Origin: a virus
Lineage: Duplodnaviria > Caudoviricetes
Length of the DNA stretch: 64,000 nucleotides
Direction: 5' to 3' (one strand)
Virus record (IMG/VR): IMGVR_UViG_3300032227_000508
Coordinates: 926-64,925 of that record
Numbering within the stretch: position 1 is the first letter of the stretch; every line of letters begins with the position of its first letter. The notes under the pieces are model-generated. The model did no database searches. It saw only the letters and a list, made by a program, of their open reading frames with translations, and was not told the DNA's origin. Positions 1 to 64,000 of this stretch are shown here, in pieces. Both the position numbers and the translations under genes were made by a program.

Positions 1-1
1 T

Positions 2-3000
2 AACGCTTGGTTAACAATATTCTACTCACGAACATTTTCAAAAACATTTAGCATTAAGAAGTGTCCTAGCCAACTAGAGTTAGTTCAAAAGATTAATGCA
101 TATAGAGCAATTATAGACACCTACAAGGAAACTAATGACACCCAATTTAATATATTAAGCGAGCAGTATGACTTAGTTATAGCCCTATATTCTCACTTAA
201 TAGCAAGGTATAATACAAATACACAAGATGGCTCTGAGTATATATTAAGGGAGTTATTGTCAATACTAGAGCCTTACACAGCAACATACACATATCAAGC
301 TACTGAAATATTTCCATTTGAGTTAGCTTCTTCAACAAGTAACTCATTTACAATATCAGACGGAACAAATACGGATGTTGTCGCACTAGGAAGTACACTA
401 ACATTTGCTTCGAGTAATGTGGCGTTATTGCCTATTGTAACTAACAACAACATTACTTACTCTCCTACGTTTGGCACTACAATAAATACATTTGCTCAAG
501 GGAATGATTCAAGATTTCATAATCCTGTAACGATTGGTACTGCTAACGGACTAAGTATCTCTACGCAGGCTATTTCCTTGGCAGCTGCTACTACAGGAAG
601 TGCAGGAGCAATGAGTGCCGCTGACAAGACTAAGTTAGACGGCGTGGCTACGGGTGCTACTGCTAACGTGGGTACTGTCACAAGCGTTTCTTTAACTGCA
701 CCTGCGGCATTTACTGTCACAGGTTCTCCTATAACAACTTCTGGTACGCTTGCTATAGCGGCTTCAGGAACGTCTCTTCAATACATCACAGGAGCGGGAG
801 CATTAGCTACGTTAAATACGTCAAACGTGCCTGAGGATACTAACCTATACTACACTAACGCAAGAAGTAGGGCGGCTATAAATTTAACTACTTCTGGAAC
901 AAGTGGGGCGGCTACCTACAACAACTCGACGGGTATACTAAACATCCCCAACTATGTTGGGGGTGTGACGAGCTTTAACACAAGGACTGGTGCAATAGTA
1001 CTATCAAGCACAGACGTTACAACAGCGTTGAGCTTTACCCCCTACAACGCAACGAATCCTTCAGCTTATATATCCTTAACCTCATTAAGTTTTGTTGCAG
1101 GAAGTGGTGCATACAATAACACAACGGGTGTTATAACTATACCTACTAATAATAATCAATTAACCAATGGAGCGGGTTACTTAACATCAAGTACTGCAAC
1201 AACAACTTATGTTCCTTACACAGGTGCATCAGGTAACGTTAACTTAGGAACAAATAATATAAGTGCAAATAATTTCTTAAATGCATTCTCTAACATTAAT
1301 GCTTCAGCAACTCAAGTAGTCTTAACTGTTGCTTCTGCACCCGAAATTGTAGTAAACGGAAGTGGAGGGCAAACAATTAAATTACCTGATGCAACAACAT
1401 TATCTAATGGGGCATCGTTCTTTTTTAATAATAATCAAAGTAGCGGTGCAATAACAGTCAATAACAATAGTAATACATTAATAGTATCTGTTCCTTCGGG
1501 TGGTTATACAGAAGTTATCTTAATTGACAATTCTACTGCGGCAGGGAGTTGGGATAGGCATTTTGAGGCTCCCGCAAACGTATCATGGAGTACAAATACT
1601 TTTGATTATGCAGGAAGTATTACATCTGCAACTTGGAATGGTAACGTTGTTCAACCCAATAGAGGCGGTACAGGGCAATCTACTTATACAGATGGGCAAC
1701 TATTAATTGGTAACACAAGTGGCAACACCTTATCTAAGGCTACATTATCAGCAGGCACAGGAATTACTATAACAAATGGAAATGGTTCTATTAGTATTGC
1801 TAATGCAGGAATTATAGGAAGTGGCACTACAAATACAATACCCAAGTTTACATCTACAAGTGCAATAGGTAATAGTAATATTACAGATAGTGGAACTACT
1901 ATTTCATTAAACTCATATACTAACATTAATGGTTTTATAGGTGGTTCTACTACACAAGTTTTGCCAGCAGGAAATACATTTATAGGACAAACATTTAACA
2001 TTACAGGTAGTGCCAATTGGGGTATTGTTAGTAGAAATCAATGGAACATTAACGATGATGCATTTACTTTTAGTGCTTTTACCCCTTTAGACAATAGAGT
2101 AACAGTTAATAGAAGCGTAACCTCTTCGGGATATAATATATATCAAGCATATCTTCTTAACAATGGAACTGCCAGCCAATTTGGAACTGGATTTACATCA
2201 TTTTCAGCAGGCACAGGAAATTTTAGTTTATTTACTGCTTATAAAGTAGGGGCATCAGGACCACCCAATAATACTAATACTTATACTAACTATTACTGCT
2301 TAGAAATTAGTCAAACTCCTAATAATAACGTAATAAATTTTTATGGGCTTTCTATTGCTGATACTACAGCCACTACAATAACAAGGGCATTAAATTTACA
2401 ACTTTCCTCTGGTACTGGTAAGTATAATATTTATGCTGGCGGTACTGCTGCTAATTATCTAAACGGTTCATTGCTTATTGGTTCTACGACAGATGCAGGT
2501 TTTAAATTAGATGTAACAGGATTAGAAAGAAGTAGAGGAACTACTGCATCAGATAATCCCACCTTAGGAAGTGAATTAGCAGCAGTAGCGGGAACAGGGA
2601 CTTCTTGGGCATTAGCAGGCACAGACCTAAGCGTAGGGGGATATACTCATACTACTGGCGATGTAACACCTTTGACTACTACATTATCAGCTTCAATTGG
2701 AACATATTATGCAATTGTTTATACAATAACAGGAAGGACTACAGGTAGTATTACTATTGATTACGGTGGAATATCTTTAGGTGGAATAACAGCATCAAGT
2801 GGAACAGGATTGCCTGCTTTATCAACTGCGGTACTTACAATTACTCCAACTACTGATTTTAATGGAACTGTAGTTTTAAGTATTAAAACTATCGGTACAT
2901 CTTCTGCATCAAGTACATTTTCTACTAGTAGTGGTGGTTCTAATGTTGAGATAAGGGCAAATGCAAGTTCAGGTACATTTATTGGATTAAATGCAGGAAG

Positions 3001-3913
3001 GAGAAATGTAGCAGTAATAGCTAATGTTGGAATTCAGAATACATTTATTGGTAATAATGCAGGAGCTAATAATACAAGTGGAAGATTTAATACTTTCATT
3101 GGGTTTACCGCAGGTCAATTAAATAGTATTGGTTCTAATAATACAGTAGTTGGAGCAAGTGCTGGTGTGGCTATTACTTTTGGAGGTAGCAATACAATGA
3201 TGGGGCATAATGCAGGGCAGGTTACGAGTACAGGAGGAAGTAACACATTTATAGGACAAGCTTCTGGACGTACAAATACTACAGGAGGTGCTAATACATT
3301 TTTAGGTACAGCTGCTGGACGTGACAATATATCAGGAAACAATAATTCATTTGTAGGGTTGGAAGCAGGTGCCATTAATACAACAGGAAGCAATAATTCA
3401 TTTTTTGGAATGAATGCAGGATTATTAAATTCTACAGGAGGGAATAGTGTAGTTATTGGCTATGATGCTATGCGAAATCACACTACTGGAAGCGGTAATG
3501 TTGTAATAGGTTACAATGCTGGTAGAGGTTATTCAGGGTCAGAAGTTTCCTATATTGCTAATAATACTATACTTATCGGTCAAGGTGCAAGAGCACTTGG
3601 AGATAATCAAACTAATCAAATAGTAATTGGAAACGGTGCTATTGGTTTAGGTTCTAACACTACTATTATTGGTAATAGTTCTACGACATTAACTGCGTTA
3701 TACGGGGCAGTAATTGCGGGAGGTACAGCTACTGACGCATCTGCACAATTACAAATTGATTCAACAACCAAAGGAGTTTTATTTCCTCGAATGACAACAA
3801 CTCAAAAGAATGCGATTGGAACTCCTGCGGCTGGGTTGGTAATATACGACACTAGCTTAGGTAAGCTTTGTGTCCGAACAACATCTGCTTGGGAAACAAT
3901 AACATCTTTATAA
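2..3913 (+). CDS. Tail fibre/spike protein, 5'-truncated by the window edge
   Basis: The frame of ORF 257..3913 is open back to position 2 (NAWLTIFYSRT...), so the true start is upstream. Thr/Gly/Ser/Asn-rich, with fibre motifs (AMSAADKTKLDGVA, TNLYYTNARSR, NNNQLTNGAGY), a beta-roll repeat region and C-terminal GVLFPRMTTTQKNAI...GLVIYDT. Confidence 0.8.
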   Translation, partial: NAWLTIFYSRTFSKTFSIKKCPSQLELVQKINAYRAIIDTYKETNDTQFNILSEQYDLVIALYSHLIARYNTNTQDGSEYILRELLSILEPYTATYTYQATEIFPFELASSTSNSFTISDGTNTDVVALGSTLTFASSNVALLPIVTNNNITYSPTFGTTINTFAQGNDSRFHNPVTIGTANGLSISTQAISLAAATTGSAGAMSAADKTKLDGVATGATANVGTVTSVSLTAPAAFTVTGSPITTSGTLAIAASGTSLQYITGAGALATLNTSNVPEDTNLYYTNARSRAAINLTTSGTSGAATYNNSTGILNIPNYVGGVTSFNTRTGAIVLSSTDVTTALSFTPYNATNPSAYISLTSLSFVAGSGAYNNTTGVITIPTNNNQLTNGAGYLTSSTATTTYVPYTGASGNVNLGTNNISANNFLNAFSNINASATQVVLTVASAPEIVVNGSGGQTIKLPDATTLSNGASFFFNNNQSSGAITVNNNSNTLIVSVPSGGYTEVILIDNSTAAGSWDRHFEAPANVSWSTNTFDYAGSITSATWNGNVVQPNRGGTGQSTYTDGQLLIGNTSGNTLSKATLSAGTGITITNGNGSISIANAGIIGSGTTNTIPKFTSTSAIGNSNITDSGTTISLNSYTNINGFIGGSTTQVLPAGNTFIGQTFNITGSANWGIVSRNQWNINDDAFTFSAFTPLDNRVTVNRSVTSSGYNIYQAYLLNNGTASQFGTGFTSFSAGTGNFSLFTAYKVGASGPPNNTNTYTNYYCLEISQTPNNNVINFYGLSIADTTATTITRALNLQLSSGTGKYNIYAGGTAANYLNGSLLIGSTTDAGFKLDVTGLERSRGTTASDNPTLGSELAAVAGTGTSWALAGTDLSVGGYTHTTGDVTPLTTTLSASIGTYYAIVYTITGRTTGSITIDYGGISLGGITASSGTGLPALSTAVLTITPTTDFNGTVVLSIKTIGTSSASSTFSTSSGGSNVEIRANASSGTFIGLNAGRRNVAVIANVGIQNTFIGNNAGANNTSGRFNTFIGFTAGQLNSIGSNNTVVGASAGVAITFGGSNTMMGHNAGQVTSTGGSNTFIGQASGRTNTTGGANTFLGTAAGRDNISGNNNSFVGLEAGAINTTGSNNSFFGMNAGLLNSTGGNSVVIGYDAMRNHTTGSGNVVIGYNAGRGYSGSEVSYIANNTILIGQGARALGDNQTNQIVIGNGAIGLGSNTTIIGNSSTTLTALYGAVIAGGTATDASAQLQIDSTTKGVLFPRMTTTQKNAIGTPAAGLVIYDTSLGKLCVRTTSAWETITSL
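3038..3530 (+). repeat. About 10 tandem 17-aa repeats (NTFIGxxAGxxNTTGxx), beta-helix/adhesin-head-like
   Basis: NTFIGNNAGANNTSGRF, NTFIGFTAGQLNSIGSN, NTFLGTAAGRDNISGNN etc. in the translation. Confidence 0.85.
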
Positions 3914-3928
3914 CAATAAATTAATCTT

Positions 3929-4237
3929 ATGAAATTAATCGAAGAAGTATCAATCTGGGACAATGGTGTAAATAAGAAAGCCACAGTTTTAAATGCTTAT
4001 GTAGTAAACTTAATTCTAAATGAATCAGCTGCGTTCTACTACGGATTATCAGCACAAAATGAAGATGGTTCAATTGGCGAAACATTAACGCAAGGCAACT
4101 TGTCAATGACAGGACAAGACTATGAAGACTGGGTAATTGACAACGATGCGTGGGACTACATCGCAACATCTTTAAACCTTATTATCACAGGAGACTATGT
4201 AGCTCCAATTGTAGAAACATTAACACCTGAAGCATAA
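3929..4237 (+). CDS. Small acidic protein downstream of fibre; possible fibre assembly chaperone
   Basis: 102-aa ORF tightly packed between two fibre genes; function inferred from position only. Confidence 0.5.
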   Translation: MKLIEEVSIWDNGVNKKATVLNAYVVNLILNESAAFYYGLSAQNEDGSIGETLTQGNLSMTGQDYEDWVIDNDAWDYIATSLNLIITGDYVAPIVETLTPEA

Positions 4238-4243
4238 TACGAA

Positions 4244-7200
4244 GTGGCAAAAATACCCGATAATATAGTTTCAATTATGATGGTTGACAATGCGGGAGCA
4301 GTAGTATCTGTTCCCGTATCTGACTTTATATCAGCAACCACCACTACAGTAGTTTCTGCCCCCGTTGTAATCCCTTCAGGAAAACAGCCTAAAGCAGAGG
4401 TTATTAACACTACTATTGAAACAAGCGTAGCTATAGAGGCAGACCCCAACTACCTAACGATGCCCAACAGCACTCAGGACAACTTGGTTAATTCTGTTGT
4501 CTATCAGAACGCTAATAAAATCGGATTAAACACAAAGTCTCCTTCTTACCTATTAGATGTAAGGGGTGACTCTATTAACATAGGAGCATCTAGCTTACCT
4601 AACGGGTATAGAATAAATAGTTTATTAGTAGCCTCCGCAAGTTCTACCTTAAAGACTATCTACCTAGGAGACGACACAAAGCTTAATATCATAAACCTGT
4701 ATTCGCTTATTATTGAAGGGTTGATTCCTGTTACCGCTACAGGTATTGATAGAATTTTATTCATTAACGATTTAGGTGAAGTAACTGCTAAAACGGACAT
4801 ATTCTTAGAGTCGCTAAATACATTAACAAATAAGAATCAAGTATTTGCGTTTGGTACATCAGGAACAACTCCAAATGTTGTATCTACGGTTGTATCAACC
4901 ACGGGAACTCATACGTTTAACTTCCCCTTAGCTTCTGCAGCAGGTGTTACAGCGGGTCTTATTAGTAAAGCTCAATATGATATATTTAATGCAAAAGAAC
5001 CTGCCATTACTATTGGAACTACATCTCAATATTACAGGGGAGATAAAACTTTTCAAACATTAAATACTACTGCGGTAATAGAGGGGACTAATTTATATTA
5101 TACAGATGAAAGAGCAAGGTTATCTATAAGCGGAGGCACAGGCATAACATATAATTCTACTACGGGTGTTATTTCGTATTCAGGTACGGTTTATACAGAC
5201 TCCTCAATTAGAGGGTTATTGTCAGCAGGAGCAGGCATAATATATAACTCTACAACAGGAGTTATTGCCTCTACTATTACTCAATATACAGACGCACTTG
5301 CTAGGGCATCTGTTAGTGCAGGAACTGGTATATCGTATAATTCTACATCGGGAGTAATTTCATACTCAGGAACTGTATATACAGATGATTCGATTAAAGC
5401 ATTATTCTCATCGGGAGCGGGGATAACATATAACTCTACAACAGGAGCTATTGCATATTCGGGAACTATCTATACCGACATTTCAATTAAAGCATTATTT
5501 TCAGCAGGAGCGGGGATATCTTACAATTCTACTACGGGAGCTATTGATTCTACTATTACCCAATACACAGATGCTTTAGCAAGAGCAACCCTATCGGCAG
5601 GGGCAGGTATAACATATAATTCTACTACAGGAGTTATTGCATATTCAGGAACCGTATATACAGACGCTTCAATTAGGGGATTGTTATCAGCAAGTACTGG
5701 TATAACATATAATTCAGCTACAGGTGTAATAACTAATACTATTACTCAGTACACAGATACGTTAGCTAGGGCTTCTGTGTCAGCAGGTACGGGTATATCA
5801 TATAACTCTACAACAGGGGTAATAACCAATACTATTACTCAATATACAGATACGTTAGCAAGAGCTTCTATTTCATTAACTACAACAGGCTCAGGTGCTG
5901 CAACCTATAATTCTACCACAGGAGTATTAAATGTTCCAACATTTACTATATCTGGGTTGTCTGCGGGAGGAGAGCTTTCTGGAACATACCCAAATCCATC
6001 TTTACTCAACTCGGCTGTTATAGGTAAAGTATTGACAGGATACTCTACATCAAGTGGAATTGTTGTAGCTACAGACACCATATTACAAGCATTTGGAAAA
6101 GTTCAAAACCAATTAAATGCATTATCTGGAAGTTTATCATATCGAGGCTCTTGGAATGCTTCTACAAATACTCCAACTATTGTCTCTGGTACAGGAACTA
6201 ATGGACACTATTATATTGTAAACGTTGCTGGCACAACAACTATTGACGGGATATCTTCGTGGGCTATAGGGGACTGGATTGTATTTAACGGCACTACTTG
6301 GCAAAAGATTGCAAACCAATCTGTAACATCAGTAAATGGTTTAAGTGGAGTTGTCATATTAACTACAACTAATTTATCAGAGGGAACTAATCTATATTAT
6401 ACAGATGCGAGAGCTAGGGCTTCGATATCCGTTAGTGGAAGTCTTTCTTATAATTCAGGTACAGGAGTAATCTCTTATACAACTCCTTCAACATCTGGAA
6501 TTACAGAGGGAACTAATTTGTATTATACAGACGTGAGAGCCAGAGCGGCTCATAGTGCGGGAGCGGGCATCTCATATAATTCTACCACAGGAGTTATTGC
6601 CTATTCAGGAACTGTATACACAGATGCCTCTATTAAAGCATTATTATCTGCAGGAGCTGGAATAACATTTAATTCTACAACAGGAGTTATTGCTTCGACT
6701 ATTACTCAGTACACAGATGCGTTAGCTAGAGCCTCTATATCAGCGGGAGCGGGCATAACATATAGTTCAGCTACGGGAGTTGTTACTTATGCGGGAACTG
6801 TATACACAGATGCTTCAATTAGAGGGTTATTGTCTGCAGGCGCAGGCATTACATACAACTCTACAACGGGAGCTATATCATCATCTATTACTCAATACAC
6901 AGACGCATTGGCTAGAGCGGCTCATAGTGCAGGGGCTGGGATAACATATAATTCTACGACAGGAGTTATTGCTTACTCAGGAACTGTATACACAGATGCT
7001 TCAATTAGAGGGCTATTATCTGCGGGTTCAGGTATAACATATAATTCTACAACAGGAGCTATTTCTTATTCTGGAACTGTATATACAGATACCTCAATTA
7101 AGGCATTGTTGTCTTCTGGAGCTGGTATTTCTTACAACGCTACTACAGGGGTAATTGTGTCTACAATCACTCAATATACAGATGCGTTAGCTAGAGCAGC

Positions 7201-8386
7201 TCATAGTGCAGGAGCGGGTATTTCTTACAATTCAACTACAGGTGTTATTACATCTACAATAACGCAATATACAGATACACTTGCTAGAGCATCTGTTAGT
7301 GCGGGAGCTGGGATATCATATAGTTCTACAACTGGAATTATTGCTTCAACTATTACTCAGTACACAGATGCGTTAGCTAGAGCGGCTCATAGTGGAGGGG
7401 CAGGTATAACGTACAACTCCACAACAGGAGCTATTGCTTATTCAGGAACCGTATACACAGACGCTTCAATTAGAGGGTTATTGTCGGGAAGTACGGGTAT
7501 AACATATAACTCTACGACAGGAGCTATTGCATCTACAATAACACAATACACAGATGCATTATCTAGGGCGGCTCATAGTGGAGGAGCAGGTATATCATAC
7601 AATTCCACTACAGGAGTTATTGCTTCAACTATTACTCAGTACACAGACGCATTATCAAGGGCATCTATTAGTGGGGGAACGGGTATATCATATAGTTCTG
7701 CCACAGGTATAATAACTAATACTATTACTCAGTACACAGATGCGTTAGCAAGGGCGACTAATAGTGCGGGAGCGGGCATCTCATATAACTCTACAACAGG
7801 AGTTATTGCGTCTTTAATAACTCAGTATACGGATGCATTATCTAGAGCTGCAATAAGCTTAACTACAACAGGCACAAGTGGTCTTGCAACATATAATTCT
7901 ACCACAGGAGTTCTTAACATACCTTCTTATCAAGGGGGTGTTACTTCAATTGTAGCAGGCACAAACATAACAATTAGTAGTGGCACAGGAGCAGTAACTA
8001 TTAACTCTACAGCGGGAGCAGTTCCTTCTTTGGCACAAGTCTGTGCGGTAGGTTCTGATGCTACAAATGGAGGAGTTGCAACGGCTAACATTACTGCTAC
8101 TGCGTTCTTTGAATACTCCGACATTAGACACAAGATGGTATTGGGAGAGAATCCTAATGTAGACCTATCTTCTTTAGATGTAATCAAGTACCTAAGAACT
8201 ACCCACGACAAGGACAAGGTTCGCTATGGCTATTCTGCTCAAGATGTATACTACCTATGTCCTGAATTAGTAAACATAGACGATAGCGGATATTTATCTG
8301 TTAACTATACAGACACACATACTCTACTTATATTATCTTTACAGAAGCGTATTGCAGAACTAGAAAGAAAATTAAATGCCAACTAA
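4244..8386 (+). CDS. Long tail fibre with 31-aa repeat shaft and C-terminal intramolecular chaperone (peptidase S74-like)
   Basis: 22 tandem 31-aa units; central RGSWNASTNTPT...WAIGDWIVFNGTTWQKI fibre module; C-terminal YSDIRHK...GYSAQ...LSVNY...LQKRIAELERKL autochaperone signature. Confidence 0.85.
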   Translation: MAKIPDNIVSIMMVDNAGAVVSVPVSDFISATTTTVVSAPVVIPSGKQPKAEVINTTIETSVAIEADPNYLTMPNSTQDNLVNSVVYQNANKIGLNTKSPSYLLDVRGDSINIGASSLPNGYRINSLLVASASSTLKTIYLGDDTKLNIINLYSLIIEGLIPVTATGIDRILFINDLGEVTAKTDIFLESLNTLTNKNQVFAFGTSGTTPNVVSTVVSTTGTHTFNFPLASAAGVTAGLISKAQYDIFNAKEPAITIGTTSQYYRGDKTFQTLNTTAVIEGTNLYYTDERARLSISGGTGITYNSTTGVISYSGTVYTDSSIRGLLSAGAGIIYNSTTGVIASTITQYTDALARASVSAGTGISYNSTSGVISYSGTVYTDDSIKALFSSGAGITYNSTTGAIAYSGTIYTDISIKALFSAGAGISYNSTTGAIDSTITQYTDALARATLSAGAGITYNSTTGVIAYSGTVYTDASIRGLLSASTGITYNSATGVITNTITQYTDTLARASVSAGTGISYNSTTGVITNTITQYTDTLARASISLTTTGSGAATYNSTTGVLNVPTFTISGLSAGGELSGTYPNPSLLNSAVIGKVLTGYSTSSGIVVATDTILQAFGKVQNQLNALSGSLSYRGSWNASTNTPTIVSGTGTNGHYYIVNVAGTTTIDGISSWAIGDWIVFNGTTWQKIANQSVTSVNGLSGVVILTTTNLSEGTNLYYTDARARASISVSGSLSYNSGTGVISYTTPSTSGITEGTNLYYTDVRARAAHSAGAGISYNSTTGVIAYSGTVYTDASIKALLSAGAGITFNSTTGVIASTITQYTDALARASISAGAGITYSSATGVVTYAGTVYTDASIRGLLSAGAGITYNSTTGAISSSITQYTDALARAAHSAGAGITYNSTTGVIAYSGTVYTDASIRGLLSAGSGITYNSTTGAISYSGTVYTDTSIKALLSSGAGISYNATTGVIVSTITQYTDALARAAHSAGAGISYNSTTGVITSTITQYTDTLARASVSAGAGISYSSTTGIIASTITQYTDALARAAHSGGAGITYNSTTGAIAYSGTVYTDASIRGLLSGSTGITYNSTTGAIASTITQYTDALSRAAHSGGAGISYNSTTGVIASTITQYTDALSRASISGGTGISYSSATGIITNTITQYTDALARATNSAGAGISYNSTTGVIASLITQYTDALSRAAISLTTTGTSGLATYNSTTGVLNIPSYQGGVTSIVAGTNITISSGTGAVTINSTAGAVPSLAQVCAVGSDATNGGVATANITATAFFEYSDIRHKMVLGENPNVDLSSLDVIKYLRTTHDKDKVRYGYSAQDVYYLCPELVNIDDSGYLSVNYTDTHTLLILSLQKRIAELERKLNAN
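5129..5872 (+). repeat. Eight 93-bp (31-aa) tandem units, order ABAABABB
   Basis: A = SxGxGIxYNSTTGxIxYSGTVYTDxSIxxLL; B = SxGxGIxYNSTTGxIxxTITQYTDxLARAxx; 8 x 93 = 744 bp matches the coordinates exactly. Confidence 0.95.
6554..7855 (+). repeat. Fourteen 93-bp (31-aa) tandem units, order ABABAABBBABBBB
   Basis: Same A/B units; 14 x 93 = 1302 bp matches the coordinates exactly. Confidence 0.95.
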
Positions 8387-11225
8387 TTGGGATAGTATAG
8401 ACCCGTTAAAAATCATTACTGCTGAAAATATTCTCGATGCGGTTAATGATGAAAAACTAGTGCCTAGGGAAAATATCCTAACTATGGGTACTCCTAAAAA
8501 AGCTATGAGTATGGTAAGGATGGCAGGCACGTTCTGGTTTAATACTAGCAATCCATATTATGATGCAAAGCTTCGCTCAAGTTTAAATCCAACGGGACTG
8601 CAATTAGTAGCAAAAAGAGACATAACTGAACTTAGACCTAACATTGGATTTGAAGCAAGAACTATTACAACATCTTCTTATAATGCATTAAACAATTTTG
8701 ATAAAGCAAACTTTAGCAGTTCTGGCTACAAGGTATCTCAAAACTCTACAGGTTCATTAGGAAGTCAAGCATCTAACTATACAATTGGACAACAATTCTA
8801 TTATGCATTTCATTTTACAAATACTGGAACAATAGTCACACAAGGCAATGTTGTTTTTACAATAACTATACCTAATGGATTATCTTGTGTTTTATCGGGC
8901 GGGCAACCTACTGTACTTCATCTAAGAGGGGGAAGCGTTATCACTCCAAGTACAGCAGCTACATTAGTTGGGAATACTTTGACAATTACCATTACAGCCT
9001 CTACTAATCCATACGATGTCTCTACTAATCCTGCTGCATATCATATAAGCGTACTAATGACATCTTATTTATATTCGGGTTGGAATAATGGAACACCTCC
9101 GCCAGCTATAGTTTATATGCCAACAGTATCGTCTGCATATTATGCGGTAAATAGCCCTTTGTCGTCTGATTTTTATATTAGTTTAAATTATGCAGCACTA
9201 ACAATAACAAAAACAAATCCATATACAGGCACAATAACATTTAACCAAGAGTTTGATTATACAATGCGTATATCTAACGCTAGCTCAGTTTCTGCAACTG
9301 GAGTGGTATTTACCGACGTTTTGCCAACAGGATTAACTTTTGTCTCTATAACTGAGGTTCCTGCGGGCTGGACTGCGTCTATATCAGGGCAGACCGTTAC
9401 TGTAAATGCAAACGCTAATTCAGTTGTTTATTTAGGAGGATATTTTATTAAAATAAAAGTAAGAGCTACAGGAGAGAATACCAATATAAGCAATACGGCA
9501 AGTGTATTAGGAAGCAACTCATTTGCCGCAAGTGCTACAAAAACTAACTATATTGATTTCAAGAGAACTCCTACATTAACATCGCAGGCATATTCTACTT
9601 GCTCTTCAAGTGTAACGTATCTAGTGTATAGAGACACTAACGCCCTATCTACTACATATAATCAGTACTATGTAAATAACGTAAGTGTTGGAAATACTGC
9701 ACCAACAAACGGAGCGTGTTCATTTAATGGTAGCTATACAGCAAATTATTATTCAAGTGGAACTAAGAATAATTGTACTAATACTTGCTCTCCAACAACA
9801 ACAGTAGCAGGAAGTACAGTTGTACTAAATAACGGAGCAGGATTTCCTACTTACACTACAACAGGAACTTATACCTCATCGATATCTCAAGCTGACGCAA
9901 ATGCTCAGGCAAAGATAATAGCTGACAATGCATTTAATGCTGGACTACAAGCTAAGTATAATGCTGAAGGGTACTGTACTTGGACAGCTTCTAATATATC
10001 TAAAAGTTATAGTCAAGCCTTTACAAGAAATAACTGCGGTACTAATTGCTATGGAAACGGAACAGTAGATTACGGTAATAGTCAGACACGTTCTGCTACT
10101 TCTACATCATCTTGTACGGCTGCAATTACTTCTGCTGAAACGACTGCTTATAATGCTGCATACGCTGTTGTGCAGGCTAATGGGCAGAACCACGCTAATG
10201 CCAATGGCACTTGTTGTTGTTGGGTTGCAGACCCTATCTGTAGTGGATGTAATTATTTAGGAAACCGAGAAAGAGACAATTGTACTGGAGCATATAGAAA
10301 TACAACACCAACAGAGACTAGTGCTTGCCGATGCAATGAAAATTGTCAAGGAACAATTTGGGCTGCCTATTGTGATGGGACAACTAGAAAACGAAAGAAA
10401 GTATACAATTGTTATCCATATAATGACGAGGGAACTATAGAAACTGTTACGACTTGTGACACTACTAATTGTGGGGCAACCACTTCCCAAGTCGCAGGCA
10501 CCACTTCAATAGGGACATATTTTACTTGTGCAAACAGAAGCGTGACAGCCAATCTTGTTTATAAAAATACTAATGTATGTTACACAGGAACTAGTATTTA
10601 CTATGTAAGCGGGGCTTGGCGGATAACAGACCCCACTAATACATTTCCAAATACAACGCCTGATTATAGTATTTTTAAGGGGATTAGGTCTTATGATGGG
10701 AACAACTTTAATGTATACGAAAACTCAAATGCTTGTTCAGGGTATAATTATTTATTTACAAATCCAGAACCTAACCAGCCCGACGATGTTTACACAAATA
10801 GTTTTGGGGGAGATGAAATTGAATTTGAAGCAACTAGGAGCGGTGGCTTTACAAGAAATAATTGTAGTTTTGGATATATAGGAGGAACGGTTTCTTATTC
10901 AAATACTTATTATAGAGGTGGTCTACTCAATCAAGATGGGGTTGATATATTAGCTGACGCTAACTTTCCTGCTGATGGACAAGACTACGCTAATGCCACA
11001 GGTTCTTGTACAGCTCAAGTATGTAAGATATACGATATCGTTGCTCTTAGTTCTGGATATTCTGTAAAAGGAAATTATACTTTATGTAATGGAGCAGGAG
11101 GAACATTTAATTTCTTTGCTAACTCTTCGGGGGTTATTGGGACAACCCCTTGCGTTAATGAAAATTCAGTTTCTATAACGGAATCAGGTAGTGGTGCTGG
11201 CATACAAGTAGGCTCTACTTGTTAA
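8376..11225 (+). CDS. Virion-associated protein with DUF11-like Ig domain and DUF5977-like Cys-rich repeats
   Basis: LTITKT...FDYTMRISN...ATGVVFTDVLPTGLTFVS (DUF11-like); YTSSISQADANAQA, FTRNNCG, NGQNHANANGTC (DUF5977-like); about 31 Cys. Confidence 0.7.
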   Translation: MPTNWDSIDPLKIITAENILDAVNDEKLVPRENILTMGTPKKAMSMVRMAGTFWFNTSNPYYDAKLRSSLNPTGLQLVAKRDITELRPNIGFEARTITTSSYNALNNFDKANFSSSGYKVSQNSTGSLGSQASNYTIGQQFYYAFHFTNTGTIVTQGNVVFTITIPNGLSCVLSGGQPTVLHLRGGSVITPSTAATLVGNTLTITITASTNPYDVSTNPAAYHISVLMTSYLYSGWNNGTPPPAIVYMPTVSSAYYAVNSPLSSDFYISLNYAALTITKTNPYTGTITFNQEFDYTMRISNASSVSATGVVFTDVLPTGLTFVSITEVPAGWTASISGQTVTVNANANSVVYLGGYFIKIKVRATGENTNISNTASVLGSNSFAASATKTNYIDFKRTPTLTSQAYSTCSSSVTYLVYRDTNALSTTYNQYYVNNVSVGNTAPTNGACSFNGSYTANYYSSGTKNNCTNTCSPTTTVAGSTVVLNNGAGFPTYTTTGTYTSSISQADANAQAKIIADNAFNAGLQAKYNAEGYCTWTASNISKSYSQAFTRNNCGTNCYGNGTVDYGNSQTRSATSTSSCTAAITSAETTAYNAAYAVVQANGQNHANANGTCCCWVADPICSGCNYLGNRERDNCTGAYRNTTPTETSACRCNENCQGTIWAAYCDGTTRKRKKVYNCYPYNDEGTIETVTTCDTTNCGATTSQVAGTTSIGTYFTCANRSVTANLVYKNTNVCYTGTSIYYVSGAWRITDPTNTFPNTTPDYSIFKGIRSYDGNNFNVYENSNACSGYNYLFTNPEPNQPDDVYTNSFGGDEIEFEATRSGGFTRNNCSFGYIGGTVSYSNTYYRGGLLNQDGVDILADANFPADGQDYANATGSCTAQVCKIYDIVALSSGYSVKGNYTLCNGAGGTFNFFANSSGVIGTTPCVNENSVSITESGSGAGIQVGSTC

Positions 11226-11243
11226 TATTATTATTTTTATTAT

Positions 11244-11251
11244 TATATTTG
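11244..11251 (+). promoter_or_regulatory. Bacteroidota sigma-70 -7 element TATATTTG
   Basis: Exact TAnnTTTG in an intergenic gap 20 nt before an ATG. Confidence 0.65.
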
Positions 11252-11271
11252 CATAACCAAATAAAGGAGAG

Positions 11272-11535
11272 ATGAATAAATTTCTAATGATTGCAAAGGC
11301 TTGGGGTATAGCCGTTTTTCATACAGACGAACAGAAAGAATTAGCTGACAAGCGTTCTGCGGTTTGCTCTACTTGCCCATCACTACAAGAGGTTGACGTA
11401 AAGAATATGACGGGAGGATTAGTTAACAACTACTTCCTATGTGGTAGCTGCGGATGCCCCCTACAAGGGAAGATATATACACCAATAGATAGCCCAAAAG
11501 AACAGAAGTGCCCACTAGGCAAATGGGAGAATTAA
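11272..11535 (+). CDS. Small Cys-rich (CxxC...CxxCGC...CPLGKW) putative metal-binding phage protein
   Basis: Motifs CSTC, CGSCGC, CPLGKW in translation. Confidence 0.65.
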   Translation: MNKFLMIAKAWGIAVFHTDEQKELADKRSAVCSTCPSLQEVDVKNMTGGLVNNYFLCGSCGCPLQGKIYTPIDSPKEQKCPLGKWEN

Positions 11536-11538
11536 TAT

Positions 11539-11546
11539 TATATTTG
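11539..11546 (+). promoter_or_regulatory. -7 element TATATTTG
   Basis: Exact TAnnTTTG, intergenic, 19 nt before ATG. Confidence 0.6.
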
Positions 11547-11565
11547 TAAAAATAAATCAAACAGA

Positions 11566-12027
11566 ATGGAAAAAATCAAATTGTCATTAGCAGAACTGCT
11601 AACATTAGAGGCTGAGTTAAATGGCTACAGCTACATCCGATTAAACCCAGAAACAAAAAAAGAAGAAGAAGTTGTTGTTTTTATCGGTTTTCTTAAAGAA
11701 AAATTAAATTTAGCTACCAAGTACTGGCTTACAAAGTTATCTGATAAGTTAACTTCTAAGAAGAAGACTATCGAGACATTGCGTATTGAGCTTGTCAAAA
11801 AATTTGGAAAAGAGCAAGAAGATGGAAGTATTAAAGTTGAAGAATATGTAGATGAAACAAAAAAAGAATTTACTCCTAGTTATATTGAATATCAACAAGA
11901 GTGGTTTAAATTACTATCTGAGGAAGAAGAGGTTGAGTACAACCCTATCTCTGTATCTGACTTAGAGAAAATAGACTCAGAAGGCAATTATAATTTAATA
12001 TTTAAGTTGGTTAAGAGCAATGACTAA
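11566..12027 (+). CDS. Hypothetical protein (acidic/basic, helical)
   Basis: 153-aa ORF with promoter and A-rich leader; no recognised motif. Confidence 0.6.
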   Translation: MEKIKLSLAELLTLEAELNGYSYIRLNPETKKEEEVVVFIGFLKEKLNLATKYWLTKLSDKLTSKKKTIETLRIELVKKFGKEQEDGSIKVEEYVDETKKEFTPSYIEYQQEWFKLLSEEEEVEYNPISVSDLEKIDSEGNYNLIFKLVKSND

Positions 12028-12154
12028 CAACCAATTAATTTGGTTTGCTGTACTTTGGGGGGTGGTATGCGTAAGTTTTATCACCTTCCTTGTGTATAAT
12101 ATTCTGAGATTCCAAAAGGATTGGAAGATTACATATAAAAAGATTTTGAGATAG
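12020..12154 (+). CDS. 44-aa single-TM membrane protein (not in ORF track)
   Basis: MTNNQLIWFAVLWGVVCVSFITFLVYNILRFQKDWKITYKKILR; overlaps the preceding stop; precedes the lysis genes. Confidence 0.55.
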   Translation: MTNNQLIWFAVLWGVVCVSFITFLVYNILRFQKDWKITYKKILR

Positions 12155-12167
12155 CATTAATGTAGCC

Positions 12168-12175
12168 TATCTTTG
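12168..12175 (+). promoter_or_regulatory. -7 element TATCTTTG upstream of lysis cassette
   Basis: Exact TAnnTTTG 20 nt before ATG 12196. Confidence 0.6.
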
Positions 12176-12195
12176 TAAGGTAACTTACAAGATAA

Positions 12196-12393
12196 ATGAA
12201 CGATAGTAGTCCAGAAACGGGAATAATAAACGTAGCCCTTAGTGTAGTTAGTGCAGCGGTTTCCTTAGCAAGCATTCAAAGTTTTGTAGGAATCATAGCG
12301 GGATTAGTTGCAATTATATCAGGCTCGTTTGCTATTAGGTACTACTACCACAAGACAGAGCAGGTTCTCAAGACGAAGAAAGATGTTGAATGA
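12196..12393 (+). CDS. Holin/antiholin candidate 1
   Basis: 65 aa, hydrophobic helices, basic C-terminus, upstream of endolysin. Confidence 0.55.
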   Translation: MNDSSPETGIINVALSVVSAAVSLASIQSFVGIIAGLVAIISGSFAIRYYYHKTEQVLKTKKDVE

Positions 12394-12616
12394 ATTTTTT
12401 AAGGATGAAAAAGGAAACTACTCTCACACAAGACTCATATCAATTATTGGGTCTTTTATTGTTTTAGGGTCTTTTACAATGTATCCAACGAATGACGGTC
12501 TACAGAATATTGTGTTAGGTATATTGGCTGCATCACTAACAAACGCTACAGCGTCAAAGTTTGCAAATAGAAAACAAAATAGTAAAGACTATGGTAACGA
12601 GCCAGCAGGCGACTAA
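12383..12616 (+). CDS. Holin candidate 2 (start re-assigned to MLNEFFKDEKGNYSHTRL)
   Basis: Two TM segments and a charged C-tail; overlaps neighbours on both sides. Confidence 0.55.
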   Translation: MLNEFFKDEKGNYSHTRLISIIGSFIVLGSFTMYPTNDGLQNIVLGILAASLTNATASKFANRKQNSKDYGNEPAGD

Positions 12617-13010
12617 TAAGTACGGAGAACCATCGCAGGACAACCCTCATTTAATATTATGGGACGTGCCAGCCGAGTTAGAAATAGGAGTAATTCCTAA
12701 GCGAATATATTGCAACAAAGATATGGTTGTTCCATTATCTAATGCATTTAAGAAGCTTATTGACACCAATTGTGTTGATGAATTAAAGACGTGGGACGGA
12801 TGCTTTAACATCAGAAAGAAGCGGGGCTTAAATTCAATGAGCTTGCATTCGTGGGCGATTGCTGTGGATGTAAATGCTTTCGAGAATGGGCTAAATCAAG
12901 AGCCTAAGCTATCTAAGGAATTTGTACAATGTTTTACAAGTTCAGGATTTGATTGGGGCGGAGTCTGGCAAAGAAAAGATGGTATGCACTTTCAATTATC
13001 AAACATATGA
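12591..13010 (+). CDS. Endolysin, peptidase M15 family
   Basis: GCFNIR...SLHSWAIAVD...GFDWGGVW...DGMHFQL Zn-peptidase motifs; start re-assigned to MVTSQQA. Confidence 0.85.
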   Translation: MVTSQQATNKYGEPSQDNPHLILWDVPAELEIGVIPKRIYCNKDMVVPLSNAFKKLIDTNCVDELKTWDGCFNIRKKRGLNSMSLHSWAIAVDVNAFENGLNQEPKLSKEFVQCFTSSGFDWGGVWQRKDGMHFQLSNI

Positions 13011-13492
13011 AAAATAAAATTTTAATTATTCTTACTATTGTTGCCTTTGCATCTTGTAAGCCATCTAAGGTAACTACTATTGTATCCGAAAAGATACGAA
13101 TTGATACGATTCGTGACTACAAAGTGATTACAAAATTCAACGCTATTCACGACACGTTATTAATTGACAACCCTTGCGATTCTGCTGGCATCTTAACGAC
13201 TTTCTACTCAAGGATAATACTACCACAAGGAAAGATAATTATAAGGTCTTACAGGGGCAAGATTCAAACCACCGTAAACATCGACTCTATTAAGAGTGTA
13301 TATGAGAAAAAGTATCGCTATAAGGAAACTTCTGATGTTAAAGCTTCTACTAAAATTGTGACAAAAACAATCTACCCAACTTGGTTATGGATGTCGTTTA
13401 CATTTGAGACTTTAATTATTTTGGGGTATATTTACTTCAGAATATTTTATCCTACAAATAATGGCAAAGGTTTTAAACGTTACAGTATTTAG
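13007..13492 (+). CDS. Unimolecular spanin (u-spanin) candidate
   Basis: MKNKILIILTIVAFAS-C lipoprotein signal, beta-rich body, C-terminal TM helix (WLWMSFTFETLIILGYIYF), directly after endolysin. Confidence 0.75.
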   Translation: MKNKILIILTIVAFASCKPSKVTTIVSEKIRIDTIRDYKVITKFNAIHDTLLIDNPCDSAGILTTFYSRIILPQGKIIIRSYRGKIQTTVNIDSIKSVYEKKYRYKETSDVKASTKIVTKTIYPTWLWMSFTFETLIILGYIYFRIFYPTNNGKGFKRYSI

Positions 13493-13598
13493 GAGTAAAA
13501 CCAAGAAGAGTAACAAGGGTGTTCACGCAAAAACAAAGACATCCTCGGCAAAGGGGAGTAAGAATTATAAAAAATCATATAAAGGACAAGGGAAATAA
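13461..13598 (+). CDS. 45-aa Lys-rich basic protein (not in ORF track)
   Basis: MAKVLNVTVFRSKTKKSNKGVHAKTKTSSAKGSKNYKKSYKGQGK; stop overlaps next ATG. Confidence 0.65.
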   Translation: MAKVLNVTVFRSKTKKSNKGVHAKTKTSSAKGSKNYKKSYKGQGK

Positions 13599-13792
13599 TG
13601 GAATTCGGAGACAACAATTATAATATCTATACAGAAAAAGATTTGCACGAAATAAAAAGAATTTCAATGATTGGTAGTAAGCTAGAGATATTACTAGAGT
13701 CATTGGATGCTATTCAGGTTTTAAATGAAGCAAAGTTTGATATAGAAGAGAAAATCGTTGTAAAGCTCTCGAAGTTAATAGATTTAGTATAA
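13598..13792 (+). CDS. Hypothetical protein
   Basis: 64-aa ORF translationally coupled to upstream gene. Confidence 0.55.
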   Translation: MEFGDNNYNIYTEKDLHEIKRISMIGSKLEILLESLDAIQVLNEAKFDIEEKIVVKLSKLIDLV

Positions 13793-13815
13793 TATTTTTT
13801 TGTTTAAGTAATTGT

Positions 13816-13844
13816 AATGCCTCGGTTTAATAAGCTGGGGCATT
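13816..13844 (+). terminator. Stem-loop after lysis cassette, possible terminator
   Basis: AATGCCTCGG-loop-CTGGGGCATT; weak U-tract. Confidence 0.4.
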
Positions 13845-13866
13845 GTCGTATATAGTAAAAAATTGT

Positions 13867-13874
13867 TAACTTTG
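13867..13874 (+). promoter_or_regulatory. -7 element TAACTTTG for tail operon
   Basis: Exact TAnnTTTG with a TTG about 21 nt upstream. Confidence 0.65.
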
Positions 13875-13897
13875 ACTTAAATTAAAAGAATAATATA

Positions 13898-14569
13898 ATG
13901 GCAGTTTCAATCGAAGAGGCACATAAGTTTATTAGAAGCATTCTAAAGAAGAACAAGGGGGGATTTGTTTCTCCTTCGGACATAGATATGTACTTAAACA
14001 GAGCTGTTTCCGATTGGATTTCGGCTATTGTTTTTAAATACAAGAAAACAAAGAAGTTTGACTACGACCACTTGCTAACCAAGAGAATTGATTTTTCAGT
14101 AGTAGCAGGGAGTGGAATAATGAATTTACCTGCTGACTACTTAGAAGGATTAACTATTTACATAACAAACGGCAACTTAGTCGAAGGAACGCTATATAAC
14201 TGGGATGAATTTTTAGAGGTAACAAGCTCAAAGATAATAACACCATCTATTTCATATCCTGCGGCAACTATTTTTTTAGATAGTGCAAATGCTGCTAAGA
14301 TTCAGTTTGCTCCTGTTCCCGTTTCAGGAACTTATGTTTATACACTTGTATATGTAAAGAAGCCAACTACTGCAGTTTTCAATTTTACTACATCTAGCGG
14401 CAATATAACATACGCTGGCGGAGGCTCTGTAGATTTAGATATCTCAGATAGATTCTTGGGAGACATATACGCAAGAACATTAATGTACTTAGGGGTGACG
14501 TTAGATAGTCCTATACTTCTTCAGACAGAACAAATTAAGGATGCTAACCAAAAAAATGACGAGAGATAA
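13898..14569 (+). CDS. Tail ring/adaptor protein (crAss-like)
   Basis: N-terminal ...ILKKNKGGFVSPSDIDMYLNRA resembles crAss-like ring proteins; first of three similar-sized genes before the muzzle gene. Confidence 0.65.
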   Translation: MAVSIEEAHKFIRSILKKNKGGFVSPSDIDMYLNRAVSDWISAIVFKYKKTKKFDYDHLLTKRIDFSVVAGSGIMNLPADYLEGLTIYITNGNLVEGTLYNWDEFLEVTSSKIITPSISYPAATIFLDSANAAKIQFAPVPVSGTYVYTLVYVKKPTTAVFNFTTSSGNITYAGGGSVDLDISDRFLGDIYARTLMYLGVTLDSPILLQTEQIKDANQKNDER

Positions 14570-15210
14570 TGGCAACCAAATCGACTATTAGTGAACAAGT
14601 ACAGCGAATCTATGCTAGATTCTTAGACAAAAACAACCCATCGGATGTTATAGATATCAGAGAGGTAATGCTTCTTGTAAATCAGTCTATCAACAAGATA
14701 TTAAAGCTTGAGGTAGCTGAGTCGTTTAAAGCAGGGTTGGTAGACGTACCTAAGTGTAGTCTTATTCAGTATACTGCATCGGTAACTGCGGACGCTACTA
14801 ACAATCGCTCTTTCATTACACTACCTGTTATCCCATTGACGTTACCTTTAGACATGGGTATCTGGAGTATCTCTGCATCTAATGCGGCAATGACCCCGTA
14901 TATCCCTATTCCCGCACAAGACGTGTTGGTATTCCAAGGGGCTAACCTAAGTTACTTAGAGGGGCAGGTTGGGTACTACATTCAAGGCAAGAAGGTATTC
15001 TTTACAAAGGACATCACATTAGCAGGAAACGGTTCAATTAGTTCTGTTATAGTCAACATACTAGCGTCTGACTTCTCTCAATTTGGAGACAACGATATGC
15101 TACCTATATCTCCTGAGGTAGAGTCTGCTGTAATTACGGAGGTACTAAATATAATTAGCGGAGGTAGAGTTTCACAAGCAGAACTAGCTAGTCAACAACA
15201 AGCTCAATAG
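14569..15210 (+). CDS. Tail ring protein candidate 2
   Basis: 213 aa, coupled; size and synteny. Confidence 0.55.
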   Translation: MATKSTISEQVQRIYARFLDKNNPSDVIDIREVMLLVNQSINKILKLEVAESFKAGLVDVPKCSLIQYTASVTADATNNRSFITLPVIPLTLPLDMGIWSISASNAAMTPYIPIPAQDVLVFQGANLSYLEGQVGYYIQGKKVFFTKDITLAGNGSISSVIVNILASDFSQFGDNDMLPISPEVESAVITEVLNIISGGRVSQAELASQQQAQ

Positions 15211-15212
15211 AT

Positions 15213-15971
15213 ATGAAAACTAAGTCTATAAATATAATTGTTAGAGATGCCCTTTTGGACAACGGTCTTCCTTTACATTACTACACAAGGTACTTGCACC
15301 ACGCACTAAGAATCACAGACGAGTTGTCTATGGACTTTAGTATGGGGAATGTTAAAATGGTAGAATTAAGTACAACTTCTTACCAAAGAGCAATTCTTCC
15401 TAATGATTTTATTGACGTAGTTGATGTTTCAGCAAAACACGGAGAAAGATTACTTCCTTTAGAAAGAGATAGAGCATTAAATAAAATTTACAATTATGAT
15501 GATAGTGGAAACCGGATCCCGTATCCTACTGACACAAATATCAATTATGATGCAGAGTTTAATTATAATTTAATTTCTGGTGCAAATAATTTAAATACAA
15601 GAGGAGAATTAGTTGGAAGGTATTATGGTAAACAACGCAAGCCATTATTGGTGTATGATATTGATACAATTAATTCTGAAATTGTATTTTCAAATACAAT
15701 GGCTCTCGAAGAAATTACTTTATCATATATCACTTCAGCAGTATCTAGGTCTACAGCTAATCTTGTAACCCCATACGCTACAGATGTAATTACAAAGTAC
15801 ATACAAATGATGGCGGTTAAGGCAGAGGGAACTACGTTAGGTAAATACCAACTAGCTAAACAAGAGTACGACAACGCTCGTAGAATATTTAGAGCTAGAA
15901 TGAACTCTATGGATTATGCTGAAATCATTGGAGCAACAAGAAGAGGTATTCACGGAAGTATTAAGAATTAA
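15213..15971 (+). CDS. Tail ring protein candidate 3
   Basis: 252 aa; size and synteny. Confidence 0.55.
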   Translation: MKTKSINIIVRDALLDNGLPLHYYTRYLHHALRITDELSMDFSMGNVKMVELSTTSYQRAILPNDFIDVVDVSAKHGERLLPLERDRALNKIYNYDDSGNRIPYPTDTNINYDAEFNYNLISGANNLNTRGELVGRYYGKQRKPLLVYDIDTINSEIVFSNTMALEEITLSYITSAVSRSTANLVTPYATDVITKYIQMMAVKAEGTTLGKYQLAKQEYDNARRIFRARMNSMDYAEIIGATRRGIHGSIKN

Positions 15972-15996
15972 CAAACAAGAATTTAACATTTAACAA

Positions 15997-18900
15997 ATGG
16001 CTAAGGTAAGTCTCAGAGCATCAGGTGGTTTGAATAAAGATTTTGATCCAAACAATTTACCAGAAGGAGATTATTCTTCAGCTTCAAATATTGTATTTGA
16101 TTTTGGTAAGTCGGGTGGTGCTGGAGCAATACGTTTATTAGAATCAATTAGAACTTCGGGGGTTTCTGCTACCAATATAAAGGCTACAACACAAGATGTT
16201 GATGGTACAATTTATGTTCTTGGAGATAATGGGAGCACAGCATCTATTTATAAGATACCTACTACATTAGACACTAAGACTACATTAGTTACATATACTC
16301 ATTTAGTTACAACTACATTTGTCCCTGATTTAAAGATTATTGGGGCATCAATTGTATGGAATTATGCAGAAGAAGGAACGGTTCTTATTTGCCCAACAAC
16401 AGATGTGATAGCAGGCACTCGTACAATATTAGATTTAAAGTTACAAAAGGACACTCCTAATAATGTTGTTAGTGTTGTAAAAACAATCGGAACAGGAATT
16501 GATTTTCTTGAGTCAAATGATTTTCAATTTGCAAGTAGATATCAATATAAAAATAAAGAATATTCTGTACTAGGAAATTATAGCCAAGTATTTAAAGGAG
16601 AAAAAGGAACTGCAAATTATATCTTATCTTATGCTTTTGGGGGAACTCCTTATTTTGCAACATACCTTGAGGTATATGTTAGGATAGGGAACAATGGTAT
16701 TTGGAGAAGAATTGACACTCAATTAATATCTGCCTATACGGGGGCTTTTACTTGGCTTGGGCAGACATATGAAAGTCTTGACATTGTAACAACGGGAAAT
16801 CCTTATGACGCAGTACCTGTTAACGCAAAACATATTGAAATAGCTAAGAATAGAATATTCCTTGCTAATATAAAAGATGATTATGATATGTCATCTGCTA
16901 ATTTAGATTTTACATTATCATCAGCAAGCGGATACACATTGCCTAGTGGTGGATTATATAATTCATACATATCAGGCTCTCCATTAACAACTCCGACAAG
17001 TTCTGAAACAGGAAGTGATTATGTAAAACCCTTTGCAAATAATTCTGTTTATGGAGTTGGTATTGCATTTTATGATTCAGCTTTAAAAACTCGTGGAGTA
17101 GAAAAGTTTGAAAAAATCACTACGGGGAAATTTGCATATCCTATGATTCCTACGGTTACTGTTACGCTAAATGCGGGATATGTAAAGCCTGCTTGGGCAA
17201 AGTATGCACAGTTAGTGTATACTAAAAATACATCTAAGTCTTATTTTTTCGAAGGCTATGCAAGTAATATTTATTTTCAATTAAATCAAGTTGAAACAAA
17301 TCTTGTTACTAAAGAAACAACGGACATATTAGTTGCAAGTCAATCTGTTACAGTAGACCAACTAAAAGATATAAAATACTTTGTCATTGATTTAATGGGA
17401 ATGTATCGTGCGGGACAAATATATACTGTTGAGCAAGGGGATAGAGTTTTAATTAATACTCCAAATGGGTTATTAGATTTAAGAATTTTAGGTCAAGAAA
17501 ATAATTTAATTTATTGCGAATACTCTGGTATAGCAATGACTAATATCTCATTGCCTAATCCATTATTATTGTATTTTGAAATATACTCACCTAAACAAGT
17601 TCAAGAAGATGAGTCATTGGTTTTCTATGAGTATGGGAACTTAACAGATATTTCTGATTGGGTTTTTTCAACTACAAAAACATTTTCGGGAACAGGGACT
17701 TTAAATGGAGCTTCTGCTGCTAAATTGCTAGGAGATACAGTATTTACTAAAATAGAATTACCTGTTTACAAGACAGCTCCATTCTTATATAATACTCAAA
17801 GGACTGTGCCTGCGGCAATAGGTGCAGGTATTACCGAAAATGTAAGTACAATTATAAATGCTGATCTTGGTTCATTATCAAGCAGTACAACTGGTCCCGG
17901 AAGCCCTACTGATAAAACAGACACATCTGTTATTGTTAGTATTCCTTCGGGAACAAATGGAGATTCTGCAACTATTGTAGACAGTAGTACTGCATTTAAA
18001 TTAGCTGGTTTTTATGATATAGGAGTTCAAAAAGCTGGTATTAATAAATTAACTATTACATATAATTTAACTGCATCACAAACACTTCAATTGACAACTC
18101 CAACATCATTAGGTAGTTTATCTTGGGGGGTAACTGCTCAATTATACAAAACTCCTTATAATAATATTAAAAATGAGTATGATACTGCGTCTGAAAAGAT
18201 AGGGGCTAAATTTGATGTTTTCCCACGAAGAGATTTAACTACAGAAGGGACTAATGTTCCTGAACTTGCTAATCCTACTCAAATTATAGAATTAAATACA
18301 GATATTAAAAAACCATTTGAAGCAAATGATAAGTTCCATTTAGAGTTAACTTTATCATTAGATGCACAAAATGAAGTAACGGCATCACAAGTTTCAATTG
18401 CAAAGAATTCAACTTATGGAATTGTTATTACCTTAAATGGGAATAGAACTACTCCAAAAACAATTACTACCTATAATAATAACGCAACAGTTGAAACAAC
18501 AAATGTAAAGTATCTTATTAGGTCAATATCTAATGCAACAAGTAATAAGTTTTGGAATACATCTGCGGGCAAACCATCTATAATATCTACTTCTTCAGTA
18601 TCAACACGAAGAACAAATACTATTCGCTATGGTGGCAATTATGTTTCAGGTACTAATATTAATAATACTTGCTCTTTCTTTGCTTTAGATTCAAATGATG
18701 TAGCTATAGAGAATGGAGAAATTACTTCATTACAAAGAGCGTCTCGTTTACAAGGGAATGGTTCAATGTTACTTGTTCTTTGTCAAAAAGAATCAGCATA
18801 TATTATGATGGGAGAGCAAGAATTATCACAAGGGAATAACTCTTCGGTATATGCCCTTACAAATAATATGATAGGCACTATTAGAAACTTTGGCAATAAT

Positions 18901-19683
18901 CTTGGAATGCTTAATAAGCAATCTGTAATGAACTATAAAGGTAATATATGGTGGTGGGATGACTTTAATAAAAAGGTAGTTAAGTATACTCCTGATGGAT
19001 TAGAAATACCAAGTGATACATATATGAGGTCTCATTTTTTAGGTAAATCGGGAGTAGCTAATTTCTCATATGATCCGTTTTATAATATGTGTTTTGTTGC
19101 TATAGGTTCTGATACAACATCTGCAGGCTATTCAGATAATCTTAAACGATGGATTGCTGAATCATATAATTTAAAAAGTGATTTTGCTGAAAGTTACGGA
19201 GATAAGATAATTTTATTTAAAAGTGGTGTTATGTATAAGCCAATTGCTAATACAACTACAAACGATTACAATCACTTACTTGGCACAGAATATAATGGCT
19301 CAATTACATTTACTTTAAATAGTAGATTGCCTATAAATCCATTAAATGTATCTGTTACTCACGATATGAATGTAGTTGATTATAGCGTAACCTCTAATTA
19401 TGTTAAAGCTAATTTACTTACTATTGATATTACAAATGAAAATGGTCAAGCAACTAGCATAGTTGAATCAAACTTTTTAATGGAAGATAATCGCTTATAT
19501 GCTCATATTCTAAGAAATGCAAATAGCCAAAGAGGCGGGGTTGCAATGCCCAATGCTATCATAGAGGGGGACTATATTGTTGGCTATCTAAATAAATTTG
19601 TTGTAACTTTAAAAGATAAAAGCCAGAATATGAGAATTAACTCAATTGATGTTGAGATTGCTTCTGTAACTGGACACTCGTAA
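15997..19683 (+). CDS. Tail muzzle/stabilisation protein (crAss-like, P22 gp10-like role)
   Basis: N-terminal GGLNKDFDPNNLPEGDYSSASNI signature; 1228 aa; C-terminal propeller-like region (NFGNNLG...WWWDD). Confidence 0.75.
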   Translation: MAKVSLRASGGLNKDFDPNNLPEGDYSSASNIVFDFGKSGGAGAIRLLESIRTSGVSATNIKATTQDVDGTIYVLGDNGSTASIYKIPTTLDTKTTLVTYTHLVTTTFVPDLKIIGASIVWNYAEEGTVLICPTTDVIAGTRTILDLKLQKDTPNNVVSVVKTIGTGIDFLESNDFQFASRYQYKNKEYSVLGNYSQVFKGEKGTANYILSYAFGGTPYFATYLEVYVRIGNNGIWRRIDTQLISAYTGAFTWLGQTYESLDIVTTGNPYDAVPVNAKHIEIAKNRIFLANIKDDYDMSSANLDFTLSSASGYTLPSGGLYNSYISGSPLTTPTSSETGSDYVKPFANNSVYGVGIAFYDSALKTRGVEKFEKITTGKFAYPMIPTVTVTLNAGYVKPAWAKYAQLVYTKNTSKSYFFEGYASNIYFQLNQVETNLVTKETTDILVASQSVTVDQLKDIKYFVIDLMGMYRAGQIYTVEQGDRVLINTPNGLLDLRILGQENNLIYCEYSGIAMTNISLPNPLLLYFEIYSPKQVQEDESLVFYEYGNLTDISDWVFSTTKTFSGTGTLNGASAAKLLGDTVFTKIELPVYKTAPFLYNTQRTVPAAIGAGITENVSTIINADLGSLSSSTTGPGSPTDKTDTSVIVSIPSGTNGDSATIVDSSTAFKLAGFYDIGVQKAGINKLTITYNLTASQTLQLTTPTSLGSLSWGVTAQLYKTPYNNIKNEYDTASEKIGAKFDVFPRRDLTTEGTNVPELANPTQIIELNTDIKKPFEANDKFHLELTLSLDAQNEVTASQVSIAKNSTYGIVITLNGNRTTPKTITTYNNNATVETTNVKYLIRSISNATSNKFWNTSAGKPSIISTSSVSTRRTNTIRYGGNYVSGTNINNTCSFFALDSNDVAIENGEITSLQRASRLQGNGSMLLVLCQKESAYIMMGEQELSQGNNSSVYALTNNMIGTIRNFGNNLGMLNKQSVMNYKGNIWWWDDFNKKVVKYTPDGLEIPSDTYMRSHFLGKSGVANFSYDPFYNMCFVAIGSDTTSAGYSDNLKRWIAESYNLKSDFAESYGDKIILFKSGVMYKPIANTTTNDYNHLLGTEYNGSITFTLNSRLPINPLNVSVTHDMNVVDYSVTSNYVKANLLTIDITNENGQATSIVESNFLMEDNRLYAHILRNANSQRGGVAMPNAIIEGDYIVGYLNKFVVTLKDKSQNMRINSIDVEIASVTGHS

Positions 19684-19695
19684 AACTGATAATAT

Positions 19696-20547
19696 ATGGA
19701 TCCTTTTTCAATTGCTGGAGCTGTAGGTGGCATAGCTAGCGGAATAGTTGGTATGCTAGGAGCAAAAGATTCTATTAAAAGAGCTGAAGCTCAAAAGAAT
19801 CAAGTGTCAATGTTTAATCGTAATCAGCAAGCTGGTTGGGATCAGAAGATGGCAGAAATGATGGCTGCCCAAAAAGCTGCTCCAACATATCAAGCAGACT
19901 TTGCCCCATATCAAGCAATGGCTGATAAAGCTCGTATGAATGAAATTCAAGCATCGGGTCAGACTCGTGCTCCGGGCACTCAATTTGCTTTAGACCAAGC
20001 TGACCAAGGGTATGCTAATCTTGTACAAGCTACAGGTAAATTAGGTGGTTCTCGTGCAGATATGCTTACATCATTATTGATGGGACAACAAAATGTTGGT
20101 GCACAAAAAGGTCAAGCACTTGCTCAAGGACAACAAATGATATTTCAGAATCAGCAACAAGCAAGAATGGCTAATCTTAATGCATTAGGTCAGTTGGCTG
20201 CAGGTAAATCAATGGAAGGTTATAGGTCATTTGCTTCACAAGCCGCTAATCAGCAAGGGATGCTTGGTTTAATGGGGCAAGACTTATCGGGTAGAATGGC
20301 TTTAAATCAACAAGGATTTCAATCTGAAATGTCTGCTGAAAGTATTCTTAATCAAGCTAATCAATCATTATATAATTTTGGTGCACAAACACTTGGTACA
20401 ATTGGAGCTGGATTAAATCAAATTGGTATGCAAAAAATGAAGACATCTGATTTGCAAAAAATGATGGGAACTATTGGATCAGATGGCAAAAAACCAAGTT
20501 GGGCAGATTTACAAGGTGCTTCAATGGCAGGAAATGTTTTTGGATAA
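19696..20547 (+). CDS. Ejection/pilot protein candidate
   Basis: Hydrophobic Gly/Ala N-terminus and Gln/Ala-rich helical body; follows muzzle gene. Confidence 0.6.
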   Translation: MDPFSIAGAVGGIASGIVGMLGAKDSIKRAEAQKNQVSMFNRNQQAGWDQKMAEMMAAQKAAPTYQADFAPYQAMADKARMNEIQASGQTRAPGTQFALDQADQGYANLVQATGKLGGSRADMLTSLLMGQQNVGAQKGQALAQGQQMIFQNQQQARMANLNALGQLAAGKSMEGYRSFASQAANQQGMLGLMGQDLSGRMALNQQGFQSEMSAESILNQANQSLYNFGAQTLGTIGAGLNQIGMQKMKTSDLQKMMGTIGSDGKKPSWADLQGASMAGNVFG

Positions 20548-20570
20548 TAATATCATTAAAATAAAATAAA

Positions 20571-22196
20571 ATGGCAGAGTCTTATTTATTTAATCCGACT
20601 GAAGGTATTAACAAGGCTGCAAGTCAAGTGCAAGCTAGCCTTGGTAATATATTTTCGGGCATTATAGCTCAAAAACAGAACGATTATAATATAGCAGAAA
20701 AAACTTTTGAGAACATTAATGCTTTAACAGATAAGTTAGGCGAATATGGTCAACAAGAAATTACTTCTAAAACAACTTCATTGTTAGATGATGCCGCTAG
20801 AAGCATTATTAAAAACGGTAAATTAGATTACTCTGAAGTAGGAAGAATTCGTAACGGAGTAAGTACTATTAAGAATAGGAAGTCTGCTATTGAAGCGGGT
20901 ACTCAGATGTATAAAGAGATGGCTCAAACAGCTTTAGCCACTAAAGATGATTTACTTAATCTTGGTGTTACATTAGATGGAATGAGGAGGGTAATCTTAA
21001 ACCCAGAAAATCTTTCTGCCGAAGATATGGGAAGGCAAATGCAGTCTGTATATCAAAAAAATATTAATACAACCAAAGTAATGACAGATATACTTGGTCG
21101 TGTAGCTCCTAAATCAGAATATGCTCAAACATACATTGGGGCAGATAAAGGGCAATATGCTATTTCTGGAACTAAAGTATCTGGATGGGAATTAGATCCT
21201 GTAACAAAACAATGGAAAGCTCCAGCAAATGTCCCTATAAAAGACGCAAATGGTAATGTGGTATTAAATCCCGATGGAACTCCTAGGACTCAATCGTATT
21301 TAGAATCAATAACTAATGCGGTAAGACAACAAGGTGCTCCCGCAATTGCTGCTATTAGAGCACAAATGGGAGAGAATTCTGTATTTCAAACAGATGAACA
21401 AATTGTTGATTCATATTTAAAACAATACGTTCAAGGCAATAATACTGCTCAAAAAGATTTACAAGTTAAATCTGCAGATGAATTGCGTTATTCTACAAGT
21501 AGAGCTAATGTATCCGCAATAGAAGAAAAGAATTTACCTACTAAACAAGCCAATGAAAATCGACTTACAGAAGCCAATATTGGTTTAATTAATGAAAGAA
21601 CAAAAGGCGAAAGGCTTGCTAATGAACTTACAGCAGAAACAATTAGTAATACAGCTCCTTTAGAGAATATGGGAATTACCGTAAAAGATAATTCAAAAAA
21701 TGTAAACTTTGGGCAAGCTATTAAGGTAACATCTCTTATGTGGAACGGGAAAATGACTCCATTTGTTGCGACAGATGTAACTTATGACGCAAACACTAAA
21801 ATGCATTATATAAAAGGAAGACCTGCTCCAAAAGGATTTGAAGGTAAATACGAGGTAGATGACTCAAAAGAAGAGACAGTTATCCCTGTATCAACAAATT
21901 CTATTTCATATAAGAATCTTGTTTCAGCTATTAATGGACCAGCTTTATCAAGAGCAAAAGGTCAAAATGCAAAAGCAAGATGGAATCGATTTAATGCTGT
22001 TGAAATTGGGCAACCTTCCTCATCTGAGCAACCAGTTACTCCTAATCCTGCTCCTAAGCCTGCCCCCGCAGTAGATAAACAAACAGGATATAATGCGGAA
22101 ACAAAAACTTTATACATAAGACGTGGTTTTACAAAAGAATCAGAAGCGTTAATGATAAAAAAATACGGGGCAAAAGACCTTAAATATGTTGATTAA
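20571..22196 (+). CDS. Internal virion/ejection protein candidate
   Basis: 541 aa, helical; lies between pilot-like gene and giant protein. Confidence 0.55.
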   Translation: MAESYLFNPTEGINKAASQVQASLGNIFSGIIAQKQNDYNIAEKTFENINALTDKLGEYGQQEITSKTTSLLDDAARSIIKNGKLDYSEVGRIRNGVSTIKNRKSAIEAGTQMYKEMAQTALATKDDLLNLGVTLDGMRRVILNPENLSAEDMGRQMQSVYQKNINTTKVMTDILGRVAPKSEYAQTYIGADKGQYAISGTKVSGWELDPVTKQWKAPANVPIKDANGNVVLNPDGTPRTQSYLESITNAVRQQGAPAIAAIRAQMGENSVFQTDEQIVDSYLKQYVQGNNTAQKDLQVKSADELRYSTSRANVSAIEEKNLPTKQANENRLTEANIGLINERTKGERLANELTAETISNTAPLENMGITVKDNSKNVNFGQAIKVTSLMWNGKMTPFVATDVTYDANTKMHYIKGRPAPKGFEGKYEVDDSKEETVIPVSTNSISYKNLVSAINGPALSRAKGQNAKARWNRFNAVEIGQPSSSEQPVTPNPAPKPAPAVDKQTGYNAETKTLYIRRGFTKESEALMIKKYGAKDLKYVD

Positions 22197-22238
22197 TAAT
22201 AAGTGAATTTTAAATATTAATTTAAACTGACAAAATAG

Positions 22239-25200
22239 ATGTCTAAACAACGGCTTCAACCAATAGATTTTTCAAAATACGAGAAAGTTAGCGAACCTAC
22301 CCCTTCTGCTGATACTTCTTCTAATTTAATAAGTATTGACTTCTCAGAGTACGAAACTATTTCAAAAAAAAAAGACGTTACGGCATTATCTGGGCAGGAA
22401 GATTCTGGGGGTTTATTCTCTGATATTGCAGATTATTTTTCTAAAGCACAACCTATCCATTCAGGGTTAGGTACAGCTCCTTTTGCTCAAGAGTTAACTA
22501 GGAAATACGGGATTTATGATAGAGACCCCGATGAAATGACAGCCGAAGAAAAATTGGCTTATCAAAAAGGGTTAAAGCAACGTGCGGCAATTGACGATAT
22601 TGTTACATCAAATTTATTGTCATCAAACGCAACTACACGAGGATATTCTTTTATTGCAGATAAAACGGGGACGCTACCAATGGTGGAGTCTTTAATATCA
22701 GGAGGAATAGGAACAGTAGGAGCAACCGCTTTAAATATTCTTGGTGGTGCAGCAGATTTCATGCAAAATATTGGGTCTCGTGTAAAGGGTCTAATTAACA
22801 AAGAAGACCAAGGTAACGTAAAGGTAGCTTCGTCAGAAGGAGTAGCTGGTGCATTGTATGAACAAGCTCAAACTCTTCAAAATGTTAGTAACTCATTTAT
22901 GAGACAAGCTAAGACTGAATATGGAATTGCTAACGAAGACGTAGATAAAACATTTACTGAATTACTTCAAGAAGGAAAAGCAGGAGATGCATTTATTAAT
23001 CTTGGATTAAGCTCTCTTCAACAAATGCCTCAAATTGTAGCACTTGGTTTAACGGGAGGATCCGCTGGAGCAGTATTTACGGGAGCAGGATTAATGGGAG
23101 CGGGAGCTTCATTAGGAGAGGAATATGCTAAAGACGGAGAAATATCAGGAAAAGATGCTTTAGTATCAATAGGTAAAGGTATTGTTGAGGGATTAACAGA
23201 AACTATATTTAGAACAGATGTAAATGCATTTAATAGTTTAAGAAAAATAATTTCTACTGAAGGAAAAGAAGCGACAAAAGAAGCTCTTATTCGTGGATAT
23301 GGGGGAGTTGTTAAGAAAGCATTTGCTGGAGCTAATGAAGAAGGGGTAGAAGAAATAATTGCTAATCTTGGTAGTTTTGTAATAGACAGAGTTGCTGATA
23401 ATAAATTTAATCCCGCAGAGTATAATAAATTAATTCAAAGTTCTATAGATGCATTTGTCTTAGGAGCTGCTTCTGGTGGAGTAGTTAGTGGTATAGCAGC
23501 ACGGGCTTCACGGATAAAATTAACTCCTGAGCAAGAAAAATCTATTAAGCGTTACAAAGAAGTTGCAGATAATGAAAATTTTTCAAAAGAAATTCGTGAA
23601 TCAGCAGCTAATAAAATTAAGGATATTAGAGATTATAATGCTGGTGCAACATATGATAACTATCTGTTAATTTCTGATATTGAAAATGTAAATAAGCGGG
23701 CAGAAGTAATTAATACATTAAATGAAATTAGGTCAGAAGAAGATTCACAAAGAGAACTTCATGATGAAAGTTTGATTGCAGCTTCAAATGCTATTATTGA
23801 AGAAAAGAAAGCTAAGGTAGATGCTATAATGAAAGAGAATATTGATGCAATATACTCAAGAAGCTCTGCTGCGGTTAAAGAACAACAAAAACTATCAAGA
23901 GAGAAAGCTGCCAATTACTTGACAGAAAACAATTATTACCTTGGGTTTACAGAGAATAACTCAGACTTGCTTGACAGTATTCAAGCAGGGGAATTGGTTG
24001 ACATTAATGATGTAAACAAAGCGACATCTTCTTTATATGATTTAGAGGCAAGCGTTATTGCTGACGACCAATTAACTAATCAAGAAAGAAATTATGTATT
24101 GCAAGATGTGTACTCTAAATTAGATTCATTAGAGTCTTATGATAAGATTACAAAGAATGGCAAATTACTAACAGAAGCAGACACGACCACTAATCGTACT
24201 ACTAACTCAGAGTTAAGGGCTGAGAGGTCAAAGAAAGTGCGTAATAATAGATTTGAAGGCGAACTTTTTAAGTTTAAAACGGAAGATGGAAGAAATATTT
24301 CATTGAGGGCAAGCGTTGACGAAAATGGAGATGTTACTATGGCTCCTGTTCGTAAATCATTTACTTTTAAATCAGAAAGCGAAAACAAATCTAATGAACC
24401 ATTTAAAATCAAAGGGACATTAGAAGTTGGAGAAATTAAGCGTAATGAAGATGGTAAATTAATTTCAGCAACAATTACTGATACTAAAGGAAAGAAATCA
24501 TTTAATACTAATAACGATGAGCTTGTTTCTTACTTACAAGCGGTTCAAGCAAGACAATCTTTAGTTAAGGCATCTAATGAAGGGTATTCTGTTAGCGAAG
24601 ATATTGAATCTGTGCAAGGGAATGAAGTATTAGGGAAACTTACCCCTAATCAAAAATCTCGAATTGCTAATCAATATAAAGCATTAAAGAGCATTAGCCC
24701 AAATGCCCAAATCATATTGTATGATAGTGAAAAGAAAATGGCAAAGGGGCTTATTGCTCAAGGATTTAGTGCTAAAAGAGCAAAAGAGGTATCTAAAGGG
24801 GCAATGGGATTACAGCACAAAGGAGTTATTCATGTTAATATATCTGTAGCTGACGACGCAACTTTGGCTCATGAGATATTCCACGAAGCAGTTAGGTCAA
24901 TTGCAAAGACTGATCCAGCAGCATTCGTTGATATGGTAAAGAATTTAAAAGGAATGCTTTCTAAGGCTGAGCTTGATTACTTACAGAACTTTTCTAATTT
25001 ATATGAAAGTAAAGGAGAAAATTTAGTTGCTGAAGAATTCTTATCAGAATTACTTGGTGTGCTTACTGCTAAAAGATTATCATTTTCAAAATTAAATGAG
25101 GCGGGAGAAAGGATTGTTGTCGAAGTAGATTTTGCTTTAAATCGTTCAATTGGTCAGAAATTTATGTTAGGACTTCGTGAACTTATTAAAAAATATGCTG

Positions 25201-28200
25201 ACAAAATTGGAAACAAATTTTTAATTGAACTTGCGGATAAAGTTGGGGCAACTACTAACTCAACTGAAGAACTTGCTAAATTCTTTGAATCTTTTGCTAA
25301 ATCTTTAAGAGAAGGAACAGATGTAAATTTAAATTATCTAAATAAATTCACATCAGAAAGTGTTTCTGTTTCGGCAGATGAGATTAGTCAGAAAATTGAA
25401 TCAGATCAAACATATGATGAGGGTATTGCTATCCCATTCCCAACAAGCATTGATTATACTCCGTTAGATGAAATAAATCAAAAGCGGATAGGTGAATATG
25501 AATTTCCTAAGACTATTCCAATGCTTGAGACTGTGTCTCATCCTATTATGAATCTTAATGATGTTATTCAGAAATATGATGGCAGAGTTGTGATTATAAC
25601 AAGTGATGCTACAGGATACGGAGTTGACAGCAAAGGAGAGCCTATTTTTGGCGGGTTTGGATTCTCATTAAATGCTCAGAATGTACAAGATGGAATCGGA
25701 TTTGCAAGTTTGAATGTAAGTACAGTAAAAAGCACATACACATCAGCTTTCAATAGTTATGGACAAGGAAAGGTTGCAGTTTTGATTATGATTCAAAATC
25801 CATCTACCGCTATTAATAATGCTTATGGAGCAAAATATTTATTCAGAGGATTGTCTGAAATAGCGAATAGTAACGAAGAGGATTTGATTAAATCAAAAGA
25901 AGCTATTGCTAATTTCATTAATACAAGTACGTCTGTCAGTAAAGTGGCGAAGACTAAAACTGAGAGACAACAAATAATTAATGTATTCAATAAGGTTACT
26001 CCTAATATGACCGATAAGCAATTATCTGCTTTACAAGAAGAGTATATTGACAACACAACATTTGATTCAAGAAAAACAATCGGACTTGGTATTATTCCTA
26101 AAAATGCATCTACTAAAACCGATGTAGGGACAACATATAGTAAGATTGCCTTTAATAAAGTAGATTATAGTATTTATAATTTCTTAAAAGAATATGGAGA
26201 TAATACAATATTAACTGATGATTTAATTAACAACAATAAAGGAGGTTATGTTGTAGGAGGATTTGAATTGGATGTATTGCCAGAAGGAATAGAACGTGAC
26301 GACCAAATTGAAGCGTTGCAATCTAAAGGTATTGTTCACGATATGTTTAATGCTAAACTTGCTGGAACTAATCACTTTACCCTTGATGGGTTATATGGCG
26401 TAAATGAAAACTTTGCAAAATTTGCAGAGCCAGAATCAGAAATTGATCCTAATAAATTAACTGAAGATGAACGGGATCAAATGGTTAGAGATATCTATAC
26501 TGAAGATAGGTTCTATGAAAAAGAATCTCGTGATAAGTCATTTGAAACAAGAACATATTCTGATTTAAAAGGAACAGTTAAATCTAAATTCAAAGAGCAA
26601 TATCTTGCTCCTAAAGGGTTATTAAGACCTAAAGCTCCTAATGTAGCTACGAATGTTGCAAAAGGAATTGGTTTTACTCCAACTGAAGAAGCAAAGTCTG
26701 AGATAGCAAAAGCTAATTATAAGATGATGCCTGTTTCTGAGAAAGTAATTTCAAAAGAAATTGAGGAAGAAGTTACAGATGGTTCTGACAATAAAGTAGA
26801 ATTCATATCTCAAAAAAGAATTCTTTATCACGGATCCCCTTGGAGTTTTGAAAGATTCAATAATCAAAAAATTGGTACAGGAGAAGGTGCTCAAGCGTAT
26901 GGTTGGGGTATTTATTTAAGTGAAGACTTTGATGTTGCTAATGCATATGCTATGAGCAACCAAGGCAATAAAATGAATCAACAAGGATACCTTGACTTCT
27001 TGGGAGATGAACAAAAAGGGTCTAATGTATTACTGCCCGGAAAGAAAACTCCTCCTCCCAGTTTAAGAGTTCGTGCCTATAAATTATTACAAAATCCAAG
27101 TACAACCCTTGCTGATTGGAAAAAATTTCTTGAAGATAATAAAGGATTTCTTGGAACAAATATTTCAAGAGCTAATAGGAAGAAATTATATAATGCATTT
27201 GGGGAAAGAAATCATTATACAGCTCAAGTTACAGGGCAGAGCCTTAGCGATGGAATATGGTTTGATTGGCATAATGAAGGTAATGCAAATATGATGGCTG
27301 CAGCTACGGCTTATCGTGGTATTTTATCAATAGTTTCTTCTTTGGAACAAATGGAGAAAATGCAAGGATTAAATCAGTATCAAAAAGATACATTAGAAGT
27401 TGCTAAGAAAGTTGTAACTATGAGGCAATTTTCTGATAGGGACAAGGGAATGAATTTTTTCCTAAAACAAACTGGAGGGGAAATGTATACAAGGCTTGCT
27501 ACGTTTTTTGAATCTACAAAAACTGTTAAAGAAGGCAAAACTGCTGATCAAAGATATGCTACTTCACAACAAATGGCTTCTTGGTTATTACAGCAAGCAG
27601 GAGTAGATGGGATAAGAGTTCCTACATATTACGCTCAAGGAGGTCGTCAAGATGGCTTAATGAATTATGTTGTATTTGATGCTAATGCGATTAAGATTAC
27701 AAAACAACAAACTATTCGTGCAAAAATAGGAGCTGATAAAGCTGATTTAATAGATATTGATTTACTTCAGTCTGCCCGTGCATCTATGGAAGCTCGTAAA
27801 AACGATAGTTTCCTTAAATGGTTTAATAAAGATTTCCTTAATAGTGAATATTTAAGACTTTATAAACAATGGTTTGAGCGTAATGTGAATATTAGAAAAG
27901 AACTTGAAAAAGCTGAGATGGTATACGCTATGCAGATGATGTATAATAAAGCGGGGGCATCTCAATTTGCTCAACTTAAATTTGGGAAGTATCGTAAAGA
28001 AATATATGGCGGACTTGATAAATCGGGTGTTGCCATAGTAGATAGCGTTACCCAATTACGAAGAGTAATTGCAATTGATACCAACTTTGATAATCAACGT
28101 AATGCATTCTTGCAACAAGCAGATGATATCAAGCAACAGATTGAAGATGCAAATAATGTTATAACTAATCCTAAATCTACCCCAGAGCAAACAGGTATCG

Positions 28201-30788
28201 CTCGTGAATCTATTGCTACATTAAAAAATGATTTAGCAAAAGTAATGAGAAAAGCTAAAACAAAAGAAAGACCGCTACATGGTAAGCATAATGATGTAAA
28301 CGATAAGAAAAAACAAATAGCTTCTAATAAAGAATCTGCTGAAGCATCGCTTGCTAAATTAGAAAAGAAAATAGGAGTAGATGCCTACGCTGAATATAAT
28401 AAGAGAGCAGATTTGTATTTTAAAGCGTTTAGTGATTTGTTAAAATATAAATTAGATAGCGGTTTAATTACTGAGGCTACCTATGAAATGTTTAAGAATT
28501 ACGATTATCAGCCAAGAAACTTCTTGAGATTTGCTTATGGTCAGTTGTATGAAGATGCAAATGGAAACATGGTAAAAGAAACTCCATTACAATCTAATTC
28601 GTTTGTAAATAGAGGCTCTATGCTTAGTTCAGATGAATTAAAGAAGATTAGTGGTGGAGATATGGATTATCTTGATGCTGATTCAGCTCGCCTATTGCAA
28701 TCAGCTCTTGTTACAGCAGAAATTCGTGTTTCAACAAACAAGGCTTTAAAAGCCCTTGCTGAAGATTCCAAATTAGCTAATTACGGATTTATTAAAGAAG
28801 CTGAATATGAGCGTTACAAAGATGGTACTATCAAATTAGATTCAGATGGGACTCCCAAGTTTATTGCTCCTACAGATAATCGATTTGTAAATATGGTTTA
28901 TAAGGTTGATGGTAAAAAATATGCATTCCAATTAAAGAATACAAAAGAAACACCATTAGCAGATGAATTCAATGACATTGAAATGCGTGACCTTAAAGGA
29001 GAGCAATATAAGTTTTGGTCTAAATGGTTAGGTGCAGGTATAATGAAAACTTTTGCCACAGGTATCAACGTAGCTTTCCCTATTACCAATATTCCTATTG
29101 ACGTAATATCTCAAATACATTTAACAGATATTTATGAAGGAACAATTGCCGAAAGATATCAACAAGCCATGATGGGAACTCTTGAAATGGCAAAGCGATT
29201 GACTGCTGCTGAATTTAATTTAGGAGATAACTCTGAAATAAGTAATTTGATTTATGAATTTGCTGAAACAGGGGGTCTTATGATGAGTTTAACTCGTGAA
29301 TACTCTCCTCAAATGGAAGGTAAGTGGGGTAAAATTGTTGATGGATTAGGAACATTTGGTAACATATCTGAATTAGCATCTAAATTAAATGCATACCAAA
29401 CTGTTAAAAATAGATTAATTGATCAGTATTATGAAAAAAATGGGTTTGAAGCAAGAGAAGAAGATTTAGAGAAAATTAAAACTGAAGCTGCATATAAATC
29501 AAGGGCAGCAATGGATTATCACAGAGGTGGTACTTCGGCTAAATGGTTAGATGGATTTGCTCCTTACTTTAATGTAATGATGCAAGTATCTAAAATTTCT
29601 GCATCTTATATTTCTAATAACAAAGTTGAATTTGGTAAAAAAATTGGTGGTGCAGGATTATTTGTAATGGCGATAACAATGTATAACATGATGGTTGCTG
29701 CGGGCGACTATGATAATAATGATGTTCAAAGAGATATCATAAACAACCTTGTTATATTTAATACTTACAAAAATGCAGATGGTACAAGAGGATATACTAA
29801 AGTAGCTGTTCCTCCAACTGTAAAATGGTTCTTAAATAGATTTCAGCATATTGCAGAGGGTGTTTATTTAAAAGAAGTTTTACAAAATCCTAAGCGTATT
29901 GAGAAATGGCAAGAAAGAACAAGTATTTGGAAAGAAACTTCAAATATGTTTGCTCCAAAATTTGGTAGCATTTTACCTCCTGTAGCTAAAGGTATGATTG
30001 AATATGGTTTTAATTATGATATTTGGAGAAGCAAGCAAATTGTAGAGCAAGATAAAAATCGTAAAACATCTCCCTTCTTAGAAGGGGTTAAGAACAAGAA
30101 TGTAGCTGAATTATGGAAAGCAGTTGCGGCTACAGATTTTGGAAAAGGGTTTTTAGGAGTTGGCTTATCACCAGCAAAGGCTCAAAAGTTTGCGGATGAC
30201 ATATTCCCGCTAACTAACCCACTTATTTCTATGGGATATTCGTTAATGGATAAATCGGTTAATCAATTTACAGAGATGCCTGAATCTTATCGTTCAAAAT
30301 TCAATAAAGAAAATGCTTGGACATCTGTTCCGAGTTCAATTGGAGATGCTATTAAAGACCGTTTTAAAGGTACTACTAATCCTGATATACGTTTTGACAA
30401 CCCAGAATACGCTAAAATTAAAATGGGAGAGTCAGATAAGTTATTTATGATGCATGATAAAGTTAACTCAATGGTTGATGATGGAGCATCTTTAAGTGAA
30501 ATTAGAGTTTATGCTAAAAGCCAAGGAAGGGAATATGTCCAAGGAATTCAAAATTATGCAATGAATTTAAAGAAAAAAGATAGAATTCAATATAAAATTT
30601 ACGAACCCGATTACTTTGCGATGGCATTTGCTCCAGATGCAAGGGCTAAAGCAGAAATAATGATTGAATTTGAAAAAACAAATGAAATCCCTAATATGGA
30701 GTTGTATAGAAAAGATTTGAGAAGATTTGGGATTTTAAATTCAAATGTTAGAAAAATTTACGAAGAATTAAAATCTAAAGAAAAATAA
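22239..30788 (+). CDS. Large polyvalent internal virion protein (metallopeptidase-like HExxH, ART-like domain, LPD38-like C-terminus)
   Basis: LAHEIFHE...AEEFL; ILYHGSP...GTGEGAQAYGWGIYL...AGVDGI...NYVVFD; helical C-terminal region with DYHRGG...PYFN. Confidence 0.75.
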   Translation: MSKQRLQPIDFSKYEKVSEPTPSADTSSNLISIDFSEYETISKKKDVTALSGQEDSGGLFSDIADYFSKAQPIHSGLGTAPFAQELTRKYGIYDRDPDEMTAEEKLAYQKGLKQRAAIDDIVTSNLLSSNATTRGYSFIADKTGTLPMVESLISGGIGTVGATALNILGGAADFMQNIGSRVKGLINKEDQGNVKVASSEGVAGALYEQAQTLQNVSNSFMRQAKTEYGIANEDVDKTFTELLQEGKAGDAFINLGLSSLQQMPQIVALGLTGGSAGAVFTGAGLMGAGASLGEEYAKDGEISGKDALVSIGKGIVEGLTETIFRTDVNAFNSLRKIISTEGKEATKEALIRGYGGVVKKAFAGANEEGVEEIIANLGSFVIDRVADNKFNPAEYNKLIQSSIDAFVLGAASGGVVSGIAARASRIKLTPEQEKSIKRYKEVADNENFSKEIRESAANKIKDIRDYNAGATYDNYLLISDIENVNKRAEVINTLNEIRSEEDSQRELHDESLIAASNAIIEEKKAKVDAIMKENIDAIYSRSSAAVKEQQKLSREKAANYLTENNYYLGFTENNSDLLDSIQAGELVDINDVNKATSSLYDLEASVIADDQLTNQERNYVLQDVYSKLDSLESYDKITKNGKLLTEADTTTNRTTNSELRAERSKKVRNNRFEGELFKFKTEDGRNISLRASVDENGDVTMAPVRKSFTFKSESENKSNEPFKIKGTLEVGEIKRNEDGKLISATITDTKGKKSFNTNNDELVSYLQAVQARQSLVKASNEGYSVSEDIESVQGNEVLGKLTPNQKSRIANQYKALKSISPNAQIILYDSEKKMAKGLIAQGFSAKRAKEVSKGAMGLQHKGVIHVNISVADDATLAHEIFHEAVRSIAKTDPAAFVDMVKNLKGMLSKAELDYLQNFSNLYESKGENLVAEEFLSELLGVLTAKRLSFSKLNEAGERIVVEVDFALNRSIGQKFMLGLRELIKKYADKIGNKFLIELADKVGATTNSTEELAKFFESFAKSLREGTDVNLNYLNKFTSESVSVSADEISQKIESDQTYDEGIAIPFPTSIDYTPLDEINQKRIGEYEFPKTIPMLETVSHPIMNLNDVIQKYDGRVVIITSDATGYGVDSKGEPIFGGFGFSLNAQNVQDGIGFASLNVSTVKSTYTSAFNSYGQGKVAVLIMIQNPSTAINNAYGAKYLFRGLSEIANSNEEDLIKSKEAIANFINTSTSVSKVAKTKTERQQIINVFNKVTPNMTDKQLSALQEEYIDNTTFDSRKTIGLGIIPKNASTKTDVGTTYSKIAFNKVDYSIYNFLKEYGDNTILTDDLINNNKGGYVVGGFELDVLPEGIERDDQIEALQSKGIVHDMFNAKLAGTNHFTLDGLYGVNENFAKFAEPESEIDPNKLTEDERDQMVRDIYTEDRFYEKESRDKSFETRTYSDLKGTVKSKFKEQYLAPKGLLRPKAPNVATNVAKGIGFTPTEEAKSEIAKANYKMMPVSEKVISKEIEEEVTDGSDNKVEFISQKRILYHGSPWSFERFNNQKIGTGEGAQAYGWGIYLSEDFDVANAYAMSNQGNKMNQQGYLDFLGDEQKGSNVLLPGKKTPPPSLRVRAYKLLQNPSTTLADWKKFLEDNKGFLGTNISRANRKKLYNAFGERNHYTAQVTGQSLSDGIWFDWHNEGNANMMAAATAYRGILSIVSSLEQMEKMQGLNQYQKDTLEVAKKVVTMRQFSDRDKGMNFFLKQTGGEMYTRLATFFESTKTVKEGKTADQRYATSQQMASWLLQQAGVDGIRVPTYYAQGGRQDGLMNYVVFDANAIKITKQQTIRAKIGADKADLIDIDLLQSARASMEARKNDSFLKWFNKDFLNSEYLRLYKQWFERNVNIRKELEKAEMVYAMQMMYNKAGASQFAQLKFGKYRKEIYGGLDKSGVAIVDSVTQLRRVIAIDTNFDNQRNAFLQQADDIKQQIEDANNVITNPKSTPEQTGIARESIATLKNDLAKVMRKAKTKERPLHGKHNDVNDKKKQIASNKESAEASLAKLEKKIGVDAYAEYNKRADLYFKAFSDLLKYKLDSGLITEATYEMFKNYDYQPRNFLRFAYGQLYEDANGNMVKETPLQSNSFVNRGSMLSSDELKKISGGDMDYLDADSARLLQSALVTAEIRVSTNKALKALAEDSKLANYGFIKEAEYERYKDGTIKLDSDGTPKFIAPTDNRFVNMVYKVDGKKYAFQLKNTKETPLADEFNDIEMRDLKGEQYKFWSKWLGAGIMKTFATGINVAFPITNIPIDVISQIHLTDIYEGTIAERYQQAMMGTLEMAKRLTAAEFNLGDNSEISNLIYEFAETGGLMMSLTREYSPQMEGKWGKIVDGLGTFGNISELASKLNAYQTVKNRLIDQYYEKNGFEAREEDLEKIKTEAAYKSRAAMDYHRGGTSAKWLDGFAPYFNVMMQVSKISASYISNNKVEFGKKIGGAGLFVMAITMYNMMVAAGDYDNNDVQRDIINNLVIFNTYKNADGTRGYTKVAVPPTVKWFLNRFQHIAEGVYLKEVLQNPKRIEKWQERTSIWKETSNMFAPKFGSILPPVAKGMIEYGFNYDIWRSKQIVEQDKNRKTSPFLEGVKNKNVAELWKAVAATDFGKGFLGVGLSPAKAQKFADDIFPLTNPLISMGYSLMDKSVNQFTEMPESYRSKFNKENAWTSVPSSIGDAIKDRFKGTTNPDIRFDNPEYAKIKMGESDKLFMMHDKVNSMVDDGASLSEIRVYAKSQGREYVQGIQNYAMNLKKKDRIQYKIYEPDYFAMAFAPDARAKAEIMIEFEKTNEIPNMELYRKDLRRFGILNSNVRKIYEELKSKEK

Positions 30789-30792
30789 AGAA

Positions 30793-30939
30793 ATGATAAA
30801 GAAAATTAAGGGAGGCTATAAGTTAGTATCCAAAACCACAGGACGCAACTTAGGTACTGCTAAGACTAAGGAGGGAATTGCTAAGAGAGAGAAGCAAGTG
30901 AATTATTTTAAATATTTAGCATCTAAAAAGAAAAAATAA
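30793..30939 (+). CDS. 48-aa basic protein (not in ORF track)
   Basis: MIKKIKGGYKLVSKTTGRNLGTAKTKEGIAKREKQVNYFKYLASKKKK. Confidence 0.6.
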   Translation: MIKKIKGGYKLVSKTTGRNLGTAKTKEGIAKREKQVNYFKYLASKKKK

Positions 30940-30942
30940 AGT

Positions 30943-30950
30943 TAACTTTG
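30943..30950 (+). promoter_or_regulatory. -7 element TAACTTTG
   Basis: Exact TAnnTTTG 15 nt before ATG 30966. Confidence 0.6.
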
Positions 30951-30965
30951 ATAAAATAAATTAGT

Positions 30966-31430
30966 ATGGCAAGTATAATAGATATGCAGAAAGCCAAGAG
31001 GGCAGTAGCCTTTGGGACTTTAATGAATGATTACTCACAAAACTCTTCAGAGTCTGGAGAAACAGAAGACCCACAAGAGGAGTTGTTATGTGAGATGTTA
31101 GAAGCGTCTGCACAAGCAAAGGTATTTCATTGGCAAACAGTATCGCTAAGCGAACATCAATCATTAGGAGAGTTCTATGAGGCATTCAATGATTTAATGG
31201 ATAAGTTTATCGAATCATATCAGGGTTGTTATGGACGCATTATGATGGGATGTGATTTAGAAGTTAAGCCATATACAATGGACGCTCCGATAACATTTTT
31301 GGAATCATTTAAGTCTTATATCTCAGGCGATGCTAGAATGTTGGTAATAGGAAACTCGGCACTTACAAATATTTTGGACGAGATTAATGCTCTAGTAGAC
31401 CAAACTATATATCGTTTAACTTTAAAATAA
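30966..31430 (+). CDS. Ferritin/Dps-like protein (DUF5856-like)
   Basis: FHWQT...EHQSLGEFYE...DKFIESYQG Dps-like ferroxidase-centre pattern. Confidence 0.7.
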   Translation: MASIIDMQKAKRAVAFGTLMNDYSQNSSESGETEDPQEELLCEMLEASAQAKVFHWQTVSLSEHQSLGEFYEAFNDLMDKFIESYQGCYGRIMMGCDLEVKPYTMDAPITFLESFKSYISGDARMLVIGNSALTNILDEINALVDQTIYRLTLK

Positions 31431-31437
31431 TAGTAGG

Positions 31438-31647
31438 ATGCAAGAATCTAATAAAAAGCAGGCAAATACAGGAGGTAAATTTGGTGATATTTACACAGGA
31501 GCGGCAAATACAAGCCCTGCCGTATTAAAAGCGCAATCAGACAAATCAAAAGCAGATGCAGCTGTAGCTGCTTATGCCGCAACTAAGAAATCTCAAGCAG
31601 ATGTTAGTAATAAAACAAGTGGATTTTTATATAAATTAGATAAATAA
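31438..31647 (+). CDS. Small Ala/Lys-rich hypothetical protein
   Basis: 69-aa ORF in tightly packed operon. Confidence 0.55.
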   Translation: MQESNKKQANTGGKFGDIYTGAANTSPAVLKAQSDKSKADAAVAAYAATKKSQADVSNKTSGFLYKLDK

Positions 31648-31658
31648 ATAATACTACA

Positions 31659-31775
31659 ATGAAAGCAATGAAAGCAACTCCAATGAAAAAAGGTTCAAAG
31701 AAAGCTATGCCAGCTACAAAGAAGCCTATGCCCCCAATGAAGAAGGGTATGATGCCAATGAAAAAAGGCTACTAA
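31659..31775 (+). CDS. 38-aa Met/Lys/Pro-rich basic peptide (not in ORF track)
   Basis: MKAMKATPMKKGSKKAMPATKKPMPPMKKGMMPMKKGY. Confidence 0.6.
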   Translation: MKAMKATPMKKGSKKAMPATKKPMPPMKKGMMPMKKGY

Positions 31776-31776
31776 A

Positions 31777-31923
31777 ATGAAAAACGGACTATACGCAAAT
31801 ATCAACAAAAAGCGCAAGCGTATTGAAGCTGGCTCAGGTGAAACAATGAGAAAGGTAGGCTCTAAGGGAGCTCCTACTGCAAAACAATTTAAGAAAGCGG
31901 CTAAGACTGCTAAGAAGAAGTAA
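31777..31923 (+). CDS. 48-aa basic phage protein (not in ORF track)
   Basis: MKNGLYANINKKRKRIEAGSGETMRKVGSKGAPTAKQFKKAAKTAKKK; stop overlaps next ATG. Confidence 0.7.
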   Translation: MKNGLYANINKKRKRIEAGSGETMRKVGSKGAPTAKQFKKAAKTAKKK

Positions 31924-32411
31924 TGGCAAACTTAATAGATATACAGAAATCAAAGAAAGGCAATAGCCTGATTAGTATAGCTAATAAAGTGAAGCATTAT
32001 GATATGGGCAAGTATCTCCTTATTGTAGGCAAGGATGCTACCGATATCTTTAAATATTACAATGTCAAGCAGATGCACGGGATTAATATAAAAGATGCTC
32101 AAGCAGAAGAAGTTGACAAGACTAAGGGCAACGGGGTTTATATATATGGTCTTACCAACTATGACCCTGCTGACAAGAAGCTAACAGCCAAAGCCCCTTA
32201 TAAGCCTTTCGTATTCTTAAATATGGGTACATTCAGAAAGTATTCTCCTAGTGAGCAGGCAACTGCTGTGATGCACGAAACAATGCATATAAGTATATTG
32301 CTGAGTAATTGGAATATAAAGGACAAAGAAGAAGAGGCAATAGGGAAAGCCGAAGAAGAAGCTAATAAGATAATTGCAAAATTAAAGGGACTTAATCTAT
32401 TGAAGAAATAA
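31923..32411 (+). CDS. Hypothetical protein with HExxH motif
   Basis: AVMHETMH plus downstream EEEA acidic patch, compatible with a zincin-like peptidase. Confidence 0.55.
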   Translation: MANLIDIQKSKKGNSLISIANKVKHYDMGKYLLIVGKDATDIFKYYNVKQMHGINIKDAQAEEVDKTKGNGVYIYGLTNYDPADKKLTAKAPYKPFVFLNMGTFRKYSPSEQATAVMHETMHISILLSNWNIKDKEEEAIGKAEEEANKIIAKLKGLNLLKK

Positions 32412-32701
32412 TGAAGACAGGTGCTTGGACTAGAAAAGAAGGACAAAACAAGGCGGGCGGCTTGAATTCTAAGGGCAGAGCGTCCTATAATGCTCAAACT
32501 GGGGGCAATCTAAAAGCTCCTGTTAAAGCAGGCACTAACCCTAGACGTGTATCTTTTGCCGCAAGGTTTGCGGGGATGGCTGGACCAATGAAGAAGCCTA
32601 ACGGAGAGCCTACAAGAAAGGCATTAGCTCTAAAGGCTTGGGGATTTGGAAGTGTTGAGTCAGCAAGAAAATTTGCGAATACTCATAAAAAAAGTAAATG
32701 A
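32411..32701 (+). CDS. Basic phage protein (DUF6321-like)
   Basis: AWTRKEG...GGLNSKGRASYN...RRVSFAARF...ALKAWG. Confidence 0.65.
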   Translation: MKTGAWTRKEGQNKAGGLNSKGRASYNAQTGGNLKAPVKAGTNPRRVSFAARFAGMAGPMKKPNGEPTRKALALKAWGFGSVESARKFANTHKKSK

Positions 32702-33168
32702 AACTAACCGAGTGGTTTAAGTTTTGTCAGTCTTGCGGTAACAAACAATATTACTCAGCCAAGTACGAACTTGCTAGAGCGGTTAAGGCTAATACCGTTT
32801 GCATAAGCTGTCATAATAAATCAGGGAAGAACAACAAAGGTAAGTACAAAGAAATCCCTATCTCTTGGTTTGATTCTAAAAAAAGAAAAGCACTAGAAAA
32901 GGGTAGAGAGTTTGCGTTTGATATTAAATATATCTGGGATATTTACATTAAGCAAGATAGGAAGTGTGCATTATCGGGCATCCCATTAGATTTTGATACA
33001 GATACAGACAACGGTATGGTGTCTATTGATAGGATTAACAACGATAAGGGTTACATCAAGAGAAATATACAACTGCTTCATAAAGATATTAACTACGCTA
33101 AGTGGACTTTTACGCAGAAATATTTCATAGAATTATGTATCTTAGTAGCTCAGAATCATAAACGTTGA
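32698..33168 (+). CDS. Zn-finger plus HNH-like endonuclease
   Basis: CQSC, CISC, then CALSG...SIDRINNDKGY...NIQLL...IN. Confidence 0.65.
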   Translation: MKLTEWFKFCQSCGNKQYYSAKYELARAVKANTVCISCHNKSGKNNKGKYKEIPISWFDSKKRKALEKGREFAFDIKYIWDIYIKQDRKCALSGIPLDFDTDTDNGMVSIDRINNDKGYIKRNIQLLHKDINYAKWTFTQKYFIELCILVAQNHKR

Positions 33169-33175
33169 TAGTGGC

Positions 33176-33445
33176 ATGAAGAAATCGGCAAAGTATTATG
33201 CAAGTAATCCAGAGGCTAAGGCTAAGAAAGATGCATATAATAAAGAGTTTAACAAAAAACCTGAGCAACGTGCCAAGCGTGTTGAGTTAGTTAAGGTTAA
33301 TCGTGATAGGAAAACTTATGGAAACGGAGATGGAAAGGATGCGTCACATACAAGCAAGGGTATCGTAATGAAAAAAGCCTCCGTAAACAGAGGCTCTAAA
33401 TCAGATTCAGCGGGAGATAAAAGGTCTCGTGGCGGGAAAAAGTAA
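33176..33445 (+). CDS. Basic protein, degenerate HNH-like
   Basis: GDGKDASH...SVNRG pattern; Lys-rich; last + strand gene before strand switch. Confidence 0.5.
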   Translation: MKKSAKYYASNPEAKAKKDAYNKEFNKKPEQRAKRVELVKVNRDRKTYGNGDGKDASHTSKGIVMKKASVNRGSKSDSAGDKRSRGGKK

Positions 33446-34078
33446 ATAAGTTTTATTTTGTTTCTTACAAAACTCCATTACTTCTAAGCAGAACTCGTGT
33501 GGAATCTTACTTCTATTATAAGCTCCCTTTAATCCTTGCGTTCCTGTTTGCGAACCTCTTGGTGCAGGAGTATGACAAGGGTCTCCATTATTGCAATGAG
33601 GCTTCGGTGTATAAGATAATTGATTATGCCAAATATCTGTAGGTTTCATCCTTGTGTCGCCATATTGACAATAAGTAACAGTATTCCTATAAAAGCCTTC
33701 AAGCTGAGGCATTTTCCTCATTAACCCTCGTGGGTTTTCAATAAAGAAAAACTTCGGATTAATCTGCTCAATTACTTTTAGTGTCGCATCAAGTAATTCT
33801 AATCCAAGTTTTGCTGAATCAGTAAATGGCACATAAGAGCCTTTCTTACTTCCTTTCCAATGTCTACCTATTGAGGCAACAGAAAATGCCGTACAAGGCG
33901 GGGATGCCCACACTACATCAGGTATAAATGGTAGCTTTGCTAAATCAAATTCTCTGATGTCGCAAGCATAGTCTATCCCATCAAATGGTAATAAATCAGA
34001 TGAGAATACTTCCATCCCTAACTCTTCAGCAGCTTTCCCGATTGAACGGGATCCGGCAAACAATTCTAATACTTTCAT
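33407..34078 (-). CDS. DNA (cytosine-5) methyltransferase, compact
   Basis: VLELFAGS (motif I), WASPPC (motif IV), FIENP (motif VI). Confidence 0.85.
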   Translation of the reverse strand: MKVLELFAGSRSIGKAAEELGMEVFSSDLLPFDGIDYACDIREFDLAKLPFIPDVVWASPPCTAFSVASIGRHWKGSKKGSYVPFTDSAKLGLELLDATLKVIEQINPKFFFIENPRGLMRKMPQLEGFYRNTVTYCQYGDTRMKPTDIWHNQLSYTPKPHCNNGDPCHTPAPRGSQTGTQGLKGAYNRSKIPHEFCLEVMEFCKKQNKTYLLFPATRPFISR

Positions 34079-34608
34079 ACTTCTAATATCATTAAGTTCT
34101 CTTCGTAAATTACTTTCTTGTCAAGCCCTTCTTTTCTTGGAGGGCGGTACATCCCAATTACTTTTGAAGCTAAAACAAAGTATGCTTCAAACTTATTATC
34201 GGGGGAGCAGATAACAAAAGCAATAAACTCTTTATCAGATGGAGATGTGCATAAAGAATCATTAGGTTGGAATACCCAAGAGTTTTGATAATCCCACACT
34301 TTCATACAACTCTTAACGTGAATTTTTACATCGCCAGACGTAATGTCTGCATCAAATGACTTTAACTCTTTTGGATACACTCCAATATCAGGAAATGTAG
34401 CCAACTTACTCTGATTTATAAGAAAATTCCATACTGCAAACTCCGCCATCTTACCAATGTAAATATCTGATTCGACTTTACTTTTGTTGGTTTGGTTTCT
34501 TTTATCGTACTGGTCCTTGTTAGTGGAATATACTTCCTTGCTAAACAAATCAGCCAATACCTCTTGATAATTATTAGGAGCGATAAGCTTTACTTTCTTT
34601 AGTAGCAT
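34075..34608 (-). CDS. PD-(D/E)xK nuclease-like protein
   Basis: GKMAEFAV...FDADI...IHVKS; start re-assigned to MLLKK; coupled to the methyltransferase. Confidence 0.5.
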   Translation of the reverse strand: MLLKKVKLIAPNNYQEVLADLFSKEVYSTNKDQYDKRNQTNKSKVESDIYIGKMAEFAVWNFLINQSKLATFPDIGVYPKELKSFDADITSGDVKIHVKSCMKVWDYQNSWVFQPNDSLCTSPSDKEFIAFVICSPDNKFEAYFVLASKVIGMYRPPRKEGLDKKVIYEENLMILEV

Positions 34609-34975
34609 AAGATATAATATGAACAATTAGTTTATAATTTTTTTTACCAAGTTCTTCATCTGGGAAAATACATATGCCCTTGCAGAATTTCTTTGAGTCA
34701 TCAATAATGTAATGAGATTTCTTCATCGTATCCTCAAAAATTTTAATCATAGGCACAGTATTGCTTGCGTCTAAGCGACTATTAAAGTATAAGGTAATCA
34801 TATACTTATCAATCTTTTTTATTCCCTTAGGAAGCAACTTTAAGAATAAGTTAGACCAAAATTCTTTTTCTTTATTTCTGAAGGACCAGTGCCGATTAGC
34901 ATACCATTTATTCAAGGACAAGTCTACCCCCTCCCAAACAATAATAAATTGGTCAATCTCTTCATTAAATATCAT
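34574..34975 (-). CDS. RusA-like Holliday junction resolvase
   Basis: SLNKWY...RLDASN...KIFEDTM...IIDDS pattern. Confidence 0.65.
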   Translation of the reverse strand: MIFNEEIDQFIIVWEGVDLSLNKWYANRHWSFRNKEKEFWSNLFLKLLPKGIKKIDKYMITLYFNSRLDASNTVPMIKIFEDTMKKSHYIIDDSKKFCKGICIFPDEELGKKNYKLIVHIISYATKESKAYRS

Positions 34976-35165
34976 ATTTTAGTCTTGATTTAAATTCTTC
35001 TTCTACATCTTTCCAATAACACTCATCATCAAAACTTGCGTGTTTTGTATTTTTTGCTAACTCATTTAAAAAATAAGAGGCGATAGAAAACTTGTCCCCA
35101 TAGAAACAGGTTTTTATTATCGCCTCTGCCCTTTCGGCTGGTTTTAGATTACTAGGATTTATCAT
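34965..35165 (-). CDS. Hypothetical protein
   Basis: Coupled small ORF. Confidence 0.55.
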   Translation of the reverse strand: MINPSNLKPAERAEAIIKTCFYGDKFSIASYFLNELAKNTKHASFDDECYWKDVEEEFKSRLKYDI

Positions 35166-35377
35166 TAATTATTTTTTATCACTAGGGATCCGGGATACTT
35201 GTTAACGTATTCCAAAAAGTCTTGTATCATTTTCCTTGTATAGCGAATTGGATTCGTATCAATATAAACAATAAGCTTTTCTTTGCGATAATGAGCTAAT
35301 CTCCTTGCTGTAATGCCTAGCATCCCCCTTAATTCCTTGTCTGTATATAACAGTTTATCAAGCTTTGCATCTTCCAT
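35165..35377 (-). CDS. Excisionase/MerR-like HTH protein
   Basis: LLYTDKELRGMLGITARRLAHYRKEKLI...IRYTRKMIQDFL. Confidence 0.65.
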   Translation of the reverse strand: MEDAKLDKLLYTDKELRGMLGITARRLAHYRKEKLIVYIDTNPIRYTRKMIQDFLEYVNKYPGSLVIKNN

Positions 35378-35378
35378 A

Positions 35379-35603
35379 CTATAGTTTTTTTTCGTTAATC
35401 ATTACTATTATATCAAGCGAAACTAAGTACCCATTAGATGCAAGGTTGCAGATAATACGATTAAGTAGGTTATACCCAAGTTGCCTTCTACCATTCTCGT
35501 ATAGGTATACTTGTTGAAATGAATTAATTCCTGCTGCTTTTGCAAATTCTAATTGAGTCATCCCCAATTCAGTTCTTAGCTTTTTTATTAAGTCTTTCTT
35601 CAT
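35379..35603 (-). CDS. XRE-family HTH regulator
   Basis: IKKLRTELGMTQLEFAKAAGI...YENGRR. Confidence 0.8.
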   Translation of the reverse strand: MKKDLIKKLRTELGMTQLEFAKAAGINSFQQVYLYENGRRQLGYNLLNRIICNLASNGYLVSLDIIVMINEKKL

Positions 35604-35709
35604 TTTCTTTTTCTAATTTGAACTTTAATTTTGCTTGCTCAATCTTGATTCTATGAGCCAATTCTAATTGATTGTGGATATTTTCCCACACTTGATTAAG
35701 TGAATACAT
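35569..35709 (-). CDS. 46-aa hypothetical protein (not in ORF track)
   Basis: MYSLNQVWENIHNQLELAHRIKIEQAKLKFKLEKENEERLNKKAKN fills the gap between neighbours. Confidence 0.5.
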   Translation of the reverse strand: MYSLNQVWENIHNQLELAHRIKIEQAKLKFKLEKENEERLNKKAKN

Positions 35710-35710
35710 T

Positions 35711-36181
35711 TTATTTAAGTGTTATGCGGATGGATGTTGAGCTTGTTTTTGACGCAGGGAAATATTCTGATACTTCTCCTGTTTGGTCATCTACAATAGA
35801 TGTCTTAGACTTACAGCCTTTTATAAAAGCTTCAATTTCTTTTAGCTTAGATGCTTCTTCTTCGACTTTTTTCTTTTGTGTTACCCAAGCAGATGTTGCC
35901 GAAAAATCATACTTGACTCCCGATTCAACTTCTTTAAGTACAGAATCATACATTTCTGCTTCATTCCCATCGTGAGATTTAAGTTCAGTCATTGCATAAT
36001 CTTTCAATCCTTTTTCAATTTCTTCAAGTAAGAAAGAATATTTCCTACATAAAATCAAATCCTTTAATGGCTCTCCTCCATTAAATGCTAACTCTTCTAA
36101 ATAAGAATTAACCATCCCAACCATCTCTGACTTATTTGCAGAGAAGATTGGGGATTGTCTTAATTGAACTATTTCCGACAT
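35711..36181 (-). CDS. Hypothetical protein
   Basis: Start re-assigned to MSEIVQ immediately after the upstream stop. Confidence 0.65.
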   Translation of the reverse strand: MSEIVQLRQSPIFSANKSEMVGMVNSYLEELAFNGGEPLKDLILCRKYSFLLEEIEKGLKDYAMTELKSHDGNEAEMYDSVLKEVESGVKYDFSATSAWVTQKKKVEEEASKLKEIEAFIKGCKSKTSIVDDQTGEVSEYFPASKTSSTSIRITLK

Positions 36182-36182
36182 A

Positions 36183-36893
36183 TTAAAAAGGTAATGGATT
36201 ATCTTCTGTTTCAAATACTGGTTCTTCAAATGTGCGAACCGATAATGGCTCTTGTGATGGGGTATCGTGTTGTTGAGTATCTGTATTACCTTGTGCCTTG
36301 CGGGCTACAAAGTATGCTTGTAACTCATCAAATAAGATATCCCCTTGCTTGCCATCAGCATCAGAGATTTCTTTTCCTAATGTAAACACAGGAACTGAAT
36401 AATTAACTGCTCCTTTCTTAGCATCTAATGCAGAAGGAATTACAATTTCATTTTTTAAGAACTTTTTGAAATTGTCTTTTGTGAAATTAGACCAATGTTG
36501 AAGCACAGCACCTTTCATTTCAATGTTGATAATCTCTCCCTCAAGCATAGCATATACACTTGCATTGTAGTGACCACCTTCTTCAGTAACCTTTAATTTA
36601 ATGTCTTGATAAAGTCCACTAATAATCTCTCCTCCTTTGAATGAACGAACAAATAATGGTTCAGTCTTAGTAGACTTAATTTCGTTAGAATAGATAGAAG
36701 ATTGCGATTTATCGCTGAAGCCCTTGATGCTAGAATATGAATCAAAGTAAATTAATGTTAAAGGTAATTTAACATCTCTATCAGTTTTCAAATTCTTATC
36801 ATAGAATGTGAAACATTTTTTGTTAGAAGACCACTTAATGTACTTCTTAACAGGGGATTCGGCTTTAGCCGAGTACGCATCTGATCGTGCCAT
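36183..36893 (-). CDS. Putative single-stranded DNA-binding protein
   Basis: Beta-rich aromatic body with acidic C-tail ending ETEDNPLPF, typical of SSB partner-binding tails. Confidence 0.55.
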   Translation of the reverse strand: MARSDAYSAKAESPVKKYIKWSSNKKCFTFYDKNLKTDRDVKLPLTLIYFDSYSSIKGFSDKSQSSIYSNEIKSTKTEPLFVRSFKGGEIISGLYQDIKLKVTEEGGHYNASVYAMLEGEIINIEMKGAVLQHWSNFTKDNFKKFLKNEIVIPSALDAKKGAVNYSVPVFTLGKEISDADGKQGDILFDELQAYFVARKAQGNTDTQQHDTPSQEPLSVRTFEEPVFETEDNPLPF

Positions 36894-36916
36894 AATTTTT
36901 GTTTGGTTTTAAATTA

Positions 36917-37096
36917 TTAATAACTGTACTCTTGATTTGGTTTTTCAAATTGACTTAAAAAAGCTATTCTTGAAGATAATCTTGATAATCTACGCTGAAC
37001 AGGCATTTTAAATCTACCATTATTTTTTAAACTTTTAGGGTTTTGTGCGATAGCCTCTGCCTTGCAGAGCACATCGGTGTAGGTTTGTTTTTTCAT
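36917..37096 (-). CDS. 59-aa basic hypothetical protein (not in ORF track)
   Basis: MKKQTYTDVLCKAEAIAQNPKSLKNNGRFKMPVQRRLSRLSSRIAFLSQFEKPNQEYSY, directly after a promoter. Confidence 0.5.
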   Translation of the reverse strand: MKKQTYTDVLCKAEAIAQNPKSLKNNGRFKMPVQRRLSRLSSRIAFLSQFEKPNQEYSY

Positions 37097-37115
37097 ACAA
37101 TGTATTATTGTTACA

Positions 37116-37128
37116 CAAATTTAATACA
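37116..37128 (-). promoter_or_regulatory. Promoter GTATTAAATTTG (-7 element TAAATTTG)
   Basis: TAnnTTTG on - strand with the extended GTAT shared by other - strand promoters. Confidence 0.6.
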
Positions 37129-37160
37129 AAAATTTTATAATACAAAATGTTTAGTTAAAT

Positions 37161-37189
37161 AAAAATACCCCGCAAAGCAGGGCATTTTT
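37161..37189 (-). terminator. Intrinsic terminator
   Basis: - strand ATGCCCTGC-TTT-GCGGGGTAT followed by T-tract. Confidence 0.7.
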
Positions 37190-37220
37190 GATCCTTTTAA
37201 CACAATTATGAAAAACTACT

Positions 37221-37715
37221 CTAATGATGCCAAGCCCGCTTGATTTTATTATCTTCGAGGTCGGTGTAAGTTTCGTTTGGTTTTGGTACAGCTCTATATA
37301 CAACTCTTGTGCCATCAGTTGCAGTCAGTACTGAAGCTGACTTTTCGTACCTTCTTGTCAGAGTACAAGCTGACTTTAATTCATCTTCTGTGTATCCTTT
37401 TTTCTCTTCTTCTAATTTATCGTGAATCATCGCTTGAGTTTTAAATGCTCTTAACTCTTCCTCCATTGCAAGCATATCTTTTCTTAAACGCTTTAAGTAC
37501 AATGCCATATCTAAGCATTCCTCGTAAGCGTGCTGGACCCAATCAGATGCAATCAAATCTTCTCTATCCATTGTAGTATTGTACTTATTCAATCCTACTT
37601 CAGCCCTAGCCGCCATATCCTTGATAGTATCAAATACTATGCTGTCGGTAAATGTTGTGATGTTTTCGCTATTCAATTCCATATTCTTTAAGTATATCTG
37701 ATATTCTTCCTGCAC
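37221..37715 (-). CDS. MazG-like/nucleotide pyrophosphohydrolase-fold protein
   Basis: RAEVGLNKYNTTM...WVQHAYEECLDMALYL helical acidic motif. Confidence 0.55.
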   Translation of the reverse strand: MQEEYQIYLKNMELNSENITTFTDSIVFDTIKDMAARAEVGLNKYNTTMDREDLIASDWVQHAYEECLDMALYLKRLRKDMLAMEEELRAFKTQAMIHDKLEEEKKGYTEDELKSACTLTRRYEKSASVLTATDGTRVVYRAVPKPNETYTDLEDNKIKRAWHH

Positions 37716-38022
37716 ACTCTATTTTTTTATCATACTCTATCCTTTCAAGTTTCAATGCTACATCAAATAAATAATCAGATTGAATAGATGCGTTAACAAA
37801 TTGGTCTAATACATCTCCTTGAGCCTCGCCTCCGTTAGCCTTCATCATAACATCAACTTGAGTTTCAAGTTCTCCTACAAGAAGGTTCGTATATTGCTTA
37901 ACTTTTTGGTAATGAAATTGTGATGGTACAACTTTCTCATCAATAAAATCTCTCAACGATTGGCATTTAGCATAATAGCATACCATATTACGAATTTCGT
38001 TGTCTGTAAGTAATCTTCTCAT
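37669..38022 (-). CDS. Hypothetical protein
   Basis: Follows promoter 38040 and AACCAAACA leader. Confidence 0.65.
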   Translation of the reverse strand: MRRLLTDNEIRNMVCYYAKCQSLRDFIDEKVVPSQFHYQKVKQYTNLLVGELETQVDVMMKANGGEAQGDVLDQFVNASIQSDYLFDVALKLERIEYDKKIECAGRISDILKEYGIE

Positions 38023-38039
38023 TTTGTGTTTGGTTTTTA

Positions 38040-38052
38040 CAAATATAATACA
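38040..38052 (-). promoter_or_regulatory. Promoter TGTATTATATTTG
   Basis: Exact TAnnTTTG plus extension identical to the 45988 promoter. Confidence 0.7.
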
Positions 38053-38078
38053 AAATATTTAATTTAAGAACATAAGTT

Positions 38079-39191
38079 TTATTTACCCTCAAGGAATCTT
38101 TTAAATTCTCTCATTCTTCTATATGAAGCTTGCTTTTCTCTACCATTACTATTTTCAATTCTTAATATAGTAATAGATACAAAATGTAAATCATCTAAAA
38201 TAGTTTCTGCAGGTTTATATTTAAAAGATTTTGATTCCGTATTATTCAGAAGATAGTTTTTCCCCCAATCAACGGCAATTTTATAATAATCTATTTTCTT
38301 TTCTTCCATAATTCAACTGCGTAAATATAATATCCATTAAAATAAATATGCTTTACGCTATTTGTTGCCAATTCATATGGAACATATTTATAATATTTTT
38401 CCGCACGAATGACGTACCCAAATAATATTATCTCATACCCTTTTATGTTTTTATACTGATAATGACGAAACATTTTTGATGATATTTTTAACTTTTAGAT
38501 AATCTAATTCGCATATAAAAACAATCCCCCCAGAATGAATCTCTGTATATTCTTTAGAAGAATCATAAGGATCCGGTACTGGAGATATTACATCTATTTT
38601 ATAAAATGTAGTTAGTGCTAAATCGCAAGAGTTTAATTCGTACCCTATCGATAATTCATTTAGTGTCGATGTAGTATTGTTTTGAACAAAACATCTTAGG
38701 TCTAATCCTTCTTTGAATGTCATTGAATATTAAGATTAATTTTATCTTTTAGTAAATCAAACTCTTTCGGATATATTTTTTTCCAATCATTATACATTAG
38801 ATTAGATTCTATCCTATCTGTATTACTACCTAGTAATTTATAATGATAGTTATTTTCTTCGAAAAATTCAACTTTTAAGTTGTTGTAATCTACTCGTGCT
38901 ACATTTTTACCTTTTCGGTAATGCATTAATTTAATTTTCTTCATTTGATTTATATTGTCTTATTATTTTGAATATTTCCCTTATGTCAGTAAGGCTCATC
39001 TCTTGGTCTATCTTAATTGGGAAAAATGCAATTGTAAACCCGTGCTCGCCATAGAACCTTTCGTTGACTATATTCCCATTTACCTTATATAGGTATATCC
39101 AAGGTATATTACTAAGTAATTCAATCTCTATGCCAATCTTTTTAAGGCGAGATACTAAACGATTTACTATGTTACCTGTCTTGTCCTTCAT
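38079..39191 (-). CDS. Five small overlapping hypothetical ORFs (38079-38309, 38291-38473, 38451-38723, 38720-38944, 38931-39191)
   Basis: Co-oriented, tightly coupled ORFs; no recognisable motifs. Confidence 0.6.
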
Positions 39192-39420
39192 ATTAATTAT
39201 ACCCTATGTCGTTTTAAATAGCCTAAATATTATCTAATATTGCCCAATAGCTATTGTTTTGTAAAATATATTATCTAATCTTGGTAGTATTACTACTTGA
39301 ATCTACCCTAACTTTGTGACACCAAATGTCTGATTTTACCATCACTATGTGACATTTGCCTAATTACTGATGGATTTTCCCAACTTAAAGTTAAAATAAA
39401 TTACTCTTAGTTTTTTCAAT

Positions 39421-40694
39421 TTACATATCCGAAACTAATACCTCCCCCTCATCTATAATCCAATTGTTTATTATCTCTTCAGTAAATGTTGCTCCAACCA
39501 ATAGAGCTTTGAAAGCTTGAAAATATTGATCTAAGTCTACATCCCAGTTGTCAAATTCAATTGACATTGTAGTGTCGTTAGTCGACAGGGTTAACTTTGT
39601 TTTTTTATTTTCCATCATTTTATAAATTGTTTTTGTCCCTGTAAAACTAAAATTTCATTAATTACTTTCATTGTGTCTTTGATTAAATCTTCATTTATAG
39701 AATCATTTAAAAAAATCATTTCCCATTCGTATTTATCGACAAGAATTCTTTTAATTTTTGTTGCAGTTATTTTCATTTGTCTTGTTGTTTATAAGTTTCG
39801 TTGTAATATTGTTGCCCTCCACCATTATTTATATCGTATTTAAAACCTTCGTCAAATGAATCAATTATCTGCTCTTTCTCCATTTGTTTAGCTTGATTCC
39901 ATAATTTTCCTTTTTCAATATCAAATTCTTTAAAAGTTGAAAAATGTCTATCATAATCAAGTTTATACATTTCTTTTTCAAGCCATTCTATTGCCGTTTG
40001 TTTATTTTCCATTAGTATTCTTTGATTATAGTTCTAACTGATTCTGTTTGAAGAAATTCAATTATAAATTCGGCATCTTCCATTTTATCGTAATAATTTC
40101 TCGTGGCAACCCATTCTTCCCTTTTGCCCCAAGGAAAAAGTTTTATTTCTTTTAGCTCTTCAATTGTATATTGTACTTTGTATCCTATTTTACGAAGATA
40201 AGGCAAACAACCTACTTCACAAACTCTTATAATATCTGGCTCTTTAATTTCTATTATTCTGTATTTTTTCATTTGTCTTGTTGTTTACAGATTGAAATAA
40301 GTTTATCTATACAAGCATTCTCTGCTTCTTCGTAAGTTTTAAATGGAACACTACCATGAGCATATTGATTAGCTCCATAGATCTCAAACTCATGATATGT
40401 ACCTATATCTTCTTCATGAAGCCAACTTGATAGATTAGCATACCACTCATACTTCTCCCTAAACCATCTAAATACTTGTCCTTTAGTAGGAGCGTGAAAG
40501 TCTTTATCAGGCATATACAAACCATCTTCATCAAGATAACATAAACACAATTGCTTATTCTCTATCTCATACATACAGAATGTTGGTTCATCAAACCCAA
40601 TACTACACAATTCTAGTGCTTGGGCAAAAGATACAATATCTTTTTCTGGTGCTTCTGTGTTATTCTTTGCCATAAGACTAATTATTATACTCAA
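39421..40694 (-). CDS. Small hypothetical ORFs (39421-39618, 39618-39776, 39773-40012, 40012-40272, 40269-40694)
   Basis: Co-oriented coupled ORFs; 39773-40012 carries the TAIEWL...AKQMEKEQII motif also seen at 43257-43538. Confidence 0.6.
39770..40287. repeat. 22-bp perfect direct repeat at gene junctions (39770-39791 and 40266-40287)
   Basis: TTTTCATTTGTCTTGTTGTTTA twice, 496 bp apart; both upstream genes end KQQDK*. Confidence 0.9.
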
Positions 40695-41328
40695 AATCTA
40701 AAATTTGTCCAACAATATCACTACGATGGTTTTCCTTCAACTTAATCCATTTGATTTCGTCAATCTTCTTAGAGAGATCAATAGCGTAACTAAGCCCATT
40801 ATAGCTATCCTTGATGTCCTTTTGTTCGTTATCTCCGTTAACAATAATCTTACCTGTTTTACCAAGACGTGTTAGAATAGCCAACATCTCAGCCTTTGTT
40901 AGATTTTGTGCCTCTTCTACCACTAAGATATCGTCAATAGTTTTACCTCTAATGAACTGCACAGGATATGCGACAATCTTCTCGTCCTTTACCATTGCTT
41001 GTATCTTAATCTTGTCAGCACACTTAACCAAATTTTCTTGAAATGCTTCTAGGTAAGGGTTAAACTTGTCATCAAGACTTCCCGGAAGGTAACCTAATGA
41101 ATTACCCACCTCAATAGTAGCACGGGTGATAAAGATGTGGTTACATTGTTTCTTGTTTAAGAAGTCTAATGCGGCTAATGCACAGACTAGACTCTTTCCT
41201 GAACCTGCCCTACCTGTGACGATGACAATCTGGTTTTCTATTATTAATTTTCTAGCTTCCTTTTGCTCTTCGTTAAGTACAACAGAATACTTAATTTCAT
41301 TCTTACGCTCTCTATTTGGTTCTTTCAT
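40678..41328 (-). CDS. phoH: PhoH-family ATPase
   Basis: GRAGSGKS Walker A, LGYLPGS, PVQFIRGKT, VEEAQN, ILTRLG, NGDNEQKD motifs. Confidence 0.92.
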   Translation of the reverse strand: MKEPNRERKNEIKYSVVLNEEQKEARKLIIENQIVIVTGRAGSGKSLVCALAALDFLNKKQCNHIFITRATIEVGNSLGYLPGSLDDKFNPYLEAFQENLVKCADKIKIQAMVKDEKIVAYPVQFIRGKTIDDILVVEEAQNLTKAEMLAILTRLGKTGKIIVNGDNEQKDIKDSYNGLSYAIDLSKKIDEIKWIKLKENHRSDIVGQILDFEYNN

Positions 41329-41380
41329 TATTTTGTCAGGTTATAACCTTATTTTTTTTTAAATAAATCAGGCTATAGCC

Positions 41381-41734
41381 TTACTTTAAGATATTTTTTC
41401 TTTTATTTAATTGAATTAATTCAGAGTAGAAGTATATTGTCAATGGAATAATTAAGGATATGACATTCATTGCAACAAACTTCTGAGTGAATCCAAAGGA
41501 GAACCAGTAATATAGTAGGTTGATTGTCCAAGACACACAAGCAAAGAATATAGCTGTATTTCTTTTGCCTATCAGCGTAAAGATTAATATACTCAACTCA
41601 AGGCTGATTGCGAAAATCCAAGAGACGATGTAGTCTAATGTAGTAAGCCTACTAATGGAGTAGAACACCTCAGATGCGTGAGTTATCTGAGTGAGGAGTG
41701 CGAATGTAATTGTGGTGATGATTAACTTTCTCAT
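41381..41734 (-). CDS. Small multi-pass membrane protein
   Basis: About four hydrophobic segments in 117 aa. Confidence 0.65.
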   Translation of the reverse strand: MRKLIITTITFALLTQITHASEVFYSISRLTTLDYIVSWIFAISLELSILIFTLIGKRNTAIFFACVSWTINLLYYWFSFGFTQKFVAMNVISLIIPLTIYFYSELIQLNKRKNILK

Positions 41735-41747
41735 TTGATTTTATTGA

Positions 41748-42490
41748 TTATGCATTTAAATTAAACTTGTCTGCCTTTGCCTCAAACTCATCTGTGCCAA
41801 TATAAGTGAGATGCATCCTTACCTCTTTCCAATACGTTATGTCTTGGTTTAACTCAATGAGAGTTTCCATTATCTCGTATACGCACATTAATGCACATTG
41901 TTTGCTATGGTAATTATTAGGTTCGTTATTAAAATTAAACCTGTCTAGTAGTTGTAACGCTTTGCTTTCTGGTGTCATTGTTTTTTTGTTTGATTAAATT
42001 ATTTTCAAAGGTAATTCGGTATTTCCGAATAACCACTCTATTTAATTATTCTTCGTCATAGTAATCAAATCTTAATAAAAAATTTGAAATAATGGAATCA
42101 TCTGTTACAGCGTGTTCTCCATTAGAAAAAAACTTTTCGTTATCATAAATAACTAATTTAAATCCTTTCATGAATACGATAAAATCTTTTAAAATAATAC
42201 GAGGATCAGATAGCTTATCATTGGTTTTTCCAGCTTCTAAATGCCCATCATTCCATCCTCTATGATAAGCTTCTCTAATTGAAATTTCCGCTTCAGATAC
42301 TATATCTTCAACGGGATCTGTTATTCTTTTCATCTTATTTATATTGTATTAATATAGCCCACTTAAACCAAGCTAAAGTTAATGTACCACGTTTATATTC
42401 TCCCCAAGCATTATAATAAGTAATAGCTGGAATTAATTCAAATACATACTTTTGTCTTTTAAATTCAATTTTTATTTTTTTTCTTTTCAT
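41748..42490 (-). CDS. Three small hypothetical ORFs (41748-41978, 42046-42333, about 42336-42490)
   Basis: Co-oriented ORFs with A/C-rich leaders. Confidence 0.55.
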
Positions 42491-43260
42491 TTTTGTTTGG
42501 TTTTATAATCAAATAATAGTTGAATAATATGTTGGTATTCTTTACACTCAATTACATTATACTTCTCTTGCTCTTCGTGAATATGTACAAGATAGCATCT
42601 GCCAATCTTTAGATTTGTATTCCTTTCTATAATATACTTATACAGGTTTAATTGAATTGAATACCCCTCAAGCTCGCAGTCATGAAGAAAATTAATTGGA
42701 ATCTTCATTCTCTTTTTGTATTTAGAATACTCGGCTATCTCCTTGTTAGTCTTATAATCCCAAATCTGCAACTCTCCGTGCTTTTGATTCCAAAACAATC
42801 CATCAACCATTCCGCCTACTCCAAGCTCTGCGTCCCCAATTACAAGTTCTAATGCAATAGGTATTAATGCTGAATTAGATTCGTTATAGAAATTATGAAA
42901 CATTCTGATACATTCCTCAAGCCTTTCCTTCATCAAACCCCCGCCAAACTTCTCATCATAAATAGTGTAGTCAAGTGGCAACACTTTATTCTGCCAATAG
43001 TTCTCCGCATAGTTATGTAGAAGAGTTCCTTTAGTTCTAGAAAAGTCTCCCTTAAAGTCCCAATCTGCAAGTATTTCCTCTACGGATACACCTTTCTTCT
43101 TGGCTGACTTAACTGACTGCCCTTCAGAATCAAACTTCTCCTTGAATTGTCCTACGAATCCCGTACCTGATATAAGTTCTTGTTCTCTGATGAAATATTT
43201 ATGCTCAGCATCATGAAACTTAACGACATTAAACTTGGCTAACTCTTTGTATATATTCAT
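42487..43260 (-). CDS. PD-(D/E)xK (Cas4/RecB-like) exonuclease
   Basis: GTLLHNYAE, ELVIGD...GMVDGL...IWDYKT, YSIQLNLY. Confidence 0.8.
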   Translation of the reverse strand: MNIYKELAKFNVVKFHDAEHKYFIREQELISGTGFVGQFKEKFDSEGQSVKSAKKKGVSVEEILADWDFKGDFSRTKGTLLHNYAENYWQNKVLPLDYTIYDEKFGGGLMKERLEECIRMFHNFYNESNSALIPIALELVIGDAELGVGGMVDGLFWNQKHGELQIWDYKTNKEIAEYSKYKKRMKIPINFLHDCELEGYSIQLNLYKYIIERNTNLKIGRCYLVHIHEEQEKYNVIECKEYQHIIQLLFDYKTKQK

Positions 43261-43538
43261 TTGATTTTTATTTTGCTTTTAAATGATTTACTATAGTAGT
43301 CTTCTCCGCCATCAAAACCTTTTTGGTAATCCATACGATGTCCAGTCATATACTCAGTCATCCCGTCTGAATTTCCTATACAATAGGCTTCAATAATAAT
43401 TTCCTTCTCCATTTCTTTAGCTTTTTCAAACAAGTTTCGAATATGCGAGTAATATTCTGCTGAAAAATAAAATTTTAAATCTGATAACTCTTTTTCAAGC
43501 CACGCTACAGGGATAGCTCTCTTTTTATAATATGACAT
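43257..43538 (-). CDS. Hypothetical protein, paralogous to 39773-40012
   Basis: VAWLEKEL...AKEMEKEIIIEAY...GEDYY. Confidence 0.6.
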   Translation of the reverse strand: MSYYKKRAIPVAWLEKELSDLKFYFSAEYYSHIRNLFEKAKEMEKEIIIEAYCIGNSDGMTEYMTGHRMDYQKGFDGGEDYYSKSFKSKIKIK

Positions 43539-43549
43539 TGTTTAGATGT

Positions 43550-44977
43550 TTAAAATGGTGCAATACTTTCATTTGAAAAATCATTTGGTATTGTATTTAA
43601 AACAGATTTTTGGAACAACACCTCAGGTTTAGTAAACTGAAAAAGTTCTTCTTCACTATCAGCAACCCGATTAGTTCGGACATCAACAAATCTGTTTACA
43701 TCTCCCACTTCTCCATCTCTGTTCTTTAAAATAATAAACTTTAACGTGTTATCCATTTGAGCAACAGGCTGATTATTAGATTTAGCATCAACATACTTGT
43801 AGTAATCATCACGATACAATCCAATCACAACAATAGCATCTTGTTCAATGTTACCTGAAGACCTCAAGTCTGCCAACATAGGCTGTCTATTACTTCTTGA
43901 TTCTGCCGACCTATTTAATTGGGCTAAACAAATTATTGGAATACCTAGTTTCCTTGATAATTGTTGTACTTTATTAGAAACCTTTGATACTTGGCTTAAA
44001 TCATCTTGCCCCTTAATCTGATTGTCTGTCATTAATTGTAAGTAATCTATAACAATCATTTCAATCTTATTTTTTCTTACTTCAGCAGTCATCATCATTG
44101 ACAAATAATTAATATCCCTATTGTAAGAATCATAAAAATATATCGGGAGTTTTTTTAGTTCCCTTGCATTAGATTTCTTTATTTTTTGAACATCCTCTTG
44201 GCTAATCCTATTTGCCTTTAGGTCTGAATAGTTATAATCAAAAGCCTCTGATGAGATATATCTATAAATCAACGACTCTTTAGGCATCTCTAATGACAAG
44301 TACAATGCTTTCTTGCCCGACTTGGCACATGATTTAGCAAAATCTAATCCAACAATAGTCTTACCCATCGAAGGTCTTGCCGCAATGATTGACATTCCCT
44401 CTTGCCAACCTCCTAAAGCATAATTTAACTTCCTACTTCCTGTGTCAATCCCACTAAATAATTTATCTGACCCAGCAGATAACTCCATCTTCTCAATTAC
44501 TTCATCATAAATTTGGTCTATTCCATAAACCTCTTTTGAAGCAGAAGAATCAACTACATCTACCAACCTATCTTCTATCATTGATGTCATCGTAGACACC
44601 TCTATGCCATCCTCAATGGATGAAACCAAGTTAAGTGCTAAATCGTATATCTTTCTTTTGTTCTCAATCTCCTTTAATTCAAAGGCGACTTGCATACAAT
44701 CAATCGTACGATTAGGTAGGATGCTTAATAGTTTAGAAGAATTAATTCCTAATTCATTTTCCTTTGATTTAAGGACTCTAAATACATCGAAGCGGGAGAA
44801 TGTACTATTTAACATAGATAATTCAACCATCGTTAAGTATGACACCTTATTTAAAGCATCAGTAAATGTTTCAGATGTAATTATTTTATTCACATCTATT
44901 ACAGAATGTGGATGCTCTAACAGATATGAAATCATATCCCCCTCTAACATCACATCAATTACTTTATTGTTTTTCAT
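43550..44977 (-). CDS. dnaB: Replicative DNA helicase
   Basis: IIAARPSMGKT, LSLEM, IVIDYLQLM, LAQLNR, DLRSSGNIEQDA, KNRDG. Confidence 0.95.
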   Translation of the reverse strand: MKNNKVIDVMLEGDMISYLLEHPHSVIDVNKIITSETFTDALNKVSYLTMVELSMLNSTFSRFDVFRVLKSKENELGINSSKLLSILPNRTIDCMQVAFELKEIENKRKIYDLALNLVSSIEDGIEVSTMTSMIEDRLVDVVDSSASKEVYGIDQIYDEVIEKMELSAGSDKLFSGIDTGSRKLNYALGGWQEGMSIIAARPSMGKTIVGLDFAKSCAKSGKKALYLSLEMPKESLIYRYISSEAFDYNYSDLKANRISQEDVQKIKKSNARELKKLPIYFYDSYNRDINYLSMMMTAEVRKNKIEMIVIDYLQLMTDNQIKGQDDLSQVSKVSNKVQQLSRKLGIPIICLAQLNRSAESRSNRQPMLADLRSSGNIEQDAIVVIGLYRDDYYKYVDAKSNNQPVAQMDNTLKFIILKNRDGEVGDVNRFVDVRTNRVADSEEELFQFTKPEVLFQKSVLNTIPNDFSNESIAPF

Positions 44978-44979
44978 AT

Positions 44980-45687
44980 TTAATATTTATCAGGAATTGC
45001 TATTTCGTAATTTGTGAAACCGGAAGATGCCATTTTTTCTTTTTCTTTATCTTCTAGTGTTATTGGTATTTCATCTTCCCACACCCGATGCATTAAATAT
45101 CTTTCGGGATCTTTTCTAAAGGTGGGATCCGGTCTTAAAGTTTTGTATTTAGGGATTGCTAATAAGACTAAATCTTTTTCAGATTCCTTTAGCTTTATCC
45201 ATTTAGATTTAGCTTTCTCTTTGCCAACCTTTTTCCCATATAACTCCCAAAATTCTTCAAACCTTTCGGTTATAATATTTACTTTATTATTCTCTTTATT
45301 ATTAACTTTATTATTATGGTGATACCCCGCTATCACCCCCCCTGCTACCCCGCTATCACCCCCCTGATACCCCGCTATCACCCCCCCCTCTTCTAAATCA
45401 TCCTTCATTAGCTTTAAATCAGCTAAACGTATCGTTCTGCTACCAATTTCGATATCATTTTTTGAGACATTTTCTCTAGTAATAATCTTCTTACTTTCTA
45501 ACTGCTTAATCAAGGTTCTGACATAAGCATTTGATACTCCCAATGTCTCTGAAATGTATTGATTAGATGCAAAGCAATAACCTGTTTTATTAGACAAACT
45601 AATAAAGACTCCAATCAATAATTTTTCGCTTGAAGACAATTCCTTATTCGATAGTATCTCGCTAGGAACGACTGCGTACCACCTCAT
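44980..45687 (-). CDS. Phage replication initiator (lambda O-like: N-terminal HTH, iteron-encoded linker, C-terminal FEEFW domain)
   Basis: YAVVPSEIL...EKLLIG...GYCFASNQY; linker GGVIAGYQGGDSGVAGGVIAGYH then NNK-rich; FEEFWELYGKKVGKEKA...ERYL; adjacent to dnaB. Confidence 0.85.
   Translation of the reverse strand: MRWYAVVPSEILSNKELSSSEKLLIGVFISLSNKTGYCFASNQYISETLGVSNAYVRTLIKQLESKKIITRENVSKNDIEIGSRTIRLADLKLMKDDLEEGGVIAGYQGGDSGVAGGVIAGYHHNNKVNNKENNKVNIITERFEEFWELYGKKVGKEKAKSKWIKLKESEKDLVLLAIPKYKTLRPDPTFRKDPERYLMHRVWEDEIPITLEDKEKEKMASSGFTNYEIAIPDKY
45318..45388 (-). promoter_or_regulatory. Origin iterons inside initiator gene: 3 x TGATAGCGGGGTA(T/G)CA separated by G6-G7, followed by AT-rich tract
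   Basis: 16-mers at 45320-35, 45343-58, 45365-80; AT-rich DNA follows on the - strand; same layout as the lambda ori within O. Confidence 0.85.
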
Positions 45688-45882
45688 TTATACTTCCTTT
45701 AATTTGGTTTCTAAAAACTTTATTTCTGAAATTAATCCTTCGATTATGGATAATATTTTATCAAAACATTCCATTTCTGGCATTGCATATTGCATCACAA
45801 ACTCATATTCATTAAGTTCTATTTGATAGTTAATCAACTTCAACCTAACTACTGCTAAATGACACTCTAATTCTAAATCCAT
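45688..45882 (-). CDS. Small acidic hypothetical protein, first gene of replication operon
   Basis: 64 aa, abuts initiator start. Confidence 0.6.
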   Translation of the reverse strand: MDLELECHLAVVRLKLINYQIELNEYEFVMQYAMPEMECFDKILSIIEGLISEIKFLETKLKEV

Positions 45883-45887
45883 TGTCG

Positions 45888-45974
45888 AAAAAAAACCCCA
45901 AGACCTTCGAGGGAAAGAATCTTGGGGATAGGACTTTATCCTATTGTTTATTATCTAATCCCTCAATCAGATAA
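45888..45974 (-). ncRNA. Structured leader RNA (three hairpins ending in an intrinsic terminator): attenuator or sRNA candidate
   Basis: Hairpins at 45951-74, 45928-44 and 45896-927 plus U8; lies between promoter 45988 and ATG 45882. Confidence 0.55.
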
Positions 45975-45987
45975 CTAACACAACACG

Positions 45988-46000
45988 CAAATATAATACA
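45988..46000 (-). promoter_or_regulatory. Promoter TGTATTATATTTG
   Basis: Identical 13-mer to the 38040 promoter. Confidence 0.7.
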
Positions 46001-46021
46001 ATTTATTTATTCTTAAACATA

Positions 46022-47507
46022 TTATATTCTTTCACAAGATATTACCCTACTTATGGGAATCCCTATAGTTTTAAATGATTCATTAAAATCTTTAAAAACC
46101 AAAGTTCTAAAATCTTTTGTAGCCAAAACATACGTCCCCTCTATTTCTTCTATCATTTCTCCTAACTCATACACAACCTTAAATCGATATGGTTTCTGAT
46201 ATTTTTTCGCCACCGATAAGATTTTGGTATTGATATTGTGATTTTTTACAGCGTATATATGTTTAATATTTCCGCTTTCTAGTACTACACTCCCAATTAC
46301 TTTTTGATTCTTTTCCATTTTATTTATTTTATTTAATAAGCCTTAAACATACCTACGCATATCTGTCTGAAATTTAATCTGTTCTGAATAGTTTCTTCTT
46401 ATAATTTCTATTCTCTTCAAAATTGCACTTGCAAATTCTTCAAGCTCATCCATTTCTATATCAAAAAAAATAGACTTATCATCATCAAATTGAGAATGTA
46501 AATCTCCATGAAAAATAGTATCATTCCCCATTGACTCATTCTGAAGCTTATATAATACCAAATCATGGGTCTCTCCATATATCTTAATTCTAGATACATT
46601 CTTAATGTCCTCCAATGTCATATTATCGCTGATATGAAGATTTTTTATTGGCAATTTCATTTCCATTTTAGTTTTAATTTAAATTTTAGTTAAAAATAAA
46701 TCATAAGGGTAGTCAGTTCCGTGCCACCCATACAATTTTCCTGTTAAATCCCAAGCATACGACTCGTAAGCCCCTCTAATTTCAATCCATCCGACAATCT
46801 GATGCCCATCTTTTGCTTTTACATTAATTCCCCCGATGATTATGTCGAATTCTTTTCTTGTAATTACTTTGTAATTACTTGTTTGCATTAACCCCCAATT
46901 AAAATCTACCATCCTCTTTCTGATTTAGATAGGATTAGCCTTCCGTGTGACGTATACTTCGCATTACTATCCATATTATTAATATAGATGTCTTCGCTCG
47001 TTATTATCCCAAACTCTTCTTTAATCAAAGAAACATCGACTTTTTCTTCATGCTTATATACTTTGTTTACATAAATAATTATTCCACAAGACAACAAAAT
47101 ACAAATAGCAATTGCCTCAACAATATGTTTTTTACTTTTCATTTTTATTTTGATTTGGTTTAACATACAACAATAATAAAATACGCAACTGCGACAAAAA
47201 TTAAACATAAAACAAACTCCAGTACTTCCCCTGTAGTTATTTGCTTCTTACTCATTTACTTTAAAGAGATTTCTAATTTGACTGACTGCTCTGTGCCATC
47301 TTCGGCATCTTCTACTACAACTGATAATGTCCCCTCGTAAGAGAATTGTATATCGTATGTTCGCCCACCTAATTCAAATGTGTACCAAACATTCCCAAAA
47401 TCGTACGGAGACCAATTGATTTCCGTACGTTCTTCTACCTTATTAACTTTTGCCGATATCTTGGCAACCATTGTAAATGGATTTACATCAACTATAATTC
47501 TCATCAT
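46022..47507 (-). CDS. Five hypothetical ORFs (46022-46318, 46343-46666, 46679-46912, 46906-47142 with TM/Cys N-terminus, 47256-47507)
   Basis: Co-oriented ORFs; no recognisable catalytic motif. Confidence 0.6.
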
Positions 47508-47509
47508 TT

Positions 47510-47935
47510 TTAAATTAAATCTGCTTCAAAAAATATATTCTTGGACTCGTCCCGCATAACAATGTAATTGCTTATCAAATTATTTAATAACAAATCTTCT
47601 GCTATCGCATCGGCAAAGTTATTAGGCAACCTAAAGTGCTTACAACCTTTCTTTATTATCCAAATCTTTGGATTATGTAGGTCTACATCGTTATAGTATA
47701 CGTTTACCCAATTAGGTAAACATATATTCTCGTTTGCTAGATTGTACCAATAGAAATATCCATCTTGGCTTAAATCAAAAACGAACCCGCCCGATAAGAA
47801 TTGCTTTATAGAAAAGCATCTATCTTCTAAAAACTCTTCAAAGCTTGGCTTATCATTCTGCCGAATGTATTCGGACTTATATTTATCTTGTTGCTCAAAT
47901 GATAACAACTCGAAATAATCTTTTCTTGTAGGCAT
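47510..47935 (-). CDS. Hypothetical protein sharing a domain with 47966-48376
   Basis: FELLS..QQ.KY....FEEFL....SI..FLSGGFVF..SQDGY.YW. Confidence 0.65.
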   Translation of the reverse strand: MPTRKDYFELLSFEQQDKYKSEYIRQNDKPSFEEFLEDRCFSIKQFLSGGFVFDLSQDGYFYWYNLANENICLPNWVNVYYNDVDLHNPKIWIIKKGCKHFRLPNNFADAIAEDLLLNNLISNYIVMRDESKNIFFEADLI

Positions 47936-47965
47936 AATATTGCTTGGTTAAAATGTAATTGAATT

Positions 47966-48376
47966 TTATTTGTTCCTGAGATCAGTCTCCAGCTCAAGCC
48001 AAAAGGATAAACCTTCTTTAGATGTAATGTAAACAAACCCGCTTCGAAGAAATGAATCTATTGAATCCCATTCTTTATCAAGGTAGTCTTCAAACACCCA
48101 ATTACTCATCCTCTTCTCGCTATTCCAATTTGCTTTAAACTTCTTTCTTTGGCTAATAGTTAATAACTCAAACCAATAATGCCCATTCTTGTCGCCACTC
48201 TGACTCTTATTTCTTTTTGGTAAATCGATATCATTTACGATATCAATTAATTTTGTGATTAACCTCTCATCATTTGAATATGCAAGGTCTGACAAAAACA
48301 AATTCATCTCGTTCAATGGCTTATCTTGACCAAAGTGAGAAATTAATGCACTAACTACATCTGTACGATTTTTCAT
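47966..48376 (-). CDS. Hypothetical protein sharing a domain with 47510-47935
   Basis: FELLT..QR.KF....FEDYL....SI..FLRSGFVY..SKEG..FW; start re-assigned to MKNRTD. Confidence 0.65.
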   Translation of the reverse strand: MKNRTDVVSALISHFGQDKPLNEMNLFLSDLAYSNDERLITKLIDIVNDIDLPKRNKSQSGDKNGHYWFELLTISQRKKFKANWNSEKRMSNWVFEDYLDKEWDSIDSFLRSGFVYITSKEGLSFWLELETDLRNK

Positions 48377-48395
48377 TTTATTTTTATTTAAATTG

Positions 48396-49043
48396 TTACA
48401 ATACTGCACCCCATTGACTTGCCATCGCATCTGCCATGCCTTGAAATGTTTTACTTCTCATTCCTCTACGTTCTTCGGGTGACTTCGCCTTCTGCAATGC
48501 CTCGTAATACCACATCGCTTGCCGTTTAGGTTTACCCGACTTCCCATCAATCCACTCCTTGAACTCCCCCTTCTCAACCATATTTGTAGGCACTAACTTT
48601 GGTAAATTAGTTAACCACAAACAAGTAGTCTTACTCGCTGAATCTCCAAACCAATAGGGCTGAACGATTTGGTCGGGCTTCCGCAACTTCGATGATATGA
48701 CTGATACAAGATTCTCAATTGCAATTCGAGGGATGTTTGCCATCATCAGTTTGTAGACAAATACTAATGCTTGCCTCTGATTCTCGTACCTTTCTTCGTT
48801 TGGTGTGCCATCCTTATTATATAGATGCCTTGCACCGCTTACTGATAGGTAGGTACATGGTGGATGTGCAATCATTAAATCCCAACCCTTGTCAATTACT
48901 TCGAACACATCTTGCTCATAGTGGAAATCGGGATGACCCCCACTACATGGCAATATGTCACAACTGAACGCTTCGAAACCTAATTTGCGAAACGCTAATG
49001 TTACTGCTTGACTCTCTTCGCAAGCTACTAATACTCTCTTCAT
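48396..49043 (-). CDS. Second compact DNA cytosine methyltransferase-like protein
   Basis: VLVACEES (degenerate motif I), IAHPPCTYLS (motif IV), IAIENL (motif VI), RSKTFQGMADAMASQW C-terminus. Confidence 0.75.
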   Translation of the reverse strand: MKRVLVACEESQAVTLAFRKLGFEAFSCDILPCSGGHPDFHYEQDVFEVIDKGWDLMIAHPPCTYLSVSGARHLYNKDGTPNEERYENQRQALVFVYKLMMANIPRIAIENLVSVISSKLRKPDQIVQPYWFGDSASKTTCLWLTNLPKLVPTNMVEKGEFKEWIDGKSGKPKRQAMWYYEALQKAKSPEERRGMRSKTFQGMADAMASQWGAVL

Positions 49044-49108
49044 AACTTTTTTAGTTTAATCTAAAAATCTAATTGAATTTAACCAGTGGATCAGGGCTGG
49101 CACCAGTG

Positions 49109-50400
49109 TTAAATGATTCGAATTATAAACATATCTGTACATATTTCTACACCATTAAATGCTTCTTCAAAACCCGCTAAAGACCACACATTGCCTTGCT
49201 CTTCAGCTATTTCAATAAACTCCCAATTAGAAATTTCTTTCCAACCTATAATCTCAACTGCATCCTTGAACTCTTCTTTAAGTTCATCTTGGTTAATTCC
49301 GTATACTCTAATTTCTTTTTCCATAATTGATTTTATTTAAAGTTTGACGTAACAAAATGACACCCATCTATCATCAACATGAAAATCCTCATCATTGATG
49401 CTTTCGCAGAAATCTGAAATCGGCATACAAGACAATTTGTGCATGACACATAAATCAGATAACTCGTTAGGAGTATACCTCTCGTTCTCCATATTTTCAA
49501 CTGACCTTCTTTCAGTTTTGCTGACATCAGCAATAATCATCATTAGCTTATCCATAATTATATTTCGTTTGAATCGGTTATTTAGATTATAAACTTGGTA
49601 AAATTCCGCAGTAATGCTCTTCACGATAGTAATCTATTACTCCCATGTCATTCCCCTCATCATCAGATAAGATAGTTAATATGATTCCATCGCTCAACTC
49701 CATTACAATGCCTCGCTTGTGCCAACCATTATTATCTGCAACTTCTTTAGAGATGTACTCAACTTTAATGATAGTCTTGCCTTGCAAAACCTCAACGGCT
49801 TTTTTTTGCCAAAATACTTCTGATGTCATTAGTCTTCGTTTTGAGATTGGTCTTTGAAATAGTATGCTACATTAATTACCTGCTGAATTAATTCTCCTTC
49901 GCTTAAACGAACCAAATCATTCGCATCGTACTCATCGCCCAACAAGTCTTCGAGGGCATTAATTAATTGCTTTCTCATAATTGTTATTATTTAAATTGTG
50001 TAACTCCTATAAACTTGATTGATACATTATCGTACTCCACATCCGCACCAACTATATCACATACATCTTCCCATGTGTGCGACCTCTCGAAATCATCTGC
50101 ATATAAGGATAGAACTCCTTTGACTGAATCGAAACTTTCCTCATCAGATTCGGGCATAAAATCTTCGAACATCTCATAATTCTCATCATAGATTTCGACT
50201 TTCTCCAAAACATCTAATTGATTCCATTCCTCACGCAATGCGTCTAAATACTTTTGGAACTTCTCTTCGGACATTGTTGTCGCTTCATGTACGACATCTT
50301 CAAAGTGAATGCGACTTAACGCTACAAATGGCATACATCCGTACCATTCGTTCAACTGCACATCGATGGCAGTCAATTGGTCTTTAATTGAGTTTTTCAT
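49109..50400 (-). CDS. Small acidic early ORFs (49109-49324, 49337-49624, 49587-49829, 49829-49978, 49987-50400)
   Basis: Co-oriented, acidic, downstream of promoter-like site at 50433. Confidence 0.6.
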
Positions 50401-50432
50401 TGTGTTAATTGATTTGTTTGATTAATAATGAT

Positions 50433-50445
50433 GCAATATAATACA
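50433..50445 (-). promoter_or_regulatory. Promoter variant TGTATTATATTGC
   Basis: Near match to the 38040/45988 promoters. Confidence 0.5.
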
Positions 50446-50538
50446 TATGATATAGTAATGTCAAGTGTTTTCCCATATTTATTTTTCTCCTGTGGGATTA
50501 CCTGTGTGATCAGTAAACACTTGTAATTCATTTACTTA

Positions 50539-50895
50539 CATTTTTAGATTAGCCTAAAAAAGTAATTGAATTGGATCGTATTCTCTCCTGCAGGAACCAC
50601 AGCTGGAACCGGATCCCCTAAAGCTGACCTATTTATTTATATTTTTAGACGCACCTAAAAAAGTAATTGAACGGTAGTAGATTTGCTCCAGCAACCAGCA
50701 CTTGCTCCAGCTTTAGACGGAATTCAATTAGATTAGATTTTGCCTAACGGATAGTTAATGATGATAGTGGAATTTGAGTAAAAGTAATTTTGCCTAACGG
50801 ATAGTTAATGATGATAGTGGTTTTGGGAAAAAATTGATTTACATTTTTTAGGCTGACCTAAATTTAATTTTAGTCTAGCCTAAAAAAGTAATTGA
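50539..50895. repeat. Non-coding repeat block: 3 x CCTAAAAAAGTAATTGA within TTTTAG-N6-CTAAA(A) dyads
   Basis: 17-mer at 50553, 50654, 50879; 44-bp imperfect palindrome at about 50845-50887; related dyad at about 49047-49078. Confidence 0.85.
50737..50820. repeat. 34-bp perfect direct repeat, 50-bp period
   Basis: ATTTTGCCTAACGGATAGTTAATGATGATAGTGG at 50737-70 and 50787-820. Confidence 0.95.
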
Positions 50896-50960
50896 GTGCT
50901 ACCTGTTCTCCAGCAGAAATTTAAATATCAAAAAAATTGAATTAGATTTTTATATGGGGC

Positions 50961-50993
50961 AAAAAAAAATCCCTCACATTTCTATGAGGGATT
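50961..50993 (-). terminator. Intrinsic terminator after amidotransferase gene
   Basis: AATCCCTCA-8nt-TGAGGGATT stem followed by T9 on the - strand. Confidence 0.85.
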
Positions 50994-51013
50994 GTATTAG
51001 AACGTAGGATTAA

Positions 51014-51829
51014 TTAAATGCAGTACCATTTGAGATTCTCCATCTCTTCCCATTCGGCAATGGATAACGATGCAACATCTCTCTTCTTTAACTCATTGAA
51101 TCTATCTTGATACACATCAAATTCTTCATACACATCATCCACTATTGGCGGATAAACGATTTGCTTTTGCTTGGGCATATCCCATGAGGATTCAGAATTC
51201 CATCTATATTTAGGCTTTGGATTATGCTTGGCATTATGGTAAACTTTTGTGCCACCATAATCAACATAATCAATCTTTTTGTATGTGCTATTACTAAACC
51301 AACATCCATCGAATTCATCATCTCTCTTGCCTAATGATTCATTGATAATAGTGTATTCATTATAGGCATTCAAGAAAACTAATTTACTACTGCCAATAAA
51401 CTTCTGAATCAATTTAAGAATAGCATCATTGTAAATGAAATCACTTGGTAGTTTACGCAGATACGTTTCATTGAATAGATTCGTATCTGATTTCTTTGCA
51501 TCAATACCATTCAATTCTGAAATGATTCCGTTATGAACGAAAGCTAAATCCCCACCAACCCGGAATGGATGACAATTGGTTTCATTAACTCCACCACTTG
51601 TACTAATGCGGAAATGTAGAACGACATTACTTTGCGGATTCTCTTTACGAATCTCAATGTACTTGTTGTAGAAATTCTGAAACGATTGAATCTCTTTGTG
51701 AATATATAACTGATTCGTTTTGACATCAGTCCAAATCATTCCGCCACCATCTTTGTTGTTGTTCCAACAATTGCGGATTAACTCTTGAGTAAAAGTAACA
51801 TTAGGGGAATTTAAAATTGCGATACACAT
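51014..51829 (-). CDS. Class II (Ntn) glutamine amidotransferase
   Basis: N-terminal MC, NxDGxG, HFRIST.G, NCHPF, HNGII, SDT motifs. Confidence 0.9.
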   Translation of the reverse strand: MCIAILNSPNVTFTQELIRNCWNNNKDGGGMIWTDVKTNQLYIHKEIQSFQNFYNKYIEIRKENPQSNVVLHFRISTSGGVNETNCHPFRVGGDLAFVHNGIISELNGIDAKKSDTNLFNETYLRKLPSDFIYNDAILKLIQKFIGSSKLVFLNAYNEYTIINESLGKRDDEFDGCWFSNSTYKKIDYVDYGGTKVYHNAKHNPKPKYRWNSESSWDMPKQKQIVYPPIVDDVYEEFDVYQDRFNELKKRDVASLSIAEWEEMENLKWYCI

Positions 51830-51933
51830 AATGATTGTTGTTTAAATTGTGTTTGAAAAATTGTAATTGAATTTATTAATTGCTGATAGTGGAATTTGCT
51901 ATAGGGGAGAATGTTTCATCTCCCCATATGCAA

Positions 51934-53661
51934 TCACATATTATTTACTGCATTTCTAATTGTGGAGAAATCGAATGAAATGAAATCCCTATCGAATCTC
52001 TTCGCCATGTCTATAGAATCTAATATCCTTTGCTTGATTTTGCTTGGGCTAAACTCTTTAGTCATATGCTTATACAAATCTGATTCCTTATCAGTTAGCA
52101 TATTGCATACTTCATTGAATCTATTTGTAGGATTGTTAGCCATGATTCGTAGTAAACCAATACGCCAATTCAATTGGTCGATATTTTTTACTAAAGGAAA
52201 GATTCGGAATTCAATTCTTTGTGAAACAATATCCTCGATGATTCTTACTGCTTGGAATTTTTCCGTAGTGTTATGTTTCATCTCTTGTTTTTCTTTTGCT
52301 TTGCAATAATATTTGTCGTGTCGATTACGATAGATTGCATAGAATAATGGCATATAACCGCTTATCATTTCAAAGGTATCCTTTGCAGATGTATAACTTC
52401 TGCTGAAATGTATATGACCTCCACAAGATGCATTTGATTTGTCATAAGAAATCAAATCATGGTCATTCCCATTGATAAGATTTGGAAATGCTATCTCAAT
52501 TTCTTTTGCCTCATTGATAAGGTCATCTTCAAATAAAGGATAACATGGTGAAACCAATTCGTAACCAATTACATCACATAAACTGCCATCCCTCTCTTTC
52601 TTCCATCCAAATCTTTGACCTATAGATACATTCGAATGCTTACTCCCAAGATAACTTTGTTTCTCAATTTCAACTCCAATTTTGAATACATATCTCTGCT
52701 CGAATTGTAATTCCTTTACGCTGAATTCACGATGATAAGTATATCGTGGATTCCTATGGTTTCTTCTTGCACAAGCATTTGCATCATGTTGTGCATCCAA
52801 TCTGCTATTACATATTGGACATCTTGCATCAACATAACCATTTACGATGGCAGAATTCTCATCAAAATACGGAATGCCATCATGATTTATTGGACTAAAA
52901 CGAAAATCATAGTCATAGCCATTCGCCAATGTAAATGTGTACAATTGATTTCTATCTAATCTTATTGCAGATGTATGAGAAATAAAAATTCTCTCATTAA
53001 TGCCGTCTTCATTAACTACATAATATTCTCGACAATCATTCCTTAAAACTTTATTGTTAGTTATGTAACAAGTAACAACATCTTGATGGTCATGTGTAAC
53101 ATATAAGGTAAATCGTTTTGTAGGACATTGTTCCATCGATACAGAATTCCTTGTTTTAATTAAACTTGAAATCATAGATTCATAAATGGTAGAATATCTT
53201 CTAACCACATAATCCATTTTATCGTTCGCTTTGTGAATTAAAACTAAATCTCCCCAAAGGTTTTTGTCAGTTACTTTCAAATCAATCCATCTATGCTCAT
53301 CCAATGAATAAACATAACCCGAATTGAATCTATGCTCATCTGACATAAAGTACAATGTCTTATTGCCATACATGATGGATATCGTTTTGCCCAATGATAT
53401 GTTAGCGATGTATGTGTTTCCCTCATTGTTTGGATTCCTATGATATCGAACACAATCAGATTTTAAGAAACATGCTCTTGACCATGTTTGTGATTGTTCA
53501 TGGAAGAAATATGCTTTGGTAATCTTCTCGAATTCTGTTGAATTCCTATCGTTGAATGCAGTAAAATTAAAACGATTCCTCGATGATGGGTATGAATCAT
53601 GTAATGTGGCTGAATCATGTACATTAATTGATTCTCCAAAAATTGTTGTTACGATTGACAT
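51934..53661 (-). CDS. Putative amidoligase (glutamine-synthetase-like COOH-NH2 ligase) with long unknown N-terminal region
   Basis: KIGVEIE, ERDGSL, GYELVSP, SCGGHIHFS, RIEFRIF; CPIC Zn-finger before the ligase domain. Confidence 0.8.
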   Translation of the reverse strand: MSIVTTIFGESINVHDSATLHDSYPSSRNRFNFTAFNDRNSTEFEKITKAYFFHEQSQTWSRACFLKSDCVRYHRNPNNEGNTYIANISLGKTISIMYGNKTLYFMSDEHRFNSGYVYSLDEHRWIDLKVTDKNLWGDLVLIHKANDKMDYVVRRYSTIYESMISSLIKTRNSVSMEQCPTKRFTLYVTHDHQDVVTCYITNNKVLRNDCREYYVVNEDGINERIFISHTSAIRLDRNQLYTFTLANGYDYDFRFSPINHDGIPYFDENSAIVNGYVDARCPICNSRLDAQHDANACARRNHRNPRYTYHREFSVKELQFEQRYVFKIGVEIEKQSYLGSKHSNVSIGQRFGWKKERDGSLCDVIGYELVSPCYPLFEDDLINEAKEIEIAFPNLINGNDHDLISYDKSNASCGGHIHFSRSYTSAKDTFEMISGYMPLFYAIYRNRHDKYYCKAKEKQEMKHNTTEKFQAVRIIEDIVSQRIEFRIFPLVKNIDQLNWRIGLLRIMANNPTNRFNEVCNMLTDKESDLYKHMTKEFSPSKIKQRILDSIDMAKRFDRDFISFDFSTIRNAVNNM

Positions 53662-53700
53662 AATTGTGATTGTTTTGATTGTTAAAAATTAGATTGATTA

Positions 53701-53862
53701 TCAGTTTTCTTTTTGACCTATAAAAATTGTAAGAATGCTAATGCCGACATATGCGACAATGCAGAAAATTGCTTCAGCAAAACCACTATGTTTTGCACAA
53801 AAAATGGACATGGGAATTAATCCTTGAATAACTACCATCGGTAAAATAAATTGCTTTTTCAT
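53701..53862 (-). CDS. 53-aa two-TM membrane protein (not in ORF track)
   Basis: MKKQFILPMVVIQGLIPMSIFCAKHSGFAEAIFCIVAYVGISILTIFIGQKEN. Confidence 0.6.
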   Translation of the reverse strand: MKKQFILPMVVIQGLIPMSIFCAKHSGFAEAIFCIVAYVGISILTIFIGQKEN

Positions 53863-53882
53863 TTTGTGTTTGTTTTGATTGT

Positions 53883-54152
53883 TTAAAATTGTTGTGATTG
53901 ATTGTCGATGTATTCCATTACATCATTCGCTTCGATGTATGCATCCTTATCAGCTAATGAATCGAATCTTCTACCATCGAATTCAATTACATCCGCCATG
54001 TATTTACGAATGTAATAATCCATTAAACCTTGAACGGATTCGAAATCGAATCTGTATTGAGTACATTGTGTTTTGAATCCAATGCAATTTTCTCTTCGCC
54101 AATCCATGAATTGGATGTATTCTTGATTGGTCATTGTTACTTGATTTTTCAT
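53883..54152 (-). CDS. Hypothetical early protein
   Basis: Start likely MKNQVT (54152), because a promoter-like GTATTATCTTTA at 54279-90 would place the TSS inside the longer ORF. Confidence 0.55.
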   Translation of the reverse strand: MKNQVTMTNQEYIQFMDWRRENCIGFKTQCTQYRFDFESVQGLMDYYIRKYMADVIEFDGRRFDSLADKDAYIEANDVMEYIDNQSQQF

Positions 54153-54878
54153 TGTAATTGGGGTTAAATTGTTAAAAATATGCGTTTCCAGAGAAACCAT
54201 GCATGACGGATTAGCATCTAAACCATTGAAAATCAATGTGTTATGTGTTTTGATATGTCGTGCTGATTTGCTCATATGTAAAGATAATACTAATGTTTTA
54301 AAATCCTATACATATAGTAAGGAAAATTTTATAGGTCAATGAATGTAAATGAATGGATTTTGTTAGTGCAGATTTTTGCCCCAAAATAATTTGTAATAAA
54401 ATGGAAATGTAATTGAATCGAAATGTAATTGGATAGGTAAGATTTTGTTTTAGTGTTTATGTTCGAGCGGATTGTTCGTTCTTCTTATCTGTATGTTGTG
54501 GCAAAAGTAATTGAGATAAGGAATTCGATTTGACATAATTCCAGTGCATATGTTATAACATATTTTATGTGGAAAAAGTGGTCTGATACATCAGAAATTA
54601 GGTTTTTGAAATGCAAAAAAAATGATCACTCGGTCAAATTTTCTGATTTCGCAAATTTTTTCTGCCGGATCCCAATAATATATATAACCCTAAGAATCCA
54701 AGCCCACAGTATAAAAAAATACTATTAGAAAATAAACGCTGATACAAAGCTGACACATCAACGACACTATGCTTTGCTTGACATCTGCTAACACATAATT
54801 CATTCTATAACAATATCTCTTACTTCGCATAAAATAATGCCTTACAAGCAAGCGTTATGAAAAATCAATATGATTCTA

Positions 54879-54886
54879 TAACTTTG
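54879..54886 (+). promoter_or_regulatory. -7 element TAACTTTG, start of head/packaging operon
   Basis: Exact TAnnTTTG, then AACCAAACA leader and ATG 54912. Confidence 0.65.
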
Positions 54887-54911
54887 GATTTACAAACCAA
54901 ACAGACAAATT

Positions 54912-55568
54912 ATGTTACAATACGAGCTTTCTCAAGCATCTCCTAATTCTTTGATTGTAGAAATTGGTGCACAATACGATGACACAGTTCAGTATGGCTC
55001 ATTATCTATCTTCATAGACCCATTATTTAAACCCACACACAATGCAAGAATATACGGACTGGTTAAAGCTATCCCAAAAGGCAAGTGCTATAATGAAGAC
55101 GGGATTGAAATTGAAGCCGATGTACAAGTTGGCGATAAAGTATACTTTCATTACTTGGCAACATTTGATGAGAACGCTTGTCTTTATGGCAACTACTATA
55201 GAATACCTTATTGTTGGATTTTTTGTGTGGTCAGGGGTACTGATATTATACCTATTGGCGGTTGGACATTTTGTGAGAAAACGGTTGAAGGGGAGGAAGA
55301 ATTTTCTGAGGTAGAAGTCAATGGTGTGAAGATATCTGCTGTCACAAATTCTTCTGGATTAGTAACATCTATTGGAAAAAATGAATCTACCAAAGTTGCA
55401 ATTATGCGACACATTGGAAAACCGTTAAAAAATGTAAATCCTATTGATGTAAATTCGGGGGAAAAAGTTTTGATTGAAAAGTCACTTAACTTTGAAAACA
55501 CTATTGAGGGCAAATCTTACTATACGATACGTCAAGGGGATATATTGGGTAAATATAAAACATTTTAG
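54912..55568 (+). CDS. Tandem GroES/Cpn10-like co-chaperonin
   Basis: Two modules: GLVKAIPKG...DVQVGDKVYF and PIGGWTFCE...VNSGEKVLI...IEGKSYYTIRQGDILG. Confidence 0.7.
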   Translation: MLQYELSQASPNSLIVEIGAQYDDTVQYGSLSIFIDPLFKPTHNARIYGLVKAIPKGKCYNEDGIEIEADVQVGDKVYFHYLATFDENACLYGNYYRIPYCWIFCVVRGTDIIPIGGWTFCEKTVEGEEEFSEVEVNGVKISAVTNSSGLVTSIGKNESTKVAIMRHIGKPLKNVNPIDVNSGEKVLIEKSLNFENTIEGKSYYTIRQGDILGKYKTF

Positions 55569-55694
55569 GGTGATGCTATAGTAGCAGGGGGTGATAGCGG
55601 GGTATCACCCATACAATTGTTTGGGTGATAGCGGGGTAGCAGGGGGGGTGATAGCGGGGTAGCAGGGGGGTGATAGCGGGGTATCACCATAATA
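55568..55694 (+). promoter_or_regulatory. Second iteron array: 4 perfect plus 1 degenerate TGATAGCGGGGTA(T/G)CA, followed by about 110 bp AT-rich DNA
   Basis: 16-mers at 55592, 55626, 55649, 55671 (degenerate 55571); inverted relative to the array at 45318-45388. Confidence 0.9.
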
Positions 55695-55841
55695 TTAAAT
55701 ATAATATAAGAATTAATACTAAAAAATATATTGCAAATTATTTTCAATTTATTTTCAAATAATTATTAATCTTCCTAAAAGAAGAAAAAAAAAGAAAAAA
55801 GGCTTTCCGCCCCAGCCCGCCAAAATAAAATATAATAGACT

Positions 55842-56399
55842 ATGGCATTATTTACTGAAGAAGATTTTAAGGTTTTAACAATAGACCCTTTTGCAAAAAA
55901 CTTTGCTAAACAAAAAATTGTTGAGCAGTTATTTGGTAAGCTTAATCCATCTGAGGACGCAGTTATTAAGTATGTGATTTTGTTATATGATAGCAAGTCT
56001 CCACTTAGATTAAAGATTCCTTTACTATCTGATAGAAAGAAAGAATGTGCTGAGTTAGCAGGGTTATCTATTAAAGACAATATCTTTGATTTAAGCCACC
56101 CAAAAATAGTGGGATATGTAAATACTTATCTTAGGTATCAGCAGTCCAAAGTGTGGTCAATATTGGCTGCTAACGAAGAAGTATTGTGGCAATATCAATC
56201 TGAATTACTAACTCCGATAACGCAGTTCAAAACTGATAAGGATAAGTTGCAAGCTTTGGAGATTAAATCAAAGTTAATGGCGGAGTGTGATGCTATTATA
56301 AAACGAATTGAGTCTTACGAAGAAAAGTTATTTGGGGATAACTCTGATAAAAAAGATAAAATATTAAGTATGACACCAGAGGCAATATCTAATTTATAA
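55842..56399 (+). CDS. Putative terminase small subunit or packaging-associated protein
   Basis: 185 aa, helical, immediately upstream of terL; positional inference only. Confidence 0.45.
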   Translation: MALFTEEDFKVLTIDPFAKNFAKQKIVEQLFGKLNPSEDAVIKYVILLYDSKSPLRLKIPLLSDRKKECAELAGLSIKDNIFDLSHPKIVGYVNTYLRYQQSKVWSILAANEEVLWQYQSELLTPITQFKTDKDKLQALEIKSKLMAECDAIIKRIESYEEKLFGDNSDKKDKILSMTPEAISNL

Positions 56400-56400
56400 T

Positions 56401-58410
56401 ATGTATAGAGTTCATAAAAATTCAAAACAACTTGATATTCATGGGATTACGGTTAATCTTCCGCCTACTGGGTGGGTATATAATGTTATTACAAGTGAAT
56501 GGGAAAAAAGGGATCCGGTTAAACGGTCTATGCGAAAAGAAAATCAGTACTGGGAGAGACCTCTACCACCTGATGACTATGAAGCAAAAAGAAAGAGGGA
56601 AATATTGTCTCAAAAAACAAACGCTGACTACCAAAGTAGTGAGCTTCAAAACTATCGTAATCAAGAATGGGACAGGAGGCTAAATGGATTTTGGTTTTAT
56701 AATAATGGGAATGCAACTTATATTACAGGGCTTCATTACTTTTACTTAGTGCATTGGAAGATAGATGTAGGTTATCCCGACTTTCGTATTACAGACAAAG
56801 AGTTTTTTTACTTTTTGGAATATGTATGTCAAGACCCACGCAGTCTAGGAATGATTGAAGTTACAAAACGTAGGCAGGGTAAGACAATGAGGGCGGGTGC
56901 TTTTTTGTTTGAGCTTACCTCAAGGAGCAAGAATAAGAATGCAGGTATTCAATCTAAGACATTTGAGGATGCTAAAGAAAACGTATTTGCTAAGGGTGTC
57001 GTAATGCCATTTAAGTATTTACCCGATTTCTTTATTCCAATTTACGATACTGAAAAAGGAATGACCCCTAAAGGAGAATTACGTTTTTTCAAAACTAATA
57101 AGAGGGGTGCGTCTGATTTTGATTTTGATAAAAAAATAGAACTTGAGTCAAGCATTACTTTTAAGTCAGCAGATAAATTCTCATATGATGGAACAAAACT
57201 ACATAGATACCTTGCGGATGAAGCGGGTAAAACAAAGAATGTTGACGTATATGACCGCCATCAAGTGGTTCAATTCTGTTTACAACAAGAAGAAAATATT
57301 ATTGGTAAGGCTTTATATACTACTACTGTTGAGGAGATGGAAGATGGGGGAGCATCTTTTAAACAACTTTGGATGGCATCAGACCAATCCAAAAGAGATA
57401 AGAATGGAAGAACAATGTCGGGGCTGTACCAATACTTTATGCCCGCATACAAAACGTTGTTCTATGACAAATATGGATTTGCTGACGAAGAAAAAGCAAA
57501 AGATTATTACATAAATGCAAGGGAGGCATTATCTTCTGATAACAGAGCCTTAGCGTCTTATATTCGTAAGAACCCATTTACAATTGAGGAAGCATTCTTT
57601 AGTGAAGGAGAGACTTGTTTGTATGATGCAATGGCAATCAATAGGCAGATTGAAACAATATCGTGGATTGATAAAAAAGAATTATATTTGCAAGGAGAAT
57701 TTATATGGGAAGATGGAGTTCGTGATAGCAAGGTTATTTTTAAAGAAAGTTCTACTGGTAAGTTTCTTGTAATAAAAGAAGTAAACCCACAAGACGTTGA
57801 TTCTTATAACCAAGTTGAGGAGTATGGTACAAAGAAAATACCAAAGGCTAAGACTAAGTATGCAATTGGAGTCGATCCATTTGACCATTCGATAACTACA
57901 AGTAATGAGCGTTCTGATGGAGCAGCCTATGTTTATAGAAGATTTGATGCAACAGATGAGCTAAGTGAGACATTCTTAGTAGAGTATTTGAATCGCCCCG
58001 ATAAGGCAGAAATATTCTACGAGGATATGATTAAGTTGTGTCATTTCTTTGGGTGCGAGATATTGTCTGAGGACCAGAAGATTGGTTTAATTAAGTACTT
58101 TGAATACAGGGGATATGAGAAATTTTTAGTTAAAATGCCCAATTCGGCTAAGTATGGAATATCTGCTAGTACAAAGGTGCACCAACAGATAGCTGAAGAA
58201 ACAGAAAGTTATATAATGGATAATTTGCATAAAGTCAAATTTCCTAAACTTTTAAATGACTGGTTGCACTTTGATATAAATAAAACAACTAAATTTGATG
58301 CGGCAATGGCAAGTGGTTACACATTAATTGCATCGAGTAAATCAAAGTTTACTCAGAAGATTGAACAACAACAAAAACTATATGAAATACGAGATGTATT
58401 TCCGTTTTAA
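56401..58410 (+). CDS. terL: Terminase large subunit (crAss-like)
   Basis: KRRQGKT ATPase motif, YLADEAGK Walker B, IGVDPFD nuclease motif, KFDAAMASG. Confidence 0.92.
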   Translation: MYRVHKNSKQLDIHGITVNLPPTGWVYNVITSEWEKRDPVKRSMRKENQYWERPLPPDDYEAKRKREILSQKTNADYQSSELQNYRNQEWDRRLNGFWFYNNGNATYITGLHYFYLVHWKIDVGYPDFRITDKEFFYFLEYVCQDPRSLGMIEVTKRRQGKTMRAGAFLFELTSRSKNKNAGIQSKTFEDAKENVFAKGVVMPFKYLPDFFIPIYDTEKGMTPKGELRFFKTNKRGASDFDFDKKIELESSITFKSADKFSYDGTKLHRYLADEAGKTKNVDVYDRHQVVQFCLQQEENIIGKALYTTTVEEMEDGGASFKQLWMASDQSKRDKNGRTMSGLYQYFMPAYKTLFYDKYGFADEEKAKDYYINAREALSSDNRALASYIRKNPFTIEEAFFSEGETCLYDAMAINRQIETISWIDKKELYLQGEFIWEDGVRDSKVIFKESSTGKFLVIKEVNPQDVDSYNQVEEYGTKKIPKAKTKYAIGVDPFDHSITTSNERSDGAAYVYRRFDATDELSETFLVEYLNRPDKAEIFYEDMIKLCHFFGCEILSEDQKIGLIKYFEYRGYEKFLVKMPNSAKYGISASTKVHQQIAEETESYIMDNLHKVKFPKLLNDWLHFDINKTTKFDAAMASGYTLIASSKSKFTQKIEQQQKLYEIRDVFPF

Positions 58411-58412
58411 TT

Positions 58413-60710
58413 ATGGATGATAACGTAACTTCGACACTTGGTTTCCCAAGCCATTTATTAGATTCTTCTCAAAAGGATAAAAAATGGATTGCTCAATATA
58501 TAAAATCCGCTTGGATGGATTTTTCAACTTACTATCCCAATCAACTTTATAACGGTAGAGATAAATACCATGAGACCAAGTTGTATATGCTTGGTAAACA
58601 ATCGGTAAGTAGATACAAAAAGTTATTTCAACCTAGTCAAGTTGCTAATGAAGATCAGTCTTGGATTAATATTAACTGGGATATACTTCCAATTATTCCA
58701 AAGTTTAGAAGAATAGCATTAGCTACATTATTAAAAGCTGACTACTCTATTTCTGTTGACGCAATAGACCCTTTAGCACAAGACGATAAAAAAGAATTTT
58801 ATGCAAAGAATGCATCTGCAATTATAGTAAAAGAAGAATTTAAAAAACAAGGGATTGACCCAAGTATGGTGCCAGACCCTGAAGTTGACGCAGCTTCATT
58901 AAAAGAGCTTGATATGTATATGAACTATTCATACAAACATAGGATGGCAATTGAGATGGAACAAGCGTTGGAATTAATATTAAGTTTGAATAAATTTCCT
59001 CAACAAAGGGAAAAAGCAGTTGAAGACTTAATAGATTACGGTATTGCTGCATACAAAGAATACTTTGATAAGTCAGGAACAATTAAAACCCGCCACGTTT
59101 CACCAGCAAATATGGTTATGTCATATGCTATTGATCCAAATTTTGAAGATGTTCAATACTTTGGAGAGGTTCTTGAGATGACAATTTCTGATTTAAAGGA
59201 ACTTGCGGGAGACCAAATTACAGAAGCTCAATATGAAATAATTGCAGGTAAGTATACAAATAAGTTAGGGAATCCTGCATTGCTTAAAAATGTTAATTCA
59301 AACCAAAATAGAAACTATGACGGATTTAGAATTAGGGTACTTGACTTAGAATTTTATTCTGTAAATCATTTTATACAAGAAGAAAGAGTTAACTCAAAAG
59401 GTAACATAGTTGTAGGTAGAGCAAGTAAAATTAAGAATACCAAGTCTGATAAAAAATATACTAAAACTGATTATAAGGTTGTATATCAAGGTAAGTGGAT
59501 TATTGATTCAGATATATTCTTTGATTGCCAATTAGCAACAAACATGAAGAGGGCAAAGTCTTCTTTAACTGAAACTACATTATCTTATCACGTTGTTGCC
59601 CCTCAATTATATCAAATGAACACCTATTCATTAGGAGAACAAATGAAACCAATTGCGGACCAGATACAAATGGCTTGGTATAAATTACAAAATGTAATGC
59701 TTAGGGCAAGACCAAGAGGTATAATGATTGAGTTAGGTGCGTTAGAGAATGTGCCTATTGGTAGAGGAGGTAAAGCCCTTAAACCAATGGATGTTATTGA
59801 CTTGTATAATCAAACGGGTAACTTAGTTTATCGTAGGTTAAATGATGAAGGACAAGCAAGTAATTACAAGCCAATTGAAGAACTTGAAAATGGTATTGGA
59901 AATGAAGCTGTACAATACTTTAATATTATTACAAACAATATTCAGTTACTAAGGGATATATTAGGATTTAATGAGATTACAGATGGTTCAACACCGGATC
60001 CTCGCACATTAAAAGGAGTTGCAAAATATGCTTCTGAATCAACTAATAATTCACTTGACTATATTAAGCGTTCAGAAAGAAACCTTTTAGAGCGGTTATG
60101 TTATTCGTTAACTTTAAGAATCCAAGATGCTGCCCAAATGGGAACTATTGATGGATTTGTTAGGGCATTAGGTTCTAATACAGTACAATTCTTCAAGTTA
60201 GACCCTAATGTTTCTGCATATGAATGTGGACTAATAATAGAACAAAAGCCGACAGAAATAGAAAGAGAAAAATTAGATAGAAGAATTGAGCAAGCAATCC
60301 AAGCTGGACAAATAACATTGGCAGACGCAATGATGGTTGAAAATTTAGATAACTTAAAATATGCTGAATTATTATTAGCATACAAAATATCAAAGAACCA
60401 AGAAGATGCTCAAGAAAGGTCAATGCAACAACAGCAGATGAATGGTCAAATACAGCAACAGTCTGCACAGGTGGCAGCTCAGATGCAACAACAAACTATT
60501 CAATTGGAAGCTCAAGCTAAAATGGCTGTTATTCAAAAAGAAAAAGAACTTGAATCGCAGATGCTTATGATGAAACTTCAAATGGAAGCACAAATTGAGC
60601 AAATGAAAATGTCTGGTAAAATGGATATGAGTAAGATAGAAGCTGATTCAAGGGAGTATATTGCGGAAATAAAGAAATCTGCAATTAAAATGTCAGATTA
60701 TAAAAAATAG
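58413..60710 (+). CDS. Portal protein (crAss-like)
   Basis: 765 aa after terL; INWDILPIIPKF, ILGFNEITDGS motifs; Gln-rich C-terminal coiled coil. Confidence 0.85.
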   Translation: MDDNVTSTLGFPSHLLDSSQKDKKWIAQYIKSAWMDFSTYYPNQLYNGRDKYHETKLYMLGKQSVSRYKKLFQPSQVANEDQSWININWDILPIIPKFRRIALATLLKADYSISVDAIDPLAQDDKKEFYAKNASAIIVKEEFKKQGIDPSMVPDPEVDAASLKELDMYMNYSYKHRMAIEMEQALELILSLNKFPQQREKAVEDLIDYGIAAYKEYFDKSGTIKTRHVSPANMVMSYAIDPNFEDVQYFGEVLEMTISDLKELAGDQITEAQYEIIAGKYTNKLGNPALLKNVNSNQNRNYDGFRIRVLDLEFYSVNHFIQEERVNSKGNIVVGRASKIKNTKSDKKYTKTDYKVVYQGKWIIDSDIFFDCQLATNMKRAKSSLTETTLSYHVVAPQLYQMNTYSLGEQMKPIADQIQMAWYKLQNVMLRARPRGIMIELGALENVPIGRGGKALKPMDVIDLYNQTGNLVYRRLNDEGQASNYKPIEELENGIGNEAVQYFNIITNNIQLLRDILGFNEITDGSTPDPRTLKGVAKYASESTNNSLDYIKRSERNLLERLCYSLTLRIQDAAQMGTIDGFVRALGSNTVQFFKLDPNVSAYECGLIIEQKPTEIEREKLDRRIEQAIQAGQITLADAMMVENLDNLKYAELLLAYKISKNQEDAQERSMQQQQMNGQIQQQSAQVAAQMQQQTIQLEAQAKMAVIQKEKELESQMLMMKLQMEAQIEQMKMSGKMDMSKIEADSREYIAEIKKSAIKMSDYKK

Positions 60711-60714
60711 TTTA

Positions 60715-60722
60715 TAGTTTTG
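60715..60722 (+). promoter_or_regulatory. -7 element TAGTTTTG for capsid genes
   Basis: Exact TAnnTTTG 20 nt before ATG 60743. Confidence 0.6.
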
Positions 60723-60742
60723 TATAACCAAACATCATAAAT

Positions 60743-61831
60743 ATGGCAGAGCCAATTAACTTAGATGAACTTTTAACTAAAAGCGATTCAATTGAAGAAA
60801 AAGCAGAAGCACCAAATCTAGAATCGGTTAATAATGCAGATAATACTGCTGAAGGCGAAGGAGTTGATGATTCTATTAAAGATAATGACCCTCAGAACGA
60901 TGAGGTGATAACAGAAGAAAATGCGGAGAACGAAGAAACTGACGAAGAGGTCTATGTAAAAACAGATGGAAGTAACGAAAAGGTTGCTGACACAATCATA
61001 GAAGACCAATTTGAAGAAAGTAAATCCGAACCCACAGAGTATAAATTCAAGGATGACTTTATAAAAAAGGCAGTTGACTATTACGAGAAGTATGGAACAC
61101 TACAACCTTTTTTAGAAGCTACTCAGACTGACTATGATATTGTTGATGATACGCAGTTGCTAAAGATGAAGTTCGATAAGGACAATTCTGATTTACCAGC
61201 TAAAACCAGAGATAAATTATTTCAGAAAGAGCTTGAAAGGTACAATCTTGATTCGTATGAAGAAGATGATATTGAGCTTGGACAAGCCTTATTAAAGCGA
61301 GATGCTAATAAGCTAAGACATTCACTCAAGGAAGAGCAAACGCAATTCTTACAATCTATTCAACCTGCGGCACAAGAACAACAAAGTGCGGTTTCACAAG
61401 AACAAATGCAAGCTCAACAAGAGCAAAATAGGCAACTTGCTCAAAGTGGAGTCGAAAGTGTATTAAAGAACAGTTATATTAAAGTTGGAGCTAACGGGGA
61501 AGGAATTAACTTTCAGGTTGCAGATACTAATAGAGTTGTTGATTATGCACTTGATTCAACTCAGTTTCTATCTACGTTTGCAAAACAAGATGGAAGTGTT
61601 GATTGGGATAAATGGGTTAAGGTTATTGCGTTTACGGAAAACCCTGATTTATTTGTCGGAGAACTAATTAAGCATGGAAAGTCTTTAGGTAGAAAAGCTA
61701 TGGAGGCTGAGTTAAAAAATGTAACACCCAATATGACATCAAAATCAGTTGTGGTAGGGGATGAAGGAAACGACAACCCATATGATGACAGATTAGGATT
61801 TTTAAAAGGGATGAAAGTTACAAGAAAATAA
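60743..61831 (+). CDS. Acidic scaffold-like protein
   Basis: Highly acidic N-terminus, coiled-coil body, between portal and capsid. Confidence 0.6.
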   Translation: MAEPINLDELLTKSDSIEEKAEAPNLESVNNADNTAEGEGVDDSIKDNDPQNDEVITEENAENEETDEEVYVKTDGSNEKVADTIIEDQFEESKSEPTEYKFKDDFIKKAVDYYEKYGTLQPFLEATQTDYDIVDDTQLLKMKFDKDNSDLPAKTRDKLFQKELERYNLDSYEEDDIELGQALLKRDANKLRHSLKEEQTQFLQSIQPAAQEQQSAVSQEQMQAQQEQNRQLAQSGVESVLKNSYIKVGANGEGINFQVADTNRVVDYALDSTQFLSTFAKQDGSVDWDKWVKVIAFTENPDLFVGELIKHGKSLGRKAMEAELKNVTPNMTSKSVVVGDEGNDNPYDDRLGFLKGMKVTRK

Positions 61832-61858
61832 TTTTTAACTTTTTAAATTTTAGAAAAA

Positions 61859-63190
61859 ATGGCTATTGCAGCAGGAAATATAGATCGTACCTTTTTATCT
61901 ACGGTCTCTTTCACAAACACGCTAGAGCAGCGTGAAATTTTAAAGGACGTTCTTGACATCTATGATGAAGAAGCGTCTATGCTTGATGTATTAGATTGGA
62001 CAGGTCGCTCTAAAGCTTCTGCTCAAACTGAATACTTTACTGTACAAAATAACTTCTTGTATGCTATGGCTACAGTTAAAACTCCGGGAACTTCTGCTGG
62101 AGCTGCTGGTGCATCTGTAGATATTACTTGCGTTGGTTCAACTTCTGTTAAGCCAGTAGTAGGTGAGTTAATTTTGTTTGCTAACGGTGTTGTAGGTTAT
62201 GTATCTGCTATATCTTCAGCTACTGACTTTGTTCTTACTGTTAAGCCCGTTAACTCTGCTGACGCAATTCCTGCGGCTGCAACTGGAGCGAAATTATCTT
62301 TCTTTTCTAATGCATATGCTGAAGGTACTGGTTCTAACCAAATGCGTAAGTCTGACTTAGTTAAGCGTTCTAACAAACTTCAAATCTTCAAAACTAAGAC
62401 ATCTATCACAGATATCGCTTACGGTTCTAAGATTGAGGTTGAATTTAAAGGAAAGCCTTACTATTTTTTAAAGCAACAACACGATGCTTATTTGAAGCAC
62501 AGAATGGATATTCTTTATACTGTTTTGTTTGGTCGTGAGTCTGCTGGTTTGACTGATGCTGCTGGCAATGCAATTAACACAACTCGTGGATTGCGTGACA
62601 CTATTGTTAATGCAGGTGGTATTACTTCAAATACAGCTACTTCAACAATTGCATTGTCTGACTTATCTACTTTGTCTCGTTTGATGGATGCTAACCGTTG
62701 CCCAATTGAATACCAATTATGGGCTGGTGCTGACTTTGACAACAACTTTGATACAGCAATTAGTGCTTCTTCTCCATTCTTGAATGGTGGTATTAACTAT
62801 GCGTCTTACAATGGTAAGAAAGATGTAGCTATCGCATTGGGTATCCAATCGTTTAATGCTTATGGTCGTACTTTCCATAAGAAGCGTTTGAGTGCATTAT
62901 CGCATCCACAAATTACTTCTACTGCTACTAACACAATTTACACTAAGGAAGCTTATTTGATTCCTGCTGGTAAAATTAAAGTTGAGCAAGGTGGTGGTCA
63001 AGTAGATCGTATGCAAATGCGTTACTTAGAGATGTCTGATGGTATTAACTCTCGTTTCCGTGAGAAAATGCTTGGGGGACTTGCCCCAACTCCAACTTCT
63101 GATACTGATACACTTGATATCGTGTATAGCTCTATCGAAGGATTGGAAACCGTTGGTAATGAGCACTTTATAAAGTATAACTTAGCTTAG
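61859..63190 (+). CDS. Major capsid protein (crAss-like)
   Basis: 443 aa, strongly biased codon usage, AYAEGT...NKLQIFK...TTRGL motifs, followed by terminator. Confidence 0.85.
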   Translation: MAIAAGNIDRTFLSTVSFTNTLEQREILKDVLDIYDEEASMLDVLDWTGRSKASAQTEYFTVQNNFLYAMATVKTPGTSAGAAGASVDITCVGSTSVKPVVGELILFANGVVGYVSAISSATDFVLTVKPVNSADAIPAAATGAKLSFFSNAYAEGTGSNQMRKSDLVKRSNKLQIFKTKTSITDIAYGSKIEVEFKGKPYYFLKQQHDAYLKHRMDILYTVLFGRESAGLTDAAGNAINTTRGLRDTIVNAGGITSNTATSTIALSDLSTLSRLMDANRCPIEYQLWAGADFDNNFDTAISASSPFLNGGINYASYNGKKDVAIALGIQSFNAYGRTFHKKRLSALSHPQITSTATNTIYTKEAYLIPAGKIKVEQGGGQVDRMQMRYLEMSDGINSRFREKMLGGLAPTPTSDTDTLDIVYSSIEGLETVGNEHFIKYNLA

Positions 63191-63207
63191 TTCCAATGAT
63201 TATCATT

Positions 63208-63237
63208 AAAAAGAGGGGGCTAAAAATCCCTCTTTTT
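63208..63237 (+). terminator. Intrinsic terminator after capsid gene
   Basis: AAAAGAGGG-loop-CCCTCTTTTT. Confidence 0.85.
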
Positions 63238-63266
63238 ATTAAAAATACAAACCAAACAAAATAAAA

Positions 63267-64000
63267 ATGAAAGCATCAGAATACAATAACTTCTCTCCTT
63301 CGATGAAGAGAGCTCTTAAACAAGATGAGAGAGCAACCTACAGGATTCTTAATGTAAGACCTGATCCTGATAATTACGGGAAATTTTTAATGCCCGCAGC
63401 TCATCAAATTCCATCTACCGATCAGGTATATGATAAACAAAAAGGTGAATTTGTAAATATAGCTGCAATAGAAAGTCAAAATGAAAAAGGAGAGCCTATT
63501 TTTTTAAGCATAGTTTTTTCTGCAAACAACCTTGGTTATTTATTTTTAAATGGTAATAATTCTGTCCATCAAAAAATGTATCAATTCCTTGAGTTATGTA
63601 ATTACAATAGTTCGAATAAAGACAGAAGTGAAGAGAAAGGGGATCCGGTTTTTTACAGAGTTGATAATAAGAAAGAAGCTATTGAAGAAAGAAGTACTAG
63701 AAAGTTGATAGTGAAAGCTATTAATGCTGCTTTAGAATTAGATGATGCTAAGGCTAAAGAAGTTGGGATGGCACTTGGAATTGAAGCAGAATCATTAGAA
63801 GAAGTTCGTAATCAATTAGAAGATTTTGCAGAAATAAACCCTGAAGAGTTTATGACTATTGTTGAAAGAGCATCTCTTGGAGTAGAATCTGTTTTAAAAG
63901 AAGCTATTAAGCAAGGAATTATAAAAAATAATGTAAATTCACAAGTATTTGAGTGGACAGAGACTGAAAAGGAAATTTTTAAATACAAAAAAGCTCCTAA
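63267..64000 (+). CDS. Conserved post-capsid protein, 3'-truncated (not in ORF track)
   Basis: Open from ATG 63267 to window end (MKASEYNNFSPSMKR...KYKKAP); AACCAAACA leader. Confidence 0.75.
   Translation, partial: MKASEYNNFSPSMKRALKQDERATYRILNVRPDPDNYGKFLMPAAHQIPSTDQVYDKQKGEFVNIAAIESQNEKGEPIFLSIVFSANNLGYLFLNGNNSVHQKMYQFLELCNYNSSNKDRSEEKGDPVFYRVDNKKEAIEERSTRKLIVKAINAALELDDAKAKEVGMALGIEAESLEEVRNQLEDFAEINPEEFMTIVERASLGVESVLKEAIKQGIIKNNVNSQVFEWTETEKEIFKYKKAP

Follow-up and report, generated by a model that had tools for sequence, protein, structure and literature searches.

An inverted second copy of a putative origin module precedes the packaging genes in an uncultivated phage and its relatives

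Described systems with origin repeats in or near initiator genes

The closest described system is that of Bacillus phage SPP1, in which oriL lies within the initiator gene, gene 38, and oriR lies in a non-coding gap among the late genes (PMC6316719, PMC3485210). Both consist of direct repeats together with an AT-rich unwinding element, they are 12-13 kb apart, and both are bound by gp38 (G38P) (PMC6316719, PMC3485210). Theta replication in vitro has been reported from oriL only, and oriR has mainly been treated as a proposed barrier, at which bound gp38 would arrest the fork and trigger the switch from theta to sigma replication (PMC3485210, PMC6316719). In the SPP1 record that we inspected, the repeats are common to oriL and oriR and have the same polarity.

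The lambda origin lies in gene O, within the linker that connects the DNA-binding domain of O to its helicase-recruiting domain. Its dyad-symmetric repeats are spaced by about two helical turns and lead into an AT-rich tract. Satellite phage P4 has two clusters of the same initiator-binding repeats, ori and crr, at a distance of several kb, and the initiator gene lies between the clusters or next to them. Its initiator, alpha, is a primase-helicase, and crr acts in cis as an enhancer and does not duplicate a full origin with its unwinding element. P1, a low-copy plasmid with partition genes, has two arrays of RepA-type sites for one initiator, oriR (incC) and incA, and incA is a negative control locus with no unwinding element. 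In iteron plasmids (P1 incC/incA, R6K, F), two-array geometry is used for handcuffing.

Here we describe a comparable locus in an uncultivated freshwater phage, analysed in a 64-kb stretch of its genome (hereafter the window). The host group is probably Flavobacteriia, as inferred from the relatives of its terminase, which is of the Flavobacterium/Cellulophaga podovirus type. A first-pass annotation of this DNA had proposed that an inverted copy of the replication origin stands in front of the packaging genes, and had presented such an arrangement as apparently undescribed in phages. The latter claim was wrong, as the SPP1 oriL/oriR pair has the same layout (PMC6316719, PMC3485210). The two-copy layout is thus already known, and the window phage and its clade add to it.

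Two inverted arrays and their flanks

The features of the locus are listed in Table 1. Array 1 consists of three exact TGATAGCGGGGTAKCA units (45320-45335, 45343-45358 and 45365-45380, - strand) with a period of 22-23 bp, separated by G7 and G6 spacers and with G8 in front. Array 2, 10.2 kb away and in inverted relative orientation, contains four exact units (55592-55607, 55626-55641, 55649-55664 and 55671-55686, + strand), so that the three and four 16-mers originally reported are confirmed. A scan of the window with TGATAGCGGGGTAKCA, allowing up to three mismatches, gave eight matches where 0.44 were expected, and 0 of 100 shuffles reached eight; the only match outside the arrays, at 49358 with three mismatches, is probably a chance occurrence.

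Table 1. Coordinates of the two arrays, their flanking elements and the genes discussed in the text
Feature	Position	Strand	Family match or evidence
RusA-like Holliday-junction resolvase	34574..34975	-	phrog_4632 4.2e-10
PD-(D/E)XK exonuclease	42487..43260	-	Pfam PDDEXK_1 1.9e-7; phrog_298 1.9e-22
DnaB-type replicative helicase gene, directly after initiator gene	43550..44977	-	Pfam DnaB_C 3e-66; phrog_19 1.7e-66
Replication initiator gene, 235 aa	44980..45687	-	Pfam HTH_36, phrog_270
Junction CACCATAATA and AT-rich tract DUE1, coding for HHNNKVNNKENNKVN	45260..45319	-	
Array 1, three 16-bp units, G6-8 spacers, in initiator-gene linker	45320..45388	-	
GroES-like gene, left neighbour of array 2	54912..55568	+	Pfam Cpn10 1.1e-9; phrog_13932, phrog_3188
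Array 2, five units, non-coding, between GroES-like and TerS-like genes	55571..55686	+	
Junction CCATAATA and AT-rich tract DUE2	55687..55790	+	
Conserved polypurine run and C-rich block, just before TerS-like start	55775..55822	+	alignment
185-aa gene in small-terminase position and large terminase gene, right of array 2	55842..58410	+	

The fifth unit of array 2 (55571-55586, TGATGCTATAGTAGCA) had been described as degenerate. It is not a decayed copy; it belongs to a second unit type with a CTATAG centre, which is dominant in sister genomes, while the other four units have GCGGGG centres. Two further details of the original description hold in part. The TGATA-N6-TATCA dyad ascribed to the unit is present in the T-variant units only, and the palindromic spacer in array 2, an 18-bp sequence (CCCATACAATTGTTTGGG) that follows a G5 spacer and precedes spacers of G7 and G6, has a perfect ACAATTGT core but is imperfect overall (16/18).

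The likeness between the two sites extends beyond the units. Both arrays close with CACCATAATA and then run into AT-rich DNA, and the stretch that they share is 30 bp long when exact and about 53 bp long if a single G indel is allowed, in agreement with the first reading of the sequence. As arms of an inverted repeat, they match over 45 nt at 96%, and over 68 nt at 81% when the alignment of the DUE1 and array 2 flanks is carried into the AT tract. DUE2 is the least stable duplex in the whole window for both 60-bp and 100-bp lengths (AT 0.92 and 0.89), and DUE1 ranks ninth among non-overlapping 60-bp windows, within the top 0.16% of all windows. At both sites the repeats come first and the AT tract second relative to local transcription; given this common polarity, the unwinding elements face outward from the 10.2-kb early segment. 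Repeats, junction and AT-rich tract are all present at array 2, which bears out the proposal that the origin module occurs here a second time, inverted. GC-skew profiling, which had been suggested as a further check, proved uninformative on origins, since skew in the window tracks the coding strand only.

The product of the gene containing array 1 matches HTH_36 over residues 16-69 (5.7e-13) and the PHROG family "replication initiation protein" (1.9e-27), with weak matches to the "replication initiation O-like" PHROGs 678, 391 and 345. A BLASTP comparison with SPP1 gp38 was not significant (E = 1.1), and both proteins match PHROG families 428, 186 and 345. The protein consists of an N-terminal winged-HTH, a Gly-rich and Asn/Lys-rich linker and a conserved C-terminal domain, and it is this linker that the origin DNA (array 1 and its AT tract) encodes. 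The initiator would bind both arrays, probably as a dimer that reads the outer TGMT...AKCA half-sites.

On the left of array 2, the Cpn10 domain spans residues 145-215 of the GroES-like protein. On the right, the 185-aa TerS-like protein has no family match and is conserved beside array 2 in relatives; the large terminase that follows (56401-58410) matches phrog_6681, "terminase large subunit" (4e-89). The polypurine and C-rich block reads on the - strand as a hairpin followed by a T-run, with a terminator-like match at 55813-55799. An additional motif, ACAWTTGT / TACATTTG, occurs in the closest genomes, where it is interspersed only among the left-hand units of array 2; it is close to the Bacteroidota -7 box TAnnTTTG.

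Conservation and co-variation among relatives

We compared the locus across related phage genomes with enough flanking sequence to be informative, which amounted to 17 separate IMG/VR records. Their initiators are 36-69% identical (tblastn). In 17/17 of them, a second array, inverted with respect to the in-gene array, separates the GroES-like gene from the TerS-like gene, and the in-gene arrays occupy the same position of the gene in all. The arrays are 7-10 kb apart, and in none of the genomes examined does array 2 have fewer units than array 1. Two doubts had accompanied the original proposal, namely that relatives might lack array 2 and that the assembly might be wrong. Neither is borne out, as all 17 records share this architecture and have initiator reading frames that are intact.

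The repeat sequences themselves have changed. They fall into at least six unrelated classes across the clade, each common to both arrays of its own genome, and the junction consensus CA(C/T)ATAATA with its AT tract is conserved at both arrays across these classes. Among the six closest genomes, the pairing of each array with its own-genome partner is the best of 720 permutations. In an alignment of initiators, the genome whose repeat is different departs from the others in the recognition-helix region. The first-pass annotation had suggested checking whether both arrays co-vary with the initiator in relatives, and with at least six matched repeat classes they clearly do. Within the closest group, gene conversion between the inverted arrays could give such co-variation instead of selection for binding.

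Duplex instability follows the same pattern. In the 20-kb loci of 11 relatives, the counterpart of DUE2 ranks first in 6/11 and among the top two in 8/11, and in all of them the array 2 AT tract is less stable than its in-gene counterpart. The layout has been kept in every informative genome while the repeats changed at least six times in step, and of the two copies it is always the second that has the better unwinding element. Judged by these comparisons, array 2 has been conserved under selection and is not a product of chance or misassembly, and the evidence suggests that selection maintains more than a set of binding sites. The clade also offers natural specificity variants in the form of matched initiator-repeat pairs.

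Possible roles of array 2 and comparison with known systems

Based on these features, we consider it probable that array 2 and its flank form an initiator-bound second origin module of the SPP1 type, serving as a second (late) origin, as a fork barrier, or as both. In this model, a module would comprise initiator-binding repeats, the CA(C/T)ATAATA junction and an AT-rich unwinding element, with its first copy in the initiator-gene linker and its second, non-coding copy before the packaging genes. The winged-HTH initiator would bind both arrays, and replication would also start from array 2, at the head of the packaging operon. Alternatively or additionally, initiator-bound array 2 may act as a fork barrier that switches replication from circles to concatemers, the products of the stalled fork being processed by the phage exonuclease and the RusA-like resolvase. 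Among these roles, a second origin at the operon head appears most likely because array 2 has the best unwinding element of the genome, though AT-richness in an intergenic region at the head of an operon could also reflect a promoter.

It is possible, but considerably less probable, that array 2 is purely a barrier and never fires. The bound initiator would then stall the fork arriving from the in-gene origin, and the stalled fork would be reversed, after which the RusA-like resolvase would cut it and the exonuclease would resect it, giving rise to recombination-dependent concatemers. The first-pass annotation had named an initiator-bound roadblock as one of three options, next to a second origin and a titration or handcuffing locus, and a barrier of this kind is the published model for oriR of SPP1 (PMC3485210, PMC6316719). 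The presence of both nuclease genes is consistent with a barrier, as is the unit count of array 2, never lower than that of array 1. However, binding sites alone would suffice for a barrier, yet the junction and the most meltable AT tract are conserved clade-wide, and a single-strand annealing recombinase was not identified among the genes scanned.

A more elaborate version of the second-origin reading, which we regard as rather unlikely, is that the two outward-facing modules form a split origin bracketing the early region. Each fork would leave its repeats co-directionally with the transcription arm that it faces, and array 2 would start concatemer (sigma) synthesis at the packaging operon. 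If this were true, replication, late transcription and packaging would run the same way from one point, and sites of the oriR type would gain a defined positive role, where the SPP1 oriR literature offers a barrier model only (PMC6316719, PMC3485210).

We give a similarly low probability to array 2 being a transcriptional control site, at which bound initiator would gate initiation or read-through of the terminase-portal operon and so couple late expression to initiator level. Array 2 does head the + strand packaging operon, and in the closest genomes the ACAWTTGT / TACATTTG motif amid its left units resembles a -7 box. Near array 2, however, the strict Bacteroidota promoter pattern is absent and sigma-70-like matches are fewer than in shuffles, and the conserved junction and AT tract copy an origin, not a promoter. 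We know of no O-type or gp38-type initiator that acts as a late-gene regulator.

Slightly less likely still is a titration or handcuffing locus resembling P1 incA, which would limit initiation by sequestering the initiator or by pairing with array 1. Identical putative sites for one initiator at a distance of 7-10 kb do have the geometry of iteron plasmids. An origin or SPP1-type role is favoured over this one because neither integrase (PF00589) nor ParB (PF02195) was found by family search in the complete 64.9-kb record and because array 2 has a full unwinding element, the strongest of the genome, where incA-type arrays have none. The search for plasmid or lysogeny genes covered these two families only, and within that scope there is no sign of a plasmid or prophage state in need of copy control.

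It is very improbable that array 2 is a pac site recognised by the small terminase and resembles the in-gene array only incidentally. The sites of small terminases are often repeats close to the terminase gene itself, and array 2 is immediately upstream of the gene in that position, but the same units occupy the hallmark position of O-type and gp38-type origins in the initiator linker, the arrays co-vary through six repeat classes, a second pac inside an early gene would be harmful, and a better candidate is the polypurine and C-rich block, which lies closer to the gene. Least probable of all is an artefact, or a neutral duplication remnant whose likeness gene conversion has maintained. In the probable source run, Logan contigs do end at both arrays, which is what a repeat of about k = 31 would cause, but the 17 separate records speak against an artefact, and a neutral remnant would not persist syntenically down to 36% initiator identity with six in-step repeat turnovers.

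The preferred reading, a second origin module, can be placed among the described systems. As in P1 incC/incA, there are two arrays and apparently one initiator; array 2 differs from incA in its unwinding element, and the genome differs in its missing ParB and integrase matches. As in P4 ori/crr, two clusters of what are probably one initiator's repeats are separated, but the initiator here is a winged-HTH protein, and array 1 lies in its linker, where neither P4 cluster is placed. The phased dyad repeats (22-23 bp) and AT tract within a gene encoding an N-terminal DNA-binding domain resemble the lambda origin; unlike lambda, with its single origin and no copy near the packaging genes, the window phage has a second full module at 55571-55790.

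Compared with SPP1, the window phage has no separate helicase-loader gene (the gp39 counterpart) between initiator and helicase, its units have dyad symmetry, and array 2 stands before the TerS-like gene, whereas the second SPP1 copy follows the portal and gp7 genes. The copies are direct in SPP1 and inverted here because the early and late arms of the window phage diverge. The probable host group and the terminase type differ as well. In both phages, the in-gene copy sits in a low-complexity linker of the initiator and the second occupies a non-coding gap in the region of the packaging and head genes; repeats precede the AT-rich tract at both copies, with the same polarity to transcription; the intergenic tract is the longer one; and about 10-13 kb of the circular map separates the two copies. 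Both have a DnaB-type helicase gene downstream and encode an exonuclease and a Holliday-junction resolvase, which in the window phage are the functional counterparts of G34.1P and G44P, respectively. The same two-copy layout is now seen in a clade whose probable host group and virion type are different from those of SPP1.

The two repeat arrays and their genomic setting

The source record (64,925 bp) has direct terminal repeats and a completeness estimate of 100% (IMG/VR virus record); the window spans its bases 926-64925. Array 1 lies inside the replication initiator gene and consists of three exact copies of TGATAGCGGGGTA(T/G)CA with G6-7 runs between them; these repeats encode GGVIAGYQGGDSGVAGGVIAGY, a Gly-rich linker that joins the HTH domain to a conserved C-terminal domain. 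Array 2 occupies the non-coding DNA that separates the GroES-like gene from the TerS-like gene, with four exact copies of the 16-mer and a fifth unit, TGATGCTATAGTAGCA. At three or fewer mismatches, the motif occurs eight times versus 0.44 expected, and no shuffle gave eight. Both arrays terminate in CACCATAATA followed by AT-rich DNA, and their likeness spans 68 nt at 81%, extending beyond the repeats into the AT tract. In both modules, the repeats precede the AT tract along local transcription, so that on the map the AT tracts point away from the 10.2-kb early segment. The first-pass annotation had described both arrays accurately in all details checked. We rejected the idea that array 2 is a decayed copy of the initiator gene: the likeness is limited to the repeats and AT tract (about residues 103-144, with stops), and neither protein domain is present.

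Coordinates of the arrays, neighboring genes, and other features of the window
Feature	Position	Strand	Details
93-bp-period repeats	5039-7879	+	within large gene
DNA methyltransferase gene	33407-34078	-	phrog_757, 2.8e-32
RusA-like resolvase	34574-34975		encoded by window phage
22-nt repeat	37116-37137, 38040-38061, 45988-46009		upstream of - strand operons
PhoH-like gene	40678-41328
PD-(D/E)XK exonuclease	42487-43260		encoded by window phage
DnaB-type helicase gene	43550-44977		directly after initiator gene; stop and start overlap
Replication initiator, 235 aa	44980-45687	-	Pfam HTH_36 5.7e-13, residues 16-69; phrog_270 'replication initiation protein' 1.9e-27
Array 1	45320-45388	-	exact copies 45320-45380
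DNA methyltransferase gene	48396-49043	-	phrog_757, 6.4e-61
Non-coding block, ~600 bp	50400-51014		early arm
GroES-like gene	54912-55568		left neighbor of array 2
Array 2, fifth unit	55571-55586	+
Array 2, exact copies	55592-55686	+
Polypurine run and C-rich block	55775-55822		just before TerS-like start
TerS-like gene, 185 aa	55842-56399		right of array 2, small-terminase position
Large terminase	after TerS-like gene		phrog_6681, 4e-89
Probable portal gene	after TerS-like gene		weak P22_portal match, under Pfam cut-off

The PHROG search also returned weaker matches of the initiator to further initiator, O-like, and DnaD-like families. No annealing recombinase or separate helicase loader was recognizable among the phage genes scanned. 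The GroES-like protein has 218 aa, with its Cpn10 match confined to residues 145-215 and its N-terminal 140 residues without a family; its gene is kept left of array 2 in all relatives (52-95% identity). A 63-nt repeat occurs three times in the non-coding block (50530, 50631, and 50856), alongside a 50-nt tandem pair (50719-50818); 50530-50566 has an inverted counterpart arm at 49042-49078. The 93-bp period (31 aa) recurs in twenty in-register copies in two blocks, which are probably a fiber or shaft repeat.

Conservation and co-variation among relatives

The queries that recovered related viral contigs were the initiator, an alignment of initiators, the GroES-like protein, and an early protein of 575 aa. 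The six nearest genomes that are complete or nearly so (initiator identity 58-66%, tblastn) all have both arrays. Their units keep the outer half-sites TG(A/C)T...A(T/G)CA, and their central 8 bp are of either a CTATAG-center or a GC-rich-center type; by sequence, the seemingly degenerate fifth unit of array 2 belongs to the CTATAG type. Across these six genomes, matching each array 1 with the array 2 of its own genome gave the highest similarity among the 720 possible pairings. In sister genomes, array 1 alternates CTATAG-center and GC-rich-center units in an A-B-A pattern, while that of the window phage is homogenized to the GC-rich type; the pattern recalls the origins of Bacillus phage SPP1, which have two box types.

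An automated screen took the repeats of each initiator gene and looked for further copies in the rest of the locus. Wherever the initiator was at least 36% identical and the upstream flank was at least about 9-10 kb long, a second array was present, with one screen exception, a genome whose second array had been seen by eye beforehand. It lay in the GroES-like/TerS-like gap in 13 of 13 loci checked. Counting unique contigs, the dual layout appears in 17 of 17 informative genomes, a count that leaves aside G003 (a related genome) and ten further loci with short upstream flanks. At least six unrelated repeat sequences occur in the clade (e.g. ACCATACCCCTATGGTAAAA, ACCCCTCTGGTG..ACACCAT, and GGAAAATCCAACATT), each common to both arrays of one genome. 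The first-pass annotation had proposed co-variation as a test of its reading and absence of array 2 from relatives as grounds for abandoning it; the arrays do co-vary, and array 2 is there. This conservation, together with the arrays changing together, excludes misassembly and neutral persistence for practical purposes.

The junction CA(C/T)ATAATA and the AT tract stay alike in five of the six classes of repeat; the exception is the class of GGAAAATCCAACATT, whose two arrays share a junction of their own. Such likeness across classes is expected if the repeats set initiator specificity while the junction and AT tract serve common machinery (e.g. helicase entry). In the initiator alignment, a genome with a different repeat class diverges within the HTH at the putative recognition-helix region. 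We also rejected a G-quadruplex as the conserved function of the G6-7 spacers, as G-runs are missing from five of the six classes.

No second copy was found within 10 kb on either side in about a dozen distant HTH_36-type initiator loci (39% identity or less, partial matches among them). These loci, from other genome types (L063-L067, L070, L071, L079, L083, L100, and L101), have tandem repeats inside the initiator gene. In-gene arrays without a second copy indicate that the dual layout is specific to this clade and not general to HTH_36 initiators. Among cultured-phage records, megablast of the 11.6-kb region gave no match, and tblastn of the initiator gave only distant ones (22-47% identity), from Lactobacillus and Vibrio phages and a handful of others, one of them an Enterococcus record; the collection searched holds no close cultured relative. 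Among cultured phages, podoviruses of Flavobacterium and Cellulophaga have the closest terminases (about 32% identity), which suggests a probable host in the Flavobacteriia; most runs containing the sequence are labeled freshwater or lake metagenomes.

Unwinding elements, contigs, and neighboring motifs

We computed nearest-neighbor duplex stability along the window. The array 2 flank at 55689-55748 (AT 0.92) is the least stable of all 60-bp windows, and 55689-55788 the least stable of all 100-bp windows; the in-gene flank at 45264-45323, whose composition is constrained by coding, ranks ninth among 60-bp windows. Across eleven loci of relatives (about 10-20 kb), the array 2 flank ranked first in 6 and in the top two in 8, and it was less stable than the in-gene flank in all eleven. 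By this measure, the array 2 flank is the best unwinding element of the genome. The phage carries two origin-type modules that are conserved and co-vary, the second with the stronger unwinding element, in support of the initial proposal that array 2 is a second origin copy.

Contigs came from 20 public runs (Logan), with depth as one figure per contig. In the probable source run, contigs end at array 1 and at array 2, which is the expected effect of an exact 30-bp repeat with k = 31; no contig joint suggests an inverted or deleted form. GC skew reverses near 34 kb and near 54 kb, matching the coding strand exactly, with no extra shift at the arrays or array-predicted termini.

Just ahead of the TerS-like start, this genome (about 34% GC) has a polypurine run CCTAAAAGAAGAAAAAAAAAGAAAAAAGG followed by a C-rich block CCGCCCCAGCCCGCC, an element kept across the clade (same place in related loci L032-L036 and L046-L061). 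Read on the - strand, the element scores as a terminator-like hairpin and T-run, although no gene on that strand lies further right. It is a candidate for the pac site or for a shield that keeps antisense transcription out of the AT tract. A second short motif, ACAATTGT / ACATTTGT, lies at 55556-55570 and 55609-55624, and in relatives at 7170-7235 (L034) and about 10645-10700 (L035 and L036); the version in genome G001 is a perfect TAnnTTTG-type TACATTTG. It replaces G-run spacers between left array 2 units only, never in array 1. The motif may be where a second factor binds, or it may be a -7 box of Bacteroidota type. The reverse complement of the 22-nt repeat includes TTTG...TATATTTG, and its copy at 45988 precedes the initiator operon; the repeat is likely an early promoter of Bacteroidota type.

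Role of array 2 and comparison with phage SPP1

SPP1 has one origin copy, oriL, inside its initiator gene 38 and another, oriR, in the late region's longest non-coding stretch; on the circular map the two are 12-13 kb apart. Each combines direct repeats with an AT-rich unwinding element, and gp38 binds both with nanomolar affinity (PMC6316719, PMC3485210). Bound at oriR, gp38 is proposed to stall the fork and switch theta replication to concatemers, with exonuclease gp34.1, recombinase gp35, SSB gp36, and resolvase gp44 processing the stalled fork (PMC6316719, PMC3485210). From the sequences, we infer that the window phage's initiator binds both of its arrays, and array 2 is quite probably an initiator-bound second origin module of SPP1 type with a role in replication.

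A pure fork barrier is the sole model with an experimental pedigree, and we consider it rather unlikely here. A barrier would not require the conserved junction or the most meltable DNA of the genome, for which reason, within the SPP1-type reading, we somewhat favor a second origin that fires. Handcuffing or titration of the initiator has less appeal: neither an integrase nor ParB is encoded in the complete genome, and array 2 carries an unwinding element, which is normally missing from control arrays. Transcriptional control would fit the position of array 2 at the head of the packaging operon and the additional motif (ACAWTTGT / TACATTTG) that lies among its left units in the closest genomes, but promoter scans found nothing there: the strict Bacteroidota pattern TTTG-N17-23-TAnnTTTG had three matches in the window versus five expected, none near array 2, and sigma-70-like matches were fewer than the shuffle mean. 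We regard this role as improbable. That the 16-mers themselves are the pac site is unlikely. Closer to the TerS-like start, the polypurine run with its C-rich block is conserved and makes the better candidate.

In the SPP1 record, the gene 38 repeats and AT tract (about 35950-36030) recur between genes 7 and 8 (about 4880-4965) with the same polarity and a longer AT tract in the intergenic copy. The window initiator and gp38 both match phrog_428, phrog_186, and phrog_345, although BLASTP between them is not significant. The ori/crr pair of satellite phage P4 is another precedent. The first-pass annotation knew of no description of the arrangement in phages; the same layout is the textbook oriL/oriR of SPP1 (PMC6316719, PMC3485210), its repeats confirmed in the record, and array 2 is not a new kind of system. 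Together, 17 of 17 genomes, six repeat classes in step, and a better unwinding element always at the second copy add weight to oriR-type sites being functional and widespread.

Follow-up and report, generated by a model that had tools for sequence, protein, structure and literature searches.

The window analysed here, a stretch of 64,000 nt, is almost all of a 64,925-bp IMG/VR virus record that has direct terminal repeats and a G+C content of ~34%. Between positions 43,550 and 46,318 of the window, genes on the minus strand are arranged around a gap of about 139-142 nt, which separates a 98-aa ORF from a 64-aa ORF and which holds the leader described below (Table 1). The first-pass annotation had placed this leader before an operon encoding an initiator and DnaB. 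This is the case (HTH_36/phrog_270 and a DnaB-like helicase), with the small ORF as the first gene; a 93-aa ORF and a PD-(D/E)XK exonuclease come after the helicase. In all relatives the small ORF ends with a stop codon that touches or overlaps the initiator ATG, an arrangement suggestive of translational coupling between the two genes.

Table 1 Features of the leader and its neighbouring genes (window coordinates).
Feature	Position	Strand	Remarks
Upstream gene, 98 aa, all-beta	46022..46318	-	Ends 26 nt before the promoter box
Extended promoter motif TTGTATTATATTTG	45988-46001	-	Read from sequence
Promoter as quoted in the first-pass annotation, TGTATTATATTTG	46000-45988	-	Read from sequence
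-7 promoter box TATATTTG	45988..45995	-	Fits the Bacteroidota consensus TAnnTTTG; read from sequence
Predicted transcription start	45982..45983	-	Inferred: G of the box at -5 gives +1 at 45983
Leader RNA, ~96 nt	45983 (predicted start) to 45888 (U-run end)	-	Three hairpins and U-run
Hairpin 1, 9-10 bp	45950..45975	-	From sequence and fold
Hairpin 1 arms and loop	TTATCTGAT 45974-45966, loop TGAGGG 45965-45960, ATTAGATAA 45959-45951	-	One G-U pair
Loop-1 kissing strand UUGAGGG	45960..45966	-	Core UGAGGG 45965-45960; partner 45913-45908
Hairpin 2, 6 bp	45928..45944	-	ATAGGA 45944-45939, loop TAAAG, TCCTAT 45933-45928
Hairpin 3 (terminator stem)	45896..45927	-	CCCCAAGA 45927-45920, 16 nt, TCTTGGGG 45903-45896
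Hairpin 3 outer stem, CCCCAAGA/UCUUGGGG		-	GC-rich
Hairpin 3 inner stem, 3 bp	45917-45915 with 45907-45905; loop 45914-45908	-	
Loop-3 kissing strand CCCUCGA	45907..45913	-	
Terminator U8	45888..45895	-	Followed by CGACA and the ATG at 45882
Small ORF, 64 aa	45688..45882	-	ATG 5 nt past the U-run
Replication initiator, HTH_36, phrog_270	44980..45687	-	Holds three iterons
DnaB-like replicative helicase	43550..44977	-	

The proteins encoded on either side of the leader are themselves conserved. The 64-aa protein is a conserved two-helix hairpin (AlphaFold pLDDT 95.9) with an invariant A-x-P-E/D-M turn. A role like that of ColE1 Rop, as a binder of the kissing complex, was considered for it and rejected: there is no Pfam match, the Foldseek matches were all generic helical hairpins (E ≥ 0.2), none of them Rop, and related leaders found before HNH genes (see below) come without the ORF. 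On the other side, all-beta homologues of 90-106 aa, ending in ..TIGIP.MNI.., always precede the leader. The model of the 98-aa member is of moderate quality (pLDDT 72) and has weak similarity to SH3/Sm/Tudor/bL19-like barrels (E ≥ 0.02); because of this likeness, the modelled protein is a candidate RNA-binding partner, as a lead only. Inside the initiator gene lie three direct repeats of 22-23 bp, or iterons, TGATACCCCGCTATCACCCCCCC (45320-45387), adjoined by an AT-rich repeat with a 12-bp period (45273-45315). By their sequence, these repeats together resemble an iteron origin of the lambda type, ~500 nt 3′ of the leader.

Every letter and coordinate that the first-pass annotation had given for the promoter, the three hairpins, the U8 run and the 5-nt gap to the ATG proved correct on re-reading. 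The gap between the two ORFs folds with a minimum free energy of -39 kcal/mol (z = -3.66), and none of 200 shuffles was as low. Hairpin 3 is a GC-rich hairpin directly followed by a U-run, the site is also detected by a simple terminator scan, and its predicted anatomy is that of a strong intrinsic terminator. In loop 1, GAGGGA (45964-45959) is the reverse complement of TCCCTC in the terminator loop (45914-45909), and the energy of the kissing duplex is -11.1 kcal/mol. A descriptor for a terminator whose loop complements the loop of an upstream hairpin matched only the leader in the 64-kb window; shuffled windows gave 0-2 matches. No second copy of the leader was found in the phage genome with either a covariance model or the descriptor scan, and the promoter motif is the only part that is repeated. 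The 5′ leader segment UGUUG (45979-45983) can also pair with CGACA (45883-45887) before the AUG, on the minus strand. As a family feature, this closing helix was rejected: it is present only in the subclade of the window and in some clade B members (UGUAC/GUACA in L020), and is absent from the L013 type, L017, L019 and L027.

Homologues were sought with the initiator and then with a small-ORF alignment against viral contigs, together with a metagenome scan and two DNA-pattern scans, among which the matches to the loose clade A pattern were mostly due to chance. In this way 32 distinct homologues were gathered, on contigs of uncultured phages and of metagenomes. With a covariance model based on 14 sequences, a single element was found at each locus for which sequence 5′ of the small ORF is available, such that every small-ORF homologue with upstream DNA has the RNA; in 18/18 related phage records the leader occurs once per genome. 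All 32 homologues retain the promoter box, three hairpins, U-run and ATG, and the distance from the U-run to the ATG is 0-7 nt in each of them.

Covariation, by which the first-pass annotation had proposed that the structure be judged, supports all helices as well as the loop-loop pairing. Across the 32 homologues, 92% of pair cells are occupied by standard pairs, compared with 69.6% after shuffling (0/500 shuffles reach 92%), and 24 pairs are changed on both sides. The signal is lost when the partners are slid by 1-3 columns. All 12 aligned pairs of hairpin 1 change on both sides, with 95.8% of cells paired. Hairpin 2 is the most sequence-conserved part within each clade, and three of its pairs covary between clades; its loop is a GNAA tetraloop in clade B and UAAAG in the window. 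The shape of hairpin 3 is constant, with an outer GC-rich stem, a small internal loop, an inner stem of 3-4 bp that covaries, and a loop of ~8 nt containing the kissing strand. The paired figure of 78% understates the outer stem of hairpin 3, because this stem is two columns out of register for clade A in the covariance-model alignment; single-sequence folds show the stem in every member folded. Hairpin 3 alone has a folding energy of -16 to -19 kcal/mol in 10 representative members, and full-length folds of 21 members place it before the U-run in all 21. G-U pairs occur often, and in 32/32 homologues the fold of the sense strand is better than that of the antisense strand. These results indicate that the structure belongs to the RNA that is read toward the replication genes.

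The complementarity between loop 1 and the terminator loop, also reported by the first-pass annotation, is intact in all 32 homologues, in which loop 1, like loop 3, is ~8 nt long. Four of the six pairs of this kissing helix covary (UA/AU/CG, CG/GC/AU and so on), and the loop letters differ wholly between clades (UGAGGG vs GUUGCG). Five loop-pair types were observed, namely UGAGGG:CCCUCG, UGAGGG:CCCUCA, GUUGCG:CGCAAC, GUUGAG:CUCAAC and GUCGCG:CGCGAC, with duplex energies between -8.5 and -11.7 kcal/mol. As judged from the aligned sequences, a kissing helix of 6-8 bp is maintained through compensatory changes, although such covariation does not separate a kiss within one RNA molecule from a kiss between two. 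Since relatives keep this pairing with different letters, we regard the leader as a real RNA element.

Changes between close relatives are distributed unevenly. The near-identical phages L013 and L015 differ at 14 positions in the 120 nt of the element, compared with 19 positions in 600 nt of flanking DNA (Fisher p = 3e-4). All 14 changes are confined to loop 1 and hairpin 3 and leave the pairing intact. From its sequence pattern, this hot spot could reflect either diversifying selection or module exchange. When L013 is compared with L018, the element is instead more conserved than its flanks. In one further variant (L120:5299-5403(-)), a 10-nt deletion removes most of loop 3 and the inner stem. 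What remains is a simple terminator hairpin in which just 5 nt are complementary to loop 1; this could be a degenerate copy or an assembly error.

The promoter is of a kind that points to the host. The consensus of the -7 element in Bacteroidota is TAnnTTTG, and in Flavobacterium johnsoniae the G of this element lies at -5, with transcription starting 4-5 nt past it (PMC6847099). From this spacing, transcription of the leader is predicted to start at ~45983 and the terminated RNA to be ~96 nt long. The box is invariant in 32/32 homologues and lies at a fixed distance from hairpin 1. A sigma-70 type promoter was rejected, as the -7 box is of the Bacteroidota type. No clear TTTG was seen upstream of TATATTTG as a -33 element; in Flavobacterium this element is reported to be weak (PMC6847099). 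The leader leaves no room for another promoter before the small ORF, so that transcription of the replication genes must pass the terminator. The extended motif recurs once in the window (38040-38059, minus strand), 22 nt before the ATG of a 117-aa ORF (38022-37669), with no structured leader behind the box; on the basis of the shared motif, the two promoters may be a co-regulated pair.

Several other intergenic TAnnTTTG boxes in the phage lie ~20-35 nt 5′ of an ATG with no structure between. A Shine-Dalgarno-like core precedes 3/58 phage genes, the same as background, and A-rich sequence lies upstream of the start codons, in line with the description of Bacteroidia (PMC6847099). Together, the TAnnTTTG boxes, the absence of Shine-Dalgarno sequences and the A-rich upstream regions suggest a Bacteroidota host. 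Translation initiation in Bacteroidia relies on local structure rather than on Shine-Dalgarno motifs (PMC6847099), and given these genome-wide features the lack of a ribosome-binding site in the 5 nt before the small-ORF ATG is normal for such a host. Twenty public sequencing runs were listed as sharing words with the phage; all are recorded as DNA metagenomes and most are labelled freshwater, lake or aquatic. The phage is an uncultured freshwater phage, probably with a host in the Bacteroidota. A blastn search of the GenBank phage collection gave no matches, and a genome-contig scan with the small-ORF alignment identified no host genome: its only match, a Balneolaceae MAG contig (L304), was a false positive, situated within unrelated coding sequence and without a match to the RNA.

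Two further promoter features were seen in clade B. At several loci (L020:1330-1360, L012:95-125, L013:1340-1365 and others), a dyad symmetry encloses the -7 box together with the predicted start, as in GTACATTT-G-AAATGTAC or TTAGATTT-GA-AAATCTAA. By its symmetry this looks like an operator for a DNA-binding regulator; no such dyad was seen at the box in the clade of the window. In addition, the clade B terminator U-run UUAUUUUUG (e.g. L018:1474-1481) itself matches TAnnTTTG, 2-4 nt before the ATG; this match may have arisen by chance, the sequence being T-rich, or may mark the promoter of a leaderless mRNA.

Leaders of this design are not confined to the replication operon. The contig of one relative carries a second, very different leader before a NUMOD4/HNH endonuclease gene (L052:655-765(-) = L224), composed of a TAnnTTTG box, hairpins and a terminator followed by the ATG, with the loops GUGAGAG and CUCUCAC. 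The two leaders on this contig therefore have different loop pairs. At the same position on a sister contig (L227-L229, ~480-600), loop 1 is CUUCUCAC and loop 3 is GUGAGAAG, with the strands swapped between the loops. These HNH-cassette paralogues add two loop-pair types to the five listed above, and none is accompanied by a 64-aa ORF. In a third relative (L226), no leader precedes the HNH gene. The presence of a similar leader before HNH genes indicates that the cassette is modular and independent of both the initiator and the 64-aa ORF, and suggests a general limiter or timer of expression that is not specific to the initiator.

Known RNA classes and the usual partners of such leaders were then compared with the element. 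Rfam 15 gave no match in the whole window at gathering thresholds, guanidine-IV, cobalamin and C4 antisense RNA included; for the leader region at E ≤ 10, the best weak matches were atoC (E = 0.24; 20.4 bits against a threshold of 50) and NsiR1 (E = 4.4; 13.2 against 39). The leader is therefore an uncatalogued RNA element, absent from Rfam and not found in the literature searched. No conserved TAnnTTTG box was found on the antisense strand at the 21 loci examined. Countertranscript-driven attenuation of the pT181/pIP501 type is not supported, on this ground and because the antisense strand folds worse in 32/32 homologues. Within ±1.5 kb, neither loop 1 nor loop 3 has another conserved target, and each is the other's only conserved partner. 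No alternative (antiterminator) helix is conserved in truncated transcripts, and hardly any unpaired position is conserved between clades; together with the missing antisense promoter, these results speak against a riboswitch.

These observations bear on the original reading of the leader as a transcription attenuator switched by a protein, an antisense RNA or a ligand, or as a stand-alone sRNA. What stands is a conserved kissing-loop RNA with its promoter, terminator and adjacent ATG in 32/32 homologues. Two of the proposed switches do not fare as well: a small-molecule ligand is unlikely, given the free covariation of the loop letters and the lack of conserved unpaired positions, and an antisense RNA is unsupported, since no promoter box is conserved on the antisense strand. 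The candidates that remain are a protein and the terminated RNA itself, which would act in trans. The proposal of a stand-alone sRNA does not exclude that of a leader, since the terminated leader would be that sRNA.

With moderate confidence, we favor a cis-acting structured leader that works as a gate, in which the kissing contact sets the behavior of the terminator. Such a leader probably controls how much transcription reaches the replication genes, and the terminated RNA of ~96 nt would be a by-product, possibly one with an action in trans. The order of promoter, terminator and ATG calls for such a role as a gate. RNA polymerase would start at the leader's own Bacteroidota-type promoter or arrive from upstream, and would then either stop at the U-run, releasing the ~96-nt RNA, or read on. 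Read-through would cover the small ORF, the initiator and DnaB, and with them the likely origin formed by the iterons of the initiator gene. Contact between the two loops would decide, or at least influence, the partition between these outcomes, and it may do so in either of two directions. It could join the distant halves of the long terminator hairpin and so promote termination; as the outer stem encloses ~20-24 nt and the inner stem has only 3 bp, the kiss may be needed for fast folding of the terminator. Alternatively, the kiss could form first and hold loop 3 before the outer stem closes, thereby opposing termination as in guanidine-IV. In both cases, any occupant of loop 1 or loop 3, whether a phage or host protein or accumulated terminated RNA, would shift the balance. 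By a rough geometric estimate, the kiss could form within one molecule that also has its terminator complete, albeit with strain. Two points argue against the gate. The lack of a conserved antiterminator helix means that no switching mechanism is visible in the sequence itself, and the terminator looks strong, so that this promoter would give little transcription of the essential replication genes unless some antitermination factor intervened.

The same pairing could also take place between molecules. The terminated RNA would then be a sense-encoded, self-recognising regulator acting in trans, which kisses the nascent leaders transcribed from other copies of the genome, such that loop 1 of each molecule meets loop 3 of the other. 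Termination frequency would be set by template number or time, making the leader a copy-number or timing sensor that would serve both replication genes and mobile nuclease cassettes. Its logic would be close to that of phage P4 CI RNA or of plasmid copy-control RNAs, but with the regulator on the sense strand. We consider both the trans regulator and its role as a sensor possible but fairly unlikely. They are kept alive by the L013/L015 hot spot, whose changes with preserved pairing resemble the specificity determinants of RNA-RNA control systems. They are also consistent with the different loop pairs of the two leaders on one contig, with the absence of other conserved partners for the loops, and with the absence of an antisense promoter, which leaves the sense RNA as the only candidate RNA effector. 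However, recombination followed by compensation explains the hot spot equally well, the L013/L018 comparison runs in the opposite direction, and our own estimate allows the kiss to form within one molecule. It is also conceivable, although unlikely, that nothing is switched: hairpin 3 would end upstream transcription with a fixed leak, and the kissing fold would stabilise the 5′ end of the mRNA or sRNA or tune translation of the small ORF. This would account for the lack of a conserved alternative helix. The ATG at a constant 0-7 nt past the U-run suggests a link to translation initiation, which is structure-dependent in Bacteroidia (PMC6847099), in a phage without Shine-Dalgarno sequences. 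Against such a constitutive element, a conserved promoter directly before a strong terminator would be wasteful unless the ratio is used or the short RNA is functional, and a kissing pair kept through several independent compensatory changes exceeds what is needed to stabilise a 5′ hairpin.

A stand-alone sRNA with targets elsewhere, in host or phage mRNAs, would make the position before the replication genes incidental. The leader does have its own promoter and terminator, its length of ~96 nt is typical of sRNAs, and a similar cassette precedes unrelated HNH genes. We nevertheless consider this very unlikely, as the exposed loops pair mutually and offer no single conserved seed, their letters vary between relatives, the leader is in every case directly followed by an ATG and the genes behind it lack a separate promoter, and no second conserved complementary site lies within ±1.5 kb. 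A small-molecule riboswitch of the kissing-loop type, similar to guanidine-IV or cobalamin, is highly improbable: although a first-hairpin loop that kisses the terminator loop matches the guanidine-IV architecture (PMC11611296), there is no Rfam match at gathering thresholds, the nucleotides of a would-be pocket covary freely with hardly any unpaired position conserved between clades, and the downstream genes serve replication or encode nucleases and are not related to a metabolite. Finally, loops 1 and 3 form an inverted repeat in DNA, next to replication genes, as might be expected of an operator, an origin or a single-strand initiation signal. Such a DNA-level element is hardly credible, given that G-U pairs make the fold strand-specific (the sense strand being better in all homologues), that the element is located between a conserved promoter box and a U-run, and that the iterons lie elsewhere (45320-45387).

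Several known systems share parts of this arrangement. In lambdoid phages, the PR′-6S RNA-tR′ unit is released by Q, and tR1, before cII-O-P, is released by N. As in these units, the promoter is closely followed by a terminator, a short RNA is the default product and the operon requires read-through, and in lambda, too, a terminator precedes the replication genes O and P. In contrast, the lambda units use protein antiterminators at DNA or nut sites and no loop-loop contact, and no Q-like or N-like protein was identified in the phage described here. In phage P4 CI RNA (seqA/seqC) and P1/P7 c4, a short leader RNA is complementary to the same sense transcript and causes premature termination or an expression block. 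These RNAs are processed from longer transcripts and pair with linear target sites, and their complementary pairs differ between related phages. The present leader is likewise a short leader RNA of a replication operon with complementarity to its own transcript and with pairs that vary among related phages, but its partners are two apical loops within one primary transcript of ~96 nt that ends at its own terminator, and it has no Rfam C4 match. In the cobalamin riboswitch, the L5-L13 kissing loop joins the sensor domain to an expression-platform hairpin; the large conserved ligand-binding core of that riboswitch is absent from the phage leader.

An architectural likeness is seen with the guanidine-IV (mepA motif) riboswitch, in which the loop of a 5′ hairpin kisses the loop of the terminator hairpin and decides read-through, with the kiss competing with the complete terminator stem (PMC11611296). 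The phage leader shares the pairing of the first-hairpin loop with the terminator loop. It differs in that guanidine-IV has conserved guanidine-binding loop letters, whereas the phage loops covary with no apparent ligand pocket, and in its extra middle hairpin, its lack of an Rfam match and the replication and nuclease genes downstream. In the rep mRNAs of IncI-alpha, IncB and IncL/M plasmids (ColIb-P9 repZ), a leader loop pairs with a distant sequence before the start and controls initiator supply (PMC4705826). Here too, a loop pairs with a distal sequence in an initiator leader, and a small upstream ORF appears to be coupled to the initiator. The plasmid system, however, acts on translation, needs an antisense Inc RNA as well as a Shine-Dalgarno sequence and GUG start, and has no terminator, while the partner in the phage leader is the terminator loop, and neither a Shine-Dalgarno sequence to unmask nor an antisense promoter for an Inc RNA was found.

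If the kiss does set terminator efficiency, the leader would be a compact, ligand-free RNA gate made of a promoter, two complementary loops and a terminator. Loop pairs that can be re-coded would then give orthogonal transcription gates for synthetic biology in Bacteroidota. Should the leader instead act in trans, paired loop mutations would re-code its specificity and provide orthogonal channels between related phages and between the cassettes of one phage. If the gate is real, Bacteroidota phages employ it for their replication-initiating genes, and relatives also for homing-endonuclease cassettes. Since read-through crosses the iteron origin within the initiator gene, the gate may control how this likely origin is transcribed, and the leader may time origin activation in addition to protein supply. 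In Bacteroidota, which do without Shine-Dalgarno control and whose RNA regulation is poorly known, a widespread class of phage leaders would thus be a useful entry point.
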